64,000 nt of DNA from Bacilli bacterium (GCA_017617065.1 JAFZWP010000022.1:22931-86930); one strand, 5' to 3'. Positions 1-64,000 are shown, counted from the first letter of the stretch. The notes: generated by a model from the sequence alone, not told the origin. Numbers and translations: made by a program.

Positions 1-1494
1 TACGTAGCCTTCTAGCTCTTCCCAAGAAGCAGGATTTACACATTCAGTAATATCTTTAGTCTCATCTGGGATAATTAAAACATCAAATTTATTAAATTTA
101 GCTTTCTTAGCAGTTGTCGCTTCCACAAACCCAATAGTACCATTAGGTTTTCTTTCATTAAAACCAGATCCAGATAAAGTAGCTGGATCATACGACGCAT
201 GAACGCATACAATGTTTCCATCTTTATCATAATCTACATATTCAGCTTTAATAAAATATGCATGGAATAATCTTACTTCTAATCCCAAAGCTAAACGTTT
301 ATATTGTCTATTAGGTTTTTCCAAGCAGAAATCATCTTGTTCAATATATAAATATCTTGAAAAGGCAATCTTTCTTTCGCCTAATGCTTCGTTCTCTTGG
401 TTGTTTGATGCCGTTAAATATTCAATCTTTCCTTCTGGATAATTATCAATAACTACTTTTAAAGGTTTAGTTACTGCCATTATACGATTAACTTTAAGTT
501 TTAAATCTTCTCTAACGAAATGATCTAACATACCATCATCTACAGTAGAATTTATACGTGACAATCCTGCTGCTAATATAAATTCTTTAATAGCTTCAGG
601 ACTTACACCTCTTCTACGTAAACCTGCTAAAGTTGGCATACGTGGATCATCATATCCTTTAACTTTTCCACTGTCGACTAAAGCTTTTAAATATCTCTTG
701 CTCATAACAGTGTTAGGAATATTAAGACGACCAAATTCAATTTGTTCAGGAACATGTTCCATTTCGCATTCTCTAACTACCCAGTCATATAGTGGGCGAT
801 GATCTACATATTCTAAGCTACAAAGTGAATGTGTAATACCTTCAATTGAATCTTGTAAAGGATGAGCAAAATCATACATTGGATAAATGCACCATTTGTT
901 ACCTTGACGATGATGATTGATATGAATGATTCTATATAATACAGGATCACGCATATTAATGTTAGGAGAAGCCATATCAATTTTAGCTCTTAGAGTCTTT
1001 TCTCCATCTTTATACATACCATTTTTCATGTTTTCAAAAAGTTCTAAGTTTTCTTCTACACTTCTATTACGGTATGGAGATTCAATTCCTGGAGTAGATA
1101 AGCTACCACGATATTTATTAACTTCTTCAGCGCTTAAATCACAAACGTAAGCTAATCCTTTACGGATTAGTTTTTTAGCTAATTCGTATTGAGCATCAAA
1201 ATAATCAGAGCCAAAGAATACATTAGCAGGATCATAACCTAACCATTTAATATCATTCTTAATCGCTTCTACAAAACTAGCATCTTCTTTAACTGGATTA
1301 GTGTCATCAAATCTTAAATTAGTTTTTCCATTAAAACATTTAGCTAATTCAAAATTAGTAACAAGTGCCCTTGCATGACCAATATGTAAATATGCATTTG
1401 GTTCTGGTGGAAATCTAGTGACAATCTCACTTACTTTTCCACTAGCCAAATCCATTTCCATTTTTGTTTTTATAAAATTGGTAATTTCTGCCAT
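1..1494 (-). CDS. glnS: glutamine--tRNA ligase (GlnRS), C-terminal end cut by window edge
   Basis: My own minus-strand translation from the ATG at 1494-1492 gives MAEITNFIKTKMEMDLASGKVSEIVTRFPPEPNAYLHIGHARALVTNFELAKCFNGKTNLRFDDTNPVKED. It carries a class I HIGH motif and, further on, VMSKRYLK (KMSKS-type). The frame stays open to position 1. It is absent from the ORF track because no stop lies inside the window. Confidence 0.9.
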   Translation of the reverse strand, partial: MAEITNFIKTKMEMDLASGKVSEIVTRFPPEPNAYLHIGHARALVTNFELAKCFNGKTNLRFDDTNPVKEDASFVEAIKNDIKWLGYDPANVFFGSDYFDAQYELAKKLIRKGLAYVCDLSAEEVNKYRGSLSTPGIESPYRNRSVEENLELFENMKNGMYKDGEKTLRAKIDMASPNINMRDPVLYRIIHINHHRQGNKWCIYPMYDFAHPLQDSIEGITHSLCSLEYVDHRPLYDWVVRECEMEHVPEQIEFGRLNIPNTVMSKRYLKALVDSGKVKGYDDPRMPTLAGLRRRGVSPEAIKEFILAAGLSRINSTVDDGMLDHFVREDLKLKVNRIMAVTKPLKVVIDNYPEGKIEYLTASNNQENEALGERKIAFSRYLYIEQDDFCLEKPNRQYKRLALGLEVRLFHAYFIKAEYVDYDKDGNIVCVHASYDPATLSGSGFNERKPNGTIGFVEATTAKKAKFNKFDVLIIPDETKDITECVNPASWEELEGYV

Positions 1495-1498
1495 ACTT

Positions 1499-2158
1499 TT
1501 ACCTCTTAATAACTTCTATTTCTTCTATGTTTTTAGCATCAGCATATTTTTTAAATATGTTAATTGTTTCATCTTTATCTACATCTATTTCATTTTCCGA
1601 AAAGCAAATAACAAATACTAATATCTTTTTAGTAGTATCAGTAATCATAGTTCTTTCGGTATCGGATGTGGTAGATCCAAATGGACCAATACCATCTACA
1701 TACACTGGTATATTGCTAACATTTATTTGCCCTCTACCAATGCCATAGTATTCATCAGTCTCTCTACCTAGTCTAATCGATACATCCCCAACAATTTTAT
1801 CATAGTCAAGGATAGCTGTTGATCTAGCTAACTTAATCGATAAGATATTACCAGCATCGACTAAATTATTGATACGATATAGACCATATCCTTTAACTAA
1901 CCTTCTATATAATGATTCAACTGCTAGGCGGTAACGACTAGGATCTTTTCCTAAAGCTTTATAAGAATCTCTTGCCTCTTTGATAAGAGGAATATTCAAC
2001 ACCTCTTCAAGTGAATACTCCTCTTTAATCATTGATTCATATTTTTTTATCTCATCTTCAATAATAGCGCTATCCTTAAGTTTAACATCCATAGAATATG
2101 CTACTACATTAAAATGAGGTAATTTTTCAAGTATTTCTCTTTCAATTGCAACTTTCAT
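1499..2158 (-). CDS. stand-alone B3/B4 (PheT-like tRNA-binding) domain protein
   Basis: 219-aa ORF. The stretch GKDPSRYRLAVESLYRRLVKG...YRINNLVDAGNILSI resembles B3_4 domain proteins as I recall them. There is a 4-nt gap to the glnS start and a 1-nt gap to the upstream gene. Confidence 0.6.
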   Translation of the reverse strand: MKVAIEREILEKLPHFNVVAYSMDVKLKDSAIIEDEIKKYESMIKEEYSLEEVLNIPLIKEARDSYKALGKDPSRYRLAVESLYRRLVKGYGLYRINNLVDAGNILSIKLARSTAILDYDKIVGDVSIRLGRETDEYYGIGRGQINVSNIPVYVDGIGPFGSTTSDTERTMITDTTKKILVFVICFSENEIDVDKDETINIFKKYADAKNIEEIEVIKR

Positions 2159-2159
2159 A

Positions 2160-5100
2160 CTATCTATTCTTTTTATCGCGTTTAGCTTGATATTTCTTAA
2201 TTAAGCTTCCAGCTTCTTCAATCTTAGAAACTAGTTTTAAATATTCTTTAACGCGTTTATCTTTACTAGCATCATTTAGTTGCTTCTTAGTATAATCACG
2301 ATTATTCTTTAGATTATCGCCTTTAGCTTTTAATTCACTGATTTGATTCTTTAAGTTAGCAATTTCATTAGCATCATTACTTGCTTTTAATACTTCATTT
2401 AATCCCACAATCTTATCATTGTTTTCTTCAATTGCTTGATCAAATGATAAATATTGTTCTTTTAATGCTTTAAATTCTCTAACTGATGCAATATCAGTAC
2501 TGTATTTCTTTTCAGCTGCACAGAACTCTTCATATTTCTTACGTAGTTCTACTTCTTTAGGACTAATCTTACTTTCTTTAAGTTCCAGTTCTTCACTTGC
2601 AGGAGATGCAGTTTCTTTAACTTCTAGATTATCTTCATAAACATTATTATCTTTCAAAGCATCTTTTACTTCTTCTTTATCTACAGGAGTAACTGCTTCT
2701 TTGCCACTAACAACTTCACCTTTATCATTTAGTTTAATATCGGCAATATCTTCTTCTTCAATTAGTTTACGAGGTTGTCTAGAAACACGAGATTCTAAGA
2801 ATTCACGATATTTACGTTCTCTAATTTCATCTTGACTCTCAATTATACGTGGTTCATCATCTTTAATAACATTAGCTTCTTCAAATTTCTTGTTAAGTTC
2901 TGCCTCACGAGCTTGCTTTGATGCTTCTTTTGCTTGTTTAGAAAGATAAGTTTCTTTTAATTGTTTTTCTTCTTCTTCAAGTCTTAGAAGTTGATCTTCA
3001 ATTCCTTTGATAATGTTTTGATATCTTAAATCAATTTTTCTAACATCATCTTCTTTTAATTTTGCAAGTTGTGACTCGCGAGTATTTAATTCATAAATTA
3101 GTTTTTGTTTTTCAACTTCATATTTTTCTAATGCTTCTGCGCTGTGGTCTTCACCATTTTGATAATTAGCGCTAGCATCTTCGATTCTAGAATTTAATTC
3201 TTCAATCTTCTTAGCATATTCTTTTTGAAGAGCTTCGTTATTGCTTAATTCAATTTTGTGATTAGCAGTTTCTACTACTTTTCTTTCTTCTAGCGATTTA
3301 CGAGTACGGCGAATATTATTAAGTTTATTTAAATATTCGCTATCGAAAGTAATAACTACTTGTGGTTCTTCACTTGCTTCAATTAGTGGAACTTGTTCAG
3401 CTTCAAGTGGAGCAATATCGCCAAAGTCTCTTTGTACTTCTTGATCATAAACTGGAGCATCACTCGCCTTAACTTCTGGCATTGGTGCATCTTCTAAATC
3501 TACAATAACAGCATCCGCATCACTACTAGCTACAACAGGACTAACTACTTCACCATTTTTAATAGCATCAACTGCTTTATCTAAATTAGCATCTAGCCCC
3601 TTAATTGCTTTTGCATAAACATCATCAAGCATTTCTTTCTTAGCGCTAATTGTAGGTTTTGCATCATCGCCTGCATATTTACTTGCAATGTTAAGTTTAT
3701 CAGTCTCATTTGCATAAACAAATTCATTTTGTTTTTTAGCTTCTTTATAAGCGTCAAGTAAACTAGCTAAATTATTAAATCCAATTAAAGCATTAGGTTT
3801 AAATAATTCATTAATCTTATGAGAATATTCTTCTAATTCTTGATAATTAACAGCTTTATTTGCATTTTCTTGCTTCTTAGCTAATGCTTCATTCAAATCT
3901 CTAATTTGGGCTTCTAAAGCTTCAATCTTAGCATTCAAAGCATCACTTTCTTGCTTTCTTTCTCTTTGTAAGCCAGCAATTACTTGATCACGTTTAGCAA
4001 TTTCACGATCATGATCTTCTTTAACTCTTTCATCATATGGATCAGCATATCCATAGAATGGACCTTGATATGGAGGACGTGGAGCAAACATATCACGTCT
4101 AGATAAATCTTGAACCATGCTAGCAATTTGATCAATTTGCAAATCGCGTTTATTTTGTTTAATAGCATCTTCTAAACGTTTAATCTCTAATTCTTTTTCT
4201 TTCAAAGAATCATATAGTTTTTGTTCAGCTTCTAGATGTGCATTCTTTTCATTTTCTAATGCTTCACGATAATTCTCAATTACTAAAGCTGTATTAGCAA
4301 TGCTAGTTTCATTTTCTTCTACACCTTTAATCATTTCATCTAGTTGCTTACCAATTGCTTCACTTTGTTTAGCATAAGCAGCTTTTTCGATTTCAAGTTG
4401 CTCTTTTAACTTTTCAACTTCATTATTTAAGCTAACTATTTCTAGTTCTTTATCCGCAAGTTCTTTAGCTAAAGAATCATCTTTGTTATCTACTACTTCT
4501 CCATTAGTTAAAGCTCTAACTTTATCGCTAAGTCTACTAACTTCTTCGCTTAAAGAATTATTTAATTCACTCAAACTATTAATGCTTACATTTGCTTCAG
4601 CTAATTTTCTTTCTAAATCCAAGTTATTAACTGCTAAATCATTATTAGCTTTATTAGCGCTAGTTAATTTTTCATTTAAGTCTTTAACTTCATCTTGAAG
4701 ACCTAAATACTTCTTAGCTTCATCAGCTCTAATTTCTTCTTCTTTAATTACATTTTCTTTTTTGTATTTAGCTAGTTCATCTTTAGCAATCTTGACCTTT
4801 TCATCAGCTTTAGCATCGATTTCTTGCTTATATAAGTTAAGGTATGATTCCTGTAATTCTACTTCTTTCTTACCTTTTTCTAACTCTCTATTCTTTTCTA
4901 CAAGTTTATTTCTTTCATCTTCAACTTCACTCAATACATCAGCATCCTTAACATTTCTATCTTTAGCTGTATCTAAATCTTTCTTTAATAATTCAATTTC
5001 TTCATTAGCTAAATCAAGTTTCTTGGCATAATCTACTTTTAATTTTTCGATTTCTTCTTGTCTACTAGCTGCTGTATTATTAGCTTTAGTAAGTTGAATC

Positions 5101-6545
5101 TTAGTATTAGTTAATTCTTTGTTAACTTGATCAAATTCTTTTTGTTTTTCTTTTAATGCTTTATTATTTTCTTTTTGGATTTCCCTAACTTTCGCATTAA
5201 ATTCTTTATTTAAACTTGCTTCAATCTTTGATGTATCTACATTACTTGCAGCCTTTAGATCATTTGCTTCTTTAGTTAAGCGATCCACTTCACTGTCAAA
5301 TCTATTTTGTAATGCTTCATATTCTTCATCTTTTGCTTTTAGTGCTTCATTATATTTTTCACTTACACCTGAAGCTAGATTTTCATTTTCAATTTTTAAC
5401 TTCTCATTTTCACTTAAAGCAAGGGCTTCTTTAGCTTCTAATTCTATGACTTTAGCTTCTAAAGCGGCAATTTCTGATCTAAGTTTAGCAACTTCACCAT
5501 CTTCTTCAACTGGAACTTCTTTAACTTCGGCTTGAACTTTTGCAAGTTTATCTTTTAAATTCTTGTTCTTAGTTTCAAGTTCTTTAAGGTTTTCTTTTAC
5601 TTGATCGTCTTTAGCTAGTTTACCATCCATGATTCTTTGCTCTAAATCTTTTTTAGCAGCAATTTGTTCGCGTAAACGTTGTAAGCTTTCACTTACATTT
5701 TCATCTTTTTTAGCTGGACCATCTTTTTTAACTTCATTTTTCTTTGGTCCTAACTTTTCTAGACTATTATCATGTCCGCTCTTCTTAGCTACAACAATAT
5801 CATCATTATTGTTTTCTTTTTGAGCGTTTTCTAAACTAGCAAGTTTATCTTCAGCTGCTTTACGAGCAATTGCTCTAGCTTCTGATCTTTCTTTTTCACG
5901 CTTAATTAAAGCTTCGAGTCTTGCTTTCTCTTTTTCTTTTTCTTTAGCTTCTTTAAGAGCAAGTTTAGCTTTTTCTTTAGCTTTGGCTTGCTTAATTGCT
6001 TGCTTTTCTTTTTCTTTAGCTTTGGCTTTCTTAACTGCTTCTTTACGCTTAGCAGCCTCTTTTGCTTTAGCTAATTTTTCTTTTTCTTTCTTTGCTTGTT
6101 TTTGTGCTTCAGTTAAAGGCTTTTTAGCTGGTGCTTTCTTTTTAGCAGGCTTCTTAGCAGAAGTCTTCTTAGGAGCACTTTTAGCAGTTTTTGGCTTAGA
6201 AGCTTTTGGTTTTGCTTCTTTAACTTCTTCATTTTCAACTTTTGCAGGCGCAGTATCAGTAGCCTCTTCTTTAGCTGGCTTTGATGAGCTAGGTTCATCT
6301 TGAATAGGTTCATCTTGAACTTTAGCTTCAGCTGGAGCTTCATCTACTTTAGGTGCTTCTTCAACTACTGGCGAAGCGGCATCATTTGCAACTTTATCGT
6401 TAATAGCGTTTTCGATAATAGCACTATCATCTTCTGCTAATAGGCTCTTTTTCATATCCGCTAATTCTTTTTCGATAGAGAATTCTTCATCGTGTTTATT
6501 TGCGTTTTTATTTGTGTTACTATTCATTCTAAATTCCTCCGCCAA
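2160..6545 (-). CDS. giant K/E-rich coiled-coil protein, function unknown
   Basis: 1461-aa uninterrupted ORF. It has an acidic N-terminus followed by a basic AKP/KKPA low-complexity tract, then more than 1000 aa of heptad-like K/E/L/A sequence. A P/Y-rich break (FAPRPPYQGPFYGYADPYDE) interrupts this. No signal peptide, TM segment or LPXTG is visible. Confidence 0.85.
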   Translation of the reverse strand: MAEEFRMNSNTNKNANKHDEEFSIEKELADMKKSLLAEDDSAIIENAINDKVANDAASPVVEEAPKVDEAPAEAKVQDEPIQDEPSSSKPAKEEATDTAPAKVENEEVKEAKPKASKPKTAKSAPKKTSAKKPAKKKAPAKKPLTEAQKQAKKEKEKLAKAKEAAKRKEAVKKAKAKEKEKQAIKQAKAKEKAKLALKEAKEKEKEKARLEALIKREKERSEARAIARKAAEDKLASLENAQKENNNDDIVVAKKSGHDNSLEKLGPKKNEVKKDGPAKKDENVSESLQRLREQIAAKKDLEQRIMDGKLAKDDQVKENLKELETKNKNLKDKLAKVQAEVKEVPVEEDGEVAKLRSEIAALEAKVIELEAKEALALSENEKLKIENENLASGVSEKYNEALKAKDEEYEALQNRFDSEVDRLTKEANDLKAASNVDTSKIEASLNKEFNAKVREIQKENNKALKEKQKEFDQVNKELTNTKIQLTKANNTAASRQEEIEKLKVDYAKKLDLANEEIELLKKDLDTAKDRNVKDADVLSEVEDERNKLVEKNRELEKGKKEVELQESYLNLYKQEIDAKADEKVKIAKDELAKYKKENVIKEEEIRADEAKKYLGLQDEVKDLNEKLTSANKANNDLAVNNLDLERKLAEANVSINSLSELNNSLSEEVSRLSDKVRALTNGEVVDNKDDSLAKELADKELEIVSLNNEVEKLKEQLEIEKAAYAKQSEAIGKQLDEMIKGVEENETSIANTALVIENYREALENEKNAHLEAEQKLYDSLKEKELEIKRLEDAIKQNKRDLQIDQIASMVQDLSRRDMFAPRPPYQGPFYGYADPYDERVKEDHDREIAKRDQVIAGLQRERKQESDALNAKIEALEAQIRDLNEALAKKQENANKAVNYQELEEYSHKINELFKPNALIGFNNLASLLDAYKEAKKQNEFVYANETDKLNIASKYAGDDAKPTISAKKEMLDDVYAKAIKGLDANLDKAVDAIKNGEVVSPVVASSDADAVIVDLEDAPMPEVKASDAPVYDQEVQRDFGDIAPLEAEQVPLIEASEEPQVVITFDSEYLNKLNNIRRTRKSLEERKVVETANHKIELSNNEALQKEYAKKIEELNSRIEDASANYQNGEDHSAEALEKYEVEKQKLIYELNTRESQLAKLKEDDVRKIDLRYQNIIKGIEDQLLRLEEEEKQLKETYLSKQAKEASKQAREAELNKKFEEANVIKDDEPRIIESQDEIRERKYREFLESRVSRQPRKLIEEEDIADIKLNDKGEVVSGKEAVTPVDKEEVKDALKDNNVYEDNLEVKETASPASEELELKESKISPKEVELRKKYEEFCAAEKKYSTDIASVREFKALKEQYLSFDQAIEENNDKIVGLNEVLKASNDANEIANLKNQISELKAKGDNLKNNRDYTKKQLNDASKDKRVKEYLKLVSKIEEAGSLIKKYQAKRDKKNR

Positions 6546-7587
6546 ATAGTCCCCATATTATTTCAAAAGAAACATAGCCCCATACACCAGAAGCACATAA
6601 ATATGTTCCTTTAAATAGAATAAACTTTGTAATATAAAGGAATGTTTTTCTTCCTTTCATCTTTGCCATCTTATGAGTGTAAGCATCGCTCAATGCTTCA
6701 ATATCACTGAAATCAACATCAGTAATTCCTGTATCCTCAATTGGAAGCGGATCTAACTTACATTCTTTCTTACGCAAAGCCTTTTGATAATATTTTAAAG
6801 TTTTCTTTGATTTTTTTGCAAAATCACTGTTAACTTTGTTAGTCAGTTTTTCGTTTAAACTTGCATGAGTTTTTGTATAACTAGTAAACTCATGACAAAT
6901 GGCATGATACAAACCAATAAATAACATACTAGCAATAGCAATATAAAGACCTACTACTGCTACGATATTTACCCACTTAGACGAGAATGCTACTTGGCGT
7001 GCTGCTTCAAAATTAAGATGCATTTCTTTGCCAAATAATGTAAAGTCTTTTGTTATGCTCCATAACTTTGTTAAGCCAAAGTAGCAAATAATCAAGACAG
7101 CTAGTCCTAATGGTAAAAAGATATAAGCACCAACTTTAATCTTTTCAATATCGTTAGGTTTAACAGCTTCTTTTACATCGCTTACTTTTAAAATAACTTT
7201 TGATTTGTTTTCTTTAAAATCTTTAATCCATGCTTTAATTGCATTGATTATAATTTTCTTTCTCTTTGATAATCTAAATTCTTCAGTTCTAAGTACTTCT
7301 TTTAAAGTTCTTGTTTCTTTTCTTTTAACTTTTACTCTAAAGTCTTCAATTGAGTGTACATTACATTTCTCACTCTTATTTACTCTAAACATGAAAGGAT
7401 TAGAATTAATAGCGTGTTCATGTTCATATGCAACTTCTTCATTATAACGTTTAATTATTTCTTCTTTTTTCTCTAACTCTTCGTTTGAATTATCTACCGA
7501 AACGCTTGAATATTGTTCTTGGCTGGCTTCACTTGTTTTAGCAACAGGTTCAAGATCATAAGTTTTAATTTGATGATTCTTACGCAT
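6529..7587 (-). CDS. polytopic membrane protein, function unknown
   Basis: 352-aa ORF with a charged N-terminal part of about 150 aa. Hydrophobic segments are VGAYIFLPLGLAVLIICYFGL, WVNIVAVVGLYIAIASMLFIGLY and a C-terminal GTYLCASGVWGYVSFEIIWGLFGG. A strong RBS (AAAGGAGGATAAT) precedes the ATG. The 3' end overlaps the next gene by 17 nt. Confidence 0.75.
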   Translation of the reverse strand: MRKNHQIKTYDLEPVAKTSEASQEQYSSVSVDNSNEELEKKEEIIKRYNEEVAYEHEHAINSNPFMFRVNKSEKCNVHSIEDFRVKVKRKETRTLKEVLRTEEFRLSKRKKIIINAIKAWIKDFKENKSKVILKVSDVKEAVKPNDIEKIKVGAYIFLPLGLAVLIICYFGLTKLWSITKDFTLFGKEMHLNFEAARQVAFSSKWVNIVAVVGLYIAIASMLFIGLYHAICHEFTSYTKTHASLNEKLTNKVNSDFAKKSKKTLKYYQKALRKKECKLDPLPIEDTGITDVDFSDIEALSDAYTHKMAKMKGRKTFLYITKFILFKGTYLCASGVWGYVSFEIIWGLFGGGI

Positions 7588-7620
7588 ATTATCCTCCTTT
7601 CATAAAATTAGTTATATTTT

Positions 7621-8148
7621 CTATGCAACAACAGTTATAGCTTCAATAACTTCCTTGATTTGAGGAAGTATTCCAAATATCTTAATTGATATACTAGTAG
7701 ATGCAATAGCCCCTGGAACATTGATAAATATCAAGAATAAAATAAGGCCGACTACATATGCATTAACTAGACCTAATATTCCTCCAATTATACAAGACAA
7801 ACTTGATTTATCTTTTAAGAATGATTTAACATCACGCCTCTTAAATGCGCCAATGATTAAATACATTATAAGTTTTACAACTAGGTATACAATTAGTCCT
7901 ACAAATAGTTTAATAGCAATATCTGCTTCCATTACGAATACTACATTTACAACTTTCGCAATAATACTTTTAGTATTACCAATAGCGCTAATGATGCCTA
8001 CTAATAAATCATTTAAGAAGATGGCACAGGCAAGTCCAACTACACTACTTAGCGTTCTACGTAGTTGGTTATAAAAGCCAAAGTATAGTCCCGATAAGAA
8101 CATAAATATGGCAACTATTAATAAAACAACATCAAAATTAAAACTCAT
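7621..8148 (-). CDS. CvpA-family (colicin V production-like) membrane protein
   Basis: 175 aa with 4-5 hydrophobic helices. The N-terminus (FDVVLLIVAIFMFLSGLYFGFYNQLRRTLSSVVGL) matches the CvpA pattern as I recall it. Confidence 0.45.
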   Translation of the reverse strand: MSFNFDVVLLIVAIFMFLSGLYFGFYNQLRRTLSSVVGLACAIFLNDLLVGIISAIGNTKSIIAKVVNVVFVMEADIAIKLFVGLIVYLVVKLIMYLIIGAFKRRDVKSFLKDKSSLSCIIGGILGLVNAYVVGLILFLIFINVPGAIASTSISIKIFGILPQIKEVIEAITVVA

Positions 8149-8192
8149 TTTTCTATTAAAGTGCCATTAGTGGCCACTTCCCCTTTTATCTC

Positions 8193-8221
8193 ATTATACT
8201 ACAAGCCCCCTTATTTTACAA
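8193..8221 (-). promoter_or_regulatory. sigma-A type promoter TTGTAA-17nt-TATAAT for the cvpA-like / membrane / coiled-coil / B3_4 / glnS gene string
   Basis: The minus strand reads TTGTAAAATAAGGGGGCTTGTAGTATAAT. It lies just downstream of the tsaD terminator and upstream of the 8148 start. Confidence 0.55.
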
Positions 8222-8223
8222 AC

Positions 8224-8254
8224 TAAAAAAATCACATCCCCTAACAGATGTGAT
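8224..8254 (-). terminator. intrinsic terminator after tsaD
   Basis: Minus-strand stem ATCACATC / GATGTGAT with an 8-nt loop, followed by TTTTTTT. Confidence 0.8.
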
Positions 8255-8303
8255 ATTTTTATAAAAACGATAAATTTTACTAATTAATTTTTTCCTATAT
8301 TGA

Positions 8304-9266
8304 TTAGTTTTTATCACCATATTTATTTTGAAAATAACCAGCTACAGCAATCATTACAGCGTTATCTGTACAATATCTAAATTCAGGAAATGTAAGTGTT
8401 ACACCATCAAGACTAGCAACAGCACTAGTTAGTCTTGCCCTTAAGCCTTTATTAGCCGCAACTCCTCCTGCTACAATAATTTGTTTTACATTATATTCGA
8501 TAGCTGCTTTGATTGTTTTTCTAACTAAAACGCTTGTTACGCTATCTTGAAAAGCATAAGACAAAGCATGGTAATTTAAGTCTTCGCCTTTCATATGACA
8601 CTTATTTATTTGATTTAAAACAGCTGATTTGATTCCAGAAAAACTGAAATTATAATCATCACTATCATAAATTGGAAGGTGATAAATTGGTTTTCCTTGA
8701 TATTCAAGAGCAAGTGTATCTACCTTTACTCCGCCAGGATAAGCTAGTCCCATGACTCTTGCAACTTTATCATATGCTTCCCCAACTGCATCATCCATTG
8801 TCTCACCTAATACATTAAAGTCATAATGATCCTTCATTAAAACAAGTTCAGTATGGCCGCCACTTACAACTAGGGCTAACGTAGGGAAAGTAAAATCTGC
8901 ACTTACGTAATTTGCATAAATATGACCATATATATGATCTACACCGATGCATGGAATATTGTTAGCTAAGCTAAAAGCATAAGCTGCATTAATCCCAACT
9001 AGTAATGATCCAATTAAACCAGGATGAGTGGTAACTGCTACTAAATCAATATCGCTAGCTTTAATTCCCGCTTGTTTGAATGCTTCATCAAACACGCTAA
9101 TAATCTTAGCAATATGTTTTCTACTAGCAATTTCTGGAACTACTCCCCCATATAATTTATGAATATCAATTTGGCTATAAACAACATCAGCTAGTATCTT
9201 TTTACCATCTTCTACAATCGCTACAGCTGTTTCATCGCAACTTGTTTCTACACCTAAAACAATCAT
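8304..9266 (-). CDS. tsaD: tRNA N6-adenosine threonylcarbamoyltransferase TsaD
   Basis: N-terminus MIVLGVETSCDETAVAIV, metal site VDHIYGHIYA and GGVAANKGLR. The gene order tsaE-tsaB-rimI-tsaD is canonical. Confidence 0.95.
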   Translation of the reverse strand: MIVLGVETSCDETAVAIVEDGKKILADVVYSQIDIHKLYGGVVPEIASRKHIAKIISVFDEAFKQAGIKASDIDLVAVTTHPGLIGSLLVGINAAYAFSLANNIPCIGVDHIYGHIYANYVSADFTFPTLALVVSGGHTELVLMKDHYDFNVLGETMDDAVGEAYDKVARVMGLAYPGGVKVDTLALEYQGKPIYHLPIYDSDDYNFSFSGIKSAVLNQINKCHMKGEDLNYHALSYAFQDSVTSVLVRKTIKAAIEYNVKQIIVAGGVAANKGLRARLTSAVASLDGVTLTFPEFRYCTDNAVMIAVAGYFQNKYGDKN

Positions 9267-9712
9267 TTTTCTTCTCCAAATTTCTTAATTAATACTAAAG
9301 CATCTTCACCATTATCATAATATCTTTCTCTTTTATGAGAAAAGATAAATCCATGCTTTTTATATAACGCTTTAGCTATTTCATTAGATTCTCTTACTTC
9401 TAAACTTAAATTATTAACTTTAGATAATTCGCATAATCTAATAGCAAAATCTAACATCATTTCCCCAAAGCCAAGGCCTCTAAACTCACTATCTACATAG
9501 AAATTAATAATTTCCGAATTATCATTAATCCATAAGCCAATATAGCCGTGGACCTTTTTATCAATCTCTAAAACCATGTAATGAGCATAAGGATTAAAAG
9601 TTAAATCAGTATATATTAAATCATAACCTAGACTTGTACCAAATGCTTTAAATTCTCCTTCAATGACATCATTGATATCTTCAATTGTCATTTCTCTTAA
9701 GTTATATTTCAT
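9263..9712 (-). CDS. rimI: ribosomal-protein-alanine N-acetyltransferase (GNAT)
   Basis: 149-aa GNAT fold with the motif FRGLGFGEMML. It sits between tsaB and tsaD and overlaps tsaD by 4 nt. Confidence 0.8.
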   Translation of the reverse strand: MKYNLREMTIEDINDVIEGEFKAFGTSLGYDLIYTDLTFNPYAHYMVLEIDKKVHGYIGLWINDNSEIINFYVDSEFRGLGFGEMMLDFAIRLCELSKVNNLSLEVRESNEIAKALYKKHGFIFSHKRERYYDNGEDALVLIKKFGEEK

Positions 9713-10299
9713 TACATACCTTCTCTTAAATAATTAGGTTCTAATAGCTCAATTGATTCAACTCTTTTAATTACTTTTTCTACGTTTAATGCATCATAAC
9801 AAATATTATCGTTACTAATAAATACATCAATGTTTTGTTTACTGTTATGATCACTAGCATCATTTAGTTCTATAAATGTTTCATCTTCAATTACAAGATA
9901 TCCATCACTATTACATTTAATAATTTTATGATACACATAATCTTTTTTAGCTTTCATATCAATGGCAATAACTTTATCGCACTTGCCAATAAACTTAGTT
10001 GCCATTAAGTCTAAGCTAGATATAGTATATAAAGGCTTATTTAATGTCCAAGCGAACATCTTAGCTACTGTTAAGGCTACACGCAAGCCAGTATATGCTC
10101 CAGGCCCAATTCCACAAACAATCTTATCAAAGTCTTTAACTTCTAGGCCTGTTTGATTTAGGCCTTCTTCTATCTTTTTTAGTAGATTATCAGAATGATT
10201 ATTTTTACCAGGAACAATATATTCATAAATTACTTTATTATCATCTAGTAAGCTAATGATTAAATATTCACTTGATGTATCCATAATCATTGTTTTCAT
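9712..10299 (-). CDS. tsaB: tRNA threonylcarbamoyladenosine biosynthesis protein TsaB
   Basis: MDTSSEYLIISL... and GPGAYTGLRVALTVAKMFA are typical of TsaB. Its ends overlap both neighbouring genes. Confidence 0.85.
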   Translation of the reverse strand: MKTMIMDTSSEYLIISLLDDNKVIYEYIVPGKNNHSDNLLKKIEEGLNQTGLEVKDFDKIVCGIGPGAYTGLRVALTVAKMFAWTLNKPLYTISSLDLMATKFIGKCDKVIAIDMKAKKDYVYHKIIKCNSDGYLVIEDETFIELNDASDHNSKQNIDVFISNDNICYDALNVEKVIKRVESIELLEPNYLREGM

Positions 10300-10736
10300 A
10301 ATGCTTCTACCACCTTATCATAAGTTTTATCTTCCCACTCAAGCCATAACTGTCTTTTGTTATCATCTAATCTAGCAATATAAATATGTAGACATCCATT
10401 AGGAAGAAGGCTTTCAATATATCTTGACCACTCGATAACACTAACTCCACCCATCTCAAAATATTCTGAAAGTTCGAATTCAGAGTCATTAGTTCTATAT
10501 ACATCTAGATGATATAAAGTGAGTCTTCCTTCATATATTTTCATAATGACAAATGTCGGACTATTAACTACTTTAGTTATTCCTAGTCCTTTAGCGATAC
10601 CTTTAGTTAGGGTAGTCTTGCCAGCACCTAAATCACCATCAAGGGCAATTACCATATTGGCTTCTAGCACTTTTCCCATCGCCTCGCCTAAAGAAATCAT
10701 ATCATCAGCACTATTTATACATATTTCTTTTTTCAT
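10296..10736 (-). CDS. tsaE: tRNA t6A ATPase TsaE
   Basis: Walker A GDLGAGKTTLTKG followed by SPTF and HLDVYR motifs. Confidence 0.9.
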   Translation of the reverse strand: MKKEICINSADDMISLGEAMGKVLEANMVIALDGDLGAGKTTLTKGIAKGLGITKVVNSPTFVIMKIYEGRLTLYHLDVYRTNDSEFELSEYFEMGGVSVIEWSRYIESLLPNGCLHIYIARLDDNKRQLWLEWEDKTYDKVVEAL

Positions 10737-10760
10737 ATTTCACCTCTAAATAAACATTTT

Positions 10761-10808
10761 AAAAGGAACCAAAGTATAAATTTACTTGTAAATATTAACT
10801 TTAGTTCC
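10761..10808 (-). terminator. long-loop hairpin terminator after pgi
   Basis: 11-bp stem GGAACTAAAGT / ACTTTGGTTCC with one mismatch and a 22-nt loop, followed by TTTT on the minus strand. Confidence 0.5.
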
Positions 10809-10818
10809 AAATATTTAC

Positions 10819-12147
10819 TTAATCTAATTGTTTGGCTAACTCTTTTGCTAATTCTTCATAACCAGGCTTACCTAAAAGAGCAAACATATTCTTTTTATAT
10901 GCTTCTACACCTGGTTGGTTAAATGGATTAATACCTAAAATATAACCACTTATTCCGCAACTAATCATAAAGAAGTATAAAAGATATCCAAAGTTTTCTT
11001 CATCTAATTTGTCAATTGATATAACAATGTTAGGTACTCCTCCGCTAACATGAGCTAGCTTTGTGCCTAGTGTAGCCATATCCTTTACATAGTTGACATC
11101 TCTACCTTCTAAATAATTAAGTCCATCTAAGTTAGCATCATCGTGGTTAACTATTACATTCGCATCTGGATTAACAATATTAACAATTGTTTCAAACATT
11201 GTTCTAGTTCCTTCTTGGAAGAACTGACCGATTGAATGTAAGTCAGTAGAATAAACTACACTAGCTGGATATAATCCTTTGCCATCTTTGCCTTCAGACT
11301 CTCCATATAGTTGTTTCCACCATTCACTTAAATATTTAACTTTAGGTTCATATGTTACTAATGCTTCAATTACTTTACCTTTACGATATAAAACATTTCG
11401 AGCAGTTGCATATAAAACTGCTTGATTATTTAGTGAATCATCTTTTGTTAAATCATTATAAGCTAAATTAATACCTTTTAATAACGCTTTAATATCAATG
11501 CCGCTAGCAGCAATTGGAAGTAAGCCAACTGGAGTTAAGAACGAATATCTTCCCCCAATATCATCAGGAACGATAAATGTTTTATATCCTGCTTCATTAG
11601 CTTCTTGTCTTAGGGCGCCTCTTGCTTTATCAGTTGTAGCTACGATTCTAGATGCGTAGTTCTTACCATATTTTTTAATCAACAATTCTTTAAATAATCT
11701 AAATGCAATAGCCGGTTCAGTTGTTGTACCTGATTTAGAAATTACATTAATACAAAAATCTTTATCTTCTAAATAATCAAGAGTTTCTTTGATGTATGTA
11801 CTAGATAGACTATTACCTACAAATATAACTTCTAATTCACCATCTTTTTTATAATATGGCTTTAATGCACTAATTACAGCTTTTGCTCCTAAATAACTTC
11901 CACCAATTCCTATTACTACTAATACTTTAGCTTTACTAGCTAAATCGTTAGCAGTATTAACTATATCATTTATTTCAGCTTCAGTGTATTTTGAAGCGAA
12001 GTCAATCCAACCTAAAAAGTCATTACCTGCACCAGTCTTTTCCATTAATGTATGAAAAGCAGTTTTAGCAACTGGGGCTAAGGCTTTAATTTCTGAGTCC
12101 TTTACAAAATTATTAATGCATTTTAAATCTAATTTTAGTTTACTCAT
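10819..12147 (-). CDS. pgi: glucose-6-phosphate isomerase
   Basis: 442 aa with the motifs GIGGSYLGAKA, SKSGTTTEP and GINPFNQPGVE. Confidence 0.92.
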   Translation of the reverse strand: MSKLKLDLKCINNFVKDSEIKALAPVAKTAFHTLMEKTGAGNDFLGWIDFASKYTEAEINDIVNTANDLASKAKVLVVIGIGGSYLGAKAVISALKPYYKKDGELEVIFVGNSLSSTYIKETLDYLEDKDFCINVISKSGTTTEPAIAFRLFKELLIKKYGKNYASRIVATTDKARGALRQEANEAGYKTFIVPDDIGGRYSFLTPVGLLPIAASGIDIKALLKGINLAYNDLTKDDSLNNQAVLYATARNVLYRKGKVIEALVTYEPKVKYLSEWWKQLYGESEGKDGKGLYPASVVYSTDLHSIGQFFQEGTRTMFETIVNIVNPDANVIVNHDDANLDGLNYLEGRDVNYVKDMATLGTKLAHVSGGVPNIVISIDKLDEENFGYLLYFFMISCGISGYILGINPFNQPGVEAYKKNMFALLGKPGYEELAKELAKQLD

Positions 12148-12478
12148 TTGTTTCTCCCTTTAGTTGATCTTGAATAAATTGAGGTAAATGATCTCTTAAT
12201 GTTTTAAAACCAAGTTGGTAATGAGGAATATCACCTTTTACCCCACGAGTCTTATTTAAAGACTTATAGCTTAGTTTTAAACGTTTGTTTTCTTCTTCCA
12301 CTTCTACAACTCTTAGTTTAACTTTTTCTCCGACCTTTACAAAGTCAGATATACTTCTAACATATCCATCACTAAATTCCGAAATATGGATTAGCCCGTT
12401 GTAGTCATCAACTACTACGAATGCGCCATATCCAACAATCTTAGTTATAATACCGTATACGATATCTCCCGTTTTCAT
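12140..12478 (-). CDS. S1 RNA-binding domain protein (YugI / general stress protein 13-like)
   Basis: GDIVYGIITKIVGYGAFVVVDDYNGLIHISEF is an S1 OB-fold signature. The gene overlaps pgi by 8 nt, and the same neighbourhood is known from Bacillus. Confidence 0.8.
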   Translation of the reverse strand: MKTGDIVYGIITKIVGYGAFVVVDDYNGLIHISEFSDGYVRSISDFVKVGEKVKLRVVEVEEENKRLKLSYKSLNKTRGVKGDIPHYQLGFKTLRDHLPQFIQDQLKGETNE

Positions 12479-12723
12479 TATTCTTCCACCGCTACTGTTT
12501 CAACCGCAATAACGCCAGGAACTTCTTCTAATAGAATCGCTTCAATCCCGTCTTGAATAGTTAAGTCAATACTAGTACAGCCTACGCATGCCCCAAGCAT
12601 TTTAACGTAAACTATGCCATCTTCAAACTTAACAAATTCTACATCCCCACCGTCATGTTGAAGATAGGGGCGGACTTTATTAAGGATAAGCTTTACTTTC
12701 TTTTCAATTTCTTCGTTTTTCAT
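12478..12723 (-). CDS. NifU-like (Nfu C-terminal domain) Fe-S cluster protein
   Basis: RPYLQHDGGDVEFVKFEDGIVYVKMLGACVGCTS carries the CxxC motif. I moved the start to the internal ATG at 12723 because the track's TTG start at 12762 lies inside a TATAAT box. Confidence 0.8.
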   Translation of the reverse strand: MKNEEIEKKVKLILNKVRPYLQHDGGDVEFVKFEDGIVYVKMLGACVGCTSIDLTIQDGIEAILLEEVPGVIAVETVAVEE

Positions 12724-12789
12724 TAGTTTTTTACAGCCTCTCTTAAATAGATTATACACCAATTATATGCTGATTACTACACAAAAAAA

Positions 12790-12825
12790 CTACTAAATAA
12801 AAGCAGTGTATTTTTACACTGCTTT
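12790..12825 (-). terminator. intrinsic terminator after the FAD-protein gene
   Basis: 10-bp stem AAGCAGTGTA / TACACTGCTT with a 5-nt loop, followed by TTATTT...TTTTTTT on the minus strand. Confidence 0.7.
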
Positions 12826-12832
12826 ATATTAT

Positions 12833-14245
12833 TTATTTAGAAATAATAGCTCTGGCAATTTTAACGCCATTTGCTCCAGCTTGGGCTAAGCCTCTTGTAA
12901 TTCCAGCACCATCGCCACCAAGGTATAAATTCTTAATTTGAATAGTTTCAAAATTAGAATCAACTTCTGGTCTATCTGAATAGAATTTTGCTTCTACACC
13001 ATAGAACAATGTATGATCATTAGCAATACCTGGAGTAACATGTTCTAATGCTTGAATCATTTCAATTAATGATTTCATTGTGTTGTAAGGTAATATTAAA
13101 CCTAAATCGCCTGCAACAGCTTCTTTTAAGGTAGGCTTTACAAAACCTTCCGCGATACGTTTTTCAGTGCTTCTTCTACCTTTAATGATATCACCATATT
13201 TTTGAACGATTACGCTTCCACCTGATAACTTATTAGCAAGGTGAGCAATTTGACGAGCATATTCATTTGGATCTTTAAATGGGGAATCAAATGTATGTGA
13301 AACTAGTAGAGCAAAGTTAGTATTTTTACTACCTAGCTTTGGATCATGATATGAATGTCCATTGCATACCATTATACCATCCCAGTTTTCAATAACGACA
13401 TGGCCACTTGGGTTAGAACAAAATGTTCTTACCTGTGTACCAACGCTAGTATTATAAATGAATTTACCTTCATATAAACTATCGTTAATTGCATCCATGA
13501 TAATATCATTAGTTTCAACTCTAACACCAATATCTACATGGTTGTTAGTGAACTTAACACCATATTTAGATAACGTATCACCTAGCCACTTAGAGCCGCC
13601 TCTTCCAACACCTAAAGCAATATTATCGGCATAGATTACTTCATCATTATCTAGAATTACACCAATAGCTTTATTATCTTCTACTAAGACATCCTTAACA
13701 TTAGTTTCAAACATACAATCAATGTGTTCTTTTAACGTCTTATTGATATCAGTTAAGATGCTTAAGTTTACTTCAGTTCCTAAATGTCTTACTTCACTTC
13801 TAAGTAATTTTAAACCGGCTGCGATTGCTTTCTTTTCAATATCATATACTTCTTTAGTGTTAGGATTAGTAATTTCTTTTGGTGCACCATGTTTTAGATT
13901 AATCTCATCAACATATTTAATTAATTCTAATACTTCATCAGTATCAAGGTATTCATCCATCCATCCACCGAATTCACTAGTGATGTTGAACTTACCATCA
14001 GAATATGCACCACTTCCACCAAATCCACATGTCATTGAGCAAGCAGGTTTACAACCGCTATGTCCTCTTTTATCAACTGGACATTGCTTAACTTTACCAG
14101 CTAGGATTGGGCAATTTCTTTTACCAATATCACGTCCACGATCAATCAATAATACTTTTTTCTCAGGGGCTTTAAGCATTAGCTCATAAGCCATATAGAT
14201 ACCCATTGGACCAGCGCCAACAATAATTACATCATATTTATTCAT
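12833..14245 (-). CDS. FAD-dependent oxidoreductase (COG2509-type, uncharacterised)
   Basis: Rossmann motif YDVIIVGAGPMGIYMA, with C-terminal GGDGAGITRG. The start is set at the ATG at 14245, which is preceded by GGAGG. Confidence 0.7.
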   Translation of the reverse strand: MNKYDVIIVGAGPMGIYMAYELMLKAPEKKVLLIDRGRDIGKRNCPILAGKVKQCPVDKRGHSGCKPACSMTCGFGGSGAYSDGKFNITSEFGGWMDEYLDTDEVLELIKYVDEINLKHGAPKEITNPNTKEVYDIEKKAIAAGLKLLRSEVRHLGTEVNLSILTDINKTLKEHIDCMFETNVKDVLVEDNKAIGVILDNDEVIYADNIALGVGRGGSKWLGDTLSKYGVKFTNNHVDIGVRVETNDIIMDAINDSLYEGKFIYNTSVGTQVRTFCSNPSGHVVIENWDGIMVCNGHSYHDPKLGSKNTNFALLVSHTFDSPFKDPNEYARQIAHLANKLSGGSVIVQKYGDIIKGRRSTEKRIAEGFVKPTLKEAVAGDLGLILPYNTMKSLIEMIQALEHVTPGIANDHTLFYGVEAKFYSDRPEVDSNFETIQIKNLYLGGDGAGITRGLAQAGANGVKIARAIISK

Positions 14246-14307
14246 ATATACCTCCATAATGTTTTTAGAATAGAAAAATGCACCCGGTTAAAGGCGCATT
14301 TAGCTTA

Positions 14308-15048
14308 CTATTCTTCAGCTTCTTCTTCTAGTTCTACATTATGATAGATATCTTGAACATCATCAATTTCATTTAATGCATCTATAACTCGGTGTAATTG
14401 GTTAACATGTTTTTCATCTGCAAATTTAATATAAGTTTGAGGAATCCATGTTACATGGTCTTCTAAGAAATTAATGTCAGGTTTTGCATCTGTTAAAGCA
14501 TCTCTTGCTTTAGAATAATCAGTGTTAGGTGCACAAATTGTAACAACACCATCTTCATCTGTTTCATATTCTTGAACATCTACGTCAGCCATTAATAAAG
14601 TTTCTAATGCTTCATCTTCACTTAAGTTATCGAATGCTAATACTGCATAGTTATGGAATTGATAACTGGCACTACCAGCAACACCTAAGTTGAAACCGCA
14701 TCTAGAAAGTGCAGTACGAACTGACACTAATGTACGATTAGTATTATCTGTTAAGCATTCAACAATAATCATTGATCCTTCTGGACCAAATCCTTCATAT
14801 CTAATGCTTTCATAGTTTTCACCAGTACCGCCTTTAGCTTTTTCAATAGCTTTCTTGATACATTCCGCAGTAACTTGTTCTTTCTTTGCTCTTTCAATTT
14901 CTTTCTTAAGTGCTTGGTTAACGCTAGGATCAGGTAGTCCACTCTTTGCAGCCATATAGATTAATTTTGACCATTTTGCATTTAATTTACTTTTAGCAGC
15001 AGCGGTTTTAGCCATTGATGCTGCACGAACTTCATGTGCTCTTCCCAT
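14308..15048 (-). CDS. YebC/PmpR family transcriptional regulator
   Basis: 246 aa. The N-terminus GRAHEVRAASMAKTAAAKSKL and the three-domain length are typical of the YebC/TACO1 family. Confidence 0.85.
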   Translation of the reverse strand: MGRAHEVRAASMAKTAAAKSKLNAKWSKLIYMAAKSGLPDPSVNQALKKEIERAKKEQVTAECIKKAIEKAKGGTGENYESIRYEGFGPEGSMIIVECLTDNTNRTLVSVRTALSRCGFNLGVAGSASYQFHNYAVLAFDNLSEDEALETLLMADVDVQEYETDEDGVVTICAPNTDYSKARDALTDAKPDINFLEDHVTWIPQTYIKFADEKHVNQLHRVIDALNEIDDVQDIYHNVELEEEAEE

Positions 15049-15130
15049 AATTTAACCTTCCTTTATTTGTTTTATTACCTAACCATTATACCACTTGATA
15101 GGGTATTTGTAAAATGATTTAAATACTTTT

Positions 15131-15162
15131 TATATAAATAAAGCTAACCAAATGGTTAGCTT
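15131..15162 (-). terminator. terminator hairpin AAGCTAACCAAATGGTTAGCTT (copy 1 of 2)
   Basis: Perfect 9-bp stem with a 4-nt loop immediately 3' of the lipoprotein gene. An identical 22-mer occurs at 60265-60286. Confidence 0.75.
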
Positions 15163-15168
15163 CATAAT

Positions 15169-16224
15169 TTATTGTAGATTATTTTCCATCATTGCATTTA
15201 GATAAACAGCTTCGTTTACGCTATCCCATGTAAGGCCAATCCAAGCATTATCATTAGTGTAATTATAATTAGTATACTCACCTTCTACCTCTGGTCCAGT
15301 GCATGTCCAACTTGATAATGATAAATCTAGATATGCTTTTAATGCTGCAAAAGTATCATAACCTAATTCTTCACCACCGATAATATCAAAGCAATAACTT
15401 GTAGCACCTTCTGAATATGGATAATCATCTACTTCTAATCCTTCTAATTCAGGAAGTAAGATGCCAGTTACTTTTTGGAATTCTCCTCTTGCTTTAGCAT
15501 ATGATTCACTCATATTATTATCGCTAGTTGGTTCAGGAAGTGTTGGAGCAACAACTGCAGAACCAGTTTTGAATTCAGTTACTTCATAATTGAAGCTTGA
15601 AGACTCGCCATCTACTGTAGCTTTAAATTCAACTTTCATTGTAATCCCAGTTTCTTTATCTACATATACTTTATATCCGAAATCAGAAAGACCAGCAAGT
15701 TTTCCAATTGCTCCACCAAGTCCTAAATTCAAATCATAAGTATAACAATTTCTACCAGCAACTTTGGCATCTGCACCTTTCTTGAATTGTCCATTATATG
15801 CATTTGCCCAATATAACCAACTAGTAGATGCTATTTTATAACTACTAATATATGATTCACCTTGTTCTTTTTGAACAGTTGATTCATATTTATAACCATC
15901 TTCATTATTATATGAATAATAATGAACACTTGCCTCTTCTTCTAAAAGAGCAGCTCCTTCACCATCTGTTAACATCCATACAACATTACCCTTAGCACCA
16001 ATTGTAAATGTGCCACTATCACCTTCATCATCACTATAGTGGAAAGTAATTAAATAACCATCGCTTTCCATCTTTTCTAATTTTTCTTGTGATTGTTCTT
16101 GTGTCATTTCTAAGCTATCATTAGCTTCATCATCGCCACCATTAATAGCATTGTTGATTGAATCACAGCCAACAAGCGCTAATGCAAATAAACATAACAA
16201 TAAAAAACTTAATATTTTCTTCAT
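15169..16224 (-). CDS. lipoprotein, function unknown
   Basis: Signal peptide and lipobox MKKILSFLLLCLFALALVGC. The start is set at the ATG preceded by GAGAGGAAAAGA. Confidence 0.7.
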   Translation of the reverse strand: MKKILSFLLLCLFALALVGCDSINNAINGGDDEANDSLEMTQEQSQEKLEKMESDGYLITFHYSDDEGDSGTFTIGAKGNVVWMLTDGEGAALLEEEASVHYYSYNNEDGYKYESTVQKEQGESYISSYKIASTSWLYWANAYNGQFKKGADAKVAGRNCYTYDLNLGLGGAIGKLAGLSDFGYKVYVDKETGITMKVEFKATVDGESSSFNYEVTEFKTGSAVVAPTLPEPTSDNNMSESYAKARGEFQKVTGILLPELEGLEVDDYPYSEGATSYCFDIIGGEELGYDTFAALKAYLDLSLSSWTCTGPEVEGEYTNYNYTNDNAWIGLTWDSVNEAVYLNAMMENNLQ

Positions 16225-16346
16225 TCTTTTCCTCTCTTTGCAATATATGTTTACTATAGAATTATAACACACATATTTAATACTTTCTATTTTTTATTTA
16301 TAAAAAAAATATCATACATTTGTACTAATACAATTTTCTGATTTTT

Positions 16347-16375
16347 TTGAATAAAATAAATAGTTATGTTATAAT
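16347..16375 (+). promoter_or_regulatory. promoter TTGAAT-17nt-TATAAT for ktrBA
   Basis: Read directly on the plus strand. It lies 26 nt upstream of the ktrB ATG and its AAGAGGTGA RBS. Confidence 0.55.
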
Positions 16376-16400
16376 TAAATAGATAGAAAGAGGTGATGAA

Positions 16401-17762
16401 ATGGGTTTAACACGCCGTAAAAATATACCTGTGGTAAGCTTGCTTTCACTAGGCTATTTCACCACTATATTAATAGCAACAATTTTACTATTGTTACCAG
16501 CTGCAAGCCGTGAAGGGCATACTAGTATTATAGATGCTATCTTAACAGCAACCAGTGCAACTTGTGTAACTGGTTTAATTGCTTTTGATACAGCAGCACA
16601 TTGGACACTGTTTGGTCAAATAGTCATAATGATAGCCATCCAAATTGGTGGTTTAGGCTTCATGACAATCATCACTTTACTATTTATGTTAGTAAAGAAA
16701 AACATAGGTTTATATAATCGTACTGTCATAATGCAATCAGCTGGATCATATAATATATCTGGTACAACTAAACTAATTAGAAGAATTGTCTTAGGTACAC
16801 TTGTATTTGAAGGAATTGGAGCTTTATTAATCTATTTAAGTATTAAAGATAGTCATCCAGATAAAACTTGGTACTATGCAATATTCCATTCAATATCTGC
16901 ATTTTGTAATGCCGGATTTGATGTATTTGGTGGAGCAAATGGAGTAACCGATCCAGTATCACTAGTCAACTTCTCTTCTAATTATGGTTTATTATTTACC
17001 TTAATGGGATTAATTATAATTGGTGGATCAGGATTTATCGTTTGGAGTGATGTGATTGATTCAAGATTTAAATGGAGTAAATTTCAAGTACATACAAAGA
17101 TTGTAATTGTAGCTAATGGTATATTGATTTTAATACCAGCGATATTATTCTTTGTTTTTGAATTTACAAGAGTTGGAACTAATGCGGCATTCGCAAATAT
17201 GCCACTTTTAGATAAGATAGTAAATGCGTTGTTTATGTCGGTAACCCCAAGAACTGCAGGTTTTAATAGTGTAGATTTAAATTCTATGACCGCTAGTGGC
17301 CAGCTTCTAACTACAGTATTAATGTTAATTGGCGGTAATTCTGGTTCTACTGCCGGTGGTGTTAAAGTAACAACAATTGTTATAATATTTGCCACTTTAA
17401 TTTCATCTGCCCGTGGACAAGAAAACGTAGTAATGTTTAAACGTCGAATAAATGAAAAATTAATCAAGCAGTCTTTATCACTTTTAGTTGCATATTTATC
17501 AATAATTATGGTCGCTACATTAATCATCGGTTCTTATGAAAACTACACGTTAATGGAAATACTATTTGAAGTAGTATCTGCTATTGGAACTGTAGGATTA
17601 TCACTTGGTGTCACAGGCACTTGCACTGTAGCCACAAAAATCATAATTATTGTATTAATGTATATAGGACGACTTGGAGCTCTAACCTTATTTGATTTAC
17701 TTCTAAAAGATAGAAATGATACGATTGTAGAAAAAGCTGAAGGAAAGGTATTGGTAGGATAA
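16401..17762 (+). CDS. ktrB: TrkH/KtrB-family K+ transporter membrane subunit
   Basis: 453-aa polytopic protein with selectivity-filter-like repeats (GGLGFMT, TPRTAGFNS, GGNSGSTAGGVKVTT). Confidence 0.9.
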   Translation: MGLTRRKNIPVVSLLSLGYFTTILIATILLLLPAASREGHTSIIDAILTATSATCVTGLIAFDTAAHWTLFGQIVIMIAIQIGGLGFMTIITLLFMLVKKNIGLYNRTVIMQSAGSYNISGTTKLIRRIVLGTLVFEGIGALLIYLSIKDSHPDKTWYYAIFHSISAFCNAGFDVFGGANGVTDPVSLVNFSSNYGLLFTLMGLIIIGGSGFIVWSDVIDSRFKWSKFQVHTKIVIVANGILILIPAILFFVFEFTRVGTNAAFANMPLLDKIVNALFMSVTPRTAGFNSVDLNSMTASGQLLTTVLMLIGGNSGSTAGGVKVTTIVIIFATLISSARGQENVVMFKRRINEKLIKQSLSLLVAYLSIIMVATLIIGSYENYTLMEILFEVVSAIGTVGLSLGVTGTCTVATKIIIIVLMYIGRLGALTLFDLLLKDRNDTIVEKAEGKVLVG

Positions 17763-18403
17763 TGAAAACTATATTAATTATTGGTATGGGCGAATTTGGT
17801 AAACACTTAGCATATCGCCTACAAGATTTAAAAGCTGATGTATGCGTAGTAGATACAGACAAAGAATTAATCAATGTTTTATCAGAAGATTTTGAAAACG
17901 CATATGTAGCAGATTGTACTAAAGATGCTGCGCTAAAAGATTTAGGCGTTAAAACATTTGATGTATGTGTTGTATCAGTTGGTAGTGACTTACAAACTTC
18001 ACTTGAAATTACATCAAAACTTAAATTAATGGGTGCTAAATACATCATTGCAAAGGCAACTAATACACTTCAATCAAAGTTCTTAATTATGGCTGGAGCT
18101 AATGAATCAATTTATCCAGAAAAAGATATAGCTTCAAAAGTTGCCCAAATGTGCATTGCAGATAATGTATTGGATGCATTTGTAATTTCTGATGAGTATA
18201 GCGTATTTGAAATGAAAGTACGTAGTGAATGGGTAGGTAAACCTCTAAAAGAATCTAACATTAGATCAAAGTACAACTTAAATGTTATGGCAGTTAGAGG
18301 AGATAACGGAATTATTGTTCCTGATCCAGATTATGTATTTGCTGAAGAAGATAGCGTATTCTTATTTGGTAAATCAGCAGTACTAAAGAAATTATCAAAA
18401 TAA
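17762..18403 (+). CDS. ktrA: K+ uptake regulatory subunit (TrkA-N/TrkA-C, KtrA-like)
   Basis: Rossmann motif IIGMGEFGKHLA with a C-terminal RCK_C-like part. A TAATG stop/start overlap links it to ktrB. Confidence 0.85.
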   Translation: MKTILIIGMGEFGKHLAYRLQDLKADVCVVDTDKELINVLSEDFENAYVADCTKDAALKDLGVKTFDVCVVSVGSDLQTSLEITSKLKLMGAKYIIAKATNTLQSKFLIMAGANESIYPEKDIASKVAQMCIADNVLDAFVISDEYSVFEMKVRSEWVGKPLKESNIRSKYNLNVMAVRGDNGIIVPDPDYVFAEEDSVFLFGKSAVLKKLSK

Positions 18404-18412
18404 TATAAAATA

Positions 18413-18446
18413 AAAGTCCATTTCAAATAGAAATGGACTTATTTAA
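18413..18446 (+). terminator. terminator after ktrA
   Basis: 10-bp stem AAGTCCATTT / AAATGGACTT with an 8-nt loop (18423-18430). Confidence 0.6.
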
Positions 18447-18451
18447 TACAA

Positions 18452-18528
18452 TGGTCGGAATAATGAGATTCGAACTCATGACCTCTAACTCCCGAAGCTA
18501 GCGTTCTACCAAGCTGAACTATATTCCG
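18452..18528 (-). tRNA. tRNA-Pro (anticodon CGG), CCA encoded
   Basis: Hand-folded cloverleaf: CGGAATA-TA-GTTC-AGCTTGGTA-GAAC-G-CTAGC-TTCGGGA-GTTAG-AGGTC-ATGAG-TTCGAAT-CTCAT-TATTCCG-A-CCA. C1:G72, A73 and G37 fit bacterial tRNA-Pro. Confidence 0.9.
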
Positions 18529-18539
18529 ATTTCTTATTC

Positions 18540-18548
18540 ATTATAACA
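18540..18548 (-). promoter_or_regulatory. extended -10 (TGTTATAAT) for the tRNA-Pro gene
   Basis: The minus strand reads TATGTTATAATGAATAAGAAAT directly before the tRNA 5' end. Confidence 0.45.
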
Positions 18549-18583
18549 TATAAAAGCAACTAGTATAATTACTAGTTGCTTTT
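18548..18583 (-). terminator. terminator after the xpt...guaA-GNAT operon
   Basis: Stem GCAACTAGTA / TACTAGTTGC with a 4-nt loop, followed by TTTTAT on the minus strand. Confidence 0.75.
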
Positions 18584-18585
18584 AT

Positions 18586-19053
18586 CTATATTGATTTATA
18601 AAATAACTGATCAACTGTTTCAAATATTGTTTTATAATCGCCTATTTTTATAAAGCCATATTTTTCATATAATCCTTTTTCGCTACTCATAAGATAAATG
18701 TTTTTAAAGCCAAGTAACTTCGCATAAGTACTTGCTGAATCAATCATTTTTTCTGAGATACGATGCCCACGGTGTTGCTCATCTACAAACACGAATCCAA
18801 TAAATGGTGATAGATTATGCTCTACTGGCAATTCATCATCTTTAGTAAATGTACAATATCCAACTATTTCATTATCAATCGTTGCAACAACTACTCGTTC
18901 CCACTCAAGGAAATCCTTAGCTTTCATCTTATTTGCTAGAAATGGCCCTGCACTCCAAGAACTGTTGTTTGCAAAATCAATTGCTTTTTGCCAAAAAGGA
19001 TGATCTTTATTTAATAACAATAAATCTAGAGAGTGAATATTGTTTATTCCCAT
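18586..19053 (-). CDS. GNAT family N-acetyltransferase
   Basis: 155 aa with the motif HRGHRISEKMIDSASTYAKLLGF...LYEKYGF. It overlaps guaA by 10 nt. Confidence 0.7.
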   Translation of the reverse strand: MGINNIHSLDLLLLNKDHPFWQKAIDFANNSSWSAGPFLANKMKAKDFLEWERVVVATIDNEIVGYCTFTKDDELPVEHNLSPFIGFVFVDEQHRGHRISEKMIDSASTYAKLLGFKNIYLMSSEKGLYEKYGFIKIGDYKTIFETVDQLFYKSI

Positions 19054-20021
19054 TCAATAGTACCAGTTGGTTTTGGTGTAATATCTACTAATACTCTATT
19101 TACGCCTTTTACTTCATTTAAGATACGGTCGCGAATCTTAAATAGAATATCATAAGGTATTTCTTCTACTGTAGCGCTAGTAGCATCAACTGAGTTGACT
19201 GCTCTAATGACTACAAAGTATTCATAAGTTCTTTGGTTATTGTTAATACCAGTTGAACGATAATCAGGAACGATTGTGAAATATTGCCATACTTTTTTAG
19301 CTAGGCCACATTTAGCAAATTCTTCTCTTAAGATAGCATCGCTTTCACGAACTAATTCTAGTCTATCTCTAGTGATAGCTCCAGGGCATCTTACACCAAG
19401 TCCTGGGCCTGGGAACGGTTGTCTATAAACCATTTCTGGTTTTAAGCCTAAAGCAAGACCAACAAGTCTTACTTCATCTTTGTATAAGAATTTAACAGGT
19501 TCTACAAGTTCAAAATGTAAATCTTCAGGAAGTCCACCAACATTATGATGTGCTTTAATTCCATGAGATTCTAAAATATCAGGATAAATTGTTCCTTGAG
19601 CCAAGAATTTAATATCGTCTAGTTTTCTAGCTTCTTCTGCAAACACATCGATGAATTCTTTTCCTATAACTTTACGTTTTGCTTCAGGATCAGCAACTCC
19701 AGCAAGTTTATCTAAGAATCTATCAACAGCATCTACATAAATTAGTGTAGCACCTAATTCATCTTGAAATGTTTTAATAACTTGTTTACTTTCATCTTTT
19801 CTAAGCAAGCCATGATTTACATGCACGCAAACTAAGTTTTTACCAATGGCTTTTATAAGTAGAGCTGCTGTTACGCTTGAATCTACACCACCTGATAAAG
19901 CAAGTAGCACTTTATTGTTGCCAATTTGCGCTTTTAATTCTTTTACGCTTTCTTCTACGAACGCCTTTGCTTGTTCACTACTGACAATTCGTTTTAATGA
20001 TTCTGGTCTAACATTATCCAT
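19044..20021 (-). CDS. guaA: GMP synthase ATP-pyrophosphatase/dimerisation part only (no GATase domain)
   Basis: PP-loop LALSGGVDSSV, DPEAKRKVIGKEF, and a C-terminal VLVDITPKPTGTIEWE. At 325 aa, it begins right at the ATP-PPase domain. Confidence 0.85.
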   Translation of the reverse strand: MDNVRPESLKRIVSSEQAKAFVEESVKELKAQIGNNKVLLALSGGVDSSVTAALLIKAIGKNLVCVHVNHGLLRKDESKQVIKTFQDELGATLIYVDAVDRFLDKLAGVADPEAKRKVIGKEFIDVFAEEARKLDDIKFLAQGTIYPDILESHGIKAHHNVGGLPEDLHFELVEPVKFLYKDEVRLVGLALGLKPEMVYRQPFPGPGLGVRCPGAITRDRLELVRESDAILREEFAKCGLAKKVWQYFTIVPDYRSTGINNNQRTYEYFVVIRAVNSVDATSATVEEIPYDILFKIRDRILNEVKGVNRVLVDITPKPTGTIEWE

Positions 20022-20023
20022 AT

Positions 20024-20983
20024 TTATCGATCCTCTCTGTAATAATTTACACCAAGTGCTTTCGGTGGTTGCGAATTCTTAGCATCTAAAATCGAAGTAA
20101 CAACCAAAACGATTACTGTAATTACATATGGTAAAATTGCAAATAATTTTTTTTGAATGACAGGAATATTTAGGTAAATTGGCAAAATTGATAAAGCACC
20201 AAAAATGATTGATCCAAAAATGCCATATACCGGCTTCCACATAGAAAATATAACTAAAGCCACTGCTAACCAGCCGAACGCCTCAATTGTCGCTTCTACA
20301 AAAGTAGTCCCACCACTGACATTAAATACATAGTAAGCCCCACCAAGTCCTGCTATAGCAGATCCAGCAATAATTGCTAAATATTTATATAAAAGGACAT
20401 TTACGCCTTGGCTATCAGCAGTTTGAGGTGACTCACCAATTGCTCTTAAGAATAGGCCTTTTCTTGTCTTATTTAAAAACAAGCCTGCAAGAACTGCTAG
20501 GGCAATTGATAAATATGTTAAGAAACTATATGACAAGAATATTTCCCCAAACCAACCTAAATTTGATGCGTTTGGAAAAATAGCACCAACATTTCTACTA
20601 GCAAGTGTAAGATTATCGTTACCTATTTTAGAACCTACAAAACGCATAAAGCCAACGCCAAACATTGTAAGTACTAATCCAGTTACATTTTGGTTGGCTT
20701 GAAATGTTACCGTTAAAGTAGCATAAATGAGCCCCCCTATAACAGCAAATATGATAGAAAATAGTATTATCATGATTAATAAGACAACACCTACTACACT
20801 ATCTACACCAAATAAAGCAAAATAGATTCTACTTCCAATTACTCCGCCAAGAGCGCCTAAGCTCATAATACCAGGAATACCTAGATTTAGGTTTCCGCCT
20901 TTTTCAATAACTATTTCGCCAGTACAGCCGAATAGATATACAACACCCATTGAAATTGAAAGAACAATGAAACTAGTAAGCAT
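20024..20983 (-). CDS. ABC transporter permease (BMP/nucleoside-type importer)
   Basis: 319-aa polytopic protein. It is the second of two permeases downstream of a double-cassette ATPase and a BMP lipoprotein. Confidence 0.8.
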   Translation of the reverse strand: MLTSFIVLSISMGVVYLFGCTGEIVIEKGGNLNLGIPGIMSLGALGGVIGSRIYFALFGVDSVVGVVLLIMIILFSIIFAVIGGLIYATLTVTFQANQNVTGLVLTMFGVGFMRFVGSKIGNDNLTLASRNVGAIFPNASNLGWFGEIFLSYSFLTYLSIALAVLAGLFLNKTRKGLFLRAIGESPQTADSQGVNVLLYKYLAIIAGSAIAGLGGAYYVFNVSGGTTFVEATIEAFGWLAVALVIFSMWKPVYGIFGSIIFGALSILPIYLNIPVIQKKLFAILPYVITVIVLVVTSILDAKNSQPPKALGVNYYREDR

Positions 20984-20985
20984 TA

Positions 20986-22131
20986 CTATTTTTCCTCCTC
21001 TTTCTTGTTATTCTTCCTAAAGAAATCTAAATTAATCTTAAAATGATAGCGAATAAAGAATTCACTGAGTAAGATTGAGAAGAATATAATACCTATCAAA
21101 ACATTTGATAAATCGTTTGAACCCAGCCTAAATACACTTGATACTTTTGATGTACCATTTGTTAAGAAAGCTAAGAAGAATGATACAAGTGCCATAACAA
21201 ATGGATTAAAGTTTGATAACCAAGCTACTAGTATTCCAGTAAATCCTAAAGATCCACAAGTATTAGGACTAACTGAATAGTTGATAGCTGAAGTATATAA
21301 AAATCCTATAATTCCACACATAGCTCCAGATAATATTAGGGTTCTTATAATTATCCATTTTGTATTCATTCCTACATATTTAGCAGTATTAATGCTATCG
21401 CCCACAACATTTACTTCATAACCATGTTTAGTCTTAGACATATAAAACCAAATAAAGAATGTAATTAAAATTACAACTAAAATTGGTAAAAAGTATTGGT
21501 TAAATACTGGTGGTAACCAACCAGCTTTTGATGAAGCATTGATGATTCCAGGAGCTTCTTGCTTACCTTTTGCTAAGGAATAATTAACATAGCTTACAAG
21601 CCCTGCTGCTATATAGTTAGTCATTAAAGTAAACAAAGTCTCATTTGTTTTAAAGAACACTTTAAATATTGCGGGGATGACGGCAAAGATAATACTTGAT
21701 GCTACACTTACTACAAACATTAAAGCGATTAACAAGAAATTATTAAGTCCACTTTGCGATGCCCACGTTCCTAAATAAAACATCAGAATAACACTCATTA
21801 ATGCTCCAATCAAAACTTGACCATTTGCTCCCATGTTCCAATATTTCATTTTGAAAGGAGGTAGTATAGCAATACCAAATGCAAGTAGTATTGCTGTATC
21901 ACGAAGCAGCTTCCAAGGGTTAATAAATGCACCAGTAAATAATGTGCCAATAACGCTAAAGATGTTTTCTTTGATGATTAAACTTGAAAGAATCATCGCA
22001 AATAAGAATGAAGCAAGAATTGCAATTACACGAATTAAGTTAGCTTTCCATTTAGGTAAATCATTTCTCCTAATAATGGAAAACAATTCTTTATGATGAC
22101 GTTTATTTTTTAATGTATCAGTGTTTTCCAT
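20986..22131 (-). CDS. ABC transporter permease (BMP/nucleoside-type importer)
   Basis: Polytopic protein. The start is set at the ATG one nt after the ATPase stop; the track start at 22143 is a GTG inside the upstream gene. Confidence 0.8.
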   Translation of the reverse strand: MENTDTLKNKRHHKELFSIIRRNDLPKWKANLIRVIAILASFLFAMILSSLIIKENIFSVIGTLFTGAFINPWKLLRDTAILLAFGIAILPPFKMKYWNMGANGQVLIGALMSVILMFYLGTWASQSGLNNFLLIALMFVVSVASSIIFAVIPAIFKVFFKTNETLFTLMTNYIAAGLVSYVNYSLAKGKQEAPGIINASSKAGWLPPVFNQYFLPILVVILITFFIWFYMSKTKHGYEVNVVGDSINTAKYVGMNTKWIIIRTLILSGAMCGIIGFLYTSAINYSVSPNTCGSLGFTGILVAWLSNFNPFVMALVSFFLAFLTNGTSKVSSVFRLGSNDLSNVLIGIIFFSILLSEFFIRYHFKINLDFFRKNNKKEEEK

Positions 22132-22132
22132 A

Positions 22133-23731
22133 TTATTTACCACCCTTTACATCTTTGATTAATTTACGCCATTGTTTTTCTGTTAAATAGCTATCTGAGG
22201 CAATTCCCCAATTTTTGTCTGGTTCTTCTTTCAACAAGTTCTTTCCACCAGTCATCATTAATCCTATTTCTTCTTTAGTTGTATCTTTTGTATGAACTAC
22301 GCCCATACATCTACCTTCATATAAAACCATGATCTTATCGCAGAAAGTCATTAAAACATCTAAGTCTTCGCCGATAAATAAAATAGCAGTATATTTTTCT
22401 TTTTCTGAATTAATTACATCATATACCATATATGATGAGTTAATATCTAAGCCTCTAACCGGATATGCTGTGATTAATACATTCGGGTTAGAACCAATTT
22501 CACGCCCAAGTAAAATCTTTTGGACATTTCCACCACTTAAATTTTTAACTGGTGTTTCGGTTCCTGGTGTTACTACATTGTATCTTTTGATTAATTCCTC
22601 GGCTTCTTTTCTAGCGCTTGCACGATCTACTAATATACCTTTATTGTTTTTATAAGTTTTAAGTAATAAATTATCAGTGATTGATAGATGAGGAGCAAGA
22701 CCTAAACCTAAGCGGTCTTCAGGAATAAAACTCATAATTATGCCTAAGTCTTTAATATGTTCTCTACTATACCCTACAATCGATTCACCACGATGGGTAA
22801 TAACACCTTTATAAGGGCGAAGCCCTACTATTGCTTCACACAATTCTTTTTGTCCACAACCAGCAATACCAGCTACGCCTAAAATTTGACCGCCACGCAA
22901 AAAGAAATCAAGGTTTTCAATAGCAATAGTCCCATCATCTTTTAATACATTTAGTCCCCTTACTTCTAGAGTAGGACTACTTGCTTTAATACGCAAACGT
23001 TCAAGTTTTAAATCAACTTTTTTACCGACCATATATTCAGTTAATTCTCTTTCATTAGTCTCGCTTGTGTTAAGAGTAGTGATATATTCCCCTTTTCTTA
23101 AAATCGAAACACGATCAGAAAGCGACATAACTTCATTTAATTTATGCGTAATAATAATGATTGATTTTCCATCATCACGCATATGACGTAATATATTGAA
23201 TAATTTATCTGTCTCTTGAGGAGTAAGCACTGCTGTAGGCTCATCTAAGATTAAAATATCAGCATTACGATATAATACTTTAATGATCTCTACTGTTTGC
23301 TTTTCCGAAACAGACATATCATGAATTTTCTTATTTAAATTAACATCAAAGCCATAACGAGAAGCAATATCTAGTGCTTTTCTAGTTGCTTCTTTTAATG
23401 ATGCTTTTTCTTTTAAACCAAGAATAATATTTTCTGTACCTGTAAATATATCTACAAGTTTAAAATGCTGGTGCACCATACCGATACCAAGATCGATAGC
23501 ATCCTTAGGCGAATGGATGCTTACTTGTTCACCATTAATATAAATTTCACCTGTATCAGGTTGATAAATACCCGATAATACGTTCATAAGTGTAGTTTTA
23601 CCACTACCATTTTCTCCCAAAATCGAAAGAATTTCGCCTTGATATAATGTAATATTTACATTAGCGTTGGCAATTTTACCATTAAATTGTTTGGAAATGT
23701 TTTTTAGTTCGACCATTGCTTTCTTTTCCAT
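22133..23731 (-). CDS. ABC transporter ATP-binding protein, two fused cassettes
   Basis: Walker A GENGSGKTT, signature LSGGNVQK, 532 aa. Confidence 0.9.
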   Translation of the reverse strand: MEKKAMVELKNISKQFNGKIANANVNITLYQGEILSILGENGSGKTTLMNVLSGIYQPDTGEIYINGEQVSIHSPKDAIDLGIGMVHQHFKLVDIFTGTENIILGLKEKASLKEATRKALDIASRYGFDVNLNKKIHDMSVSEKQTVEIIKVLYRNADILILDEPTAVLTPQETDKLFNILRHMRDDGKSIIIITHKLNEVMSLSDRVSILRKGEYITTLNTSETNERELTEYMVGKKVDLKLERLRIKASSPTLEVRGLNVLKDDGTIAIENLDFFLRGGQILGVAGIAGCGQKELCEAIVGLRPYKGVITHRGESIVGYSREHIKDLGIIMSFIPEDRLGLGLAPHLSITDNLLLKTYKNNKGILVDRASARKEAEELIKRYNVVTPGTETPVKNLSGGNVQKILLGREIGSNPNVLITAYPVRGLDINSSYMVYDVINSEKEKYTAILFIGEDLDVLMTFCDKIMVLYEGRCMGVVHTKDTTKEEIGLMMTGGKNLLKEEPDKNWGIASDSYLTEKQWRKLIKDVKGGK

Positions 23732-23813
23732 ATCAAGGCCCTCCTTTATTTAAACAAGATAAGGCGGAAAAAGATTTCCGCCTTATTTATTTTTATATAC
23801 CTTTTTATCTAAA

Positions 23814-25058
23814 TTATTTTAATTCATCAATTAGTACAACGCCATCGATAATTAAATCGAAGTATGGAGCACTACGATATTCTGATTCATGGAAGTATCC
23901 ATCATGGATTGCTTCTGTATCACCAGCATATGCTGGATCAGAATCAACATCTGCTAAATAAGATGTAACTTTATGAGTTACTGGATCAACTGTAGCATTG
24001 AAGTTATAGAATGTAGTAGTTCCATTGCCTCTTGTAGATACAGTAAATGTAGATGTATCAAATACATGTAATTCACCAGATTGAAGTTTAGCTTTTACTT
24101 CATCAAGTTTAGCTTGAGTAGTGCTTACTGCAGCTTTTGCTCCTGGAGCATCTAATTTAACTGAACCAGTTGCGATTGTTCCAGTATAATCTTTTTCAGA
24201 TACTTTTTCACCATTCATAGCAGCTTTGATCATCTTAACATAATATGGAGTCCAGTCAATCTTGCTAGATACAACATATGTATTAGGGCATTTGCCTTCT
24301 GTAGTTCCGTTATATGTTACATTTGGAACACCAGCAGCTTCACAAGCTTCAGGAGCACCATATGAGTCAGCATGTTGAGAAATTAATAAACAATGTCTAT
24401 CGATTAATTTTTGAGCAGCAGCTTTTTCAGCGTTGAAATCATACCAAGAGTTAGTATAAGTAACTTCCATTGTTGCTAGAGGTACGATTGAACGAACGCC
24501 TAAATAGAATGAAGTATAACCAGAAATAACTTCTGCGTATGGGAATGCAGCAACATAACCGATCTTTGGATCAGCTGTAGGGTTAGCAGCTAATAATTCT
24601 TGTAATTTCAAACCAGCAGCAACGCCTGCTAAATATCTACCTTCATAAATTGCTGCGAAAGCATTGAAGTAATTATCTAATTTTTCAGTATGAGCTTTTG
24701 TACCAGTTGCATGGCAGAACATAACTTCTGGTTTTTCTTTAGCAGCTTGAATCATAAAGTCTTCGTGACCAAATGAGTCAGCAAATACAACTTTACAAGT
24801 AGCAGCAAGTTCTACAGCCTTTTCATAGCATTCATTTCCTTCAGGAACACCAGTAACTAATTCTAATTGGCTCTTCTTAAGACCGCATTCTTCTAATGCA
24901 CGATACATAGATTCAATAAAGTTGTTATCATAAGTTGATGATTCATCATGTAAGCAGATTAGACCAACTTTGAATTTATTGCTTTGACAAGCAGTTAATG
25001 CAAACACTGTACATACACACATTACTAAAACTAAAACTAACTTAAAAAACTTTTTCAT
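23814..25058 (-). CDS. BMP-family (PnrA/Med-like) substrate-binding lipoprotein
   Basis: Lipobox VFALTAC followed by KVGLICLHDESSTYDNNF. It is in an operon with the ABC importer and xpt. Confidence 0.8.
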   Translation of the reverse strand: MKKFFKLVLVLVMCVCTVFALTACQSNKFKVGLICLHDESSTYDNNFIESMYRALEECGLKKSQLELVTGVPEGNECYEKAVELAATCKVVFADSFGHEDFMIQAAKEKPEVMFCHATGTKAHTEKLDNYFNAFAAIYEGRYLAGVAAGLKLQELLAANPTADPKIGYVAAFPYAEVISGYTSFYLGVRSIVPLATMEVTYTNSWYDFNAEKAAAQKLIDRHCLLISQHADSYGAPEACEAAGVPNVTYNGTTEGKCPNTYVVSSKIDWTPYYVKMIKAAMNGEKVSEKDYTGTIATGSVKLDAPGAKAAVSTTQAKLDEVKAKLQSGELHVFDTSTFTVSTRGNGTTTFYNFNATVDPVTHKVTSYLADVDSDPAYAGDTEAIHDGYFHESEYRSAPYFDLIIDGVVLIDELK

Positions 25059-25077
25059 TACCTCTTTTTAACCTCCA

Positions 25078-25644
25078 TTACTTAAAGATAATTTTGTTTT
25101 CTTTCATTTCTAAAATTGAAGCTAAGCTTTCCACACGAAAACCTTGTTTTCTAATTCTGTCGCCACCTTCTTGATAAACCTTTTCAATCTCGATGACGGC
25201 CCCAACAATACTCCCTTCACATTTCTTAACGATTTCAATTAAACCTTCTAAGGCATTACCCTTAGCTAAGAAATCATCCGCAATTAATACTTTATCATCT
25301 TTTGTGATATAGTCTTTAGTAATATAAATGGTATTAGTAGTCCCGTGAGTGTAAGAATCTACAATAGCAGTTACTACTTCACCTGATACGTTAGATGTTT
25401 TACTCTTTTTGGCAAACACAACTGGGCAATCAAACTCCATTCCGATTGCCGTAGCAAAAGGTAAGCCTGATGCTTCAATTGTTAAGACTTTAGTTACCTC
25501 TTCAGGAAATAACCTTTTCGTCTCTTTAGCCATATTTTTTAATAGTTTCGTATCAATTTGTTGATTAAGAAAACTACCAACTTTTAAAATATCGCCATCA
25601 AGAATTATTCCATCTTTTAAAATTCTTTCTTCTAATTCTTTCAT
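25078..25644 (-). CDS. xpt: xanthine phosphoribosyltransferase
   Basis: 188 aa with N-terminus MKELEERILKDGIILDGDILKVGSFLNQQID and PRTase loop VLIADDFLAKGNA. Confidence 0.88.
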   Translation of the reverse strand: MKELEERILKDGIILDGDILKVGSFLNQQIDTKLLKNMAKETKRLFPEEVTKVLTIEASGLPFATAIGMEFDCPVVFAKKSKTSNVSGEVVTAIVDSYTHGTTNTIYITKDYITKDDKVLIADDFLAKGNALEGLIEIVKKCEGSIVGAVIEIEKVYQEGGDRIRKQGFRVESLASILEMKENKIIFK

Positions 25645-25654
25645 AAATCCTTCC

Positions 25655-25688
25655 CAAAAACAAAAAAGCGATAGATTTCTCTACCGCT
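25655..25688 (-). terminator. riboswitch expression-platform terminator
   Basis: Minus-strand hairpin AGCGGTAGA-GAAA-TCTATCGCT followed by TTTTTTGTTTTT. It lies 10 nt before the xpt RBS. Its 5' arm CGGTAGA is complementary to the aptamer core TCTACCG. Confidence 0.8.
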
Positions 25689-25755
25689 AAAAACAAGAAT
25701 AACAAAATATGATATTAATTAATCCCTAAAAATTAGTATTATTAATATCCAGTTA

Positions 25756-25825
25756 TTCCAATAGTCGTGTTTTACGGCTACACGGTAGAAACGCCTTTGC
25801 CACTATATAAAGGTATATATTGGAA
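25756..25825 (-). promoter_or_regulatory. purine riboswitch aptamer, guanine/xanthine class (C at the specificity position)
   Basis: The minus strand reads TTCCAATA-TATACCTTTATATAGTGGCAAAGGC-GTTTCTACC-GTGTAGCCGTAAAACAC-GAC-TATTGGAA. This gives a P1 of 8 bp, the conserved UUUCUACC junction, the CCGUAAA L3, and GAC before the P1 3' arm. Confidence 0.85.
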
Positions 25826-25843
25826 TTATTTAGTTACACATAT

Positions 25844-25852
25844 ATTTTACCA
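25844..25852 (-). promoter_or_regulatory. extended -10 (TGGTAAAAT) promoter for the riboswitch-xpt operon
   Basis: Minus strand TTTGGTAAAATATATG, about 19 nt upstream of the aptamer P1. Confidence 0.5.
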
Positions 25853-25923
25853 AATATGGTTAAGAAAAAAATATGAAAATGGTTTCATGAAAAAGAAATT
25901 TTCATGAAAATGCTTGCAAATTT

Positions 25924-25960
25924 AAAAGATGCAATAAATTAATTATTGCATCTTTTTTTT
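25924..25960. terminator. hairpin terminator after the GH18 lipoprotein operon
   Basis: 11-bp stem AGATGCAATAA / TTATTGCATCT with a 5-nt loop. The T-run is on the plus side and TTT on the minus side. Confidence 0.6.
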
Positions 25961-25962
25961 AT

Positions 25963-27621
25963 CTATTTAACAGCCTCTACAACCATCTTTAACATCTCGT
26001 TGTTTGTAGAATCCATGCTTAAATCCCATGCCATAATACCACCGATTCCCTTATCTCTAATTAGTGAAGCTCTAGCAATTAATGCACGATCATTTTCAAA
26101 TGATAAAACAATATATTCACCATCTACTTTATTAGGTGTATATAAAACTGCCATTGCATCAGTAGTATCATAATATAGTTTGTAACCTGAATTATTTAAA
26201 TATGACTTAACAACATCTTTATAATCAATATCTTCTCTATTAGATGTCATAGTTTGACCGATACCATATTTAGAGCCTAGTTCACTAACTGTAAACTTAG
26301 TTGCTCTAAAAGTAATACCAACGATTATCTTTTTAGCTGTAGCACCAGCGGAAATGTAAGCTTCTACTGAAGAAGTTGTATCAGTTAATCCTTCATCGTA
26401 TCTTGCTTTTGATCCACTAGTTTTACTTGAAAAGTCATAAGTCATTAGATTCCAATAATTTAAATACTGATCAACATTCTTAACATCATAATATCTAGTA
26501 CCACTAGCAACTGCTGCTGTTAATAATAACTTTGGATTGATTTCATTTAAAGCAGCTCTTAATTCTTTACATAAAGCAGTGAAATTTGCTTTATCTTTTG
26601 ATGTATAAGCAATACCAGCTGATTGACCACTTGTTGGGTATTCCCAATCAAGGTCAACACCATCATAGCCATACTTTTGAACTGCTTCGATGATTGATGC
26701 AATAAATGTTGCTCTAGTTTCTTCACTTGCACATGATTGACTAAAGCCATCAGCACCCCATCCACCGATTGACATACATACTCTAATACCATAACTATGA
26801 GCTCTTGTGATATCAGAAGCAGTTCTATCAATATCAGTTGTATCTACTTTAAATGTATTTTTATTAATCAATGCAAATGCATGATTGATTATATCTACAT
26901 ATTGTAATTCATAAGGAGTATATGTGTGCATTCCGTGATATGCATACATCATAACTATCTTACCAGGAGTTAGAGTCTTCATTTGGATATCATTGATATT
27001 ACCGACTGTTATTTCTTTTGTCCAAGTATCAATAGTTCTACCAAAACTAATCTTAGCTGTAAGTGTTACTTTTACATCTTCTTCTTGACGGTTATATAAA
27101 CCATTTACAGAAAAGACTTGAGGATTAGATGAACTCCATGTAATTGTACATGAAGCATATGATGAAGGTAAGCTAATTACGCCTTTAACTTCATAACCAT
27201 CTGGGAATAAATAATCTAAATATGTTTTAGTTTCATTGATATTAGCTAAATCGCTACGATTATCATATCCTTTTTTTGACCAAGTAGCACTAACTGATGA
27301 ATCTAGCTTAGATGTAGCTGTGATTGTAAAATCACCACTACCTACAATTCTAACAAGTCCATTAGCATCTACTCTAGCTATATTTGAATCACTACTTTTC
27401 CAATTTACATCGTAACTTGCATCATATGGTTCCACATCCACAGCAAGTTGGATTTCTTCTCCATAATAATAAGTATTATTAGTTCTAACTTTATCAGTAT
27501 ATACTTCAATTGATGTTGGAGGTATAGTGCTTTCTTGTGGCTTATCTTCTTCACAACCAACAATTATAAAACAAACTAATGCTAATAAACATATGATCAT
27601 CAATTTTATATATTTACTCAT
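25963..27621 (-). CDS. surface lipoprotein with Ig-like (Big_2-type) domains and a GH18 chitinase/endo-beta-N-acetylglucosaminidase-like domain
   Basis: Lipobox FIIVGC, Big_2-like WKSSDSNIARVDANGLVRIVGSGDFTITA, GH18 motifs SIGGWGADGFS and catalytic DGVDLDWEYP. Confidence 0.8.
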   Translation of the reverse strand: MSKYIKLMIICLLALVCFIIVGCEEDKPQESTIPPTSIEVYTDKVRTNNTYYYGEEIQLAVDVEPYDASYDVNWKSSDSNIARVDANGLVRIVGSGDFTITATSKLDSSVSATWSKKGYDNRSDLANINETKTYLDYLFPDGYEVKGVISLPSSYASCTITWSSSNPQVFSVNGLYNRQEEDVKVTLTAKISFGRTIDTWTKEITVGNINDIQMKTLTPGKIVMMYAYHGMHTYTPYELQYVDIINHAFALINKNTFKVDTTDIDRTASDITRAHSYGIRVCMSIGGWGADGFSQSCASEETRATFIASIIEAVQKYGYDGVDLDWEYPTSGQSAGIAYTSKDKANFTALCKELRAALNEINPKLLLTAAVASGTRYYDVKNVDQYLNYWNLMTYDFSSKTSGSKARYDEGLTDTTSSVEAYISAGATAKKIIVGITFRATKFTVSELGSKYGIGQTMTSNREDIDYKDVVKSYLNNSGYKLYYDTTDAMAVLYTPNKVDGEYIVLSFENDRALIARASLIRDKGIGGIMAWDLSMDSTNNEMLKMVVEAVK

Positions 27622-28069
27622 TTTTATCCTCCTCTAATAGCATATCAATATCTTCTTCTGTATAAATTGTAATCCCTTCTTGCATAAATTGTCTAGCAGT
27701 AAATCCAATTCCTTTTATTTTTTTACCACTGAATGATCCATCATGAACTAAATTTGATCCACAACTAGGTGAAGATTCTTTCAAAATAGCAAATATACAA
27801 TTATTCTCTTTATAAATCGCTAAAGCCCTTTTAGCACCTTCATTAAAATATAATGTATTATCTAGTCCATCTTCTCTTAGTACCTTGTTACTTACAATTT
27901 CTGAAGCCACTCTTGGTGTAGGAAGCCCTCCTAAAACTTCAGGACAAATAGGGATAAGATTATATTTATCTTTTAGTAATTCTACTTTAGGATAATATTT
28001 AGCTTTCCCATCATACCTACAATTATGACCAAGTAGGCACGCGCTAATCGCAATGTTTGCTTTTGACAT
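27614..28069 (-). CDS. DUF523 (TudS-like thiouracil/4-thio-UMP desulfidase family) protein
   Basis: ISACLLGHNCRYDG...ICPEVLGGLPTPR...SPSCG are Cys ligand motifs of DUF523. The start is moved to the ATG at 28069; the track's longer ORF runs back through the HD gene. Confidence 0.7.
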   Translation of the reverse strand: MSKANIAISACLLGHNCRYDGKAKYYPKVELLKDKYNLIPICPEVLGGLPTPRVASEIVSNKVLREDGLDNTLYFNEGAKRALAIYKENNCIFAILKESSPSCGSNLVHDGSFSGKKIKGIGFTARQFMQEGITIYTEEDIDMLLEEDKNE

Positions 28070-28763
28070 TTTTACCATCCGCATCTGTTGTTGCTGCCAT
28101 TTGCTTACGATATCCATAAAATGCTTCAATTTGTAAATTGATTTCTTTACGAATAATCTTATCTGCCTTAGGCGAAGCACACTTTATATTCTTTTTATGG
28201 TGACGAAGCCTTGCAATATATTTATCAATTTTATCAATTACTTCTAGATAATCTTTTGATGCCTCTTTCCAATCACCAATTTTAGCTAATACTCTTAACA
28301 TTCCATAACGATCAATATCATCGGCTTCTTCAGTGAAATGAGCTTCGATTATATCTTCATAATCGTATTGGTCATATTCACCGGAGTGACAAGTAATACA
28401 CCAACAAATATCTTCAGTTGTTTTATCATCAATACCAATGCTTTTTAAAAATGGTCTAGCCATTTTAGCACCAACTAGTCCGTGCGATTCATTAGGAATT
28501 AAGAATGCTTCAAATTTACCAATGTCATGTAATATACATGCCATTCTAACTGTAAATTCATCTACATTCATTCCACGCTTTAATGCATCATCTACTAACA
28601 TCTTTCCAAAGTTAGCAACTCTCAAAGAATGTTCGTATCTGTACCACTTAGCTACTTCGCTCATATCATCTACATCTACTTTAGTATTAATCAAACATTC
28701 ATAAGCAAACTCTTGTGCTTTTTTAAATAAAGGAAGACTTTCTGGAAATGTATATTTACTCAT
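28044..28763 (-). CDS. HD-domain phosphohydrolase
   Basis: YEHSLRVANFG...ACILHDIGKF gives the H...HD metal motif. 239 aa. Confidence 0.7.
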   Translation of the reverse strand: MSKYTFPESLPLFKKAQEFAYECLINTKVDVDDMSEVAKWYRYEHSLRVANFGKMLVDDALKRGMNVDEFTVRMACILHDIGKFEAFLIPNESHGLVGAKMARPFLKSIGIDDKTTEDICWCITCHSGEYDQYDYEDIIEAHFTEEADDIDRYGMLRVLAKIGDWKEASKDYLEVIDKIDKYIARLRHHKKNIKCASPKADKIIRKEINLQIEAFYGYRKQMAATTDADGKNVKSKHCD

Positions 28764-29513
28764 TTATTTACCTAAAAAGAAATGATCAATCTTTCCTCCT
28801 TTAATAAATTCAAGCATTTCTTCATTATAAAACCTAATAACATTATCAACTAATCTTGTAGCTTCTTCTACACAAGGTTTATATGATGGATCATTAAAAA
28901 ATGCATATTTGTCATTTACATCAAAATCTACAACAAGTAAATCTTCCCCAACTTCAATTGATGTTGGTTTACTAAACTTATCAGGAGCACTAATGCGCAT
29001 TTTATGCTCATTATGCATACCAAAATTAACAAAATAAGGAGGTTCAATAAATGCCACTTTGCTAGTCATGTTATCAATAACTGTTTTTGTATCATAACTT
29101 GGCATCTTCTTAATCATATGAAGTAATGGGTTTTCACCTAATTCATTTTGTTTCACTTCAATATGTAGTGTTAACCCTACAAAGTTATAAGGACTATCAA
29201 TATAGTTTTCTAAGAATGATCCCATTTTCTCTACAATATTCGATAAAGTATCAAGCACAAATGAATCATCAATCTCTGCTGGGATGTTGTTATACATTAT
29301 TTGTAAGTTTTGCATTGAGCAAGTAAACATAAACCCCATTTTTGGTTCCCCAATAATGCGTGGTAATTCAGCTGGTTTTGAAGAATCAAAGTTAGTAACG
29401 CGTAATGGTTCTTTAAAGAACAGTTTGCCTGCTTCACTAAACAAAGCTACATCTTCTCTTAATGTATCCATTCTCTTTGTATAAAAATTGAATTGAAGTC
29501 CAACTATTTTCAT
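28764..29513 (-). CDS. hypothetical protein (possibly TIGR04255-like)
   Basis: 249-aa ORF with no TM or signal peptide. Its stop abuts the HD-gene start with zero spacing. A two-half architecture with LLVVDFDVNDKY near the C-terminus is vaguely reminiscent of TIGR04255 proteins. Confidence 0.55.
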   Translation of the reverse strand: MKIVGLQFNFYTKRMDTLREDVALFSEAGKLFFKEPLRVTNFDSSKPAELPRIIGEPKMGFMFTCSMQNLQIMYNNIPAEIDDSFVLDTLSNIVEKMGSFLENYIDSPYNFVGLTLHIEVKQNELGENPLLHMIKKMPSYDTKTVIDNMTSKVAFIEPPYFVNFGMHNEHKMRISAPDKFSKPTSIEVGEDLLVVDFDVNDKYAFFNDPSYKPCVEEATRLVDNVIRFYNEEMLEFIKGGKIDHFFLGK

Positions 29514-29523
29514 ATTCTACTCC

Positions 29524-30198
29524 TTATAAATATTTATAATAATCATCTAAACTATTAAATTCATAATTAACTTTCACATCGCTAAGTTTATTCTTTGGAT
29601 TAAACCAAGCAACGTCAATTTTATAATTTATTCCACCCATTATATCTGATGATATACTATCACCAATTACTAAATAATTAGTTAAATCATTATCACCAAT
29701 TTCTTTTATTACATAATCGAAATATTCTTTTTGCGGTTTAAAATAGCCTATATCTTCCGATATAAATGCGCCATCAAAATATTGCATTAGATTAGTCTTA
29801 TTCCATCTAGACACTTGGGTCTTCTTTACACCATTAGTAATAATGTATAATTTATAACCCTTGTCTTTTAAATATTTTAAAACATCTTCAATGCCATCAA
29901 TTACAAATACATTATAAGTAAGCGTATCTAAATATTCTTGATTAATCTTTTTCCCATCTACATCTATACCATATTTTTGGAAAAACTCTTTAAACCTAAG
30001 TTCTAATAACAATTCTTTACTAATTAATCCTTTTTCAAACTTTCGCCAATATCCTTCGTTTAGCGCTACATATTCTTCTACTATTTCAGAAGTTGGCTTA
30101 ACACCATATTTATCCATGATTAAGGCAATAGAGACTCTTTCACTTTTACCAAAATCTAGAATTGTATCATCACAATCAATTAATAAATATTTATACAC
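29524..30198 (-). CDS. HAD-IA hydrolase, YjjG-like noncanonical pyrimidine 5'-nucleotidase
   Basis: DxDxT motif LIDCDDTILDF, ITNG, and GDSISSDIMGG. Confidence 0.75.
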   Translation of the reverse strand: MYKYLLIDCDDTILDFGKSERVSIALIMDKYGVKPTSEIVEEYVALNEGYWRKFEKGLISKELLLELRFKEFFQKYGIDVDGKKINQEYLDTLTYNVFVIDGIEDVLKYLKDKGYKLYIITNGVKKTQVSRWNKTNLMQYFDGAFISEDIGYFKPQKEYFDYVIKEIGDNDLTNYLVIGDSISSDIMGGINYKIDVAWFNPKNKLSDVKVNYEFNSLDDYYKYL

Positions 30199-31507
30199 TT
30201 ACTACCTTCCCAAATAAATCATAAAAACTAGCATCAGTAATTTCTACTAAGTATTCTTTAGATATTTCTAACTCCTTATCTGATTCAATATAGATTTCCC
30301 CATCGATATCATCCGGTGCTAAGAAGTATGAGCGGCCAAAATAAGCATTATTATCTTCATTATAGCCTTCTATAATAACCGAATATTTCCTACCTATAAA
30401 TGATTTATTAGCTTCATATGATATCATTTTCTGGGTTTCCATCAACTCATTATAGCGTTTAGTTTTAATATCTTCATCTACTTGATTATCCATACTAGCA
30501 GCAACAGTATCATCTTCAGGCGAATACTTAAATGCACCAAGATGATTAAATCTAGCCTCCTTAATAAACTCTAGCGTTTCTCTAAAGTCATCATCACTTT
30601 CCCCAGGAAAACCGACAATCATCGTAGTTCTAAATATAGCATTAGGAATTAGATTTCTAATCTTATTTATGAGGGTTAATACATATTCTTTGGTACCTCT
30701 ACGATGCATATCTTTTAATATTTTATTAGATGCACTTTGAAGAGGAATATCAAAATATGGCATTATTTTATCATTTTCTTTAATCATATAAATTAAGTCG
30801 TCAGTTATTTCATCTGGATATAAATATAAAAGTCTTACCTTAAAATCACCATCAAGTTTAGTAATTTCACCTAATAATTTAGCTAGATTTATATCTTTTA
30901 AATCATATCCATAATTAGTAACATCTTGACTAATTAAACAAATTTCGCGTCTTCCTTCACTAATTAACATCTTGATTTCTGTTAAAATATCATCTTTAGG
31001 TCTACTTACAAATGATCCTCTAATTAAAGGTATTGCACAATATGTGCACCTGTTGTTACAGCCTTCAGATATCCTAACATACGCCATATGAGCTGGAGTT
31101 GATACTAATCTGTTTAATGGATTAAAACACATTCCTTTTTTAATTATTTTATCACCTAGAATGGCTTCTATCTTTTCACCTAAGTGTAAGTAATCTTTAA
31201 TCCTTACATATAGATCAACTTCGGGGATTTCTTTTACCAAATCATCATAATACCTTTGAACAAGGCAACCTACCACAATTACTTTTGTTCCTAATTTTTG
31301 ATAATCAAGGCAATCAAGAATTGTATCAATTGCTTCTTTTTTTGCATCCTCAATAAATCCGCATGTATTAACAATAATCACATCGGCTTTGTTTTTATCA
31401 GGAGTAATGATATATCCATATTCATTAAACATCCCTAGGATTATTTCACTATCAACTAAGTTCTTTTCACATCCTAAAGATATGAGACAAATCTTTAAAT
31501 TCTTCAT
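30191..31507 (-). CDS. rimO: ribosomal protein S12 methylthiotransferase RimO (radical SAM MTTase)
   Basis: N-terminus ISLGCEKNLVDSE, radical SAM motif EGCNNRCTYCAIP, C-terminal TRAM-like part, 438 aa. Confidence 0.8.
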   Translation of the reverse strand: MKNLKICLISLGCEKNLVDSEIILGMFNEYGYIITPDKNKADVIIVNTCGFIEDAKKEAIDTILDCLDYQKLGTKVIVVGCLVQRYYDDLVKEIPEVDLYVRIKDYLHLGEKIEAILGDKIIKKGMCFNPLNRLVSTPAHMAYVRISEGCNNRCTYCAIPLIRGSFVSRPKDDILTEIKMLISEGRREICLISQDVTNYGYDLKDINLAKLLGEITKLDGDFKVRLLYLYPDEITDDLIYMIKENDKIMPYFDIPLQSASNKILKDMHRRGTKEYVLTLINKIRNLIPNAIFRTTMIVGFPGESDDDFRETLEFIKEARFNHLGAFKYSPEDDTVAASMDNQVDEDIKTKRYNELMETQKMISYEANKSFIGRKYSVIIEGYNEDNNAYFGRSYFLAPDDIDGEIYIESDKELEISKEYLVEITDASFYDLFGKVVSV

Positions 31508-31573
31508 ATTTTTCTCTTTCTTATTATATATAGATTATAACAAATTATTCCCCTAAACAAAAGTTGCTTAAAG

Positions 31574-33340
31574 CTACTCAGCTAATACTTTTTCTAATTG
31601 ATCTACTAATTCATCCATTCTTGTTACTACTGCCATAAATGTTTCTTCATTAGTAAAATCTACACCAGCAGCTAGTGCTTCTTTTACTGGATAATCAGAT
31701 CCACCAGCTTTTAATAAACTAATGTAATTATCAAATTCTTTAGCTCCACCATTTTTAACACTTTGATATAGTTTTAGTGAAGCTGAGAATGATGTGGCAT
31801 ATTGGTAAACATAGAATGGTGTATAGAATAGGTGAGGAATATAACACCATACATATTTTTTATAAACTTCTTTAGTAATATCAATACCATAATATTGTTT
31901 ATATAAATCAATCATTATATTAGATAATACTTCATGATTGATTACTCCACCACTTGTCGCGATCTCATTTGCTCTATATTCATAATCCGCAAATAATGTT
32001 TGGCGATAGAACGTAGATACAATTGAATCAATTGCTTTTTGGAGAAGAATAATCTTTTCTTCTTTGCTAGCCTTACCTGATTCAATTAAATAATCAAGCA
32101 ATCTATGTTCGTTGAATGTGGAAGCAATTTCAGCCACAAATATCGTATAATCTTGTAAGCTAGCAGGCTGTGCTTCTGCTGCATATAGTGAATGAATTGA
32201 GTGACCTGATTCATGAGCAACTGTGAATACATCATCAAGTGCATCCGTATAGTTTAATAATATAAATGGTCTACTATTAACTACACTACTAGAATATGCG
32301 CCACTTCTCTTCCCTTCTTTTTCATATACGTCCACAAATCCTTCTTCTAAAGCTAAATGAGCTTTATTTTGGAAATCTTTTGGAAATACTTTAATTGAAT
32401 CAAAGAATAATTCTTTTGCTTCTTCATAACTATATTTCTTATTAGAAGTAGCCAAGTTCATAAAACGATTATATGTATGATATTCTTTTAATCCTAAATA
32501 TTTTTGTCTTAATGCTATATATTTTTTAAGTGAAGCATTGTTTTCACTAGCCACTTTTACTAAAGTCTTAAACACACTTGTAGGGATAGCATTATGATAT
32601 AAGTAACTATCTAGAATAGAATCATAATTTCTATTAGCTACATTAGCTTTATTAGTATTAATAATTTGATTATAAATAGTAGCAAAAGTAGTTTTTAAAT
32701 CTTCATATTTAGAAAAGATTGCTTCAAATATTGCTTTACGATCTTCATCATTATCAGCTTGTTCTTCTAGAGTTGTCCAGTTACCTTGTGTAACTGTTAC
32801 ACTTTCTCCATTTTTAAGTGTAATTGTTTTAGGAGTAGCATCAGCTACTGCTAGAGCACTATATAGTTCTCTTGCATTTGATGTAACTGGCATCAATCTA
32901 GCTAGAAGCTGTTCGCTTTTTGAATCTAAGATATGGTCTTGTTGTCTAAATAGCTTATCTAGCCCAAATCTGATTTCTTCCAATTCTTTATTCCTATCTA
33001 CAAAATGCATTAGTTTATCCTTACCAATTGCTAATAATTCTGGTTCTTCAAATGATAAGCCCGATGCAACCTCTGCATAAAAATTCATTACCTTGGCGTA
33101 GGATGCTGCATTTGCCACATCCTTCTTATTTAAATCACTCTTTAAAGATGCATATTGATAAATCTTTTCAAATCTTTCTTCAAATTCAATTTCTAACTTT
33201 TTAAACTGGCAAAAAGATGCTTCATCTGCAAGTTTTCCTTTAAACGAAAGCAGCTTATTAAATAATTCTTTAACAGTTTCAAACTCTTTTTCCCAAGCTT
33301 CATCATTTTTAAATAAATAAGTTAAATTCCAATTATTCAT
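31574..33340 (-). CDS. pepF: oligoendopeptidase F (M3B)
   Basis: 588 aa with zinc motif VAHESGHSIH and the typical N-terminus WNLTYLF. Confidence 0.9.
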   Translation of the reverse strand: MNNWNLTYLFKNDEAWEKEFETVKELFNKLLSFKGKLADEASFCQFKKLEIEFEERFEKIYQYASLKSDLNKKDVANAASYAKVMNFYAEVASGLSFEEPELLAIGKDKLMHFVDRNKELEEIRFGLDKLFRQQDHILDSKSEQLLARLMPVTSNARELYSALAVADATPKTITLKNGESVTVTQGNWTTLEEQADNDEDRKAIFEAIFSKYEDLKTTFATIYNQIINTNKANVANRNYDSILDSYLYHNAIPTSVFKTLVKVASENNASLKKYIALRQKYLGLKEYHTYNRFMNLATSNKKYSYEEAKELFFDSIKVFPKDFQNKAHLALEEGFVDVYEKEGKRSGAYSSSVVNSRPFILLNYTDALDDVFTVAHESGHSIHSLYAAEAQPASLQDYTIFVAEIASTFNEHRLLDYLIESGKASKEEKIILLQKAIDSIVSTFYRQTLFADYEYRANEIATSGGVINHEVLSNIMIDLYKQYYGIDITKEVYKKYVWCYIPHLFYTPFYVYQYATSFSASLKLYQSVKNGGAKEFDNYISLLKAGGSDYPVKEALAAGVDFTNEETFMAVVTRMDELVDQLEKVLAE

Positions 33341-33437
33341 AATCTTTTCTCCTACTATTATATTAAATAAATTATAGCATAATTTATTTAAAAAAGAATA
33401 AATAGTGTATAATTAAAACAGATTAAGGAGATTAAAT

Positions 33438-34421
33438 ATGAAAAAGTTAGTTTGTGCATATATTTATGATCGTGATCCTAGTGTCCCATTTAATCTAGAT
33501 AATATGGAAATGGTTGATATTGTCAATTATTCATTTGGAAAAGTAAATGATGATCATACTCTTGATACATCACGCTTATTCCATTTAGATCAAATATTAG
33601 CTCTAAAAAACGATAAACGTAAAGTTGTTCTATCAATTGGTGGTTGGGGTGCTGATGGCTTTAGCCAAGCTGTAACAACAAGCACTACTAGATATAAATT
33701 TATTCATTCTATTGTGGAGTTTGTAAAGAAAACTGGAATTGACGGGATTGATCTAGATTGGGAATATCCTAACAGTGGAGCAGCAGGAATTGCTTTTTGT
33801 CAAGATGATACACCAAACTTTACATTTTTCATTAAAGAATTAAGATCTTCATTAGATAATATCAAGCCAGGATTAATTATAAGTGTAGCTGTAGGGGCCG
33901 GACTTAAATGTGTTCAAGATATTGAGATTAAAGAAATAGAACCATTTATTAATTATCTAAATATCATGACATATGATTTAGGTCATTCTCAAGATGGTGC
34001 ATATCGTCACCATACTAATTTATTTAAAGAAGCTAGTGACCCACAAGTATCAGGTAATGAAGCCATCATCAATTACCATAATGCTGGCATGCCTTATGAA
34101 AAAATCATCATGGGTTCCGCAACTTATGGTAAAGTGTTTACTCTAGATAAAAACGATATCCCTCGTGGCCATTATCCATATTGGAAAATTGAAGCAGAAC
34201 TTACAAATGACCCTTCCGTTAAATTTGAATGGATTGAGGAGGCCCACGCACCAATTATTATTTTAAATAAGAATCATTATGTTACATATGATGATCCCCG
34301 TAGCGTAAAAGAAAAATGCGACTATATTAAAAGCCACAATATGGCTGGTATCATGTACTGGGAATATAATGCAGATAAAACAGGAACACTATTAAAGGTA
34401 ATGTATGAAAATCTTAAATGA
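33438..34421 (+). CDS. cytoplasmic GH18 family glycosidase
   Basis: SIGGWGADGFS and the catalytic DGIDLDWEYP are present. There is no signal peptide. RBS AAGGAG. Confidence 0.8.
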   Translation: MKKLVCAYIYDRDPSVPFNLDNMEMVDIVNYSFGKVNDDHTLDTSRLFHLDQILALKNDKRKVVLSIGGWGADGFSQAVTTSTTRYKFIHSIVEFVKKTGIDGIDLDWEYPNSGAAGIAFCQDDTPNFTFFIKELRSSLDNIKPGLIISVAVGAGLKCVQDIEIKEIEPFINYLNIMTYDLGHSQDGAYRHHTNLFKEASDPQVSGNEAIINYHNAGMPYEKIIMGSATYGKVFTLDKNDIPRGHYPYWKIEAELTNDPSVKFEWIEEAHAPIIILNKNHYVTYDDPRSVKEKCDYIKSHNMAGIMYWEYNADKTGTLLKVMYENLK

Positions 34422-35679
34422 AATTAATCAAGAATACTTATTAGCTCTTCTTGGTCTTGAAAATCTTCCAAAAAAATATTTAGATAAGTATGAAGAATTT
34501 ATTGCATATTTAAAAGAAGCTCCCGATGAGTTTATGACTCATGAAGAGCTTGATTATGATTTAACTATATTAAAGATTGAAGATGATGTAAAATTTGATC
34601 TTCATAAATGTTTAGACTTAATTAATTCTAATTATGAAGCAAAACTAGCATGTTATTATTATAAATACATCTCATATATCGCTTTTTATTCTACAGCTAA
34701 TCAAATATATGCGAAAGTATCTTCTTATGCTTTAGAAGATTATATTCTTCATACATTTACAATTATAGCGCCTTTTAAATGGCGATATGAGGAAGCATTA
34801 ACAAGAGGCATCCCTAAAAAATATCTAGAGCCGCAATTTAGAGATTTAGCGCATCATATTCACCGATGGATGAGAACTCATAAGACTGGTGGAGTTATTA
34901 GATGGGATACGATTGTAGCATACTTGGAGTTATTCCCAATTGATACCCTTACATTAGAACCATTTGATAATACAGTGCTTTGGCACGGATTTATTAATAA
35001 AGATGGTAAGAAATTAATCTTAATGCAAGATGCAAAAAACATCCGTAAAGATGGTCAGCTTGATGGAGTAAACGGAGTGTATGATTATTCATTTACTACT
35101 ACTTATCACGAGGATGATAAATATTTCTATGGTAACCCAGTTGACCCATATGGTGTTGTATTAAAAGATGTGGTAAGACTTGATAAAACAAACTGGAGCG
35201 AGTTTCCTAAAAAGGATGATTGGTTTATTGAATTCCATGTATCAAGCCACAATCCATACACTATTGAAAACTTTGCTAACAGCATTAAAAAAGGTATTAG
35301 GTTCTTTAAGAAATATTATCCTGAACGTAACTTCGTAGCTGTAAGAGGATTCTCTTGGTTATTTAGTCCCCAACTAAAATATATAATTGATGAGAATAAA
35401 GGTAATATTTCTAGAATTAAAAAATGTGGATACACTGTTCCAACAGCAACTGGTGAAGGTAATGTATTTAATTTCGTATTTCATAATGTGGATATAAAAC
35501 CTGAAGAAATACCGGAAACTACTTCACTATATAGAGGTATTAAAAAATTCTTACTTGCAGGTGGTAGAATAAACTGTGGAGAAATGATGTTCTTTTTAGA
35601 TGATTTAGATAACATTATGGATAATGTTTATATGCAGTCGTTTCCAACTATTATAAATAAATTAAAAGATGATGAATAA
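34405..35679 (+). CDS. hypothetical protein, possibly N-acyltransferase-like (NAT_N/GNAT_C-type architecture)
   Basis: 424 aa, overlapping the GH18 gene by 17 nt. The C-terminal stretch FIEFHVSSHNPYTIENFANSIKKGIRFFKKYYPERNFVAVRGFSWLFSPQL resembles the GNAT-like C-terminal domain family as I recall it. The functional call is weak. Confidence 0.35.
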   Translation: MKILNEINQEYLLALLGLENLPKKYLDKYEEFIAYLKEAPDEFMTHEELDYDLTILKIEDDVKFDLHKCLDLINSNYEAKLACYYYKYISYIAFYSTANQIYAKVSSYALEDYILHTFTIIAPFKWRYEEALTRGIPKKYLEPQFRDLAHHIHRWMRTHKTGGVIRWDTIVAYLELFPIDTLTLEPFDNTVLWHGFINKDGKKLILMQDAKNIRKDGQLDGVNGVYDYSFTTTYHEDDKYFYGNPVDPYGVVLKDVVRLDKTNWSEFPKKDDWFIEFHVSSHNPYTIENFANSIKKGIRFFKKYYPERNFVAVRGFSWLFSPQLKYIIDENKGNISRIKKCGYTVPTATGEGNVFNFVFHNVDIKPEEIPETTSLYRGIKKFLLAGGRINCGEMMFFLDDLDNIMDNVYMQSFPTIINKLKDDE

Positions 35680-35693
35680 TATTCATCATCTTT

Positions 35694-36092
35694 TTATAAC
35701 CACTCTTTTAAATCACCATAATATGCATCAACGGCAATGCCATAAGCAAAAGAGATTGCTAAGCCTTTTAGCTTTTGTCCTTTTTTAACTCTATTAGCTA
35801 TTTGTTCAGTAGAATAACTGCCATCAATCCAGTAAAGAATACCAGTTGCACCTTGAATATCTACATTAGTAACTGATCCGTAATTTGATTCACCGAATTC
35901 TTCTATGATCTTTGGCATTAAGTCAGTATATGAATAAGGCGTCTTAGCACTACCATCCATATATCTAGCATAGCGGTCAGTGATTTTTTCTGCCCACGCT
36001 TTCTTCTCTTCGTTATCTTTACAGCCAGCTAAGCTTACACAAAGCGCTACTAATAAAAATACCATTAATAGTTTTGAAATTCTTTTTACCAT
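35694..36092 (-). CDS. small lipoprotein, function unknown
   Basis: Lipobox VSLAGC. The start is set at the ATG after AAAGGTGA. Confidence 0.6.
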   Translation of the reverse strand: MVKRISKLLMVFLLVALCVSLAGCKDNEEKKAWAEKITDRYARYMDGSAKTPYSYTDLMPKIIEEFGESNYGSVTNVDIQGATGILYWIDGSYSTEQIANRVKKGQKLKGLAISFAYGIAVDAYYGDLKEWL

Positions 36093-36248
36093 AATTATCA
36101 CCTTTTTCTATTAACCATTATAGTCCAATTTATACATACTTTCAAGATTATATTTTATAACCTCATAAAAAATAATAATGTAAAAAGAAGATATAATATT
36201 GAGAAACAGCCACATTATTAGTATAATAAATATTAGAGGTGAATAATA

Positions 36249-38462
36249 ATGAGGAAGAAATATTTATTATTGTTGCCTATCTTGGCAATTATTATCCTAA
36301 TGTGCTTTACATTAAATGTAAAAGCAGCAACAATTGGTCAAATTGATTTAGTTTACGCAAATCCTGGTGAAGATGCATCCACATCAATGCGATTTAATTG
36401 GCATGCAAAATCAAAATCATGCATATTCCATTATACAATGGCAACAGACGAAGCCTTTGCATATGAAAGCACTGTTGTTGTGGAAGGGGAAGCAAATCAA
36501 GCAAAATATTCAGATATGACTGAATCATTTTATGTTTTCAAATTCCAGCTTGATAATTTAATTCCTGACACAAAATACATATTTAAAATCACATATGGAC
36601 AAAACTCTAGTGAAGTTCATGGATTCAAAACTGCTGGATTTAGTGGATCATTTAATTTCATAAATTATGGTGACCTACATTCTACAGCTAGTGAATCAGG
36701 TAAAATTAAAGTTTTAGATAAATTAATTTCTAACGCCGAAAGTAAAACCGAAGAAATCGGTGGAATTGATTTCATCTTATCTACTGGTGATACTATTAAA
36801 TATGGAAACTTATATAGTGATTGGCAACAATATAATAATTCTGAATTACGAAAGAATTATATGTTAGCTCAAATCAATGGTAACCATGAGCAAAAAATTT
36901 CAACTTCTTTCGAAGGATATTCTTCTGGTCAATCAGCAGTTCATGATTGGGAACTTAACACTTGGAACAATCCTCAAAATGGTTTAAGTAGTGATTTATG
37001 TGACTATTGGTTTATATATAACAATGTATTATTTATTGCTATTGATGACCAAAGAGGCGGCAATATCAATAATAGTGCTAAATGGGCCGAAGAAGTTTTA
37101 AGAAAGAATGATGGTAAATATCAATACTGTATCGTATTCAAACATAACCCAGCATTTAGAGCAAGTGATACAACTTGGTGTGATTGGGGTGGATACGAAG
37201 AATATAGTAAGTTCTGTGATAAATATAATGTAGACTTATTCTTATGTGGTGATGACCATGTATATGTAAGAACTAAGCAATTATATAATGATACTGTTCA
37301 AACTGATTTATCTAAAGGAACTGTTTATATGACCGTTCCAATGATTTCTACTTCTACTGGTACTACAAACATTATCAATGCCACAAACAATCCTCGTTAT
37401 GCAAAGATTGGAACAGGTGGTGATACTGGTGCAATGTATTTCACAGTTACTCCAGAAAAATTATGTTTATATACTTATTCATATAGTGGCGTAATTGTTG
37501 ATTCATATGAAATAGCAGCAAAAAGAAGTTTTACTGCTAGAGCTGATTTAAAAGAAAATGTAGAAAATAGTTTAGAATATGTTCAACTAAGTGGAGCTAG
37601 TGAAGGCATCGTTTATGGTGATACAAGCATGACTTCTTTAGTTAAAACTATCGAATTCTATAATGGTTCTACTTTAGTTGGCTCATTTAACCCATCTACT
37701 TCAAAACAAATAGCATTTAAACTAAGTGGCTTAGAAGCTAATAAATTATTAGATTTAACTGCAAAGATTACTTACGTAGATAGCACTACAAATAATGTTA
37801 GTGTTGTAGCTAATACATTTGATTACTTTGGAAGAATTTCTAATTTCAAAGCTGGTATTCAAAATGGTAAAGTAGTTCTAAACTGGCGTTCAGAACTAGT
37901 TGGAAATAGTGTAGCTAAGATCAAACTATTCCGTAACAGTGAAGAAGTCGGTGAAGTAAATAAAGATGCCCTAACATTTGAATTTACAAAAACTGATGCG
38001 GATAATAGCGCTAGATATAAATTAGCACTTATTTCAAGCGATGGATCAATCATTGGTGAATACTTCTGCTATTATTCAGCACTAGGTGATTTAAACTATG
38101 ATGGATCTGTAAACGAAGATGATTGCGATGTGGTTTCAAGTTATGTATTTGGTGGTACATTAACCAATGAACAAAAAGCATTATCTGACATTAACAAAGA
38201 TGGTAGAATCGATTATGCAGATATTACTTATCTATGGTTACACTATAAACAAGATGTTAGCCTAGAAACAAATACTGTTACTGTTACTTATAAATCAATG
38301 GATGGATCAATCATTTCTATTCAAGCTATTAGATCAGGAACTAACGCCGATGAACCTACTGCTCCAGTAGTTGAAGGATACGAATTTATTAATTGGACTG
38401 TTGCTAATACAGCAATAAGTGAGGATGTTACAATCTATCCAATTTATGCAAAATTAAAATAA
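36249..38462 (+). CDS. secreted calcineurin-like metallophosphoesterase (purple-acid-phosphatase-type N-domain) with dockerin-like and Listeria-Bacteroides repeat domains
   Basis: The N-terminus carries a signal peptide ending NVKA. Metallophos motifs are YGDLH, STGDTIKYGN, INGNHE and CGDDHVY. A dockerin-type duplicated Ca-binding loop follows (GDLNYDGSVNEDD ... DINKDGRIDYAD). The C-terminal EGYEFINWT repeat completes the protein. Confidence 0.75.
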   Translation: MRKKYLLLLPILAIIILMCFTLNVKAATIGQIDLVYANPGEDASTSMRFNWHAKSKSCIFHYTMATDEAFAYESTVVVEGEANQAKYSDMTESFYVFKFQLDNLIPDTKYIFKITYGQNSSEVHGFKTAGFSGSFNFINYGDLHSTASESGKIKVLDKLISNAESKTEEIGGIDFILSTGDTIKYGNLYSDWQQYNNSELRKNYMLAQINGNHEQKISTSFEGYSSGQSAVHDWELNTWNNPQNGLSSDLCDYWFIYNNVLFIAIDDQRGGNINNSAKWAEEVLRKNDGKYQYCIVFKHNPAFRASDTTWCDWGGYEEYSKFCDKYNVDLFLCGDDHVYVRTKQLYNDTVQTDLSKGTVYMTVPMISTSTGTTNIINATNNPRYAKIGTGGDTGAMYFTVTPEKLCLYTYSYSGVIVDSYEIAAKRSFTARADLKENVENSLEYVQLSGASEGIVYGDTSMTSLVKTIEFYNGSTLVGSFNPSTSKQIAFKLSGLEANKLLDLTAKITYVDSTTNNVSVVANTFDYFGRISNFKAGIQNGKVVLNWRSELVGNSVAKIKLFRNSEEVGEVNKDALTFEFTKTDADNSARYKLALISSDGSIIGEYFCYYSALGDLNYDGSVNEDDCDVVSSYVFGGTLTNEQKALSDINKDGRIDYADITYLWLHYKQDVSLETNTVTVTYKSMDGSIISIQAIRSGTNADEPTAPVVEGYEFINWTVANTAISEDVTIYPIYAKLK

Positions 38463-38465
38463 AAT

Positions 38466-38504
38466 AAAAGCATACCATAGCTTAAGCTATAGTATGCTTT
38501 TTTA
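38466..38504. terminator. bidirectional terminator between convergent genes
   Basis: Stem AAAGCATACCATAGC / GCTATAGTATGCTTT, flanked by A-runs and T-runs on both sides. Confidence 0.8.
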
Positions 38505-38507
38505 TGT

Positions 38508-39962
38508 CTAATATGAACGATATGTGCGTGGATTAAATAACATTAAGATTGGGTAAACTTCTAGTCTACCAACTAGCATTGATAATGATAATACAATCTT
38601 TGAAAAGACTGAATAGGCACTATAATTGCCAATTGGCCCAACCATTTCAAGCCCCGGTCCAACATTATTTAAACAAGCAGCAACCGCAGAAATATTAGTA
38701 GTAATCGAAAAACCATCAATAGATACAAGTAGGCAAGCAAGTAAGAAGATTACGATTATCGCTACAAAATAGCTATTGACTGCTTTTACTACGCCATCAT
38801 CAATTCCTTTACCATCAACTTTTACTGGCTCCACGATATTTGGGTGGAGTAATTTTTTGATTTCTCGCTTAAATGATTTAAACAAGATTACAATTCTACT
38901 TACCTTCAAGCCACCACCAGTTGATCCAGCCATCGATCCAATAAACATTAGTATTATTAATACTGATTTTGACAGTGTAGGCCATAAATCAAAGTTAGCA
39001 GTGCAAAAACCAGTTGTAGTCATAATTGATGATACCGCAAAGAATGAATGTCTAATTGTTTCACCAATTGGGCTAACTCTATCATATGCATAAAATACAT
39101 TGATAGTAACGATGATTGTAGCAGTTAAGGCAATACCTAAGTACCATCTTAATTCTTCATTCTTTAAAACTGATTTAAAATTACCAAGTAATAATAAATA
39201 GAACAAGTTAAAGTTCATACCAAATAGTAACATAAAGATGCCAATTACTACTTGGCTATAAGCACTAAATGCTCCAATACTATCAGCTTTTGTAGAGAAA
39301 CCACCAGTACCAGCTGTAGAGAATGTATGAACTATTGCTTCAAATAAATTCATGTCTCCGCAAACTAAAAATATAATTTCGGTAATAGTGATAGCAATAT
39401 AAATCAAATATAAAATACGTGCTGTAATTCTAATCTTTGATACAAGTTTACCAACCTGTGGCCCAGGGGACTCTGCACGTAAGATATGAATAGATTTTCC
39501 ATCCGCATTAGGTAAGATTGCTAGTACGAATACTAGTACACCCATACCACCAATCCAATGGGTAAAGCATCTCCAAAAAGATAGTCCTTTTGATAATCCT
39601 TCGATACGTGCTCCATCTAAAATTGTTGCTCCGGTTGTAGTGAAACCAGAAATGGTTTCAAACAATGCATCAAAGAACTTAGGAATGGCACCACTGATTA
39701 AGAATGGTAAACATCCAATAATTGATAGGACAATCCAAGATAAGCCAACAATTACGAAACCATCTTTAGCATAGAAATTAATTTGTGCTGGTTTTTTAAT
39801 TGTTAGTAAAAGTCCAAGTCCTACTGATATAGCAATTGGAATTACAAATGCTAAGATTTCAAATTCCCCATATATCAGTGAAACAACAAATGGTAAAACT
39901 AGTAATGCTGCTTCTAACTTTAGGATTTGTCCTAATGTGTAGAAGATCATTTTATGGTTCAT
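38508..39962 (-). CDS. trkH: TrkH-family K+ uptake membrane protein
   Basis: 484-aa polytopic protein with ETISGFTTTGAT, STAGTGGFS, MTTTGF and GSTGGGLKVSR filter repeats. Confidence 0.9.
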   Translation of the reverse strand: MNHKMIFYTLGQILKLEAALLVLPFVVSLIYGEFEILAFVIPIAISVGLGLLLTIKKPAQINFYAKDGFVIVGLSWIVLSIIGCLPFLISGAIPKFFDALFETISGFTTTGATILDGARIEGLSKGLSFWRCFTHWIGGMGVLVFVLAILPNADGKSIHILRAESPGPQVGKLVSKIRITARILYLIYIAITITEIIFLVCGDMNLFEAIVHTFSTAGTGGFSTKADSIGAFSAYSQVVIGIFMLLFGMNFNLFYLLLLGNFKSVLKNEELRWYLGIALTATIIVTINVFYAYDRVSPIGETIRHSFFAVSSIMTTTGFCTANFDLWPTLSKSVLIILMFIGSMAGSTGGGLKVSRIVILFKSFKREIKKLLHPNIVEPVKVDGKGIDDGVVKAVNSYFVAIIVIFLLACLLVSIDGFSITTNISAVAACLNNVGPGLEMVGPIGNYSAYSVFSKIVLSLSMLVGRLEVYPILMLFNPRTYRSY

Positions 39963-39964
39963 AT

Positions 39965-41317
39965 TTACCTCAATATATCTTCTACATCTTTAATTGGTGT
40001 TGTAGTAACAATAATTACTGTATCTAATGGCTGAATTGAATCATTACCATTAGGGATAATTACATGGTTATTCCTAATTATACAAGCTAGTAACATATTG
40101 TTTTTAGTCTTTAAATCTTTTAATGGAATATTAGTATAATTAGTTTCAAAAGGAATATAGAATTCAAGTGCTTCTACTTTATTATCAACTAGGCGGTAAA
40201 GAGTTCTAAATTCACTACCTTCACTAGATTCCATACCACGTACATATCTAATGATATGACTAGTAGTAATATCTTTAGGAGTAATGACACTTTCAATTCC
40301 CACTTTATCAAGGATGTTAGAATAGCTATTGTTATTAACTTTAGCAATAATTGTACCAACGCCTTTTTCTTTTCCATTCATAGCAATGATGATATTTTCT
40401 TCATCATAACCAGTTAGGCTAATTAAAGCATCCATTTTATCTAATCCTTCTTCCATCAAGCTCTTTGGATCAGTTCCATCAGCATTGATTATCAAAGCAT
40501 TTGATAATTTATCACTTAAGAAGTTGCATCTTGCCGCATCTCGTTCTACAATCTTAACATTGATGCCTAATTCTTCTAATTCATCAGTTAAATAATACGC
40601 AATTCTACTTCCACCAATAATCATTACATTACGAGTTTTATCTTTTAGAATATTTAACTTTTTGAATAGCTTAGTAATTTCTGTAGGGCTTGCAGTAATA
40701 TATACTTCATCTTTAGCTTGAAGTTTAAAATCGCCTTTTGGAATAAATACTTCATCCCCTCTACAAACAGCACAAACTAAGACTCTAATTTGGTATCTTT
40801 CATGTAAATCGAGTAAGCTCTTACCAATTAGTGGAGAATTCTCATCTAATTTGATTTCTATTAAATCTACTTTACCATTAGCAAATGAGTCAACTTTAAC
40901 TGCACTTGGGAAACGTAGTATTCTACCTATCTCTAAAGCTGCATCAAGATCAGGGTTAACAGACATACTTAAACCAAGCTCTTCTCTCATCATATAGATT
41001 TGTTGAGAATAATCAGGTGTTCTAACACGAGCAATAGTTTGTTTTGTTCCCATTTTTTTGGCAACTAAACAGCTCATTACGTTTAATTCATCGCTTGGTG
41101 TAACTGATATTAATAAATCAGCTTTATCAGCACCAGCTTCTTTTAAAACGCTTAATACTGCTCCATTACCATATATACCTCTAACATCATAATCATTGAC
41201 AACTTCTTCAATAACTTTTGAATTAGTATCAATAACAGTAATATTATGGCCTTCACCTGATAAGTGTTCAGCTACCGATCTTCCAATCTTTCCGGCTCCA
41301 TTAATAATTATATTCAT
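39965..41317 (-). CDS. trkA: Trk system NAD-binding subunit TrkA (tandem RCK)
   Basis: 450 aa with two Rossmann motifs (IINGAGKIGRSVA and IIGGSRIAYYL). Confidence 0.9.
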   Translation of the reverse strand: MNIIINGAGKIGRSVAEHLSGEGHNITVIDTNSKVIEEVVNDYDVRGIYGNGAVLSVLKEAGADKADLLISVTPSDELNVMSCLVAKKMGTKQTIARVRTPDYSQQIYMMREELGLSMSVNPDLDAALEIGRILRFPSAVKVDSFANGKVDLIEIKLDENSPLIGKSLLDLHERYQIRVLVCAVCRGDEVFIPKGDFKLQAKDEVYITASPTEITKLFKKLNILKDKTRNVMIIGGSRIAYYLTDELEELGINVKIVERDAARCNFLSDKLSNALIINADGTDPKSLMEEGLDKMDALISLTGYDEENIIIAMNGKEKGVGTIIAKVNNNSYSNILDKVGIESVITPKDITTSHIIRYVRGMESSEGSEFRTLYRLVDNKVEALEFYIPFETNYTNIPLKDLKTKNNMLLACIIRNNHVIIPNGNDSIQPLDTVIIVTTTPIKDVEDILR

Positions 41318-41372
41318 AATCTACTTCCTTTTTCTCCATTATAACATATAATGGTTAATATCTCTTCGAAGT

Positions 41373-44003
41373 CTATTTTGCCTTATTAAATAATCTCTTA
41401 AATAATTTAATTACTTCTACTATCACAATAATTGATAAACTTAGTCCGAAGCAAATTAAATATTCACTAAATGCAATACTATCAAATCCAAATAATACTT
41501 TAATAAATGGTACATATACTACTATTAAAGTTAGTGCTATAGCAACAAGTGCAGATAACCACAATAATATATTTTGTTTCTTGATAGTAAAGATACTACC
41601 TTTTTGACTTCTCATATTAAAAGCATGGAATACTTCAGTTAGTGACATTGTAATAAATGCCATTGTCATACCATTAGCACTTGTTTCAAAACTAAATCTA
41701 TCTAGTTCTAAATAACTACCAATTAAATATGCCACAACTGTGATTAGGGCAACTAGTACTCCGTGAACGATTACATCTACTACTAAACCATTAGCAAATA
41801 GCCCTTCTGATTTAGGACGAGGCGCTTTGGTCATCGCATCTTTTTCTTCTTCACCAATACCAAGTGCTAGTGCAGGTAAGCTATCTGTAATTAAGTTAAT
41901 CCATAAGATTTGCACAGGGCTTAAAATTGTAAAGCCGCACATTGTAGCAAAGAAGATAGCTATTACTTCACTTAAGTTACTTGAAAGCAAAAATTGGATT
42001 GCTTTACGGATATTAGAATAAATCTTTCTTCCTTCTTCTACAGCAGCTACGATTGTAGCAAAGTTGTCATCTGCTAAGATCATATCAGCTACATTCTTAG
42101 TTACATCAGTACCAGTAATTCCCATACCAACACCGATATCAGCACTCTTGATTGATGGAGCATCATTAACGCCATCACCTGTCATCGCTGTAACTTTATC
42201 TTTTGCTTTCCAAGCTTGAACAATTCTTACTTTATGTTCAGGTTGAACACGAACATAAACTGAATACTTTTCTACTAAATCAATTAATTCTTCATCAGTA
42301 TATTTATCAAGTTCAGCCCCCACAATTGCTTCACTTGCATCAGTTATTATTCCTAATTCTTTAGCAATTGCTACTGCTGTATCTTTATGGTCACCTGTAA
42401 TCATAATTACTTTAATACCAGCCATTTGACATTTAGCAATTGCATCTTTAACTTCGACTCTAATTGGATCTTTCATCCCTACAAACCCAACATAAATTAA
42501 ATCATGTTCTAAGTTTGCTTCATCGAATCCATCCTTATAAGTAGTATAAGCTAGGCCTAATACTCTTAGAGCATTATCAGCCATTTCTTTATTCTTATTT
42601 AATACTTGTTCTCTAAATTCTTTAGTAATTGGTTGAACTTTACCTTCACTATCTAAATAACCTTTACAAATATTTAATACTTCTTCTAAGGCCCCTTTAG
42701 TAAATTGAATGTACTTATATTCAGCCTCATTATCTTCATGAACTGTAGACATTAGCTTACGTAAACTATCAAATGGCGCTTCACCTACACGAGGAAATGC
42801 TTTCTTTAATTCATGTTTATTTAAGCCAAGTTTATAAGCATAATTAACTAATGCACATTCAGTAGGTTCACCAACAGCCTCATTAGCTTCATCTAACTCC
42901 GCATCGCTACAAAGAGCCATTCCTTTAGCTAACAATTCTTGATTATCGCCATAATAATCTACAACTGTCATCTTATTTTGTGTTAATGTACCAGTCTTAT
43001 CAGAACATATGATTTGTGTACAACCTAAAGTTTCTACAGCAGTTAATCTTCTAATAACAGCATTATGTTTAGCCATCTTAGTTACACCAATTGAAAGAAC
43101 AATTGTAACTACAGCCGCTAATCCTTCTGGAATTGCAGCTACAGCTAGTGATATAGCTACCATAAATGTATTAATAACAACTTCAGCATTTAGTGTACCA
43201 GCTCTAATAATACCTACTACAAACATAATTACGCAGATACCTAGTACCATAAATGTTAATACTTTACTAAGTTGGTTAAGTTTGATTTGAAGAGGAGTTT
43301 CCTCGTTTTCACTAGCACTTAAGATACCAGCAATCTTACCCATTTCGGTATCCATTCCTGTACCAGTAACAATAGCTTTACCTCTACCATAAACTACTGT
43401 TCCACCCATATAAAGCATATTACGTCTATCACCTAAAGATACTTCTTCAGCTTCAATTACATTTGCATGCTTTTCTTCAGGAACACTTTCACCAGTTAGT
43501 GCTGCCTCTTCAACTTTAAGTGAAGCAGCCTCTATTATTCTAGCATCAGCAGGAACAGCATCCCCTGCCTCTAATACAATTAAATCACCGACAACTAAGT
43601 CTTCACTTCTAATGAAGCTCATCTTGCCATCCCTAACTACTTTGCACTGTGCAGCTGTCATTTCTTTTAAAGCATCAATTGCTTTTTCTGCTTTAGCTTC
43701 TTGAATTGTACCTAATATCGCATTAACGATAACTACAAATAAAATAACAAATACATCCGCAAATGATTCATGATTAATAATTGATATAACTAAACTTACA
43801 GCAGCTGCTGCTAGTAGTACAATTATCATCAAGTTAGCGAATTGCTTAAAGAATCTAGCAATAATACTAACCTTTTTGGCTTCTGCTAATTTGTTTTTAC
43901 CATTAGTTTCTAATCTTTTATTAGCCTCTTCAAGAGTTAACCCATTAGTAGTTGTATTTAATTCCTTAACAATATCTTGCGTTGTTTGATTAAACCACTT
44001 CAT
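41373..44003 (-). CDS. P2-type cation-transporting ATPase (Ca2+-ATPase-like)
   Basis: ICSDKTGTLTQN phosphorylation site, TGES, MITGDH, TGDGVNDAPS, PEGLAA in M4. The start is moved to the ATG at 44003, 5 nt after GGAGG. Confidence 0.9.
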   Translation of the reverse strand: MKWFNQTTQDIVKELNTTTNGLTLEEANKRLETNGKNKLAEAKKVSIIARFFKQFANLMIIVLLAAAAVSLVISIINHESFADVFVILFVVIVNAILGTIQEAKAEKAIDALKEMTAAQCKVVRDGKMSFIRSEDLVVGDLIVLEAGDAVPADARIIEAASLKVEEAALTGESVPEEKHANVIEAEEVSLGDRRNMLYMGGTVVYGRGKAIVTGTGMDTEMGKIAGILSASENEETPLQIKLNQLSKVLTFMVLGICVIMFVVGIIRAGTLNAEVVINTFMVAISLAVAAIPEGLAAVVTIVLSIGVTKMAKHNAVIRRLTAVETLGCTQIICSDKTGTLTQNKMTVVDYYGDNQELLAKGMALCSDAELDEANEAVGEPTECALVNYAYKLGLNKHELKKAFPRVGEAPFDSLRKLMSTVHEDNEAEYKYIQFTKGALEEVLNICKGYLDSEGKVQPITKEFREQVLNKNKEMADNALRVLGLAYTTYKDGFDEANLEHDLIYVGFVGMKDPIRVEVKDAIAKCQMAGIKVIMITGDHKDTAVAIAKELGIITDASEAIVGAELDKYTDEELIDLVEKYSVYVRVQPEHKVRIVQAWKAKDKVTAMTGDGVNDAPSIKSADIGVGMGITGTDVTKNVADMILADDNFATIVAAVEEGRKIYSNIRKAIQFLLSSNLSEVIAIFFATMCGFTILSPVQILWINLITDSLPALALGIGEEEKDAMTKAPRPKSEGLFANGLVVDVIVHGVLVALITVVAYLIGSYLELDRFSFETSANGMTMAFITMSLTEVFHAFNMRSQKGSIFTIKKQNILLWLSALVAIALTLIVVYVPFIKVLFGFDSIAFSEYLICFGLSLSIIVIVEVIKLFKRLFNKAK

Positions 44004-44023
44004 AATATCCTCCATAAAAAAAC

Positions 44024-44041
44024 CAGATATCTAAATATCTG
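44024..44041 (-). terminator. terminator-like hairpin in the ATPase leader
   Basis: Minus strand (AAAU)CAGAUAU-UUAG-AUAUCUG(GUUU)UUUU, ending 6 nt before the RBS. Confidence 0.5.
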
Positions 44042-44096
44042 ATTTATCAATATTAAAATTAAAACCAGGTAATTTATCACCTTATTAAGTTAATCC

Positions 44097-44125
44097 ATTA
44101 TACTAAAAAAAGTCATTTTTGTCAA
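44097..44125 (-). promoter_or_regulatory. consensus promoter TTGACA-17nt-TATAAT for the P-type ATPase
   Basis: Read on the minus strand. The -35 box overlaps the stop codon of the upstream GNAT gene. Confidence 0.7.
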
Positions 44126-44655
44126 TGTGTGCGACTATCGTAGATATCCTTATCCATATAATAAGCATATACTTTAAAACGTTTGAAATCGAGTGCTTCA
44201 ATATCTTTCATAAATGTATGATGATACTTAAAACCATTCTTTAAAATTATACGTTTAGATATTAAATTATCTTCAAAATGCATACACCAAAGCGTTTTAA
44301 TTCTCATATCTTCAAAGGCAAACCTAATTACTTCCTTTGTTGCTTCACTCATTATACCTAAGTTATGATAATCTTTAGATAAAACATAACCTAGTTCTCT
44401 TTCTAACTTATCATTATTGATAATATGTAAACCAATTGATCCGATAACCTTATGACTTTCTTTAAGTTCTAATGCATATACTTCATCACTAGCTATAAAG
44501 TTTTGAAGAATAATATTAGATTCAGTAATTGAGGTGTGGTGCTTCCATCCAGCTTTCTCCCCAACACCTTCAACTTTTGCATATTCATACAAATCATTTA
44601 AATCATCTATTCTAAATGGTCTTATAATTAGTCGCGCTGTTTCTAATGTCTTCAT
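44122..44655 (-). CDS. GNAT N-acetyltransferase (RimJ/RimL-like)
   Basis: LETARLIIRPFRIDDLNDLYEY is typical of the Acetyltransf_3 group. The start is set at the ATG after GAGGT. Confidence 0.75.
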   Translation of the reverse strand: MKTLETARLIIRPFRIDDLNDLYEYAKVEGVGEKAGWKHHTSITESNIILQNFIASDEVYALELKESHKVIGSIGLHIINNDKLERELGYVLSKDYHNLGIMSEATKEVIRFAFEDMRIKTLWCMHFEDNLISKRIILKNGFKYHHTFMKDIEALDFKRFKVYAYYMDKDIYDSRTH

Positions 44656-44708
44656 AATTACCTCTAATACCATTATATAATAAGAAAACGATTTAATAAA
44701 TATATTGT

Positions 44709-44737
44709 TTGCATTAAGGAAACTATAAAAGTATAAT
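44709..44737 (+). promoter_or_regulatory. promoter TTGCAT-17nt-TATAAT for pepC
   Basis: Read directly. It lies 20 nt upstream of the pepC ATG. Confidence 0.45.
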
Positions 44738-44757
44738 TTGATAAAGAGGTGATTATT

Positions 44758-46116
44758 ATGGAAGAATTTAAAAACACATTAAAGAAAGCAGCTCCAATTA
44801 CTAATGATGACTTATCAAGATTCGAAGAAAACTATTCTTCTAATCAAAGCCACACAATCTTACGTCATGCATTATCAAAAGCAAATATTAGCGATATTGT
44901 ATCAAGTAGTGATAACGTTAAAGATGTAGACTTCAATTTCTCAATTGATTTACAAACAATGAAAGCAACAAATCAAAAAGCATCAGGAAGATGTTGGATT
45001 TTTGCTGCTTGTAATGTTTTAAGAGAAATCATAGCTCATAAAGCTAACATATCAGATTTCGAAATATCACAAAGTTATATTGCATTCTATGATAAATATG
45101 AAAAATTCAATTATGCTTTAGAATCAATCATTGATTTAATTGACCATGATCCTGATGAAAGAGTATTATCTCATGTATTACATCTAGGAATTCAAGATGG
45201 TGGCCAATGGGATATGTTCGTAAACATCGTTAAAAAATATGGTATTTGTCCAAAGAATGTTTTACCTGAAACATTTGCATCTTCAAATACTAGAGCAATG
45301 AATCAATTCATTGATGTACAAATTGGAAAGTTTGCTGCAACTGCCCAAAAATATTATAAAGAAGTTGGTATTAACGAAGTAAGAAAATACAAAAATGAAT
45401 TATTAGAAAAAATGTATGCATTCTTATGCGATTGCTATGGTAATCCAGTTAAAGAATTCGCTTTTGAATATACTGATAAAGATGGCGTATATCACAGAGA
45501 AGAATCATTCACACCTAAATCATTCTTTGATACATTCATCGGTAAAGAAATTGATGAATACGTAAGTATTATCAATTCACCAACTGCTGATAAACCATTT
45601 GGTAAAACATATACAATAGCATACCTTGGTAATGTAGTTGGTGGTAAAGAGATTACTCACCTTAATTTACCAATTGAAAGAATGAAAGAGTTAGTAATTA
45701 ACCAATTAAAAGATAAAGAAATAGTTTGGTTTGGTAGTGACTGCGGAAAAGAAGGAAATCGCGAAGATGGAATTTGGGATCCAAATCAATTTGACTATGC
45801 TAGTGCTTTTGGTATGGACTTTAATTATTCTAAGGAAGATGCTCTTAATTATCATATTAGCGTTATGAACCATGCAATGTGCATCACTGGTGTTAATCTA
45901 GTTGAAGATAAGCCTACTAAATGGAAGATTGAAAACTCTTGGGGAACTGATAGAGCTAAAGCAGGTTATTATCTGATGAGTGATGAATGGTTTGATAAAT
46001 ATGTTTATCAAGCAGTTGTTAATAAAAAATATTTGAATGACAAAGAACTAGCTGCTTTAAAGAAAGAAATGATTGTTCTTAAACCTTGGGATCCAATGGG
46101 ATCATTGGCAGATTAA
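44758..46116 (+). CDS. pepC: aminopeptidase C (C1-family, bleomycin hydrolase-like)
   Basis: Active-site QKASGRCWIFAACN, with ENSWG near the C-terminus. The start is at the ATG 8 nt after AAAGAGG. Confidence 0.9.
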   Translation: MEEFKNTLKKAAPITNDDLSRFEENYSSNQSHTILRHALSKANISDIVSSSDNVKDVDFNFSIDLQTMKATNQKASGRCWIFAACNVLREIIAHKANISDFEISQSYIAFYDKYEKFNYALESIIDLIDHDPDERVLSHVLHLGIQDGGQWDMFVNIVKKYGICPKNVLPETFASSNTRAMNQFIDVQIGKFAATAQKYYKEVGINEVRKYKNELLEKMYAFLCDCYGNPVKEFAFEYTDKDGVYHREESFTPKSFFDTFIGKEIDEYVSIINSPTADKPFGKTYTIAYLGNVVGGKEITHLNLPIERMKELVINQLKDKEIVWFGSDCGKEGNREDGIWDPNQFDYASAFGMDFNYSKEDALNYHISVMNHAMCITGVNLVEDKPTKWKIENSWGTDRAKAGYYLMSDEWFDKYVYQAVVNKKYLNDKELAALKKEMIVLKPWDPMGSLAD

Positions 46117-46121
46117 TTAAT

Positions 46122-46153
46122 AGATGTAACTACTAAGTAGTTACATCTTTTTT
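46122..46153 (+). terminator. terminator after pepC
   Basis: 12-bp stem AGATGTAACTAC / GTAGTTACATCT followed by TTTTT. Confidence 0.85.
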
Positions 46154-46205
46154 GATTAATGATTTAATTTATTATATAATGGTTATATAAGAAATGAGGA
46201 CTATT

Positions 46206-47222
46206 ATGAAAAAAGTATTATTAACATTGCTTTTATTCTTAACAGCCATCTTTATGATTGGGTGTAAAGAAAAGCCAAAAGATTTTCATACAAAAATTCA
46301 AAATAATTATTTAAGTGGTGATTATAAAAATGCCACTTTATATGCTGTTGGTGATTCAGAATTAAGTATCCCAAGTCCAATTACTTTATCTTGGAAAACT
46401 AAAGCCAGTAGTTACACTTTAGAAGTTAAAGAACTTGGAAAAGATAATGGTTTAACAATAGAAGTTGATTCTTCTTCAGCGGATGTTTATAACCTAAAAG
46501 CAAATACAACTTACGAATGGTTTGTAAATGGAGAAAAACAAGGTGAGTTTAAAACTGTTAGTGGTCTAAGAAATCTATATATTGATGGGCTAACTAATGT
46601 TAGAGATATTGGTGGATATAATGCTACAGGTGGCACCGTTAAACAAGGGTTATTAATTAGATCATCAAAACTAACAGATGATGATACAGGAGAAGTACTA
46701 ATTACTCCAAAAGGAATTGAGCAGTTAAAAATGCTTGGTATTAAAACAGAACTTGATTTAAGAGATACAAATCCTGATAGCGATGGTAACATCGAACAAG
46801 GTGGCATTACAGCGTCTTGCGTAGATGGAGTGAATTATATTTCATTTCCTATGCAATCAGGTGGTAACTACTTGCAATTAAATCGTAAAATATTACCAGC
46901 CTTATTTAAGATATTAGCAAATGAAAATAATTATCCAATTCTCTTCCACTGTTCAATTGGAACAGATAGAACTGGTGTTGTAGCATTCTTAGTAAATGCA
47001 ATACTAGGCGTTAGTGAAGAAGACTTATATCGCGATTATCTATTTTCTAATTTTGGTTATATTCACGGAATGCGTCATTCCAAAACAATTGATGATTATA
47101 TCAGTAAAGTAACTATGGAAGAAGGCAAATCATTAAGTGAGAATGTGGAAGCATATTTAATAAGCCTAGGTGTAGATGAGCAAGATATCATTAGTGTAAA
47201 AAACATAATGTTAGAAAAATAA
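46206..47222 (+). CDS. lipoprotein with FN3-like domain and tyrosine-phosphatase (Y_phosphatase3, CX5R) domain
   Basis: Lipobox IFMIGC, FN3-like ITLSWKT...NTTYEWFV, P-loop HCSIGTDRTG. Confidence 0.75.
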   Translation: MKKVLLTLLLFLTAIFMIGCKEKPKDFHTKIQNNYLSGDYKNATLYAVGDSELSIPSPITLSWKTKASSYTLEVKELGKDNGLTIEVDSSSADVYNLKANTTYEWFVNGEKQGEFKTVSGLRNLYIDGLTNVRDIGGYNATGGTVKQGLLIRSSKLTDDDTGEVLITPKGIEQLKMLGIKTELDLRDTNPDSDGNIEQGGITASCVDGVNYISFPMQSGGNYLQLNRKILPALFKILANENNYPILFHCSIGTDRTGVVAFLVNAILGVSEEDLYRDYLFSNFGYIHGMRHSKTIDDYISKVTMEEGKSLSENVEAYLISLGVDEQDIISVKNIMLEK

Positions 47223-47226
47223 AATG

Positions 47227-47258
47227 AAAAGAAGTAACTTAAAGTTACTTCTTTTTTC
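47227..47258. terminator. bidirectional terminator between convergent genes
   Basis: AAAAGAAGTAAC-TTAAA-GTTACTTCTTTT. Confidence 0.85.
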
Positions 47259-48128
47259 TTAACGATGAATAGCGTGGAAGCTAATACCAACTGAATCAGG
47301 TCCACAATGGCTACCTGCTGTTGGATTAACATCTACTACTACGATATTTAAATCTTCACCTAATTTTTCTTTTAATAATTTAATAATATCTTCTACAATC
47401 TTAGGTGCATCTGCATGCGCAACAATGATACGATGATTCTTAACATCTTCACCAAGTTCTACTACATAATTTACTAGTTTTGCTACAGCGTTCTTACGAC
47501 CTTTTTCTTTACCAATATTAGTCATTACACCATCAGAGCCCATATAAATAATTGGTTTAACGCCAAAGATATTACCCATGAATCCCGCAATACCACTTAC
47601 ACGGCCACTTCTTGCAAAGAACTTTAAATCATCCGCAAAGAAATAAATAGCGAATTTATCTACTTCTACTTCTGCCCATTTTTGAATTTCTTCAATAGAC
47701 TTACCAGCTTTATATAATTCACCAATTTCTAATACAATATTTAAACTACCAATTGTGATTCCTTTAGTATCAATTAAATAAACTTTACGATCTGGATATT
47801 TTTCTTTTAATTCATTTAAAGCTAAGTTAAGTGAATTAAATGTTCCACTCATTCTCTTAGAGAAGTGAACGTATAAAATGTCATCACCTTTAGCCAAGAA
47901 TGGTTCAAAGTATCTAACATATTCATCAGGGTTTAGAGCTGACGTTGTTGGAAGTGTACCATTTCTTAAGCTTTCATAAAATGGATGAGCTTCAAATTTA
48001 TCAAAATCAACATAAGGGTAAGTTGTTTTATCACCAATTGAATAAGGCATTGATATTAGATGATAATCAAATTCCTTCGCCATCTCAGGAGTGATATCAG
48101 TATCTGTGTCTGTAAATAAAATAAGCAT
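47259..48128 (-). CDS. DegV-family fatty-acid-binding protein
   Basis: 289 aa with TDTDTDI, PTTSA and SGRVSG patterns, typical of DegV. Confidence 0.85.
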   Translation of the reverse strand: MLILFTDTDTDITPEMAKEFDYHLISMPYSIGDKTTYPYVDFDKFEAHPFYESLRNGTLPTTSALNPDEYVRYFEPFLAKGDDILYVHFSKRMSGTFNSLNLALNELKEKYPDRKVYLIDTKGITIGSLNIVLEIGELYKAGKSIEEIQKWAEVEVDKFAIYFFADDLKFFARSGRVSGIAGFMGNIFGVKPIIYMGSDGVMTNIGKEKGRKNAVAKLVNYVVELGEDVKNHRIIVAHADAPKIVEDIIKLLKEKLGEDLNIVVVDVNPTAGSHCGPDSVGISFHAIHR

Positions 48129-48220
48129 AAATAACCTCCATTACTTTTATAAAATACTATTCAATTATATCATTAATTAAAAATTATTACCATTAACATT
48201 AATAATACTTTTGTCTATTA

Positions 48221-48247
48221 AAAGAAAAAGAGGCTAATAATAGCCCC
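48221..48247 (-). terminator. terminator after the ABC exporter pair
   Basis: Minus strand GGGGCTA-TTAT-TAGCCTC followed by TTTTTCTTTT. Confidence 0.6.
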
Positions 48248-48250
48248 TTT

Positions 48251-50050
48251 TTATTCTTCTTCGAATTGTAATCTATACAAATCGTAATATCTACCTTTGT
48301 TAGCAAGTAATTCTTGATGAGTACCTTGTTCTATTATTTCACCATTCTTAAATACATAAATGCAATGAGCATGTTGAATAGTTGATAGACGGTGAGCAAC
48401 AACAATTACTGTACCAAGTGTCATAATCTTCTTTAGTGAATCTTGAATTAACACTTCTGTTTCAGTATCGATGTTAGCTGTTGCCTCATCTAGAATCATT
48501 ACTTTAGGTTTATGAACAACAGTTCTCGCAAATGATATTAGTTGTCTTTGGCCAAGTGAGAAGTTATTACCTCTTTCTCTTACTTCTTCATTATAACCAT
48601 TAGGTAATTTATCGATAAACTTATTAGCATTTACAAATGTAGATGCTTCAATTATCTCATCGTGGCTGAATTTTTCATCATTCATCGAGATGTTAGATTC
48701 AATTGTACCACTAAACAAGAATACATCCTGTAACATTTGACCGATTTGACTACGCAAGCATTCTAATTTGATGTGTTTAATATCAACGCCATCAATTAAG
48801 ATTTGGCCTTTTTGAATATCATAATTACGTACAATTAAAGATAGAATGGTAGTCTTACCTGATCCTGTTGCCCCGACAAAGGCAATAGTCTCTTCTGGCA
48901 AAATATGGAATGATACACCCTTAAGTACCCAAGTACCTGGAATATAACTAAACCATACATCCTTAAATTCAATATCACCTTTAATCTCCATTTCGATAGC
49001 ATCAACTTCATCATCTACTACTAGTTTAGTTTCTAGGACTGTAAATACTTTTTCTGCTGCCGCAAACGCTGATTGAAGTTCATTATATTGATCTGCTAGG
49101 GCTTGAATAGGGCCAAAGAAATTCCAAATGTATTGGTAGAATGCATAAAGCAATCCGACTGTCATCGTTCCACCCACATAATCATTAAGTGGACCCATTA
49201 CTAGTCTTCCACCAAACCAGAATACTAGGACCATTGAAACAACATATAAAACATAAATACTTGGTCTAAAGATACCAAAGACAAATATTTCGTTGATTAA
49301 GCTCCTACGAAGTTTTCCATTGTTTGCTTTAAATTCATTATATTTCTTATTCTCCTCGTTAAATACTTGTGTAAGCTTAATCCCTGAAATGTTTTCACTT
49401 AAGAATGCATTCATATTAGAAACATTATCTCTAACTTTACGATGCGCTCTACGTGAGAAATATTGGAAAATAAATGCAAATAAAGCAATTACTGGAACAA
49501 TGGCTAGCATTATTAATGCCAGTCGCCAGTTAAGTACAAACATAGCAATAAATACACCAGCAATTGTACAGAAGTTTCTAAGTAAACTAATTAATACATT
49601 TGTATATAATTCATATAATGTAGTTACATCACTAGTAACTCTAGTCACTAGTTTACCAATTGGCACTTCATTAAACTGTGAATGAGAGAATTTTTGAATA
49701 TGAACTATTACTTCTTCTCTAATCTTATAAACTATTTTGTTGCCTACTTTACTTAGCATCATTGCTTCAAAATAATACATGAAGCCAAGTGATACTGTAG
49801 ATACAAAACCAACTGCTGCTAGAATTAATATTAGTCTAATTTCAATTGGATCAGTTGTAAGTAAATCGATTGTTAAACCTAGGATATAAGGAATCAATAG
49901 ATTTACACCAACTACGCCAATCATTAGAATAATAGCAATAATGTAACTAACAACATACTTACGCATATACTTAAATAACATTTTAAGTAAAACGCCAGAC
50001 TTCATTTGGCGGGTGAAATTAGCATCGTAATTATCGTTCACGCTTTTCAC
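48251..50050 (-). CDS. ABC exporter, fused TMD-NBD half transporter
   Basis: Six-TM N-domain, Walker A GATGSGKTT, signature FSLGQRQ, Walker B ILDEATA. Confidence 0.9.
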   Translation of the reverse strand: MKSVNDNYDANFTRQMKSGVLLKMLFKYMRKYVVSYIIAIILMIGVVGVNLLIPYILGLTIDLLTTDPIEIRLILILAAVGFVSTVSLGFMYYFEAMMLSKVGNKIVYKIREEVIVHIQKFSHSQFNEVPIGKLVTRVTSDVTTLYELYTNVLISLLRNFCTIAGVFIAMFVLNWRLALIMLAIVPVIALFAFIFQYFSRRAHRKVRDNVSNMNAFLSENISGIKLTQVFNEENKKYNEFKANNGKLRRSLINEIFVFGIFRPSIYVLYVVSMVLVFWFGGRLVMGPLNDYVGGTMTVGLLYAFYQYIWNFFGPIQALADQYNELQSAFAAAEKVFTVLETKLVVDDEVDAIEMEIKGDIEFKDVWFSYIPGTWVLKGVSFHILPEETIAFVGATGSGKTTILSLIVRNYDIQKGQILIDGVDIKHIKLECLRSQIGQMLQDVFLFSGTIESNISMNDEKFSHDEIIEASTFVNANKFIDKLPNGYNEEVRERGNNFSLGQRQLISFARTVVHKPKVMILDEATANIDTETEVLIQDSLKKIMTLGTVIVVAHRLSTIQHAHCIYVFKNGEIIEQGTHQELLANKGRYYDLYRLQFEEE

Positions 50051-51815
50051 CTACCTCTGCTTCTAGCTCTTGAAGTCTTGCTTCATTAGCATAGGCCTTG
50101 TTTGTCATTAATAATTCTTCATGAGTACCAATACCTGTTACACTTCCATCTTCCACAACCAGTATTTTATCTAAGTGTTGAAGAGTGGAAATACGATGGG
50201 CAATGATAATCGTGGTTTTACCTTTACGGTTCTCTCTTAAGTTATGAATGATTGCTTTTTCAGTTTCCGTATCTACAGCACTCAAAGAATCATCAAGGAT
50301 TAAGATATTTCCATTTTTATATAGTGCTCTAGCAATTGATATTCTTTGCTTTTGGCCACCAGATACAGTAACGCCTCTTTCACCCATAACGGTATTTAGT
50401 TTATCATTAAATGCTACTACATCTTTATAGACATCAGCTAGTTTTGCTGTTTGTTCTACTTTTTCGTTATCAATTTCTCCATTTTCCGAAAAGGCAATAT
50501 TATTTGCAACTGTATCACTGAATAAGAAATTATCTTGAGGAACATAAGCGATATTGCTTCTTACTGTAGCTAAAGGTAATTGCATAATGTCATGTCCATC
50601 AATAAATACTTTACCTTCATCAATGTTATATACTCTTAAGAGTAAATCTACGATGGTAGTCTTACCAGATCCTGTTGCACCAATGATACCAACGAATTCT
50701 CCAGGGTTAATACTAAATTTTACATTCTTTAAGCAAGGAGCTTCCACACCTGGATAATTGAATGTTAAATCTTTGAATTCAATTAAACCATGTAACTCTT
50801 TTATATCTTTAGTCTCATCATTTACTAAATTATCATTTACTTCTACTTCGTTTTCTAAAATCTTTGCAATTCTACCTAAACTTGCTTTACCTTTACCTCT
50901 TAATTGGAATAGTCTTCCAAAGGCATCGATTGGCCAAATTAAAGTATCAAAGTATGCCAAAAACTTTGTTAAATCACCGATTGTAAAAGCAATATCTTCA
51001 CCAAGCGAATGGCGATATATAAGAATAGCTGAGTAAACTATTGTTAAGATAAACAATGTATCGATAACTGCCATGATTACAGAATCAAATCTGGCTGATT
51101 CTTTTACCATTGATAAACATGTATCCACATTATCTTGATTATACTTTTGGAATCTTTTAACTTGTAGTTTTTCTTTTGTGAAGGCTTTAACTACACTAAT
51201 TCCTGATAAGTCTTCTTGAACGAAATCGCTTAATCTCTCGTATGCTTCAAAATTAGCATCGGTTGCTTTTGTAATTCTCTTTTCAAATATTTGGGCAAAT
51301 ACAATTGTAATAGTAATTGTTACTAATGAAATAATTGTTAACATCCAGTTTAGTTGGAACATTCTGATTAGGGTAAATACACCTAAACATAATGAATCAA
51401 CTAACATAATGGTTCCACCACCGAAGCAATGTCTAATTTGATTTAAGTCATTAGTATATAGTGCCATTAAAGCACCAGTCTTATTTTCCCCAAAGAATTT
51501 TTGCGATTGTCTTTCCATCGCATTAAATAAATCATTCCTTAGATCACATTCAATTTTTATACCATTACCAAATATACATAATCTCCATACAAATCTACCA
51601 GCAAACATAATGCCAGCAATTCCTAGAAGTTGAAGTATAAACCTTCTTAAATCATTAGTGGTAAGACTCTTTTGATCAAGTCCATCAATTATATTACCAA
51701 TTACATTTGGTATTTCTAATTGAAAATAGTCGACCACGACTAAAGCGGCTATTCCTAACAAGAAGAATAGCCCGTATCTTATATAGAATTTGTTAACATG
51801 TTTACCAAATAACAT
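50031..51815 (-). CDS. ABC exporter, fused TMD-NBD half transporter (partner)
   Basis: Walker A GATGSGKTT, VSGGQKQR, ILDDSLSAVD. It overlaps the partner gene by 20 nt. Confidence 0.9.
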   Translation of the reverse strand: MLFGKHVNKFYIRYGLFFLLGIAALVVVDYFQLEIPNVIGNIIDGLDQKSLTTNDLRRFILQLLGIAGIMFAGRFVWRLCIFGNGIKIECDLRNDLFNAMERQSQKFFGENKTGALMALYTNDLNQIRHCFGGGTIMLVDSLCLGVFTLIRMFQLNWMLTIISLVTITITIVFAQIFEKRITKATDANFEAYERLSDFVQEDLSGISVVKAFTKEKLQVKRFQKYNQDNVDTCLSMVKESARFDSVIMAVIDTLFILTIVYSAILIYRHSLGEDIAFTIGDLTKFLAYFDTLIWPIDAFGRLFQLRGKGKASLGRIAKILENEVEVNDNLVNDETKDIKELHGLIEFKDLTFNYPGVEAPCLKNVKFSINPGEFVGIIGATGSGKTTIVDLLLRVYNIDEGKVFIDGHDIMQLPLATVRSNIAYVPQDNFLFSDTVANNIAFSENGEIDNEKVEQTAKLADVYKDVVAFNDKLNTVMGERGVTVSGGQKQRISIARALYKNGNILILDDSLSAVDTETEKAIIHNLRENRKGKTTIIIAHRISTLQHLDKILVVEDGSVTGIGTHEELLMTNKAYANEARLQELEAEVGEKRER

Positions 51816-51881
51816 ATTTTCACCTCTATATACTTATACCATTATACTTGATTAAAATATTTAATTCAAGTTATCAACAAT

Positions 51882-51909
51882 ATAAAAACGTTAACATATG
51901 TTAACGTTT
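51882..51909 (-). terminator. terminator overlapping the GH31 stop codon
   Basis: Palindrome ACGTTAACATATGTTAACGT followed by TTTTTAT on the minus strand. Confidence 0.65.
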
Positions 51910-54059
51910 CTAGAATAAGAATCATGGATAACTATTTTATTAATATCCACTCCATTAATTTTAATCTCTGTTTTTGTACATGTTACACTAATTACTCTCT
52001 TTTTATCTTCTTCGTAATATGTATAACAATACTTTCCATCATCTAATGGATAAATATGAAATACTATTTCATCTTCTTCTGCTGGTATTACAGATCCTGC
52101 TTTAATAAAGTATACAGGCATTCCTTCAAGTGGAGCCTTCATTACTACTTTACCGCTATAAATTTGATCTTGATAATACCATTTATCTTCTTTTGGTAAA
52201 TCTACTTCAATTTCTTCTTTTCCTTTATCAAATACTGGACAGGATAAAATGCAGTCTCCATACATAAATGAATCTGATTCAATATCCATATCCTTATATT
52301 TTAAGAATAACGGATAAATTAATGGTTTGTACTCATTTATTGATTTAATAGCTTCGCTATATAAATATGGTACTAATCTTTTTCTTAAATCAAATAACTT
52401 TTGTACAAGTGGAATCTTTTCTTCATATAGCCATGGCATTGTAACAGATCCATCACTTTTCCAAGAATGAAGAGTAAATCTAGGGGTAAAGATACCATAT
52501 TGAATCCATCTAATGAATAATTCTTCATCAGGCTTTGGGCCACTAAATCCACCAATATCTTGACCAAATAGATGATATCCTGATAGTGCTAAAGTCATTG
52601 CCATTTTATGATTAGCTCTAAAATCAGCAAATGAAGTTTTATTATCACCTGTCCATGTTTGACAAATCCTCTCAGATCCAGCAATTCCACTTCTACTTAC
52701 ATTCATTATATAGTTTCCGTCTTGTGCTGCACGTGATGCTCTAGCCATTAAGAATGAGAATAGTGGCCTAATTAGTTTTGCTTTAATTTCATGACCAAAG
52801 CCATTTGCATAAACTTCATCATCATGAATATCGTATTCATTATTATCATTCCAAATGGCTTCATAACCTAGGTCAACCAAGTTCTTCTTTACACATTCAG
52901 TCCAAAAAGCTGCTGCATCTTTGTTTGTGAAATCAAAATATGAAGCATATCCTCCCCAAAACGGGAATACTGCTGGTGTGCCATCTTTATAATGAAGGAA
53001 CCATCCTTTTTTAGCAATTTCTTCATATAAAGGATGATCAGTTAAGAATGCTGGCTTTACATTTGGTAAAAAATGAATGCCTGCTTCTCTAAATTCATCA
53101 GCTAGTTTTTTAGGATTAGGTATTTTATCTTTATTCCAATTGAACACATACCTTTTATCACCAATTTGTGTATAGCCGCTTGATAAGTAAAATCCTCCGC
53201 AATCAATATTATATTTTTTAATCAACTCTAAAAAATCATGTAATCTCTTGTCGGTATCAATTGCATCTGTATAAGTCATTGTGGATGCACAATATTTAAA
53301 TGACCATTTAGGGGGCATACTTGGTTTACCAATTAAATATGAGAATCTACTTAAAATTTCTGCTGGATTACCAAATAAAACATAATATACAAGGACATCT
53401 TCTTCAAAATAAGCATATTTATATGGCGGATAATAATTGTTAATCTCTTCCCCAAAGTTCATTTCACCATTTGAATAAGTGTCGTAGAACAATCCATAGC
53501 TTCCAACACTATTAATACAAATGTAAAATGGTACTTGTTTATATAAAGGATCACTACTATTAGCATCAAAGCCCATTGAATCAAATGTTTCCATTTTATA
53601 GCATCTACCAGCTTTATTGATATTACCTGTTTTATCACCTAAACCTAGAATTATTTCGTTTTCTTCCCTAGTTAGATAGTGATAACTTCCTTTTCCTAGT
53701 TCCCCTTCGAAATTATATGCAAGGATATCACGGTCAGCGAATAATAATTTATCATCTTTATAATAACTTATCTTTAGATTATTTAAATCTACATTAACTT
53801 TTATATCATCAATTATAATTTCATCTTTTTGACTGATTAAATCTAGACCATCTACATCTAAGCGGCTTCTTCCATCATATGGTAAGCTGCTTTCTCCAGG
53901 GCAAATCGAAAATGTAGGGAAAAGGTATGAATCTTTTTTATAAATAGCAACTCTTAAGCCATGACTAAAAAAGTCAAGTCTTACTTCGTTATCTTCACTA
54001 TTATAGATTCTATAAGTATCAGCCTTTTTGGTTAATGTGAATCTATGATTCCATTTCAT
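51891..54059 (-). CDS. GH31 family glycosidase (alpha-glucosidase/alpha-xylosidase-like)
   Basis: 722 aa with a nucleophile-region motif AIWNDNNEY and a GQDIGGF acid/base region. Confidence 0.8.
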   Translation of the reverse strand: MKWNHRFTLTKKADTYRIYNSEDNEVRLDFFSHGLRVAIYKKDSYLFPTFSICPGESSLPYDGRSRLDVDGLDLISQKDEIIIDDIKVNVDLNNLKISYYKDDKLLFADRDILAYNFEGELGKGSYHYLTREENEIILGLGDKTGNINKAGRCYKMETFDSMGFDANSSDPLYKQVPFYICINSVGSYGLFYDTYSNGEMNFGEEINNYYPPYKYAYFEEDVLVYYVLFGNPAEILSRFSYLIGKPSMPPKWSFKYCASTMTYTDAIDTDKRLHDFLELIKKYNIDCGGFYLSSGYTQIGDKRYVFNWNKDKIPNPKKLADEFREAGIHFLPNVKPAFLTDHPLYEEIAKKGWFLHYKDGTPAVFPFWGGYASYFDFTNKDAAAFWTECVKKNLVDLGYEAIWNDNNEYDIHDDEVYANGFGHEIKAKLIRPLFSFLMARASRAAQDGNYIMNVSRSGIAGSERICQTWTGDNKTSFADFRANHKMAMTLALSGYHLFGQDIGGFSGPKPDEELFIRWIQYGIFTPRFTLHSWKSDGSVTMPWLYEEKIPLVQKLFDLRKRLVPYLYSEAIKSINEYKPLIYPLFLKYKDMDIESDSFMYGDCILSCPVFDKGKEEIEVDLPKEDKWYYQDQIYSGKVVMKAPLEGMPVYFIKAGSVIPAEEDEIVFHIYPLDDGKYCYTYYEEDKKRVISVTCTKTEIKINGVDINKIVIHDSYSRNVNIC

Positions 54060-55387
54060 TTAGGGTCTCCTTTAAATGTATTCTTAAATAACTTAAATCC
54101 TTTAATCTTATCCATCTTGACTTCATCACTAGTAAAATGCATAGCTTTGCCTGCGTATTGTTCCCAAACTGGGGCACCTGTGTGGTTTGGATCTGAAGTT
54201 TTTGCAAAACTGGTGATGTAATCCATCATTAGATTTGATACTTTATAATCGCTAGATGCATAAGGACGCCAAGAAGTTCCAAGTGTCCCAAAAACATATC
54301 TTAAATCTGCGGAATGAAACGCTTGGTTTTTATCTCCTTTTGCATCGATATCAAAATAATACAAATATGCTTGATGAGCCTTAGCATATTTTTTAGAGAT
54401 ATTAGCTAAGATCATTGTAAACATATCATTATTAGTAAAGCCTATTATTAATGGCATTTGCAATGGATTCTTGATTAAGACATCAATTGAATCAGTTAAG
54501 ATATAATCATCAATTACTGGCATTGTATTATATGTATTATCTTTTCTTAAAGCTTTTTGCTTTTCCACTGCGGCTAAAACATCATATGCAGACATGTTTT
54601 TAAAATCTTCAAAGCCTAATGCACCAGCGAGTTTCATAACTTCAAGCCAGTATTCTCTAGTGTCAGCACTTTTTCTTGGTAAAGAAAACTTAGGGAATAA
54701 GCCAGCCCCAGACATCATTATTGCTTTATGAAATAAGCCAGTTGCCATCTTGCTACATAACAAATATTGAATCGACATAGCACCAGCTGATTGACCCATT
54801 AAAGTAACATTAGCTGAATCTCCTCTAAATAAACTAATATTCTTATTAACCCACATTAATCCTTTAAGCATATCATCTAGGCCAAAGTTTCCATCACGAC
54901 CATATTCCTTTTGTATTTCTTCGTGCGTAAAATATCCGAATACACCAACACGATATTGAATAAATACCACAACATTACCTCTTCTTGCTAATTGCTCACC
55001 GTCAAATGGTGATTCATTGATACAACCACTATCAAATCCACCACCATGGAAGAATACAATTACAGGATATATGCCTTCATTTTTTGGCATAAAGATATTT
55101 AAATTTAGACCTTCAGCTTCGCTATATTTAAAATTAATACCTTCACGATATTCTTTATGGTAAAATGCGCGTTCAGGGATTTCTAAATGTTCAAATTCTG
55201 GCCATGCCCTCTTCTGCATGCAAGCTGGTCCTGGTTTAAAAACATTGATTGTGCCATAATCATCAATTAGACTAGCATATTCAAACCTGCCTGCCTTGGC
55301 ATAAGGTATACCTAAAAAGGCATAACAAAACTGTTTTTCAAGTCCGTGAAAAATACCATTACTTGTTTTATGAAAATATGTATCCAT
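54056..55387 (-). CDS. type-B carboxylesterase (para-nitrobenzyl esterase-like)
   Basis: FLGIPYA, HGGGF oxyanion motif, nucleophile elbow GQSAGA. It overlaps the GH31 gene by 4 nt. Confidence 0.85.
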   Translation of the reverse strand: MDTYFHKTSNGIFHGLEKQFCYAFLGIPYAKAGRFEYASLIDDYGTINVFKPGPACMQKRAWPEFEHLEIPERAFYHKEYREGINFKYSEAEGLNLNIFMPKNEGIYPVIVFFHGGGFDSGCINESPFDGEQLARRGNVVVFIQYRVGVFGYFTHEEIQKEYGRDGNFGLDDMLKGLMWVNKNISLFRGDSANVTLMGQSAGAMSIQYLLCSKMATGLFHKAIMMSGAGLFPKFSLPRKSADTREYWLEVMKLAGALGFEDFKNMSAYDVLAAVEKQKALRKDNTYNTMPVIDDYILTDSIDVLIKNPLQMPLIIGFTNNDMFTMILANISKKYAKAHQAYLYYFDIDAKGDKNQAFHSADLRYVFGTLGTSWRPYASSDYKVSNLMMDYITSFAKTSDPNHTGAPVWEQYAGKAMHFTSDEVKMDKIKGFKLFKNTFKGDPK

Positions 55388-55451
55388 ACAATATCTCCTT
55401 TGTTTACTAATTCAATTATATCATTAAAATGTTAATTCTTTTAGCATAATT

Positions 55452-55482
55452 ATAAAAAGTCCAACTCACTTGAGTTGGACTT
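55452..55482 (-). terminator. terminator after the GPH symporter gene (partial, within operon region)
   Basis: Stem AAGTCCAACTCA / TGAGTTGGACTT followed by TTTAT. Confidence 0.75.
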
Positions 55483-55487
55483 ATAAA

Positions 55488-57107
55488 TTATTCACCTAAA
55501 ACAATTTCATTATTTTCCACTTGTCTAGCTAGCATCTTTTCTTTTTCTACTTGAAGTTCAGCTGTCTTCTTATGATTTAGAGCATAAACAAAGAAGAATA
55601 CTGCTGCCATTAAGCCAAACATTACAGCTGGGATAATAGTAGCCATTTTATACATTGCATCTAGTGTGCCGGCATTTTGAACTTGGCCAGCGCCTGATTT
55701 ATAGTGCATTGCAATTAATGCTACGTTTACTGCTACAGCAGCAACTACTTGACCCATCTTACGGAAGAACATGAATACAGAATAACTTGTTCCATCGTTT
55801 CTCATTCCTGTCTTAACTTCCACATCATCAATAGCATCCGTTGCGATTGCCCATATCTCTAGAGTGATAATTGATAGGCCAATTCCTGAGATTAAGCAGA
55901 ACGCTAAGAATATTGTAGGTGTCTTAACAATAACTGGTTGCATAAAGAATAAAGCAAGATTTGCAACTGCTGCTAAAGCAGCACCAACTGCACATATTTC
56001 TTTCTTACCAAACTTACGAACAAGTTTACCTGCAAATAACATTAGTACTGCCATTGGCCCATATGTACAAACCATTGAAATCATATTCATCCAGTTTGCG
56101 GCAAACAAATCATTAAATAAATATGTGTAATATGTTTGTGTAAACATTTGACCAGCTAGTAATAATAAACCTGCTAAAGAGCATCCCAAGAATGAACGGT
56201 TTTTAAGTAAAGCCTTAACAATCTTGAAAGTTTCACCTTTATTTTCATGTTTAACTTCGTTAGTCTTAACTACTCTTTCTTTATTCCATTTATATGCTAC
56301 AAATAAAAGAAGACTTGCTACAATTGCGCTTACTACTACACCAATTAAGATTGGTAAATATTGTACTTGCGTTAAAACTCTTGCATTTTCACCTAATTGT
56401 TGGCCATTAGCGTTTACTGGAATTAATCCAGCTGCATATGTAGCTTGCAACTGTTCTACAATATTAGCTTCTTTTAATTGTTCAGCACTAAATATAACAG
56501 TGTTTGCCGCAGCAGGTTTTACTGCTTTTGCCCAAACAAATGTAACAACTAATACAGGAATTGATCCTAGTGCAGCGCCAACTGATCTAAATACTGATAA
56601 TTTATTTCTTTCCTTAACATCTGTTGTTACAACTGAAGCTAATGATCCATATGGTATTTGATGCATTGTATAAATCATACCAAATAAGATATAAGTGATG
56701 GTAGCATAAATACAAATACCAACGTTTCCGATTGCATTAGCAAATCCTGTCCAAGGTAAAAACATTAATACAGTTGCGATTGCTAAAGGAATTGAAACAA
56801 ATCTCATCCAAACGCGATATCTACCTCTTTTATCTGCTTTTCTAATGTCAACTATTCTACCCATGATTGGGTCATTAATTGCGTCCCAAACACGAGCAAT
56901 GATGAACATTATCATAATGAATAAAGGAGTTAATCCTAAAATATCAGTATAATATTTTTGAAGCAATGTGGTAACAGTAGCAAAGCATAAACATCCCGCA
57001 AAATCACCCATTGCATAACCAATGTAATCTTTTTTTGCTAGTCCACTAGTACGAGCAATATAATCACTAGATTGGTTAACTACTTTTTCTTCTTGTAAAT
57101 TTTCCAT
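55488..57107 (-). CDS. GPH-family glycoside/pentoside/hexuronide:cation symporter
   Basis: 539-aa, 12-TM-like protein with the N-terminal motif YAMGDFAG...RVWDAINDPIMG. Confidence 0.8.
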   Translation of the reverse strand: MENLQEEKVVNQSSDYIARTSGLAKKDYIGYAMGDFAGCLCFATVTTLLQKYYTDILGLTPLFIMIMFIIARVWDAINDPIMGRIVDIRKADKRGRYRVWMRFVSIPLAIATVLMFLPWTGFANAIGNVGICIYATITYILFGMIYTMHQIPYGSLASVVTTDVKERNKLSVFRSVGAALGSIPVLVVTFVWAKAVKPAAANTVIFSAEQLKEANIVEQLQATYAAGLIPVNANGQQLGENARVLTQVQYLPILIGVVVSAIVASLLLFVAYKWNKERVVKTNEVKHENKGETFKIVKALLKNRSFLGCSLAGLLLLAGQMFTQTYYTYLFNDLFAANWMNMISMVCTYGPMAVLMLFAGKLVRKFGKKEICAVGAALAAVANLALFFMQPVIVKTPTIFLAFCLISGIGLSIITLEIWAIATDAIDDVEVKTGMRNDGTSYSVFMFFRKMGQVVAAVAVNVALIAMHYKSGAGQVQNAGTLDAMYKMATIIPAVMFGLMAAVFFFVYALNHKKTAELQVEKEKMLARQVENNEIVLGE

Positions 57108-57203
57108 TTAAGGTCCTCCATTTCTTTACCATATCCATTGTACATTAAATAAGTCATTTGGTCAATCTTTATAGATACTCCCAAATGACTTATAAATTAT
57201 TAT

Positions 57204-57812
57204 TTATTTGTTTGCATGTTTAATAACTTCAGCTAATCCTAAAGCTATATCTTTAATTGATGCATTAGATGTATTAATCATTAAATCATAGTTTTCTTTA
57301 TCGCCCCATCTAGCTCCAGTATAGAACTCATAATATTCACCTCTTTGGCGATCGATTTGTTTGATTGCTCTAATCATCTTCTTTTCAGTTAACGATGCAT
57401 CAATTTCACCTTTTTCTTTACATCTTTTAATTTTTGATTCCATATCTGAATATACAAAGATTCGATAAGGATGTAAATCTCTCAAAATATAATCAGCACA
57501 TCTACCAACAATTACACAATTTGATTTAGCTGCTATTTCTTTAATAACTTTATCTTGTTCAGAATGAACTGAATAATATTCTTTAGTAATATAATTATTA
57601 TAGTCTTCAAATGAATGACCAATAGAAATTGGATAATAAACGATTGGTCTTTTTTCTATAATGTTTTGTACATAATCATATGCTAAAGATGTATTCTTAG
57701 ATACTTCTGCTACTATTTCTTTATCAAAATAAGCAATACCTAAAGCTTCAGCTAATCTTTTGCCTAATTCTCTTCCGCCACTTCCAAATTCTCTTCCTAT
57801 TGTAATAATCAT
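57204..57812 (-). CDS. cytidylate kinase-like family P-loop protein
   Basis: MIITIGREFGSGGRELGKRLAEALGIAYFDKEI is the hallmark N-terminus of the cytidylate-kinase-like family. Confidence 0.7.
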   Translation of the reverse strand: MIITIGREFGSGGRELGKRLAEALGIAYFDKEIVAEVSKNTSLAYDYVQNIIEKRPIVYYPISIGHSFEDYNNYITKEYYSVHSEQDKVIKEIAAKSNCVIVGRCADYILRDLHPYRIFVYSDMESKIKRCKEKGEIDASLTEKKMIRAIKQIDRQRGEYYEFYTGARWGDKENYDLMINTSNASIKDIALGLAEVIKHANK

Positions 57813-58906
57813 TTGTCTCCTCCTAATAAAATAATTGGTACCATCATTTCATCTTTAGTAATCCCGGCATGATTACCTTTCATCTCTTTTGCTTCAATTC
57901 TTCCATCATACATGAAATAATATTTATCTTTGGCAAGTGAAATATAATCTCCCATAAATGGTAATAGTTTATCTACACTTTTACCTACAAGACCAAGTTT
58001 AAAAAACTCTTCCGTAGTATATAGATCAAACCATTTTGCAAAACGATCATTAAATGCTTTTTTAAAGCCTTCTTTATCACTTACATTAAAAATAGTTGCT
58101 CTACCTTCAAGACTTGGTTTAATAGTGAAGAATTTTTTAATATCATCATAGAACCATAAATCAATTGGACTAACATCGATTAAGCCGTGATCAGCAATCA
58201 CTAATACTTTAGTCTTTTCACCAATCTCTTTTTCTAATCTTATTAATTCTTTAGTTAAGTCTAATAAATTATTCTTAACTTTTTCGTTAAAACAACCATA
58301 TTCATGAATTAGTCCATCTGGATTAGGCCAATATACATAAGTTAAAGACTTACCGTCTTGATGCATTAATTTAATGACTTCATCTACTTCTTCACTAAAC
58401 GAATTAGCGGTTCCTCCGGCAAAGCTTGGAAATACGACTTGATAATTAATACCTAAGCTAGCTCCAAATTGATGTAGTTCCACATATTTATTTCTAACGC
58501 TTGAATCAAGTGCCTCTTCTGTATAATAATCAATATTTTTAAACATTACATAATGGTGCTTATTTTCTTTAAAATACTGTTGCCAACCAAACCAACCATT
58601 CTCTCCTGGTAAAACACCAGTTAAAAGAGCGTTTGTGGCAGCTACGGTTGTTGGTGGGAATACTGATGTAGCGGTCCCAACCATTCTTTTTCTTAAAAAT
58701 GCATCTTCATCTAAATTACCATTTAGGATATTTACACCCATTCCATCAAGTAATATTAATACTACTTTATCATGACCTATTAATAAATCATCAACTAATT
58801 TGATTGATGGATATTCTAATGGTAAGTCGGGTTTAAAATGTTTTTTGATGGATGAAGCAATATTAACTAGTGAATTATTAAAATCAGGATACTTGATTTC
58901 CATCAT
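57809..58906 (-). CDS. alkaline-phosphatase-superfamily protein (type I phosphodiesterase/nucleotide pyrophosphatase-like)
   Basis: ILLDGMG, FPPTTVAATNALLTG and VIADHG metal/nucleophile motifs. Confidence 0.65.
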   Translation of the reverse strand: MMEIKYPDFNNSLVNIASSIKKHFKPDLPLEYPSIKLVDDLLIGHDKVVLILLDGMGVNILNGNLDEDAFLRKRMVGTATSVFPPTTVAATNALLTGVLPGENGWFGWQQYFKENKHHYVMFKNIDYYTEEALDSSVRNKYVELHQFGASLGINYQVVFPSFAGGTANSFSEEVDEVIKLMHQDGKSLTYVYWPNPDGLIHEYGCFNEKVKNNLLDLTKELIRLEKEIGEKTKVLVIADHGLIDVSPIDLWFYDDIKKFFTIKPSLEGRATIFNVSDKEGFKKAFNDRFAKWFDLYTTEEFFKLGLVGKSVDKLLPFMGDYISLAKDKYYFMYDGRIEAKEMKGNHAGITKDEMMVPIILLGGDK

Positions 58907-59498
58907 TACTACCTTCTATATAAAATGTTTGTTTAGGACCAGTATCGTTTACTAATATTTTTTTATCTCGATGTTTGAATAATAAATAATAAGCAACCCA
59001 TAAGTCACCTACACATCCACCAAAATGCATAGCAAACATAAATAATACAACTATTTTAGTAAATAGATCAGGAATTAATAACATCAATAATATATAAATA
59101 ATGTTAAAAATAACAAATGGAGCAAGAGTTGTAATTAGTGATGTTTTTCTATTAACATATAATTTTGGTACTCCACAAAACGCTACAAGTAGCGTTAACC
59201 CAAATGTTAATTTTTCATGGGTAAATATTTTGTAAAATAATCCATGGGTTAATTCATGAAGAATAATGTAAACAAACATCGCAGCACAAGCAATTAGGAC
59301 AATAAAGGGGCTAATATTAATATCTTCACCTGGATGAAGCTTTAATATTATTAATAAGCCTAAACCAAATATTATTGCTAATAGTAAAAAATTAACAACT
59401 GTCATCAAAACCATAAATTTCTTATCTTCTTTAGCATCAATGGTTTTAACGCAAATATATCCTTCAGGCAGTTCATAAAAGTAATTATTTGTTTTCAT
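58884..59498 (-). CDS. membrane zincin-like metallopeptidase (DUF3267-like)
   Basis: 4-5 TM segments with HELTHG (HExxH) at a membrane edge. Confidence 0.55.
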   Translation of the reverse strand: MKTNNYFYELPEGYICVKTIDAKEDKKFMVLMTVVNFLLLAIIFGLGLLIILKLHPGEDINISPFIVLIACAAMFVYIILHELTHGLFYKIFTHEKLTFGLTLLVAFCGVPKLYVNRKTSLITTLAPFVIFNIIYILLMLLIPDLFTKIVVLFMFAMHFGGCVGDLWVAYYLLFKHRDKKILVNDTGPKQTFYIEGSNDGNQVS

Positions 59499-59572
59499 AA
59501 TTATATTCTACTTCCTTATAATCATTATATTATATATTTGTATCAAATGCATTTATTTTTGCCATTTTGTTA

Positions 59573-59598
59573 ATAAAAAAAGGAGCCTATGCTCCTTT
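59573..59598 (-). terminator. terminator after efp
   Basis: Minus strand AAAGGAGC-ATAG-GCTCCTTT followed by TTTTTT. Confidence 0.8.
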
Positions 59599-59601
59599 AA
59601 T

Positions 59602-60171
59602 TTATGCTCTTGAAGAATAACTTCCATCGATTGTAGAGACGATAACTTTATCGCCTTCTTCAATAAATAATGGTGCTTCAATTACTAGGCCAGTTTGTAA
59701 AGTAACTTTCTTTCTAGCAGTTTGAGATGTATTACCTCTAACAGCTGGGTCTGCTTGAGTTACTTCAAGAGTAACCTTTTCATCTTTTGTTTGAATACCT
59801 AATACTTCGCCTTCGCACATCATAACTTGACAAATAGTTTCGCCTTCAACGATGAAGTTCTTATACCATTCAAGTCTATCAGCAGGAAGTTCGATTGTAG
59901 AATAGTCTTCATTATCCATGAATACATATGTATCACCATCTACATAAGAGAATAACATATCTTTCTTATCGATGATGCATTTTTTGTATTTGTTGTTAGG
60001 ATTGATTGTAGTAGCAACAATACTGCCGCTTCTTAAATCACGCATCTTAACTCTCATTACGGCGTTACCTTTACCAGGTTTCATAAAATCTTGTTCTAGT
60101 ACTAGCCAAATACTATTATTATATTCAAATGCCATACCAGCTCTTAAATCAATAGCACTTACCATTTCCAT
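59602..60171 (-). CDS. efp: elongation factor P
   Basis: VSAIDLRAGMAFEYNNSIWLVLEQDFMKPGKGNAVMRVKMRDL contains the KPGKG loop. The start is set at the ATG after AGGTGA. Confidence 0.9.
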   Translation of the reverse strand: MEMVSAIDLRAGMAFEYNNSIWLVLEQDFMKPGKGNAVMRVKMRDLRSGSIVATTINPNNKYKKCIIDKKDMLFSYVDGDTYVFMDNEDYSTIELPADRLEWYKNFIVEGETICQVMMCEGEVLGIQTKDEKVTLEVTQADPAVRGNTSQTARKKVTLQTGLVIEAPLFIEEGDKVIVSTIDGSYSSRA

Positions 60172-60214
60172 AAAATTCACCTAAATTAACCTTTCTTATT
60201 TTTTATCCATTAGA

Positions 60215-60243
60215 ATTATAATCTAAAATAAATGATTTTTCAA
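60215..60243 (-). promoter_or_regulatory. promoter TTGAAA-17nt-TATAAT for efp
   Basis: The minus strand reads TTGAAAAATCATTTATTTTAGATTATAAT. Confidence 0.55.
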
Positions 60244-60264
60244 GAATTATCTACTTAATGAAAA

Positions 60265-60286
60265 AAGCTAACCAAATGGTTAGCTT
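60265..60286 (-). terminator. terminator hairpin AAGCTAACCAAATGGTTAGCTT (copy 2 of 2)
   Basis: Identical 22-mer to 15141-15162, directly 3' of the small membrane protein gene. Confidence 0.7.
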
Positions 60287-60294
60287 AATTTCAT

Positions 60295-60711
60295 TTATTC
60301 TTCTTTGTTTTCTTCAGCTGGTTCTTCAGCTTTTTCTTCTTTAGGTTCTTCACCATCTTTTACGAAGTTTCCTGCAATGTTATAAAATACAGGTGCTTTG
60401 AAGTCATCCTTAACGAATGCGAAAATCATGCAAACTAGTAATACACACCAAACAAGAAAACCAATGATTGAGAAGATCCAACCTAGTTCTGGTCCTACTG
60501 CACTAGTAATGATTGCTTGTACAATGCTGATAATAATCCAAGCAGTAATAGCAAATCCATAACCTACAAACACAGATACTAATTGTCTCTTTTCTTCTTT
60601 TTCTAATTTTTCATGTTCTACAGCTAAAGCAACGATTCCTAATACTAAAGTTAACCAACTTAAGCCTAAACATACATTTCTAGGCATACCTAAAATTTTC
60701 TTTTCTTCCAT
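60295..60711 (-). CDS. small membrane protein with acidic C-terminal tail, function unknown
   Basis: 138 aa, 3-4 hydrophobic helices, C-terminus EEPKEEKAEEPAEENKEE. Confidence 0.55.
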   Translation of the reverse strand: MEEKKILGMPRNVCLGLSWLTLVLGIVALAVEHEKLEKEEKRQLVSVFVGYGFAITAWIIISIVQAIITSAVGPELGWIFSIIGFLVWCVLLVCMIFAFVKDDFKAPVFYNIAGNFVKDGEEPKEEKAEEPAEENKEE

Positions 60712-60769
60712 TTTTTCCTCCTATAAATGGTTTACATTTTCATTATATCACTATATACAATAATTTCAA

Positions 60770-61600
60770 TTATTGATTTTGTAACTCTAGAACTCTAGTT
60801 TCAATTAAGTTATATACTTCGCTTGAAATCTCAGCTGGAGTCATATCTTTATAATCATCATAATATAAAGTTTTAATTACTTCATAATGAACAATATGTC
60901 TTTTAGTCAATAAATGATCGTTTACTTCTTTAGTCCCAACAATTGCACTAACTACAATTGGTTTTTGTAAGTTCTTGGCAAATTTGAAGCAAGTATCTTT
61001 AAAAGGAAGTAGGGTTGTCTCACCAGTTTTATTTCTTGTACCTTCAGGATAGATTGCAAGTGAGCAATCTCCTGCTTTTAACCAAGTTAAGCCACGCTCT
61101 AATTCTTTTAAATCTTTTCTTACATCTTCTCTATTTAATTTTAAATATCCTATTTGGTGAATCATCTTACCAAAGAATGGTACTTTAAATAATGATTCTT
61201 TTGAAGCAAAGATAAATGGATAATCTTTAAAATAAATATTGGTTACAAGTGGATCTAAATTTGATACATGATTACCAACTAAAACGAAGTTTGTATCGGT
61301 AGGAACTAATTCTATTCCTTTAGCTTCAAGCTTTACGCCAAACAAAGATAATGCACATCTAACATAACGATAAAATATCTTTTGATATTTACCATTATAT
61401 TTATCTGGCTTTTTACTTGTATCAATTGGTATATCAATTATAACTGCACTTAAAAAGAATAATGATACAGTTAAAATTATATAAGCAATAAAGAATCCAA
61501 ATGCTACAATCACATAAATAAAAGGATTTGAAAAACTAAATAGTAAACTAGTTAAGATGCCTAAGGCTAATGAAACTAATAAAACTATTAATTTAATCAT
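60770..61600 (-). CDS. plsC: 1-acyl-sn-glycerol-3-phosphate acyltransferase
   Basis: Two N-terminal TM segments, HX4D motif GNHVSNLD, and YPEGTR. Confidence 0.85.
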   Translation of the reverse strand: MIKLIVLLVSLALGILTSLLFSFSNPFIYVIVAFGFFIAYIILTVSLFFLSAVIIDIPIDTSKKPDKYNGKYQKIFYRYVRCALSLFGVKLEAKGIELVPTDTNFVLVGNHVSNLDPLVTNIYFKDYPFIFASKESLFKVPFFGKMIHQIGYLKLNREDVRKDLKELERGLTWLKAGDCSLAIYPEGTRNKTGETTLLPFKDTCFKFAKNLQKPIVVSAIVGTKEVNDHLLTKRHIVHYEVIKTLYYDDYKDMTPAEISSEVYNLIETRVLELQNQ

Positions 61601-61604
61601 TATA

Positions 61605-62441
61605 TTATGCCTTTACAGTATATTCGCTTACACCTAATACTGTTTCACCATCAATTTGCAAAGCACATGGACGGTCAAACTTAACAGTTATTTCTTTACC
61701 AGTTGCAATTCTTACCATTTTAACTTTCTTAACATGTTCACCCTTGAAAATCTTAGGGAATACAATTAAAGCTTGGAATTTATTGCTAGCTCTATAAATT
61801 ACATTAGATAATACATCGCCCATTCTATCTTGAGCAGGTGCAACCATCATTCCACCGCCATAAAATCTACCTTTCATAGAAGGTGATAACCAAACTTTAG
61901 TAAATGTTTCTTCTTTGCCATCGACAATTACAGTAGCAGTAACTGGTTTAAAGTGGAATAATAGACCTTTAATTGCAATACCAGTATAATCTATTTTCTT
62001 GTTAGGCTCTTTTTCCTTAATTTGATCTGCTACTTCGCAACAATATCCATCAATTCCATAACCTATACCATTGATGAATTTCTTTTCCATACCATTTACA
62101 AATACTGTAGGTAAGTGTTCAATGTATGGATTTAATAATATTTCTTCTTCCCCTTCGTGATCTTTCTTAATATCATTTAAGAAATCATTTCCAGTTCCAG
62201 CTGCTCTTAAGAATAATTTGTTTTCAATCTTATAATCACCAATTGCATTAACAAGATAATTAATCGTTCCATCTCCGCCAACAAGTACTACTTCATCATC
62301 TTTATCTAGTCCTTTAAAGAATAGAACATAATCAAGCCCGATTACATCTTTTAGGCTAATGCCTTCTTTTCCTTCAAGTTCACCTAAAAATTCAGGTTTG
62401 ACTCCATTGTTTGCTAATGAATTGAATAAATAATATTTCAT
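61605..62441 (-). CDS. diacylglycerol-kinase-family lipid kinase (YegS/BmrU-like)
   Basis: VLVGGDGTINYLVN and GTGNDF motifs. Confidence 0.8.
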   Translation of the reverse strand: MKYYLFNSLANNGVKPEFLGELEGKEGISLKDVIGLDYVLFFKGLDKDDEVVLVGGDGTINYLVNAIGDYKIENKLFLRAAGTGNDFLNDIKKDHEGEEEILLNPYIEHLPTVFVNGMEKKFINGIGYGIDGYCCEVADQIKEKEPNKKIDYTGIAIKGLLFHFKPVTATVIVDGKEETFTKVWLSPSMKGRFYGGGMMVAPAQDRMGDVLSNVIYRASNKFQALIVFPKIFKGEHVKKVKMVRIATGKEITVKFDRPCALQIDGETVLGVSEYTVKA

Positions 62442-62493
62442 AGAATATTCCCCCTTATATATAAATTATAATATTGATTTAAAATATAAACAA

Positions 62494-62528
62494 TAAAAAA
62501 ATGAGTTATATAATATACAACTCATTTA
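62494..62528 (-). terminator. terminator after the cytoplasmic tyrosine phosphatase gene
   Basis: Minus strand AAATGAGTT-loop-AACTCATTT followed by TTTTTT. Confidence 0.75.
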
Positions 62529-62539
62529 AATATGACTAA

Positions 62540-63340
62540 TTATTCTAAATATATATTTTTAAGTTTATCAATATATTCACTATTAAGTCCTAAATAATTA
62601 GCAAGGTAATTATCTACTCCACCTAATTTATCAATTTCCTCAAAGGCTGCTTCTAAATATTCTCTTCTAGTAACAAGTAAATTTCTTAATCCTCTTGCTT
62701 TTTTTATCGAAAAACAGCCAACCGCTACACCAAATGTATATAAATTATTCATTCTTCTATTTACTACATTATAATGTAAGTAATCTTTAATGATCACTTC
62801 TTTATCTACACCTAATGCAAGTAAAAAAAGCATTGTGGCTACACCTGTACGATCTTTACCTTGAGTGCAATGATATACAACTGGTTTACCATCGCTTTTA
62901 ATCAATTCATCTAAGAATAGTCTATAACGACTCATAACGTCTTTGTTATTAATCATCTTACGATAAATTCGAGTAATATGTCCTCTACTACCGCCCTCTT
63001 CTGCCATATTGCTTTCTAACACTTCATCGCGTGAATCTTTGTTTACAGCTGGGTTATCATCATCACCTAAGACTGGCAAGTGAACATATTCTACGCCTGC
63101 AATTTCTTGGTCTGGTTTATCAATTAATTCTGATGGGCTACGCAAATCAATATCTTTACTAATTTTTAAATCATTTACTAATTTAAGTTTAGCAGCATCA
63201 TCTACTTTACTTAAATGACTAGATTTATAAATTAGTCCATATTTAATATGTTTACCGCCCACTGTAGGTAGTCCACCTAGATCTCTTAAACATGCAACTT
63301 TTTTAATTTTAATAACTGATCTCTTTAATATTTTTTTCAT
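62540..63340 (-). CDS. tyrosine-protein phosphatase (Y_phosphatase3, CX5R)
   Basis: P-loop HCTQGKDRTG. The start is moved to the ATG at 63340, because the track's TTG start lies immediately upstream of, and abuts, a TATAAT box. Confidence 0.7.
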   Translation of the reverse strand: MKKILKRSVIKIKKVACLRDLGGLPTVGGKHIKYGLIYKSSHLSKVDDAAKLKLVNDLKISKDIDLRSPSELIDKPDQEIAGVEYVHLPVLGDDDNPAVNKDSRDEVLESNMAEEGGSRGHITRIYRKMINNKDVMSRYRLFLDELIKSDGKPVVYHCTQGKDRTGVATMLFLLALGVDKEVIIKDYLHYNVVNRRMNNLYTFGVAVGCFSIKKARGLRNLLVTRREYLEAAFEEIDKLGGVDNYLANYLGLNSEYIDKLKNIYLE

Positions 63341-63346
63341 AATTAA

Positions 63347-63375
63347 ATTATACAAACCTTTTTTTTAAAGAGCAA
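63347..63375 (-). promoter_or_regulatory. promoter TTGCTC-17nt-TATAAT placed 6 nt before the phosphatase ATG (candidate leaderless transcript)
   Basis: Read on the minus strand. No Shine-Dalgarno sequence lies at a usable distance from the ATG. Confidence 0.4.
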
Positions 63376-63401
63376 TAAAAAAGTCTACCTTTCGGTAGAC
63401 T
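63376..63401 (-). terminator. terminator after rubrerythrin
   Basis: Minus strand AGTCTACC-GAAA-GGTAGACT followed by TTTTT. Confidence 0.9.
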
Positions 63402-63406
63402 ATGCT

Positions 63407-63967
63407 TTATTCTTCTTCTTTAAAGAATCTATTATACATTGCAAGTAGACTTGCACCATGACGTTGTTCATCTTTTGCCATTTCATGAACTGCATCATGA
63501 ATTGCATCATAATTTAATTCTTTAGCTCTCTTAGCAATATCAAGTTTTGATTTGCAAGCACCATGTTCACCAGCAATCATCTTTTCTAAGTTAGCTTTTG
63601 TACTATCAGTGATTACTTCACCTAATAATTCTGCAAACTTAGCAGCATGTTCTGCTTCTTCTTTAGCGATTTGTTCGAATAATAATGCAACACCAGGATA
63701 TCCTTCTCTTAGTGCAACTCTAGCCATTGCTAAATACATTCCAACTTCTGAACATTCACCTTTAAAATGATCACGGCATCCTTCTAATACAAATTGATCT
63801 ACGCCTTGAGCAACACCAACTTCGTGTTTGCAAGCCCAAACTAATTCTTCTTTACTAGGCTCTTCTGCAATTGGTTCTAATTTAGAGAAATCAGCTCCAC
63901 AAATTGGGCATCTTTCGCCTTCCTTAACTTCTACGATTTGTCCACAAACTTTACAACGAAACTTCAT
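63407..63967 (-). CDS. rubrerythrin with N-terminal rubredoxin-like domain (reverse rubrerythrin order)
   Basis: N-terminal CKVCG...CPICG Cys4 site followed by a ferritin-like four-helix part with EEAEHAAKF and EQRH motifs. Confidence 0.85.
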   Translation of the reverse strand: MKFRCKVCGQIVEVKEGERCPICGADFSKLEPIAEEPSKEELVWACKHEVGVAQGVDQFVLEGCRDHFKGECSEVGMYLAMARVALREGYPGVALLFEQIAKEEAEHAAKFAELLGEVITDSTKANLEKMIAGEHGACKSKLDIAKRAKELNYDAIHDAVHEMAKDEQRHGASLLAMYNRFFKEEE

Positions 63968-64000
63968 ATTATCCTCCTATAATTTCATTACACTTACATT

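Follow-up and report, generated by a model that had tools for sequence, protein, structure and literature searches.

EzrA, a division regulator of Bacillales and Lactobacillales, resembles the protein pair analysed here, as we interpret it, in being a long, all-helical scaffold that reaches into the cytoplasm from a membrane anchor in Firmicutes-type bacteria. EzrA, however, combines an N-terminal TM helix of its own and spectrin-like repeats in a single polypeptide of ~560 aa, whereas here the putative anchor and rod are on separate genes and the rod is ~2.6 times longer. Long heptad-rich rods broken by non-helical stretches are also found in crescentin, FilP/Scy, Helicobacter Ccrp, the cyanobacterial CCRPs and TipN/HubP; these are lineage-specific and fast-evolving, and some attach to the membrane (in TipN, N-terminal TM helices precede the coiled coil). 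We found no sequence or profile similarity to these scaffolds, and our locus differs from them in its separate co-conserved membrane partner and its H1-like basic arm. Mycoplasma pneumoniae HMW2 is a giant (~1800 aa) cytoplasmic coiled-coil protein of the terminal organelle, with a Pro-rich interruption and membrane-associated partners. It shares with our protein the giant coiled coil, the Pro-rich interruption and a low-GC Bacilli-related lineage, but no similarity between the two was detected, and the organisms studied here have the standard genetic code, with wall amidase and sporulation genes on related contigs. SMC, MukB and Rad50 are DNA-associated proteins with very long coiled coils, but the giant protein lacks their ATPase head, hinge domains and Walker A motif. 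RacA-DivIVA, Noc and RocS follow the logic that we propose below, whereby a DNA-binding module is linked to the membrane via a coiled-coil or amphipathic element; they differ in being small, in having defined HTH or ParB DNA-binding domains and in attaching through an amphipathic helix or DivIVA, and we found neither homology to them nor any sign of sequence-specific binding. Low-complexity (A/T/S)KK(A/P) repeats like those of our protein are present in the tails of Chlamydia Hc2, Pseudomonas AlgP, mycobacterial Ku/HupB, Streptomyces DdbA and PhaF/PhaM. Such H1/PAKKA-type repeats vary in number and sequence between close relatives and bind DNA or polyanions (PMC3553676, PMC2848022, PMC9239181, PMC3643593). 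The likeness is compositional, with no homology, and our tract lies within a 1455-aa rod as an internal arm, whereas those tails belong to small nucleoid proteins.

The locus lies in a 64,000-nt stretch of DNA from a Bacilli bacterium, which we call the window. We read the gene pair, with a probability of about 0.4, as a lineage-specific, two-protein, membrane-anchored coiled-coil scaffold that is possibly a nucleoid-membrane tether.

Gene order and gene junction

The preliminary description of this DNA placed a 1461-aa giant coiled-coil protein beside a 352-aa membrane protein, with a 17-nt overlap between their genes. Both ORFs were found (1461 codons at 2160..6545 and 352 aa at 6529..7587, minus strand), but the TTG start of the longer one falls upstream of the Shine-Dalgarno site. 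ATG 6527, with GGAGG 8 nt upstream, is favoured by this placement and by metagenome gene callers, which give 1455 aa; it is the most likely start, and a TTG start with 17-nt overlap is unlikely. The overlap is thus replaced by a 1-nt gap. The proposed close coupling of the genes is kept, as the junction reads stop, 1 nt, ATG, with the Shine-Dalgarno site within the membrane gene.

The first gene of the unit is cvpA-like, as had been suggested: Colicin_V (PF02674) matched its product with E=2.8e-5 and 24.6 bits, which is below the Pfam gathering cut-off of 29.3, and orthologues in L009, L013, L015 and L016 carry PF02674. Of 11 full contexts, 9 have this gene (L017 and L020 do not), which makes it a frequent but not obligatory first member of the module. 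The near-consensus promoter reported before was also recovered as a promoter-like site; it comes directly after the tsaD terminator-like hairpin, and 45 nt separate it from the start of the cvpA-like gene. Shuffled sequences give promoter-like matches at least as frequently, so that position is the sole support for this candidate. A terminator scan found none at any gene junction from cvpA through B3_4, and the two minus-strand hairpins in that stretch are both intragenic and without a T run (6594..6577 in the membrane-protein CDS and 1170..1152 in the glnS CDS). The B3_4 gene begins 1 nt past the giant's stop, and the following gene is 95% identical in product to the L007 glnS orthologue, itself with tRNA-synt_1c domains; the downstream order given earlier stands, with no terminator-like site at the junctions as far as B3_4. 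Base composition is uniform. The positions of all features are collected in Table 1.

Table 1. Features of the locus in window coordinates, in order of transcription; residues refer to the respective protein.
Feature	Coordinates	Strand	Residues	Basis
Terminator-like hairpin with T-run, closing the upstream tsaEBD-rimI operon	8231..8254	-		Hairpin scan
Sigma-70-like promoter candidate, TTGTAA-17-TATAAT, before cvpA-like gene	8193..8221	-		10/12 consensus positions
cvpA-like gene, small membrane protein	7621..8148	-	175 aa	Colicin_V match, orthologues
Membrane-protein gene	6529..7587	-	352 aa	ORF
TM1	7078..7134	-	152-170	19-residue hydropathy 2.31; AF2 helix 152-170
TM2	6910..6966	-	208-226	19-residue hydropathy 2.59; AF2 helix 204-270
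C-terminal hydrophobic helix	6550..6639	-	317-346	AF2 helix 293-348
Giant coiled-coil gene	2160..6527	-	1455 aa	Start ATG 6527
N-terminal short motif EEFSIEKELADMKKSLL	6438..6488	-	14-30	Invariant in close orthologues
Acidic Pro-rich linker, poorly conserved	6219..6437	-	31-103	Alignment, composition
Histone-H1/PAKKA-like Lys/Ala/Pro tract	6117..6218	-	104-137	Net charge, orthologues
Conserved K/E/A-rich charged helix region, KKPLTEAQKQAKKEKEK to KEKEKARLEALIKREKE	5823..6116	-	138-235	Alignment
Family signature ENVSESLQRLREQIAAKKDLEQRIMDG	5622..5702	-	276-302	Motif search
Main rod, four long predicted helices (83-142 residues), heptad character	4098..5621	-	~303-810	AF2, heptad score
Aromatic/Pro/Gly patch FAPRPPYQGPFYGYADPYDE, hinge	4029..4088	-	814-833	AF2: non-helical, low pLDDT
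Helical region	3558..4028	-	834-990	Heptad score, AF2
Acidic Pro-rich disordered linker, poorly conserved	3342..3557	-	991-1062	pLDDT <50
Most conserved block, QVVITFDSEYLNKLNNIRRTRKSLEERKVVE then helices	2784..3341	-	1063-1248	Long invariant runs, pLDDT 80-89
Acidic disordered linker	2562..2783	-	1249-1322	AF2
C-terminal three-helix region, ending in basic KKYQAKRDKKNR	2160..2561	-	1323-1455 + stop	AF2, alignment
B3_4-domain protein	1499..2158	-	219 aa	PF03483 E=1.9e-16
glnS, glutaminyl-tRNA synthetase, cut by window edge	1..1494	-	N-terminal 498 codons	L007 orthologue

Architecture of the two proteins

The giant protein (15% K, 15% E and 12% A) is probably cytoplasmic, judging from a sequence scan without any TM segment (19-residue hydropathy peaks at 1.1) and from a motif scan with no signal peptide, LPXTG or Walker A; its N-terminus is hydrophilic and its C-terminus basic and non-hydrophobic. 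These results agree with the preliminary description, which had recognised no signal peptide, TM segment, sortase motif or enzymatic motif. Its acidic opening segment and the basic AKP/KKPA tract behind it are seen in the net charge of -15 for residues 1-100 and of +26 for residues 101-200. More than 1000 aa of heptads with one break had also been described. Heptads are indeed enriched (39% of residues flagged by a crude score vs 4.5% in shuffles) and AlphaFold gives 77% helix across residues 256-1455, but at least three long non-helical stretches exist (~811-829, 991-1062 and 1249-1322) in addition to shorter breaks. The AF2 rod model has a low global confidence (pTM 0.24). In its long segmented heptad rod, with helices of 83-142 residues, the protein resembles the intermediate-filament-like and coiled-coil-rich scaffolds, which are a functional class and not one of homology.

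The orthologues keep a common layout, in which an N-terminal motif and a basic Lys/Pro/Ala tract precede the LQKLREQI signature, and a variable rod then leads to the aromatic/Pro patch and the C-terminal helices. The core DFS[IL]..EL.D.K of EEFSIEKELADMKKSLL, a candidate docking peptide, was matched by pattern search in the L013, L022, L025 and L019 clades; the L016 orthologue has a similar ESFSIIDELDKLKNSLL, read by eye where the pattern search did not match. The signature motif LQ[KR]L[RK][EDA][QK]I is present in 14 of the 18 giants examined, spanning clades. The Pro/Tyr-rich linker noted earlier corresponds to FAPRPPYQGPFYGYADPYDE, and analogous Y/P/M/N-rich patches occur in P0025, L019, P0104 and L020. 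Residues 834-990 contain a single heptad block as well as a conserved helical part without heptads (LLDAY...DKLNIA...LDANL), the block at 1063-1248 is recognisable in P0025 and L019, and the conserved C-terminal region has the highest pLDDT (80-92).

For the membrane protein the AF2 model is better (pLDDT 87, pTM 0.70), and the predicted topology is N-in, with ~240 cytoplasmic residues as long helices and a short outside beta-hairpin, the outside portion being only ~30 residues by AF2 and hydropathy. The helix of TM2 runs on as a long cytoplasmic helix to residue 270. The charged cytoplasmic N-domain described before was confirmed, while the term polytopic is secure for two strong TM helices; helix 317-346 is a probable third, tentative as its hydropathy is <1.6. 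Conserved positions (N63-P64-F65, SIEDF 79-83, R100, W120 and YY266-267) are mostly on the cytoplasmic side.

The basic tract and the possible function of the pair

The stretch KPKASKPKTAKSAPKKTSAKKPAKKKAPAK in the giant's basic tract has a net charge of +13 per 30 aa, against a maximum of +7 later in the protein, and with its Lys/Ala/Pro repeats it belongs to the H1/AlgP/PAKKA tail class, which is defined by composition. Close orthologues have (A/T)KK(A/T)PAKK repeats. The position of the tract is kept in most orthologues across clades, while its sequence and length drift. Where the tract is strongest (net +8 to +13 in 30 aa), no other part of the orthologue is as positive; L019 is an exception, with +6 before the signature and +7 after it. 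The L016 orthologue has an RNA-polymerase alpha-CTD-like HhH domain in its N-terminal arm, adjoining the basic tract (PF03118 on the isolated 79-aa segment, E=1.8e-11, 44 bits vs a gathering cut-off of 23.8; PDB 1z3e_B, an RpoA CTD chain, 7e-8). This domain was seen in the L016 clade only and not in the window's own giant. The nucleic-acid-binding tail proposed in the preliminary description is therefore favoured by the kept position and by the adjoining HhH domain, but the similarity is one of composition. Lys-rich tails also bind RNA or acidic lipids. Those of PAKKA/H1 type are documented as DNA-binding modules (PMC3553676, PMC2848022, PMC3643593), and other Lys-rich tails bind polyphosphate (AlgP, PMC9239181) or heparan sulphate (HBHA, PMC10665949). 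The pair in these uncultured low-GC gut bacteria is probably a membrane-anchored scaffold holding DNA or another polyanion, and the tract together with the HhH domain of one orthologue points more specifically to DNA.

In such a tether, the 352-aa protein would sit in the cytoplasmic membrane with 2-3 TM helices, N-in, and project ~240 residues into the cytoplasm. The 1455-aa protein would probably dimerise via its heptad blocks to form a segmented, hinged rod, for which 926 predicted helical residues suggest ~140 nm when fully extended. One end of the rod may dock onto the membrane protein, the candidates being the N-terminal conserved peptide and the C-terminal conserved helices, and the Lys/Ala/Pro tract on the flexible N-terminal arm may bind DNA non-specifically. 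The nucleoid would then be tethered or organised at the membrane, or a sub-membrane lattice would serve chromosome organisation or division. The scaffold or tether first proposed for this locus is retained as regards adjacency, lack of a known family and the basic tract, and altered in its start codon, overlap and single interruption.

The same architecture and coupling evidence would equally suit a membrane-associated cytoskeletal or division scaffold without DNA binding, acting like EzrA, DivIVA, FilP/Scy or TipN, which we regard as possible. Here the tract would have acidic phospholipids, polyphosphate, RNA or a protein partner as its ligand, and the rod would position the division or growth machinery. 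The RpoA alpha-CTD fold mediates protein-protein contacts too, which counts for such a scaffold, as do the other polyanions bound by Lys-rich tails (e.g. AlgP with polyP granules, PMC9239181) and the fact that bacterial scaffolds are typically coiled-coil-rich proteins (10.1101/674176, PMC3296230). The PAKKA/H1-type tract and the HhH domain of one orthologue nevertheless favour DNA, and the DNA-related neighbours pcrA, ligA and uvrA downstream are a weak hint in the same direction. A further-reaching form of the tether, which we consider doubtful, is a previously unrecognised lamina-like link between chromosome and membrane made of a new-fold three-TM stalk, a ~140 nm hinged rod and interchangeable DNA-binding heads. 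The heads would be the H1-like Lys tract or the RpoA-alpha-CTD-like HhH on the N-terminal arm of the rod, and the system would serve to arrange or segregate the nucleoid of uncultured gut Bacilli, perhaps in place of canonical factors that their reduced genomes lack.

Conservation of the pair and searches for relatives

All 14 informative contexts, at identities as low as 20-29%, have a long K/E-rich gene 1-24 nt behind the membrane gene; the gap falls in this range at ten loci besides the window's own. In all these contexts the giant orthologues (1044-1683 aa) come directly after the membrane gene. The adjacency is weaker evidence than it appears, since synteny in these genomes extends over all of pgi-tsaEBD-...-B3_4-glnS-pcrA-ligA. 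Mere synteny, whereby a membrane protein and a soluble coiled coil act independently in a rigid region of a narrow lineage, would explain why the housekeeping flanks are just as invariant as neighbours; we hold it to be unlikely. The 1-24 nt junctions are kept despite changes upstream (cvpA lost in L020, an LRR gene inserted in L017), and matches to both proteins come only from the same set of uncultured low-GC Bacilli contigs (for the giant, within a search limited to 8000 candidates). Also, percent identities of the two proteins go in step (54/60, 61/65, 65/61, 83/78, 29/30, 25/27 and 24/28), unlike those of the flanking genes, which evolve far more slowly (glnS 74-97%, tsaD 67-88%). The match in divergence could also come from shared phylogeny.

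Both proteins fall outside described families, as the preliminary description had supposed: neither matches Pfam, NCBIfam, PHROGs, PADLOC, PDB sequences or PDB/viral folds, and PADLOC gave no match for the cvpA-like protein either. The membrane-protein family is small (71 representative clusters in 1.84 billion proteins). None of the families that had been named as possible identities of the giant was matched. For SMC/MukB, TIGR02168 (SMC_prok_B) gave 16.6 bits vs a cut-off of 567.35, on coiled-coil residues only, with no Walker A and no SMC_N Pfam match. EzrA gave no Pfam match at E<=0.1 and no Foldseek match, and the hydrophilic N-terminus is without its TM helix. A phage tape-measure protein is rejected by the lack of a PHROGs match and the housekeeping neighbours in all contexts, and an LPXTG or M-protein-like surface antigen by the lack of an LPXTG-like motif and by both termini. 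An exported surface fibril or adhesin of M-protein or Ebh type, with the membrane protein as dedicated exporter or anchor, is accordingly very improbable. The long K/E-rich coiled coil with Pro-rich segments does recall Gram-positive wall-spanning regions and the pair evolves fast, but the giant showed neither a signal peptide nor LPXTG, and no domain for wall or choline binding, the conserved mass of the membrane protein is cytoplasmic with ~30 residues outside, and this protein resembles no transporter in fold and sequence searches (Pfam, NCBIfam, PDB and Foldseek gave no relative). A mobile-element, tape-measure-like phage or anti-phage defence module is effectively refuted, although long helical proteins are known in phage tails and some defence systems, by the empty PHROGs, PADLOC and viral fold searches, by zero tblastn matches of the membrane protein in 50,697 phage and 72,556 plasmid records, and by a fixed chromosomal site of uniform base composition amid housekeeping genes across divergent genomes.

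Two contexts, L015 and L027, have downstream coiled-coil proteins without recognisable motifs. The L017 giant is divided into pieces, one of them with a C-terminal TM helix of its own, which suggests that the separate membrane protein is not the sole possible anchor.

Gene order and start codon

The giant, a K/E-rich and mostly helical protein, is encoded in a run of five genes on the complementary strand, for which the coordinates and the elements of both predicted structures are collected in the table. The base composition is uniform across the region with low GC (~31%). Hairpin scanning found no terminator-like site at the junctions among the five genes from the CvpA-like gene to glnS, the other two hairpins of the scan on this strand in the stretch (6594..6577 and 1170..1152) being intragenic and without a T-run. 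The ORF, domain and hairpin scans agree with the operon layout proposed in the preliminary description, in which a promoter and a CvpA-like gene precede the pair, and B3_4 and glnS follow it without a terminator. The longest ORF of the giant begins at TTG 6545, a start considered less likely than ATG 6527, which has GGAGG 8 nt upstream; the same Shine-Dalgarno site lies downstream of the TTG, and where identical metagenome contigs were gene-called independently the product is 1455 aa long. Since ATG 6527 is favoured on both counts, the junction of the membrane gene with the giant reads stop, 1 nt, ATG, which replaces the 17-nt overlap described before and, judged from its layout, appears to remain a translationally coupled arrangement.

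Features of the operon and of its two proteins (nucleotides in window coordinates; aa, residues of the protein)
Feature	Position	Strand	Remark
Terminator-like hairpin	8254..8231	-	Closes tsaE-tsaB-rimI-tsaD genes
Promoter-like site	8221..8193	-	TTGTAA-17-TATAAT, after the hairpin
CvpA-like membrane protein	7621..8148	-	175 aa; first of five genes after the promoter-like site
Membrane protein	6529..7587	-	352 aa; second gene
Giant ORF	2160..6527	-	From ATG; third gene; stop 1 nt before B3_4 start
B3_4-domain protein	1499..2158	-	Fourth gene
glnS	1..1494	-	Fifth gene, truncated by window edge
Membrane protein, helix	aa 34-60		Model
Membrane protein, small alpha/beta element			Model; after helix 34-60; conserved NPF and SIEDF motifs
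Membrane protein, helix	aa 106-141		Model; followed by TM1
Membrane protein, beta-hairpin	aa 179-192		Model; outside
Membrane protein, 67-residue helix			Model; TM2 and cytoplasmic extension
Membrane protein, 56-residue helix			Model; ends in C-terminal hydrophobic segment
Giant, acidic segment	aa 1-100		Net -15
Giant, Lys/Ala/Pro tract	aa 104-137		Net +13 in 30 aa
Giant, K/E/A-rich charged helix region	aa 138-235		Conserved
Giant, non-helical, low confidence	aa ~811-829		AlphaFold; Pro/Tyr patch
Giant, non-helical, low confidence	aa ~991-1062		AlphaFold
Giant, non-helical, low confidence	aa ~1249-1322		AlphaFold
Giant, better-defined helical regions	aa 1063-1248, 1323-1455		AlphaFold; pLDDT 80-92

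Predicted structure of the two proteins

By hydropathy, the membrane protein has strong TM helices at residues 152-170 and 208-226, whereas the hydrophobic helix near its C-terminus (317-346) is weaker. The K+R residues number 33 in the N-terminus, 5 in the first loop and 18 in the second, and this distribution indicates a cytoplasmic position for the N-domain as well as for the long second loop, in agreement with the charged cytoplasmic N-domain suggested before. The AlphaFold model, for which a family alignment of 61 sequences was the input, is confident (pLDDT 87, pTM 0.70). Some members of the family (P0043, P0065, P0072, P0076 and P0081) carry long N-terminal low-complexity extensions of 100-270 aa, Q/N/Y/P-rich or K/E/R-rich and coiled-coil-like, which precede the conserved NPF...SIEDF domain.

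K and E each make up 15% of the giant and A makes up 12%; it has a single Cys and no Trp. Its AlphaFold model (residues 256-1455, 8 orthologues, monomer) has a mean pLDDT of 64 and a pTM of 0.24, as a rod modelled as a monomer is expected to give. Helix makes up 77% of the model, and its first half holds helices of 83, 91, 142 and 128 residues; the 926 residues predicted as helix would span ~140 nm if fully extended. On a crude a/d-position score, 39% of residues exceed the 95th percentile of shuffles (4.5% in the shuffles themselves) and form five blocks. Because of the several helix breaks and heptad blocks, the rod is predicted to be real yet modular, with several hinges and not one. Thus the heptad-like rod of the preliminary description is upheld by heptad enrichment and helicity, but its single interruption gives way to at least three long non-helical stretches in the model; the acidic start of about 80 aa followed by a basic tract is as it had been read. 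On comparing the giants across clades, we find the order to be an N-terminal motif ([DE]F[SP][IL]..EL.D.K..LL), a variable linker that holds a basic tract of Lys/Pro/Ala/Ser/Thr (a charge of +6 to +13 per 30 aa, where the rest of the protein reaches +4 to +7), the signature LQ[KR]LREQI.A.K.LE, a rod of variable length, an aromatic/Pro/Gly/Met patch, a conserved block (...YLNK.N.IR...) and C-terminal helices.

Both proteins are labelled 'hypothetical protein' in databases. When both were scanned against Pfam, NCBIfam, PHROGs and PADLOC, nothing beyond coiled-coil noise below the thresholds came up, PDB sequence-profile searches gave no match, and Foldseek (both AF2 models against PDB, the membrane protein also against BFVD) returned generic BAR/coiled-coil folds at a best E of 0.1-0.3. 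For the membrane protein no relatives were found in Pfam, NCBIfam, PDB sequences, PDB folds or viral folds, and neither protein can be placed in a described family, as had been supposed. In function the pair recalls EzrA and TipN, coiled-coil-rich scaffold proteins, H1-like tails and DNA-membrane tethers, but it fails each test of homology to these systems. Therefore we consider the two to be undescribed families that implement a familiar design, in which anchor and rod are, unusually, separate proteins and the presumed DNA-binding head is apparently swappable.

Relatives and possible role of the pair

When 1.84 billion cluster representatives were searched exhaustively with HMMER, the membrane protein proved to have 71 relatives, 43 of them at E<=1e-10; nearly all are of 300-345 aa and matched over the full length. 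Those that bear a name are entered as 'hypothetical protein [Bacilli bacterium]' from MAGs, and the sole GTDB species representative recovered in the locus scan is 'Bacilli bacterium RGIG10139', a yak rumen MAG. Direct search with K/E-rich words, capped at 8000 candidates, gave at least 9 giant homologues, more distant ones being located through their membrane-protein partners. We inspected the contexts of members from 100% to ~20% identity, and a long K/E-rich gene begins 1-24 nt after the membrane gene in loci L001-L006, L007, L009, L010, L012, L013, L015, L016, L019, L020, L022, L023, L025 and L027, its product being of 1044-1683 aa if complete and at least 427 aa if cut by the contig end. 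Counted as distinct lineages, the two are neighbours in 14 of 14 informative contexts, so that the pairing recurs in related genomes; three more loci, outside these 14, end at the membrane gene. In the variant locus L017 the giant is split into pieces. There (L017:11003-16060, GCA_964389905.1, a distant relative) a K/E/R-rich protein with an assembly gap has its own C-terminal TM helix, the next gene codes for a coiled-coil protein of 877 aa that has a basic tract at its N-terminus and contains three tandem repeats, nearly identical to one another, and an LRR_5 lipoprotein-like gene stands in place of cvpA. The latter is the usual neighbour but not a constant one: L017 and L020 lack it, and in L007 it is there although no gene was called.

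We propose, as the best-supported reading and at a probability of about 40%, that the pair is a membrane-anchored coiled-coil scaffold of two proteins with an arm for a polyanion, namely DNA, most simply a tether or organiser between nucleoid and membrane. The membrane protein would interact with the giant and anchor it; dimerisation of the giant, the ligand of its arm and its localisation are likewise presumed. The basic tract keeps its character in most giants while sequence and length drift, which is the behaviour of H1/PAKKA-type tails. In the giant orthologue L016:5226-8288, cut by the contig end, residues ~90-160 form an alpha-CTD-like helix-hairpin-helix domain next to a short Lys-rich stretch, where the window giant has only the Lys/Ala/Pro tract. 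The isolated segment matches PF03118 (E=1.8e-11, 44 bits, cut-off 23.8) and RpoA CTD chains in PDB (E down to 7e-8), and the RNA polymerase alpha C-terminal domain is a helix-hairpin-helix DNA-binding fold. This domain suggests, as independent support from a single clade, that the arm binds nucleic acid. That the arm of the same scaffold does not bind DNA and has lipid, polyP, RNA or protein as its ligand is the next most probable reading, somewhat less likely than DNA binding.

Adjacency by itself is not specific to the pair because the whole pgi...ligA neighbourhood is syntenic in these genomes, and the two proteins might have independent functions and be adjacent through synteny only. Yet both families are found only in the same contig set (for the giant, within a candidate-capped search), their tight junction is kept where upstream genes differ, and the identities of membrane protein and giant move pairwise in step (54/60, 61/65, 65/61, 83/78, 29/30, 25/27 and 24/28%), the pair diverging far faster than glnS (74-97%) or tsaD (67-88%). 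On this comparison of sequences the pair appears set apart from its syntenic surroundings, and we regard adjacency through synteny alone as improbable. An exported surface fibril is a far more remote prospect. The giant has a hydrophilic N-terminus, no TM segment (highest 19-residue hydropathy 1.1), no LPXTG and no Walker A, in keeping with the earlier reading that signal, TM segment and sortase motif are absent. A phage, plasmid or defence element is refuted, as PHROGs/PADLOC scans, and phage/plasmid record and viral-fold searches with the membrane protein, gave no match.

The pair takes up ~5.4 kb of a small genome and has core housekeeping genes as neighbours. Both points imply that these two unannotated families, conserved in an uncultured lineage of ruminant and fermenter gut Bacilli, are important to the cell. 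If the tether is true, a membrane stalk with a hinged giant rod and a swappable head would be a new architecture among the few bacterial DNA-membrane linkers; a merely lineage-specific cytoskeletal element would be no surprise, although it would help in the annotation of these MAGs. The confident, unmatched fold of the membrane protein and the short conserved motifs offer concrete, testable handles. Together with cvpA (25-66% identity), the membrane protein (20-83%) and giant (27-78%) form a stretch (2160-8148) that evolves in step and much faster than its flanks.

Rest of the window

The remaining window is ordinary chromosome with transporters, glycosidases, a purine riboswitch operon and efp. 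A phosphoribosyltransferase gene (25078-25644) is preceded by the riboswitch (25742-25842, complementary strand, 57 bits). Further downstream come an operon for a nucleoside ABC transporter of the Bmp/PnrA type (20024-25058) and a gene for a GMP-synthase C-terminal/PP-ATPase protein (19044-20021). A conserved 367-aa ORF with GTG start (15169-16272, complementary strand), which orthologous loci give as 351 aa, lies between a YebC-like gene and TrkH and matches no Pfam family. There are two separate TrkH/TrkA potassium-uptake gene pairs within the 64 kb (16401-18403, forward, and 38508-41317, complementary), as well as two GH18 (chitinase-like) genes (25963-27621, complementary, and 33438-34421, forward), one of which has Big_2 domains and is probably secreted. 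The ORFs for a 2-thiouracil desulfurase-like protein (27614-28180) and an HD-domain protein (28044-28763), both on the complementary strand, overlap by 137 nt as listed, the GTG start of the downstream ORF probably being placed too far upstream. Finally, a purple-acid-phosphatase-like metallophosphoesterase (36249-38462, forward) has both a dockerin of type I and a Listeria-Bacteroides repeat, a hint that this organism may build cellulosome-like assemblies on its surface.
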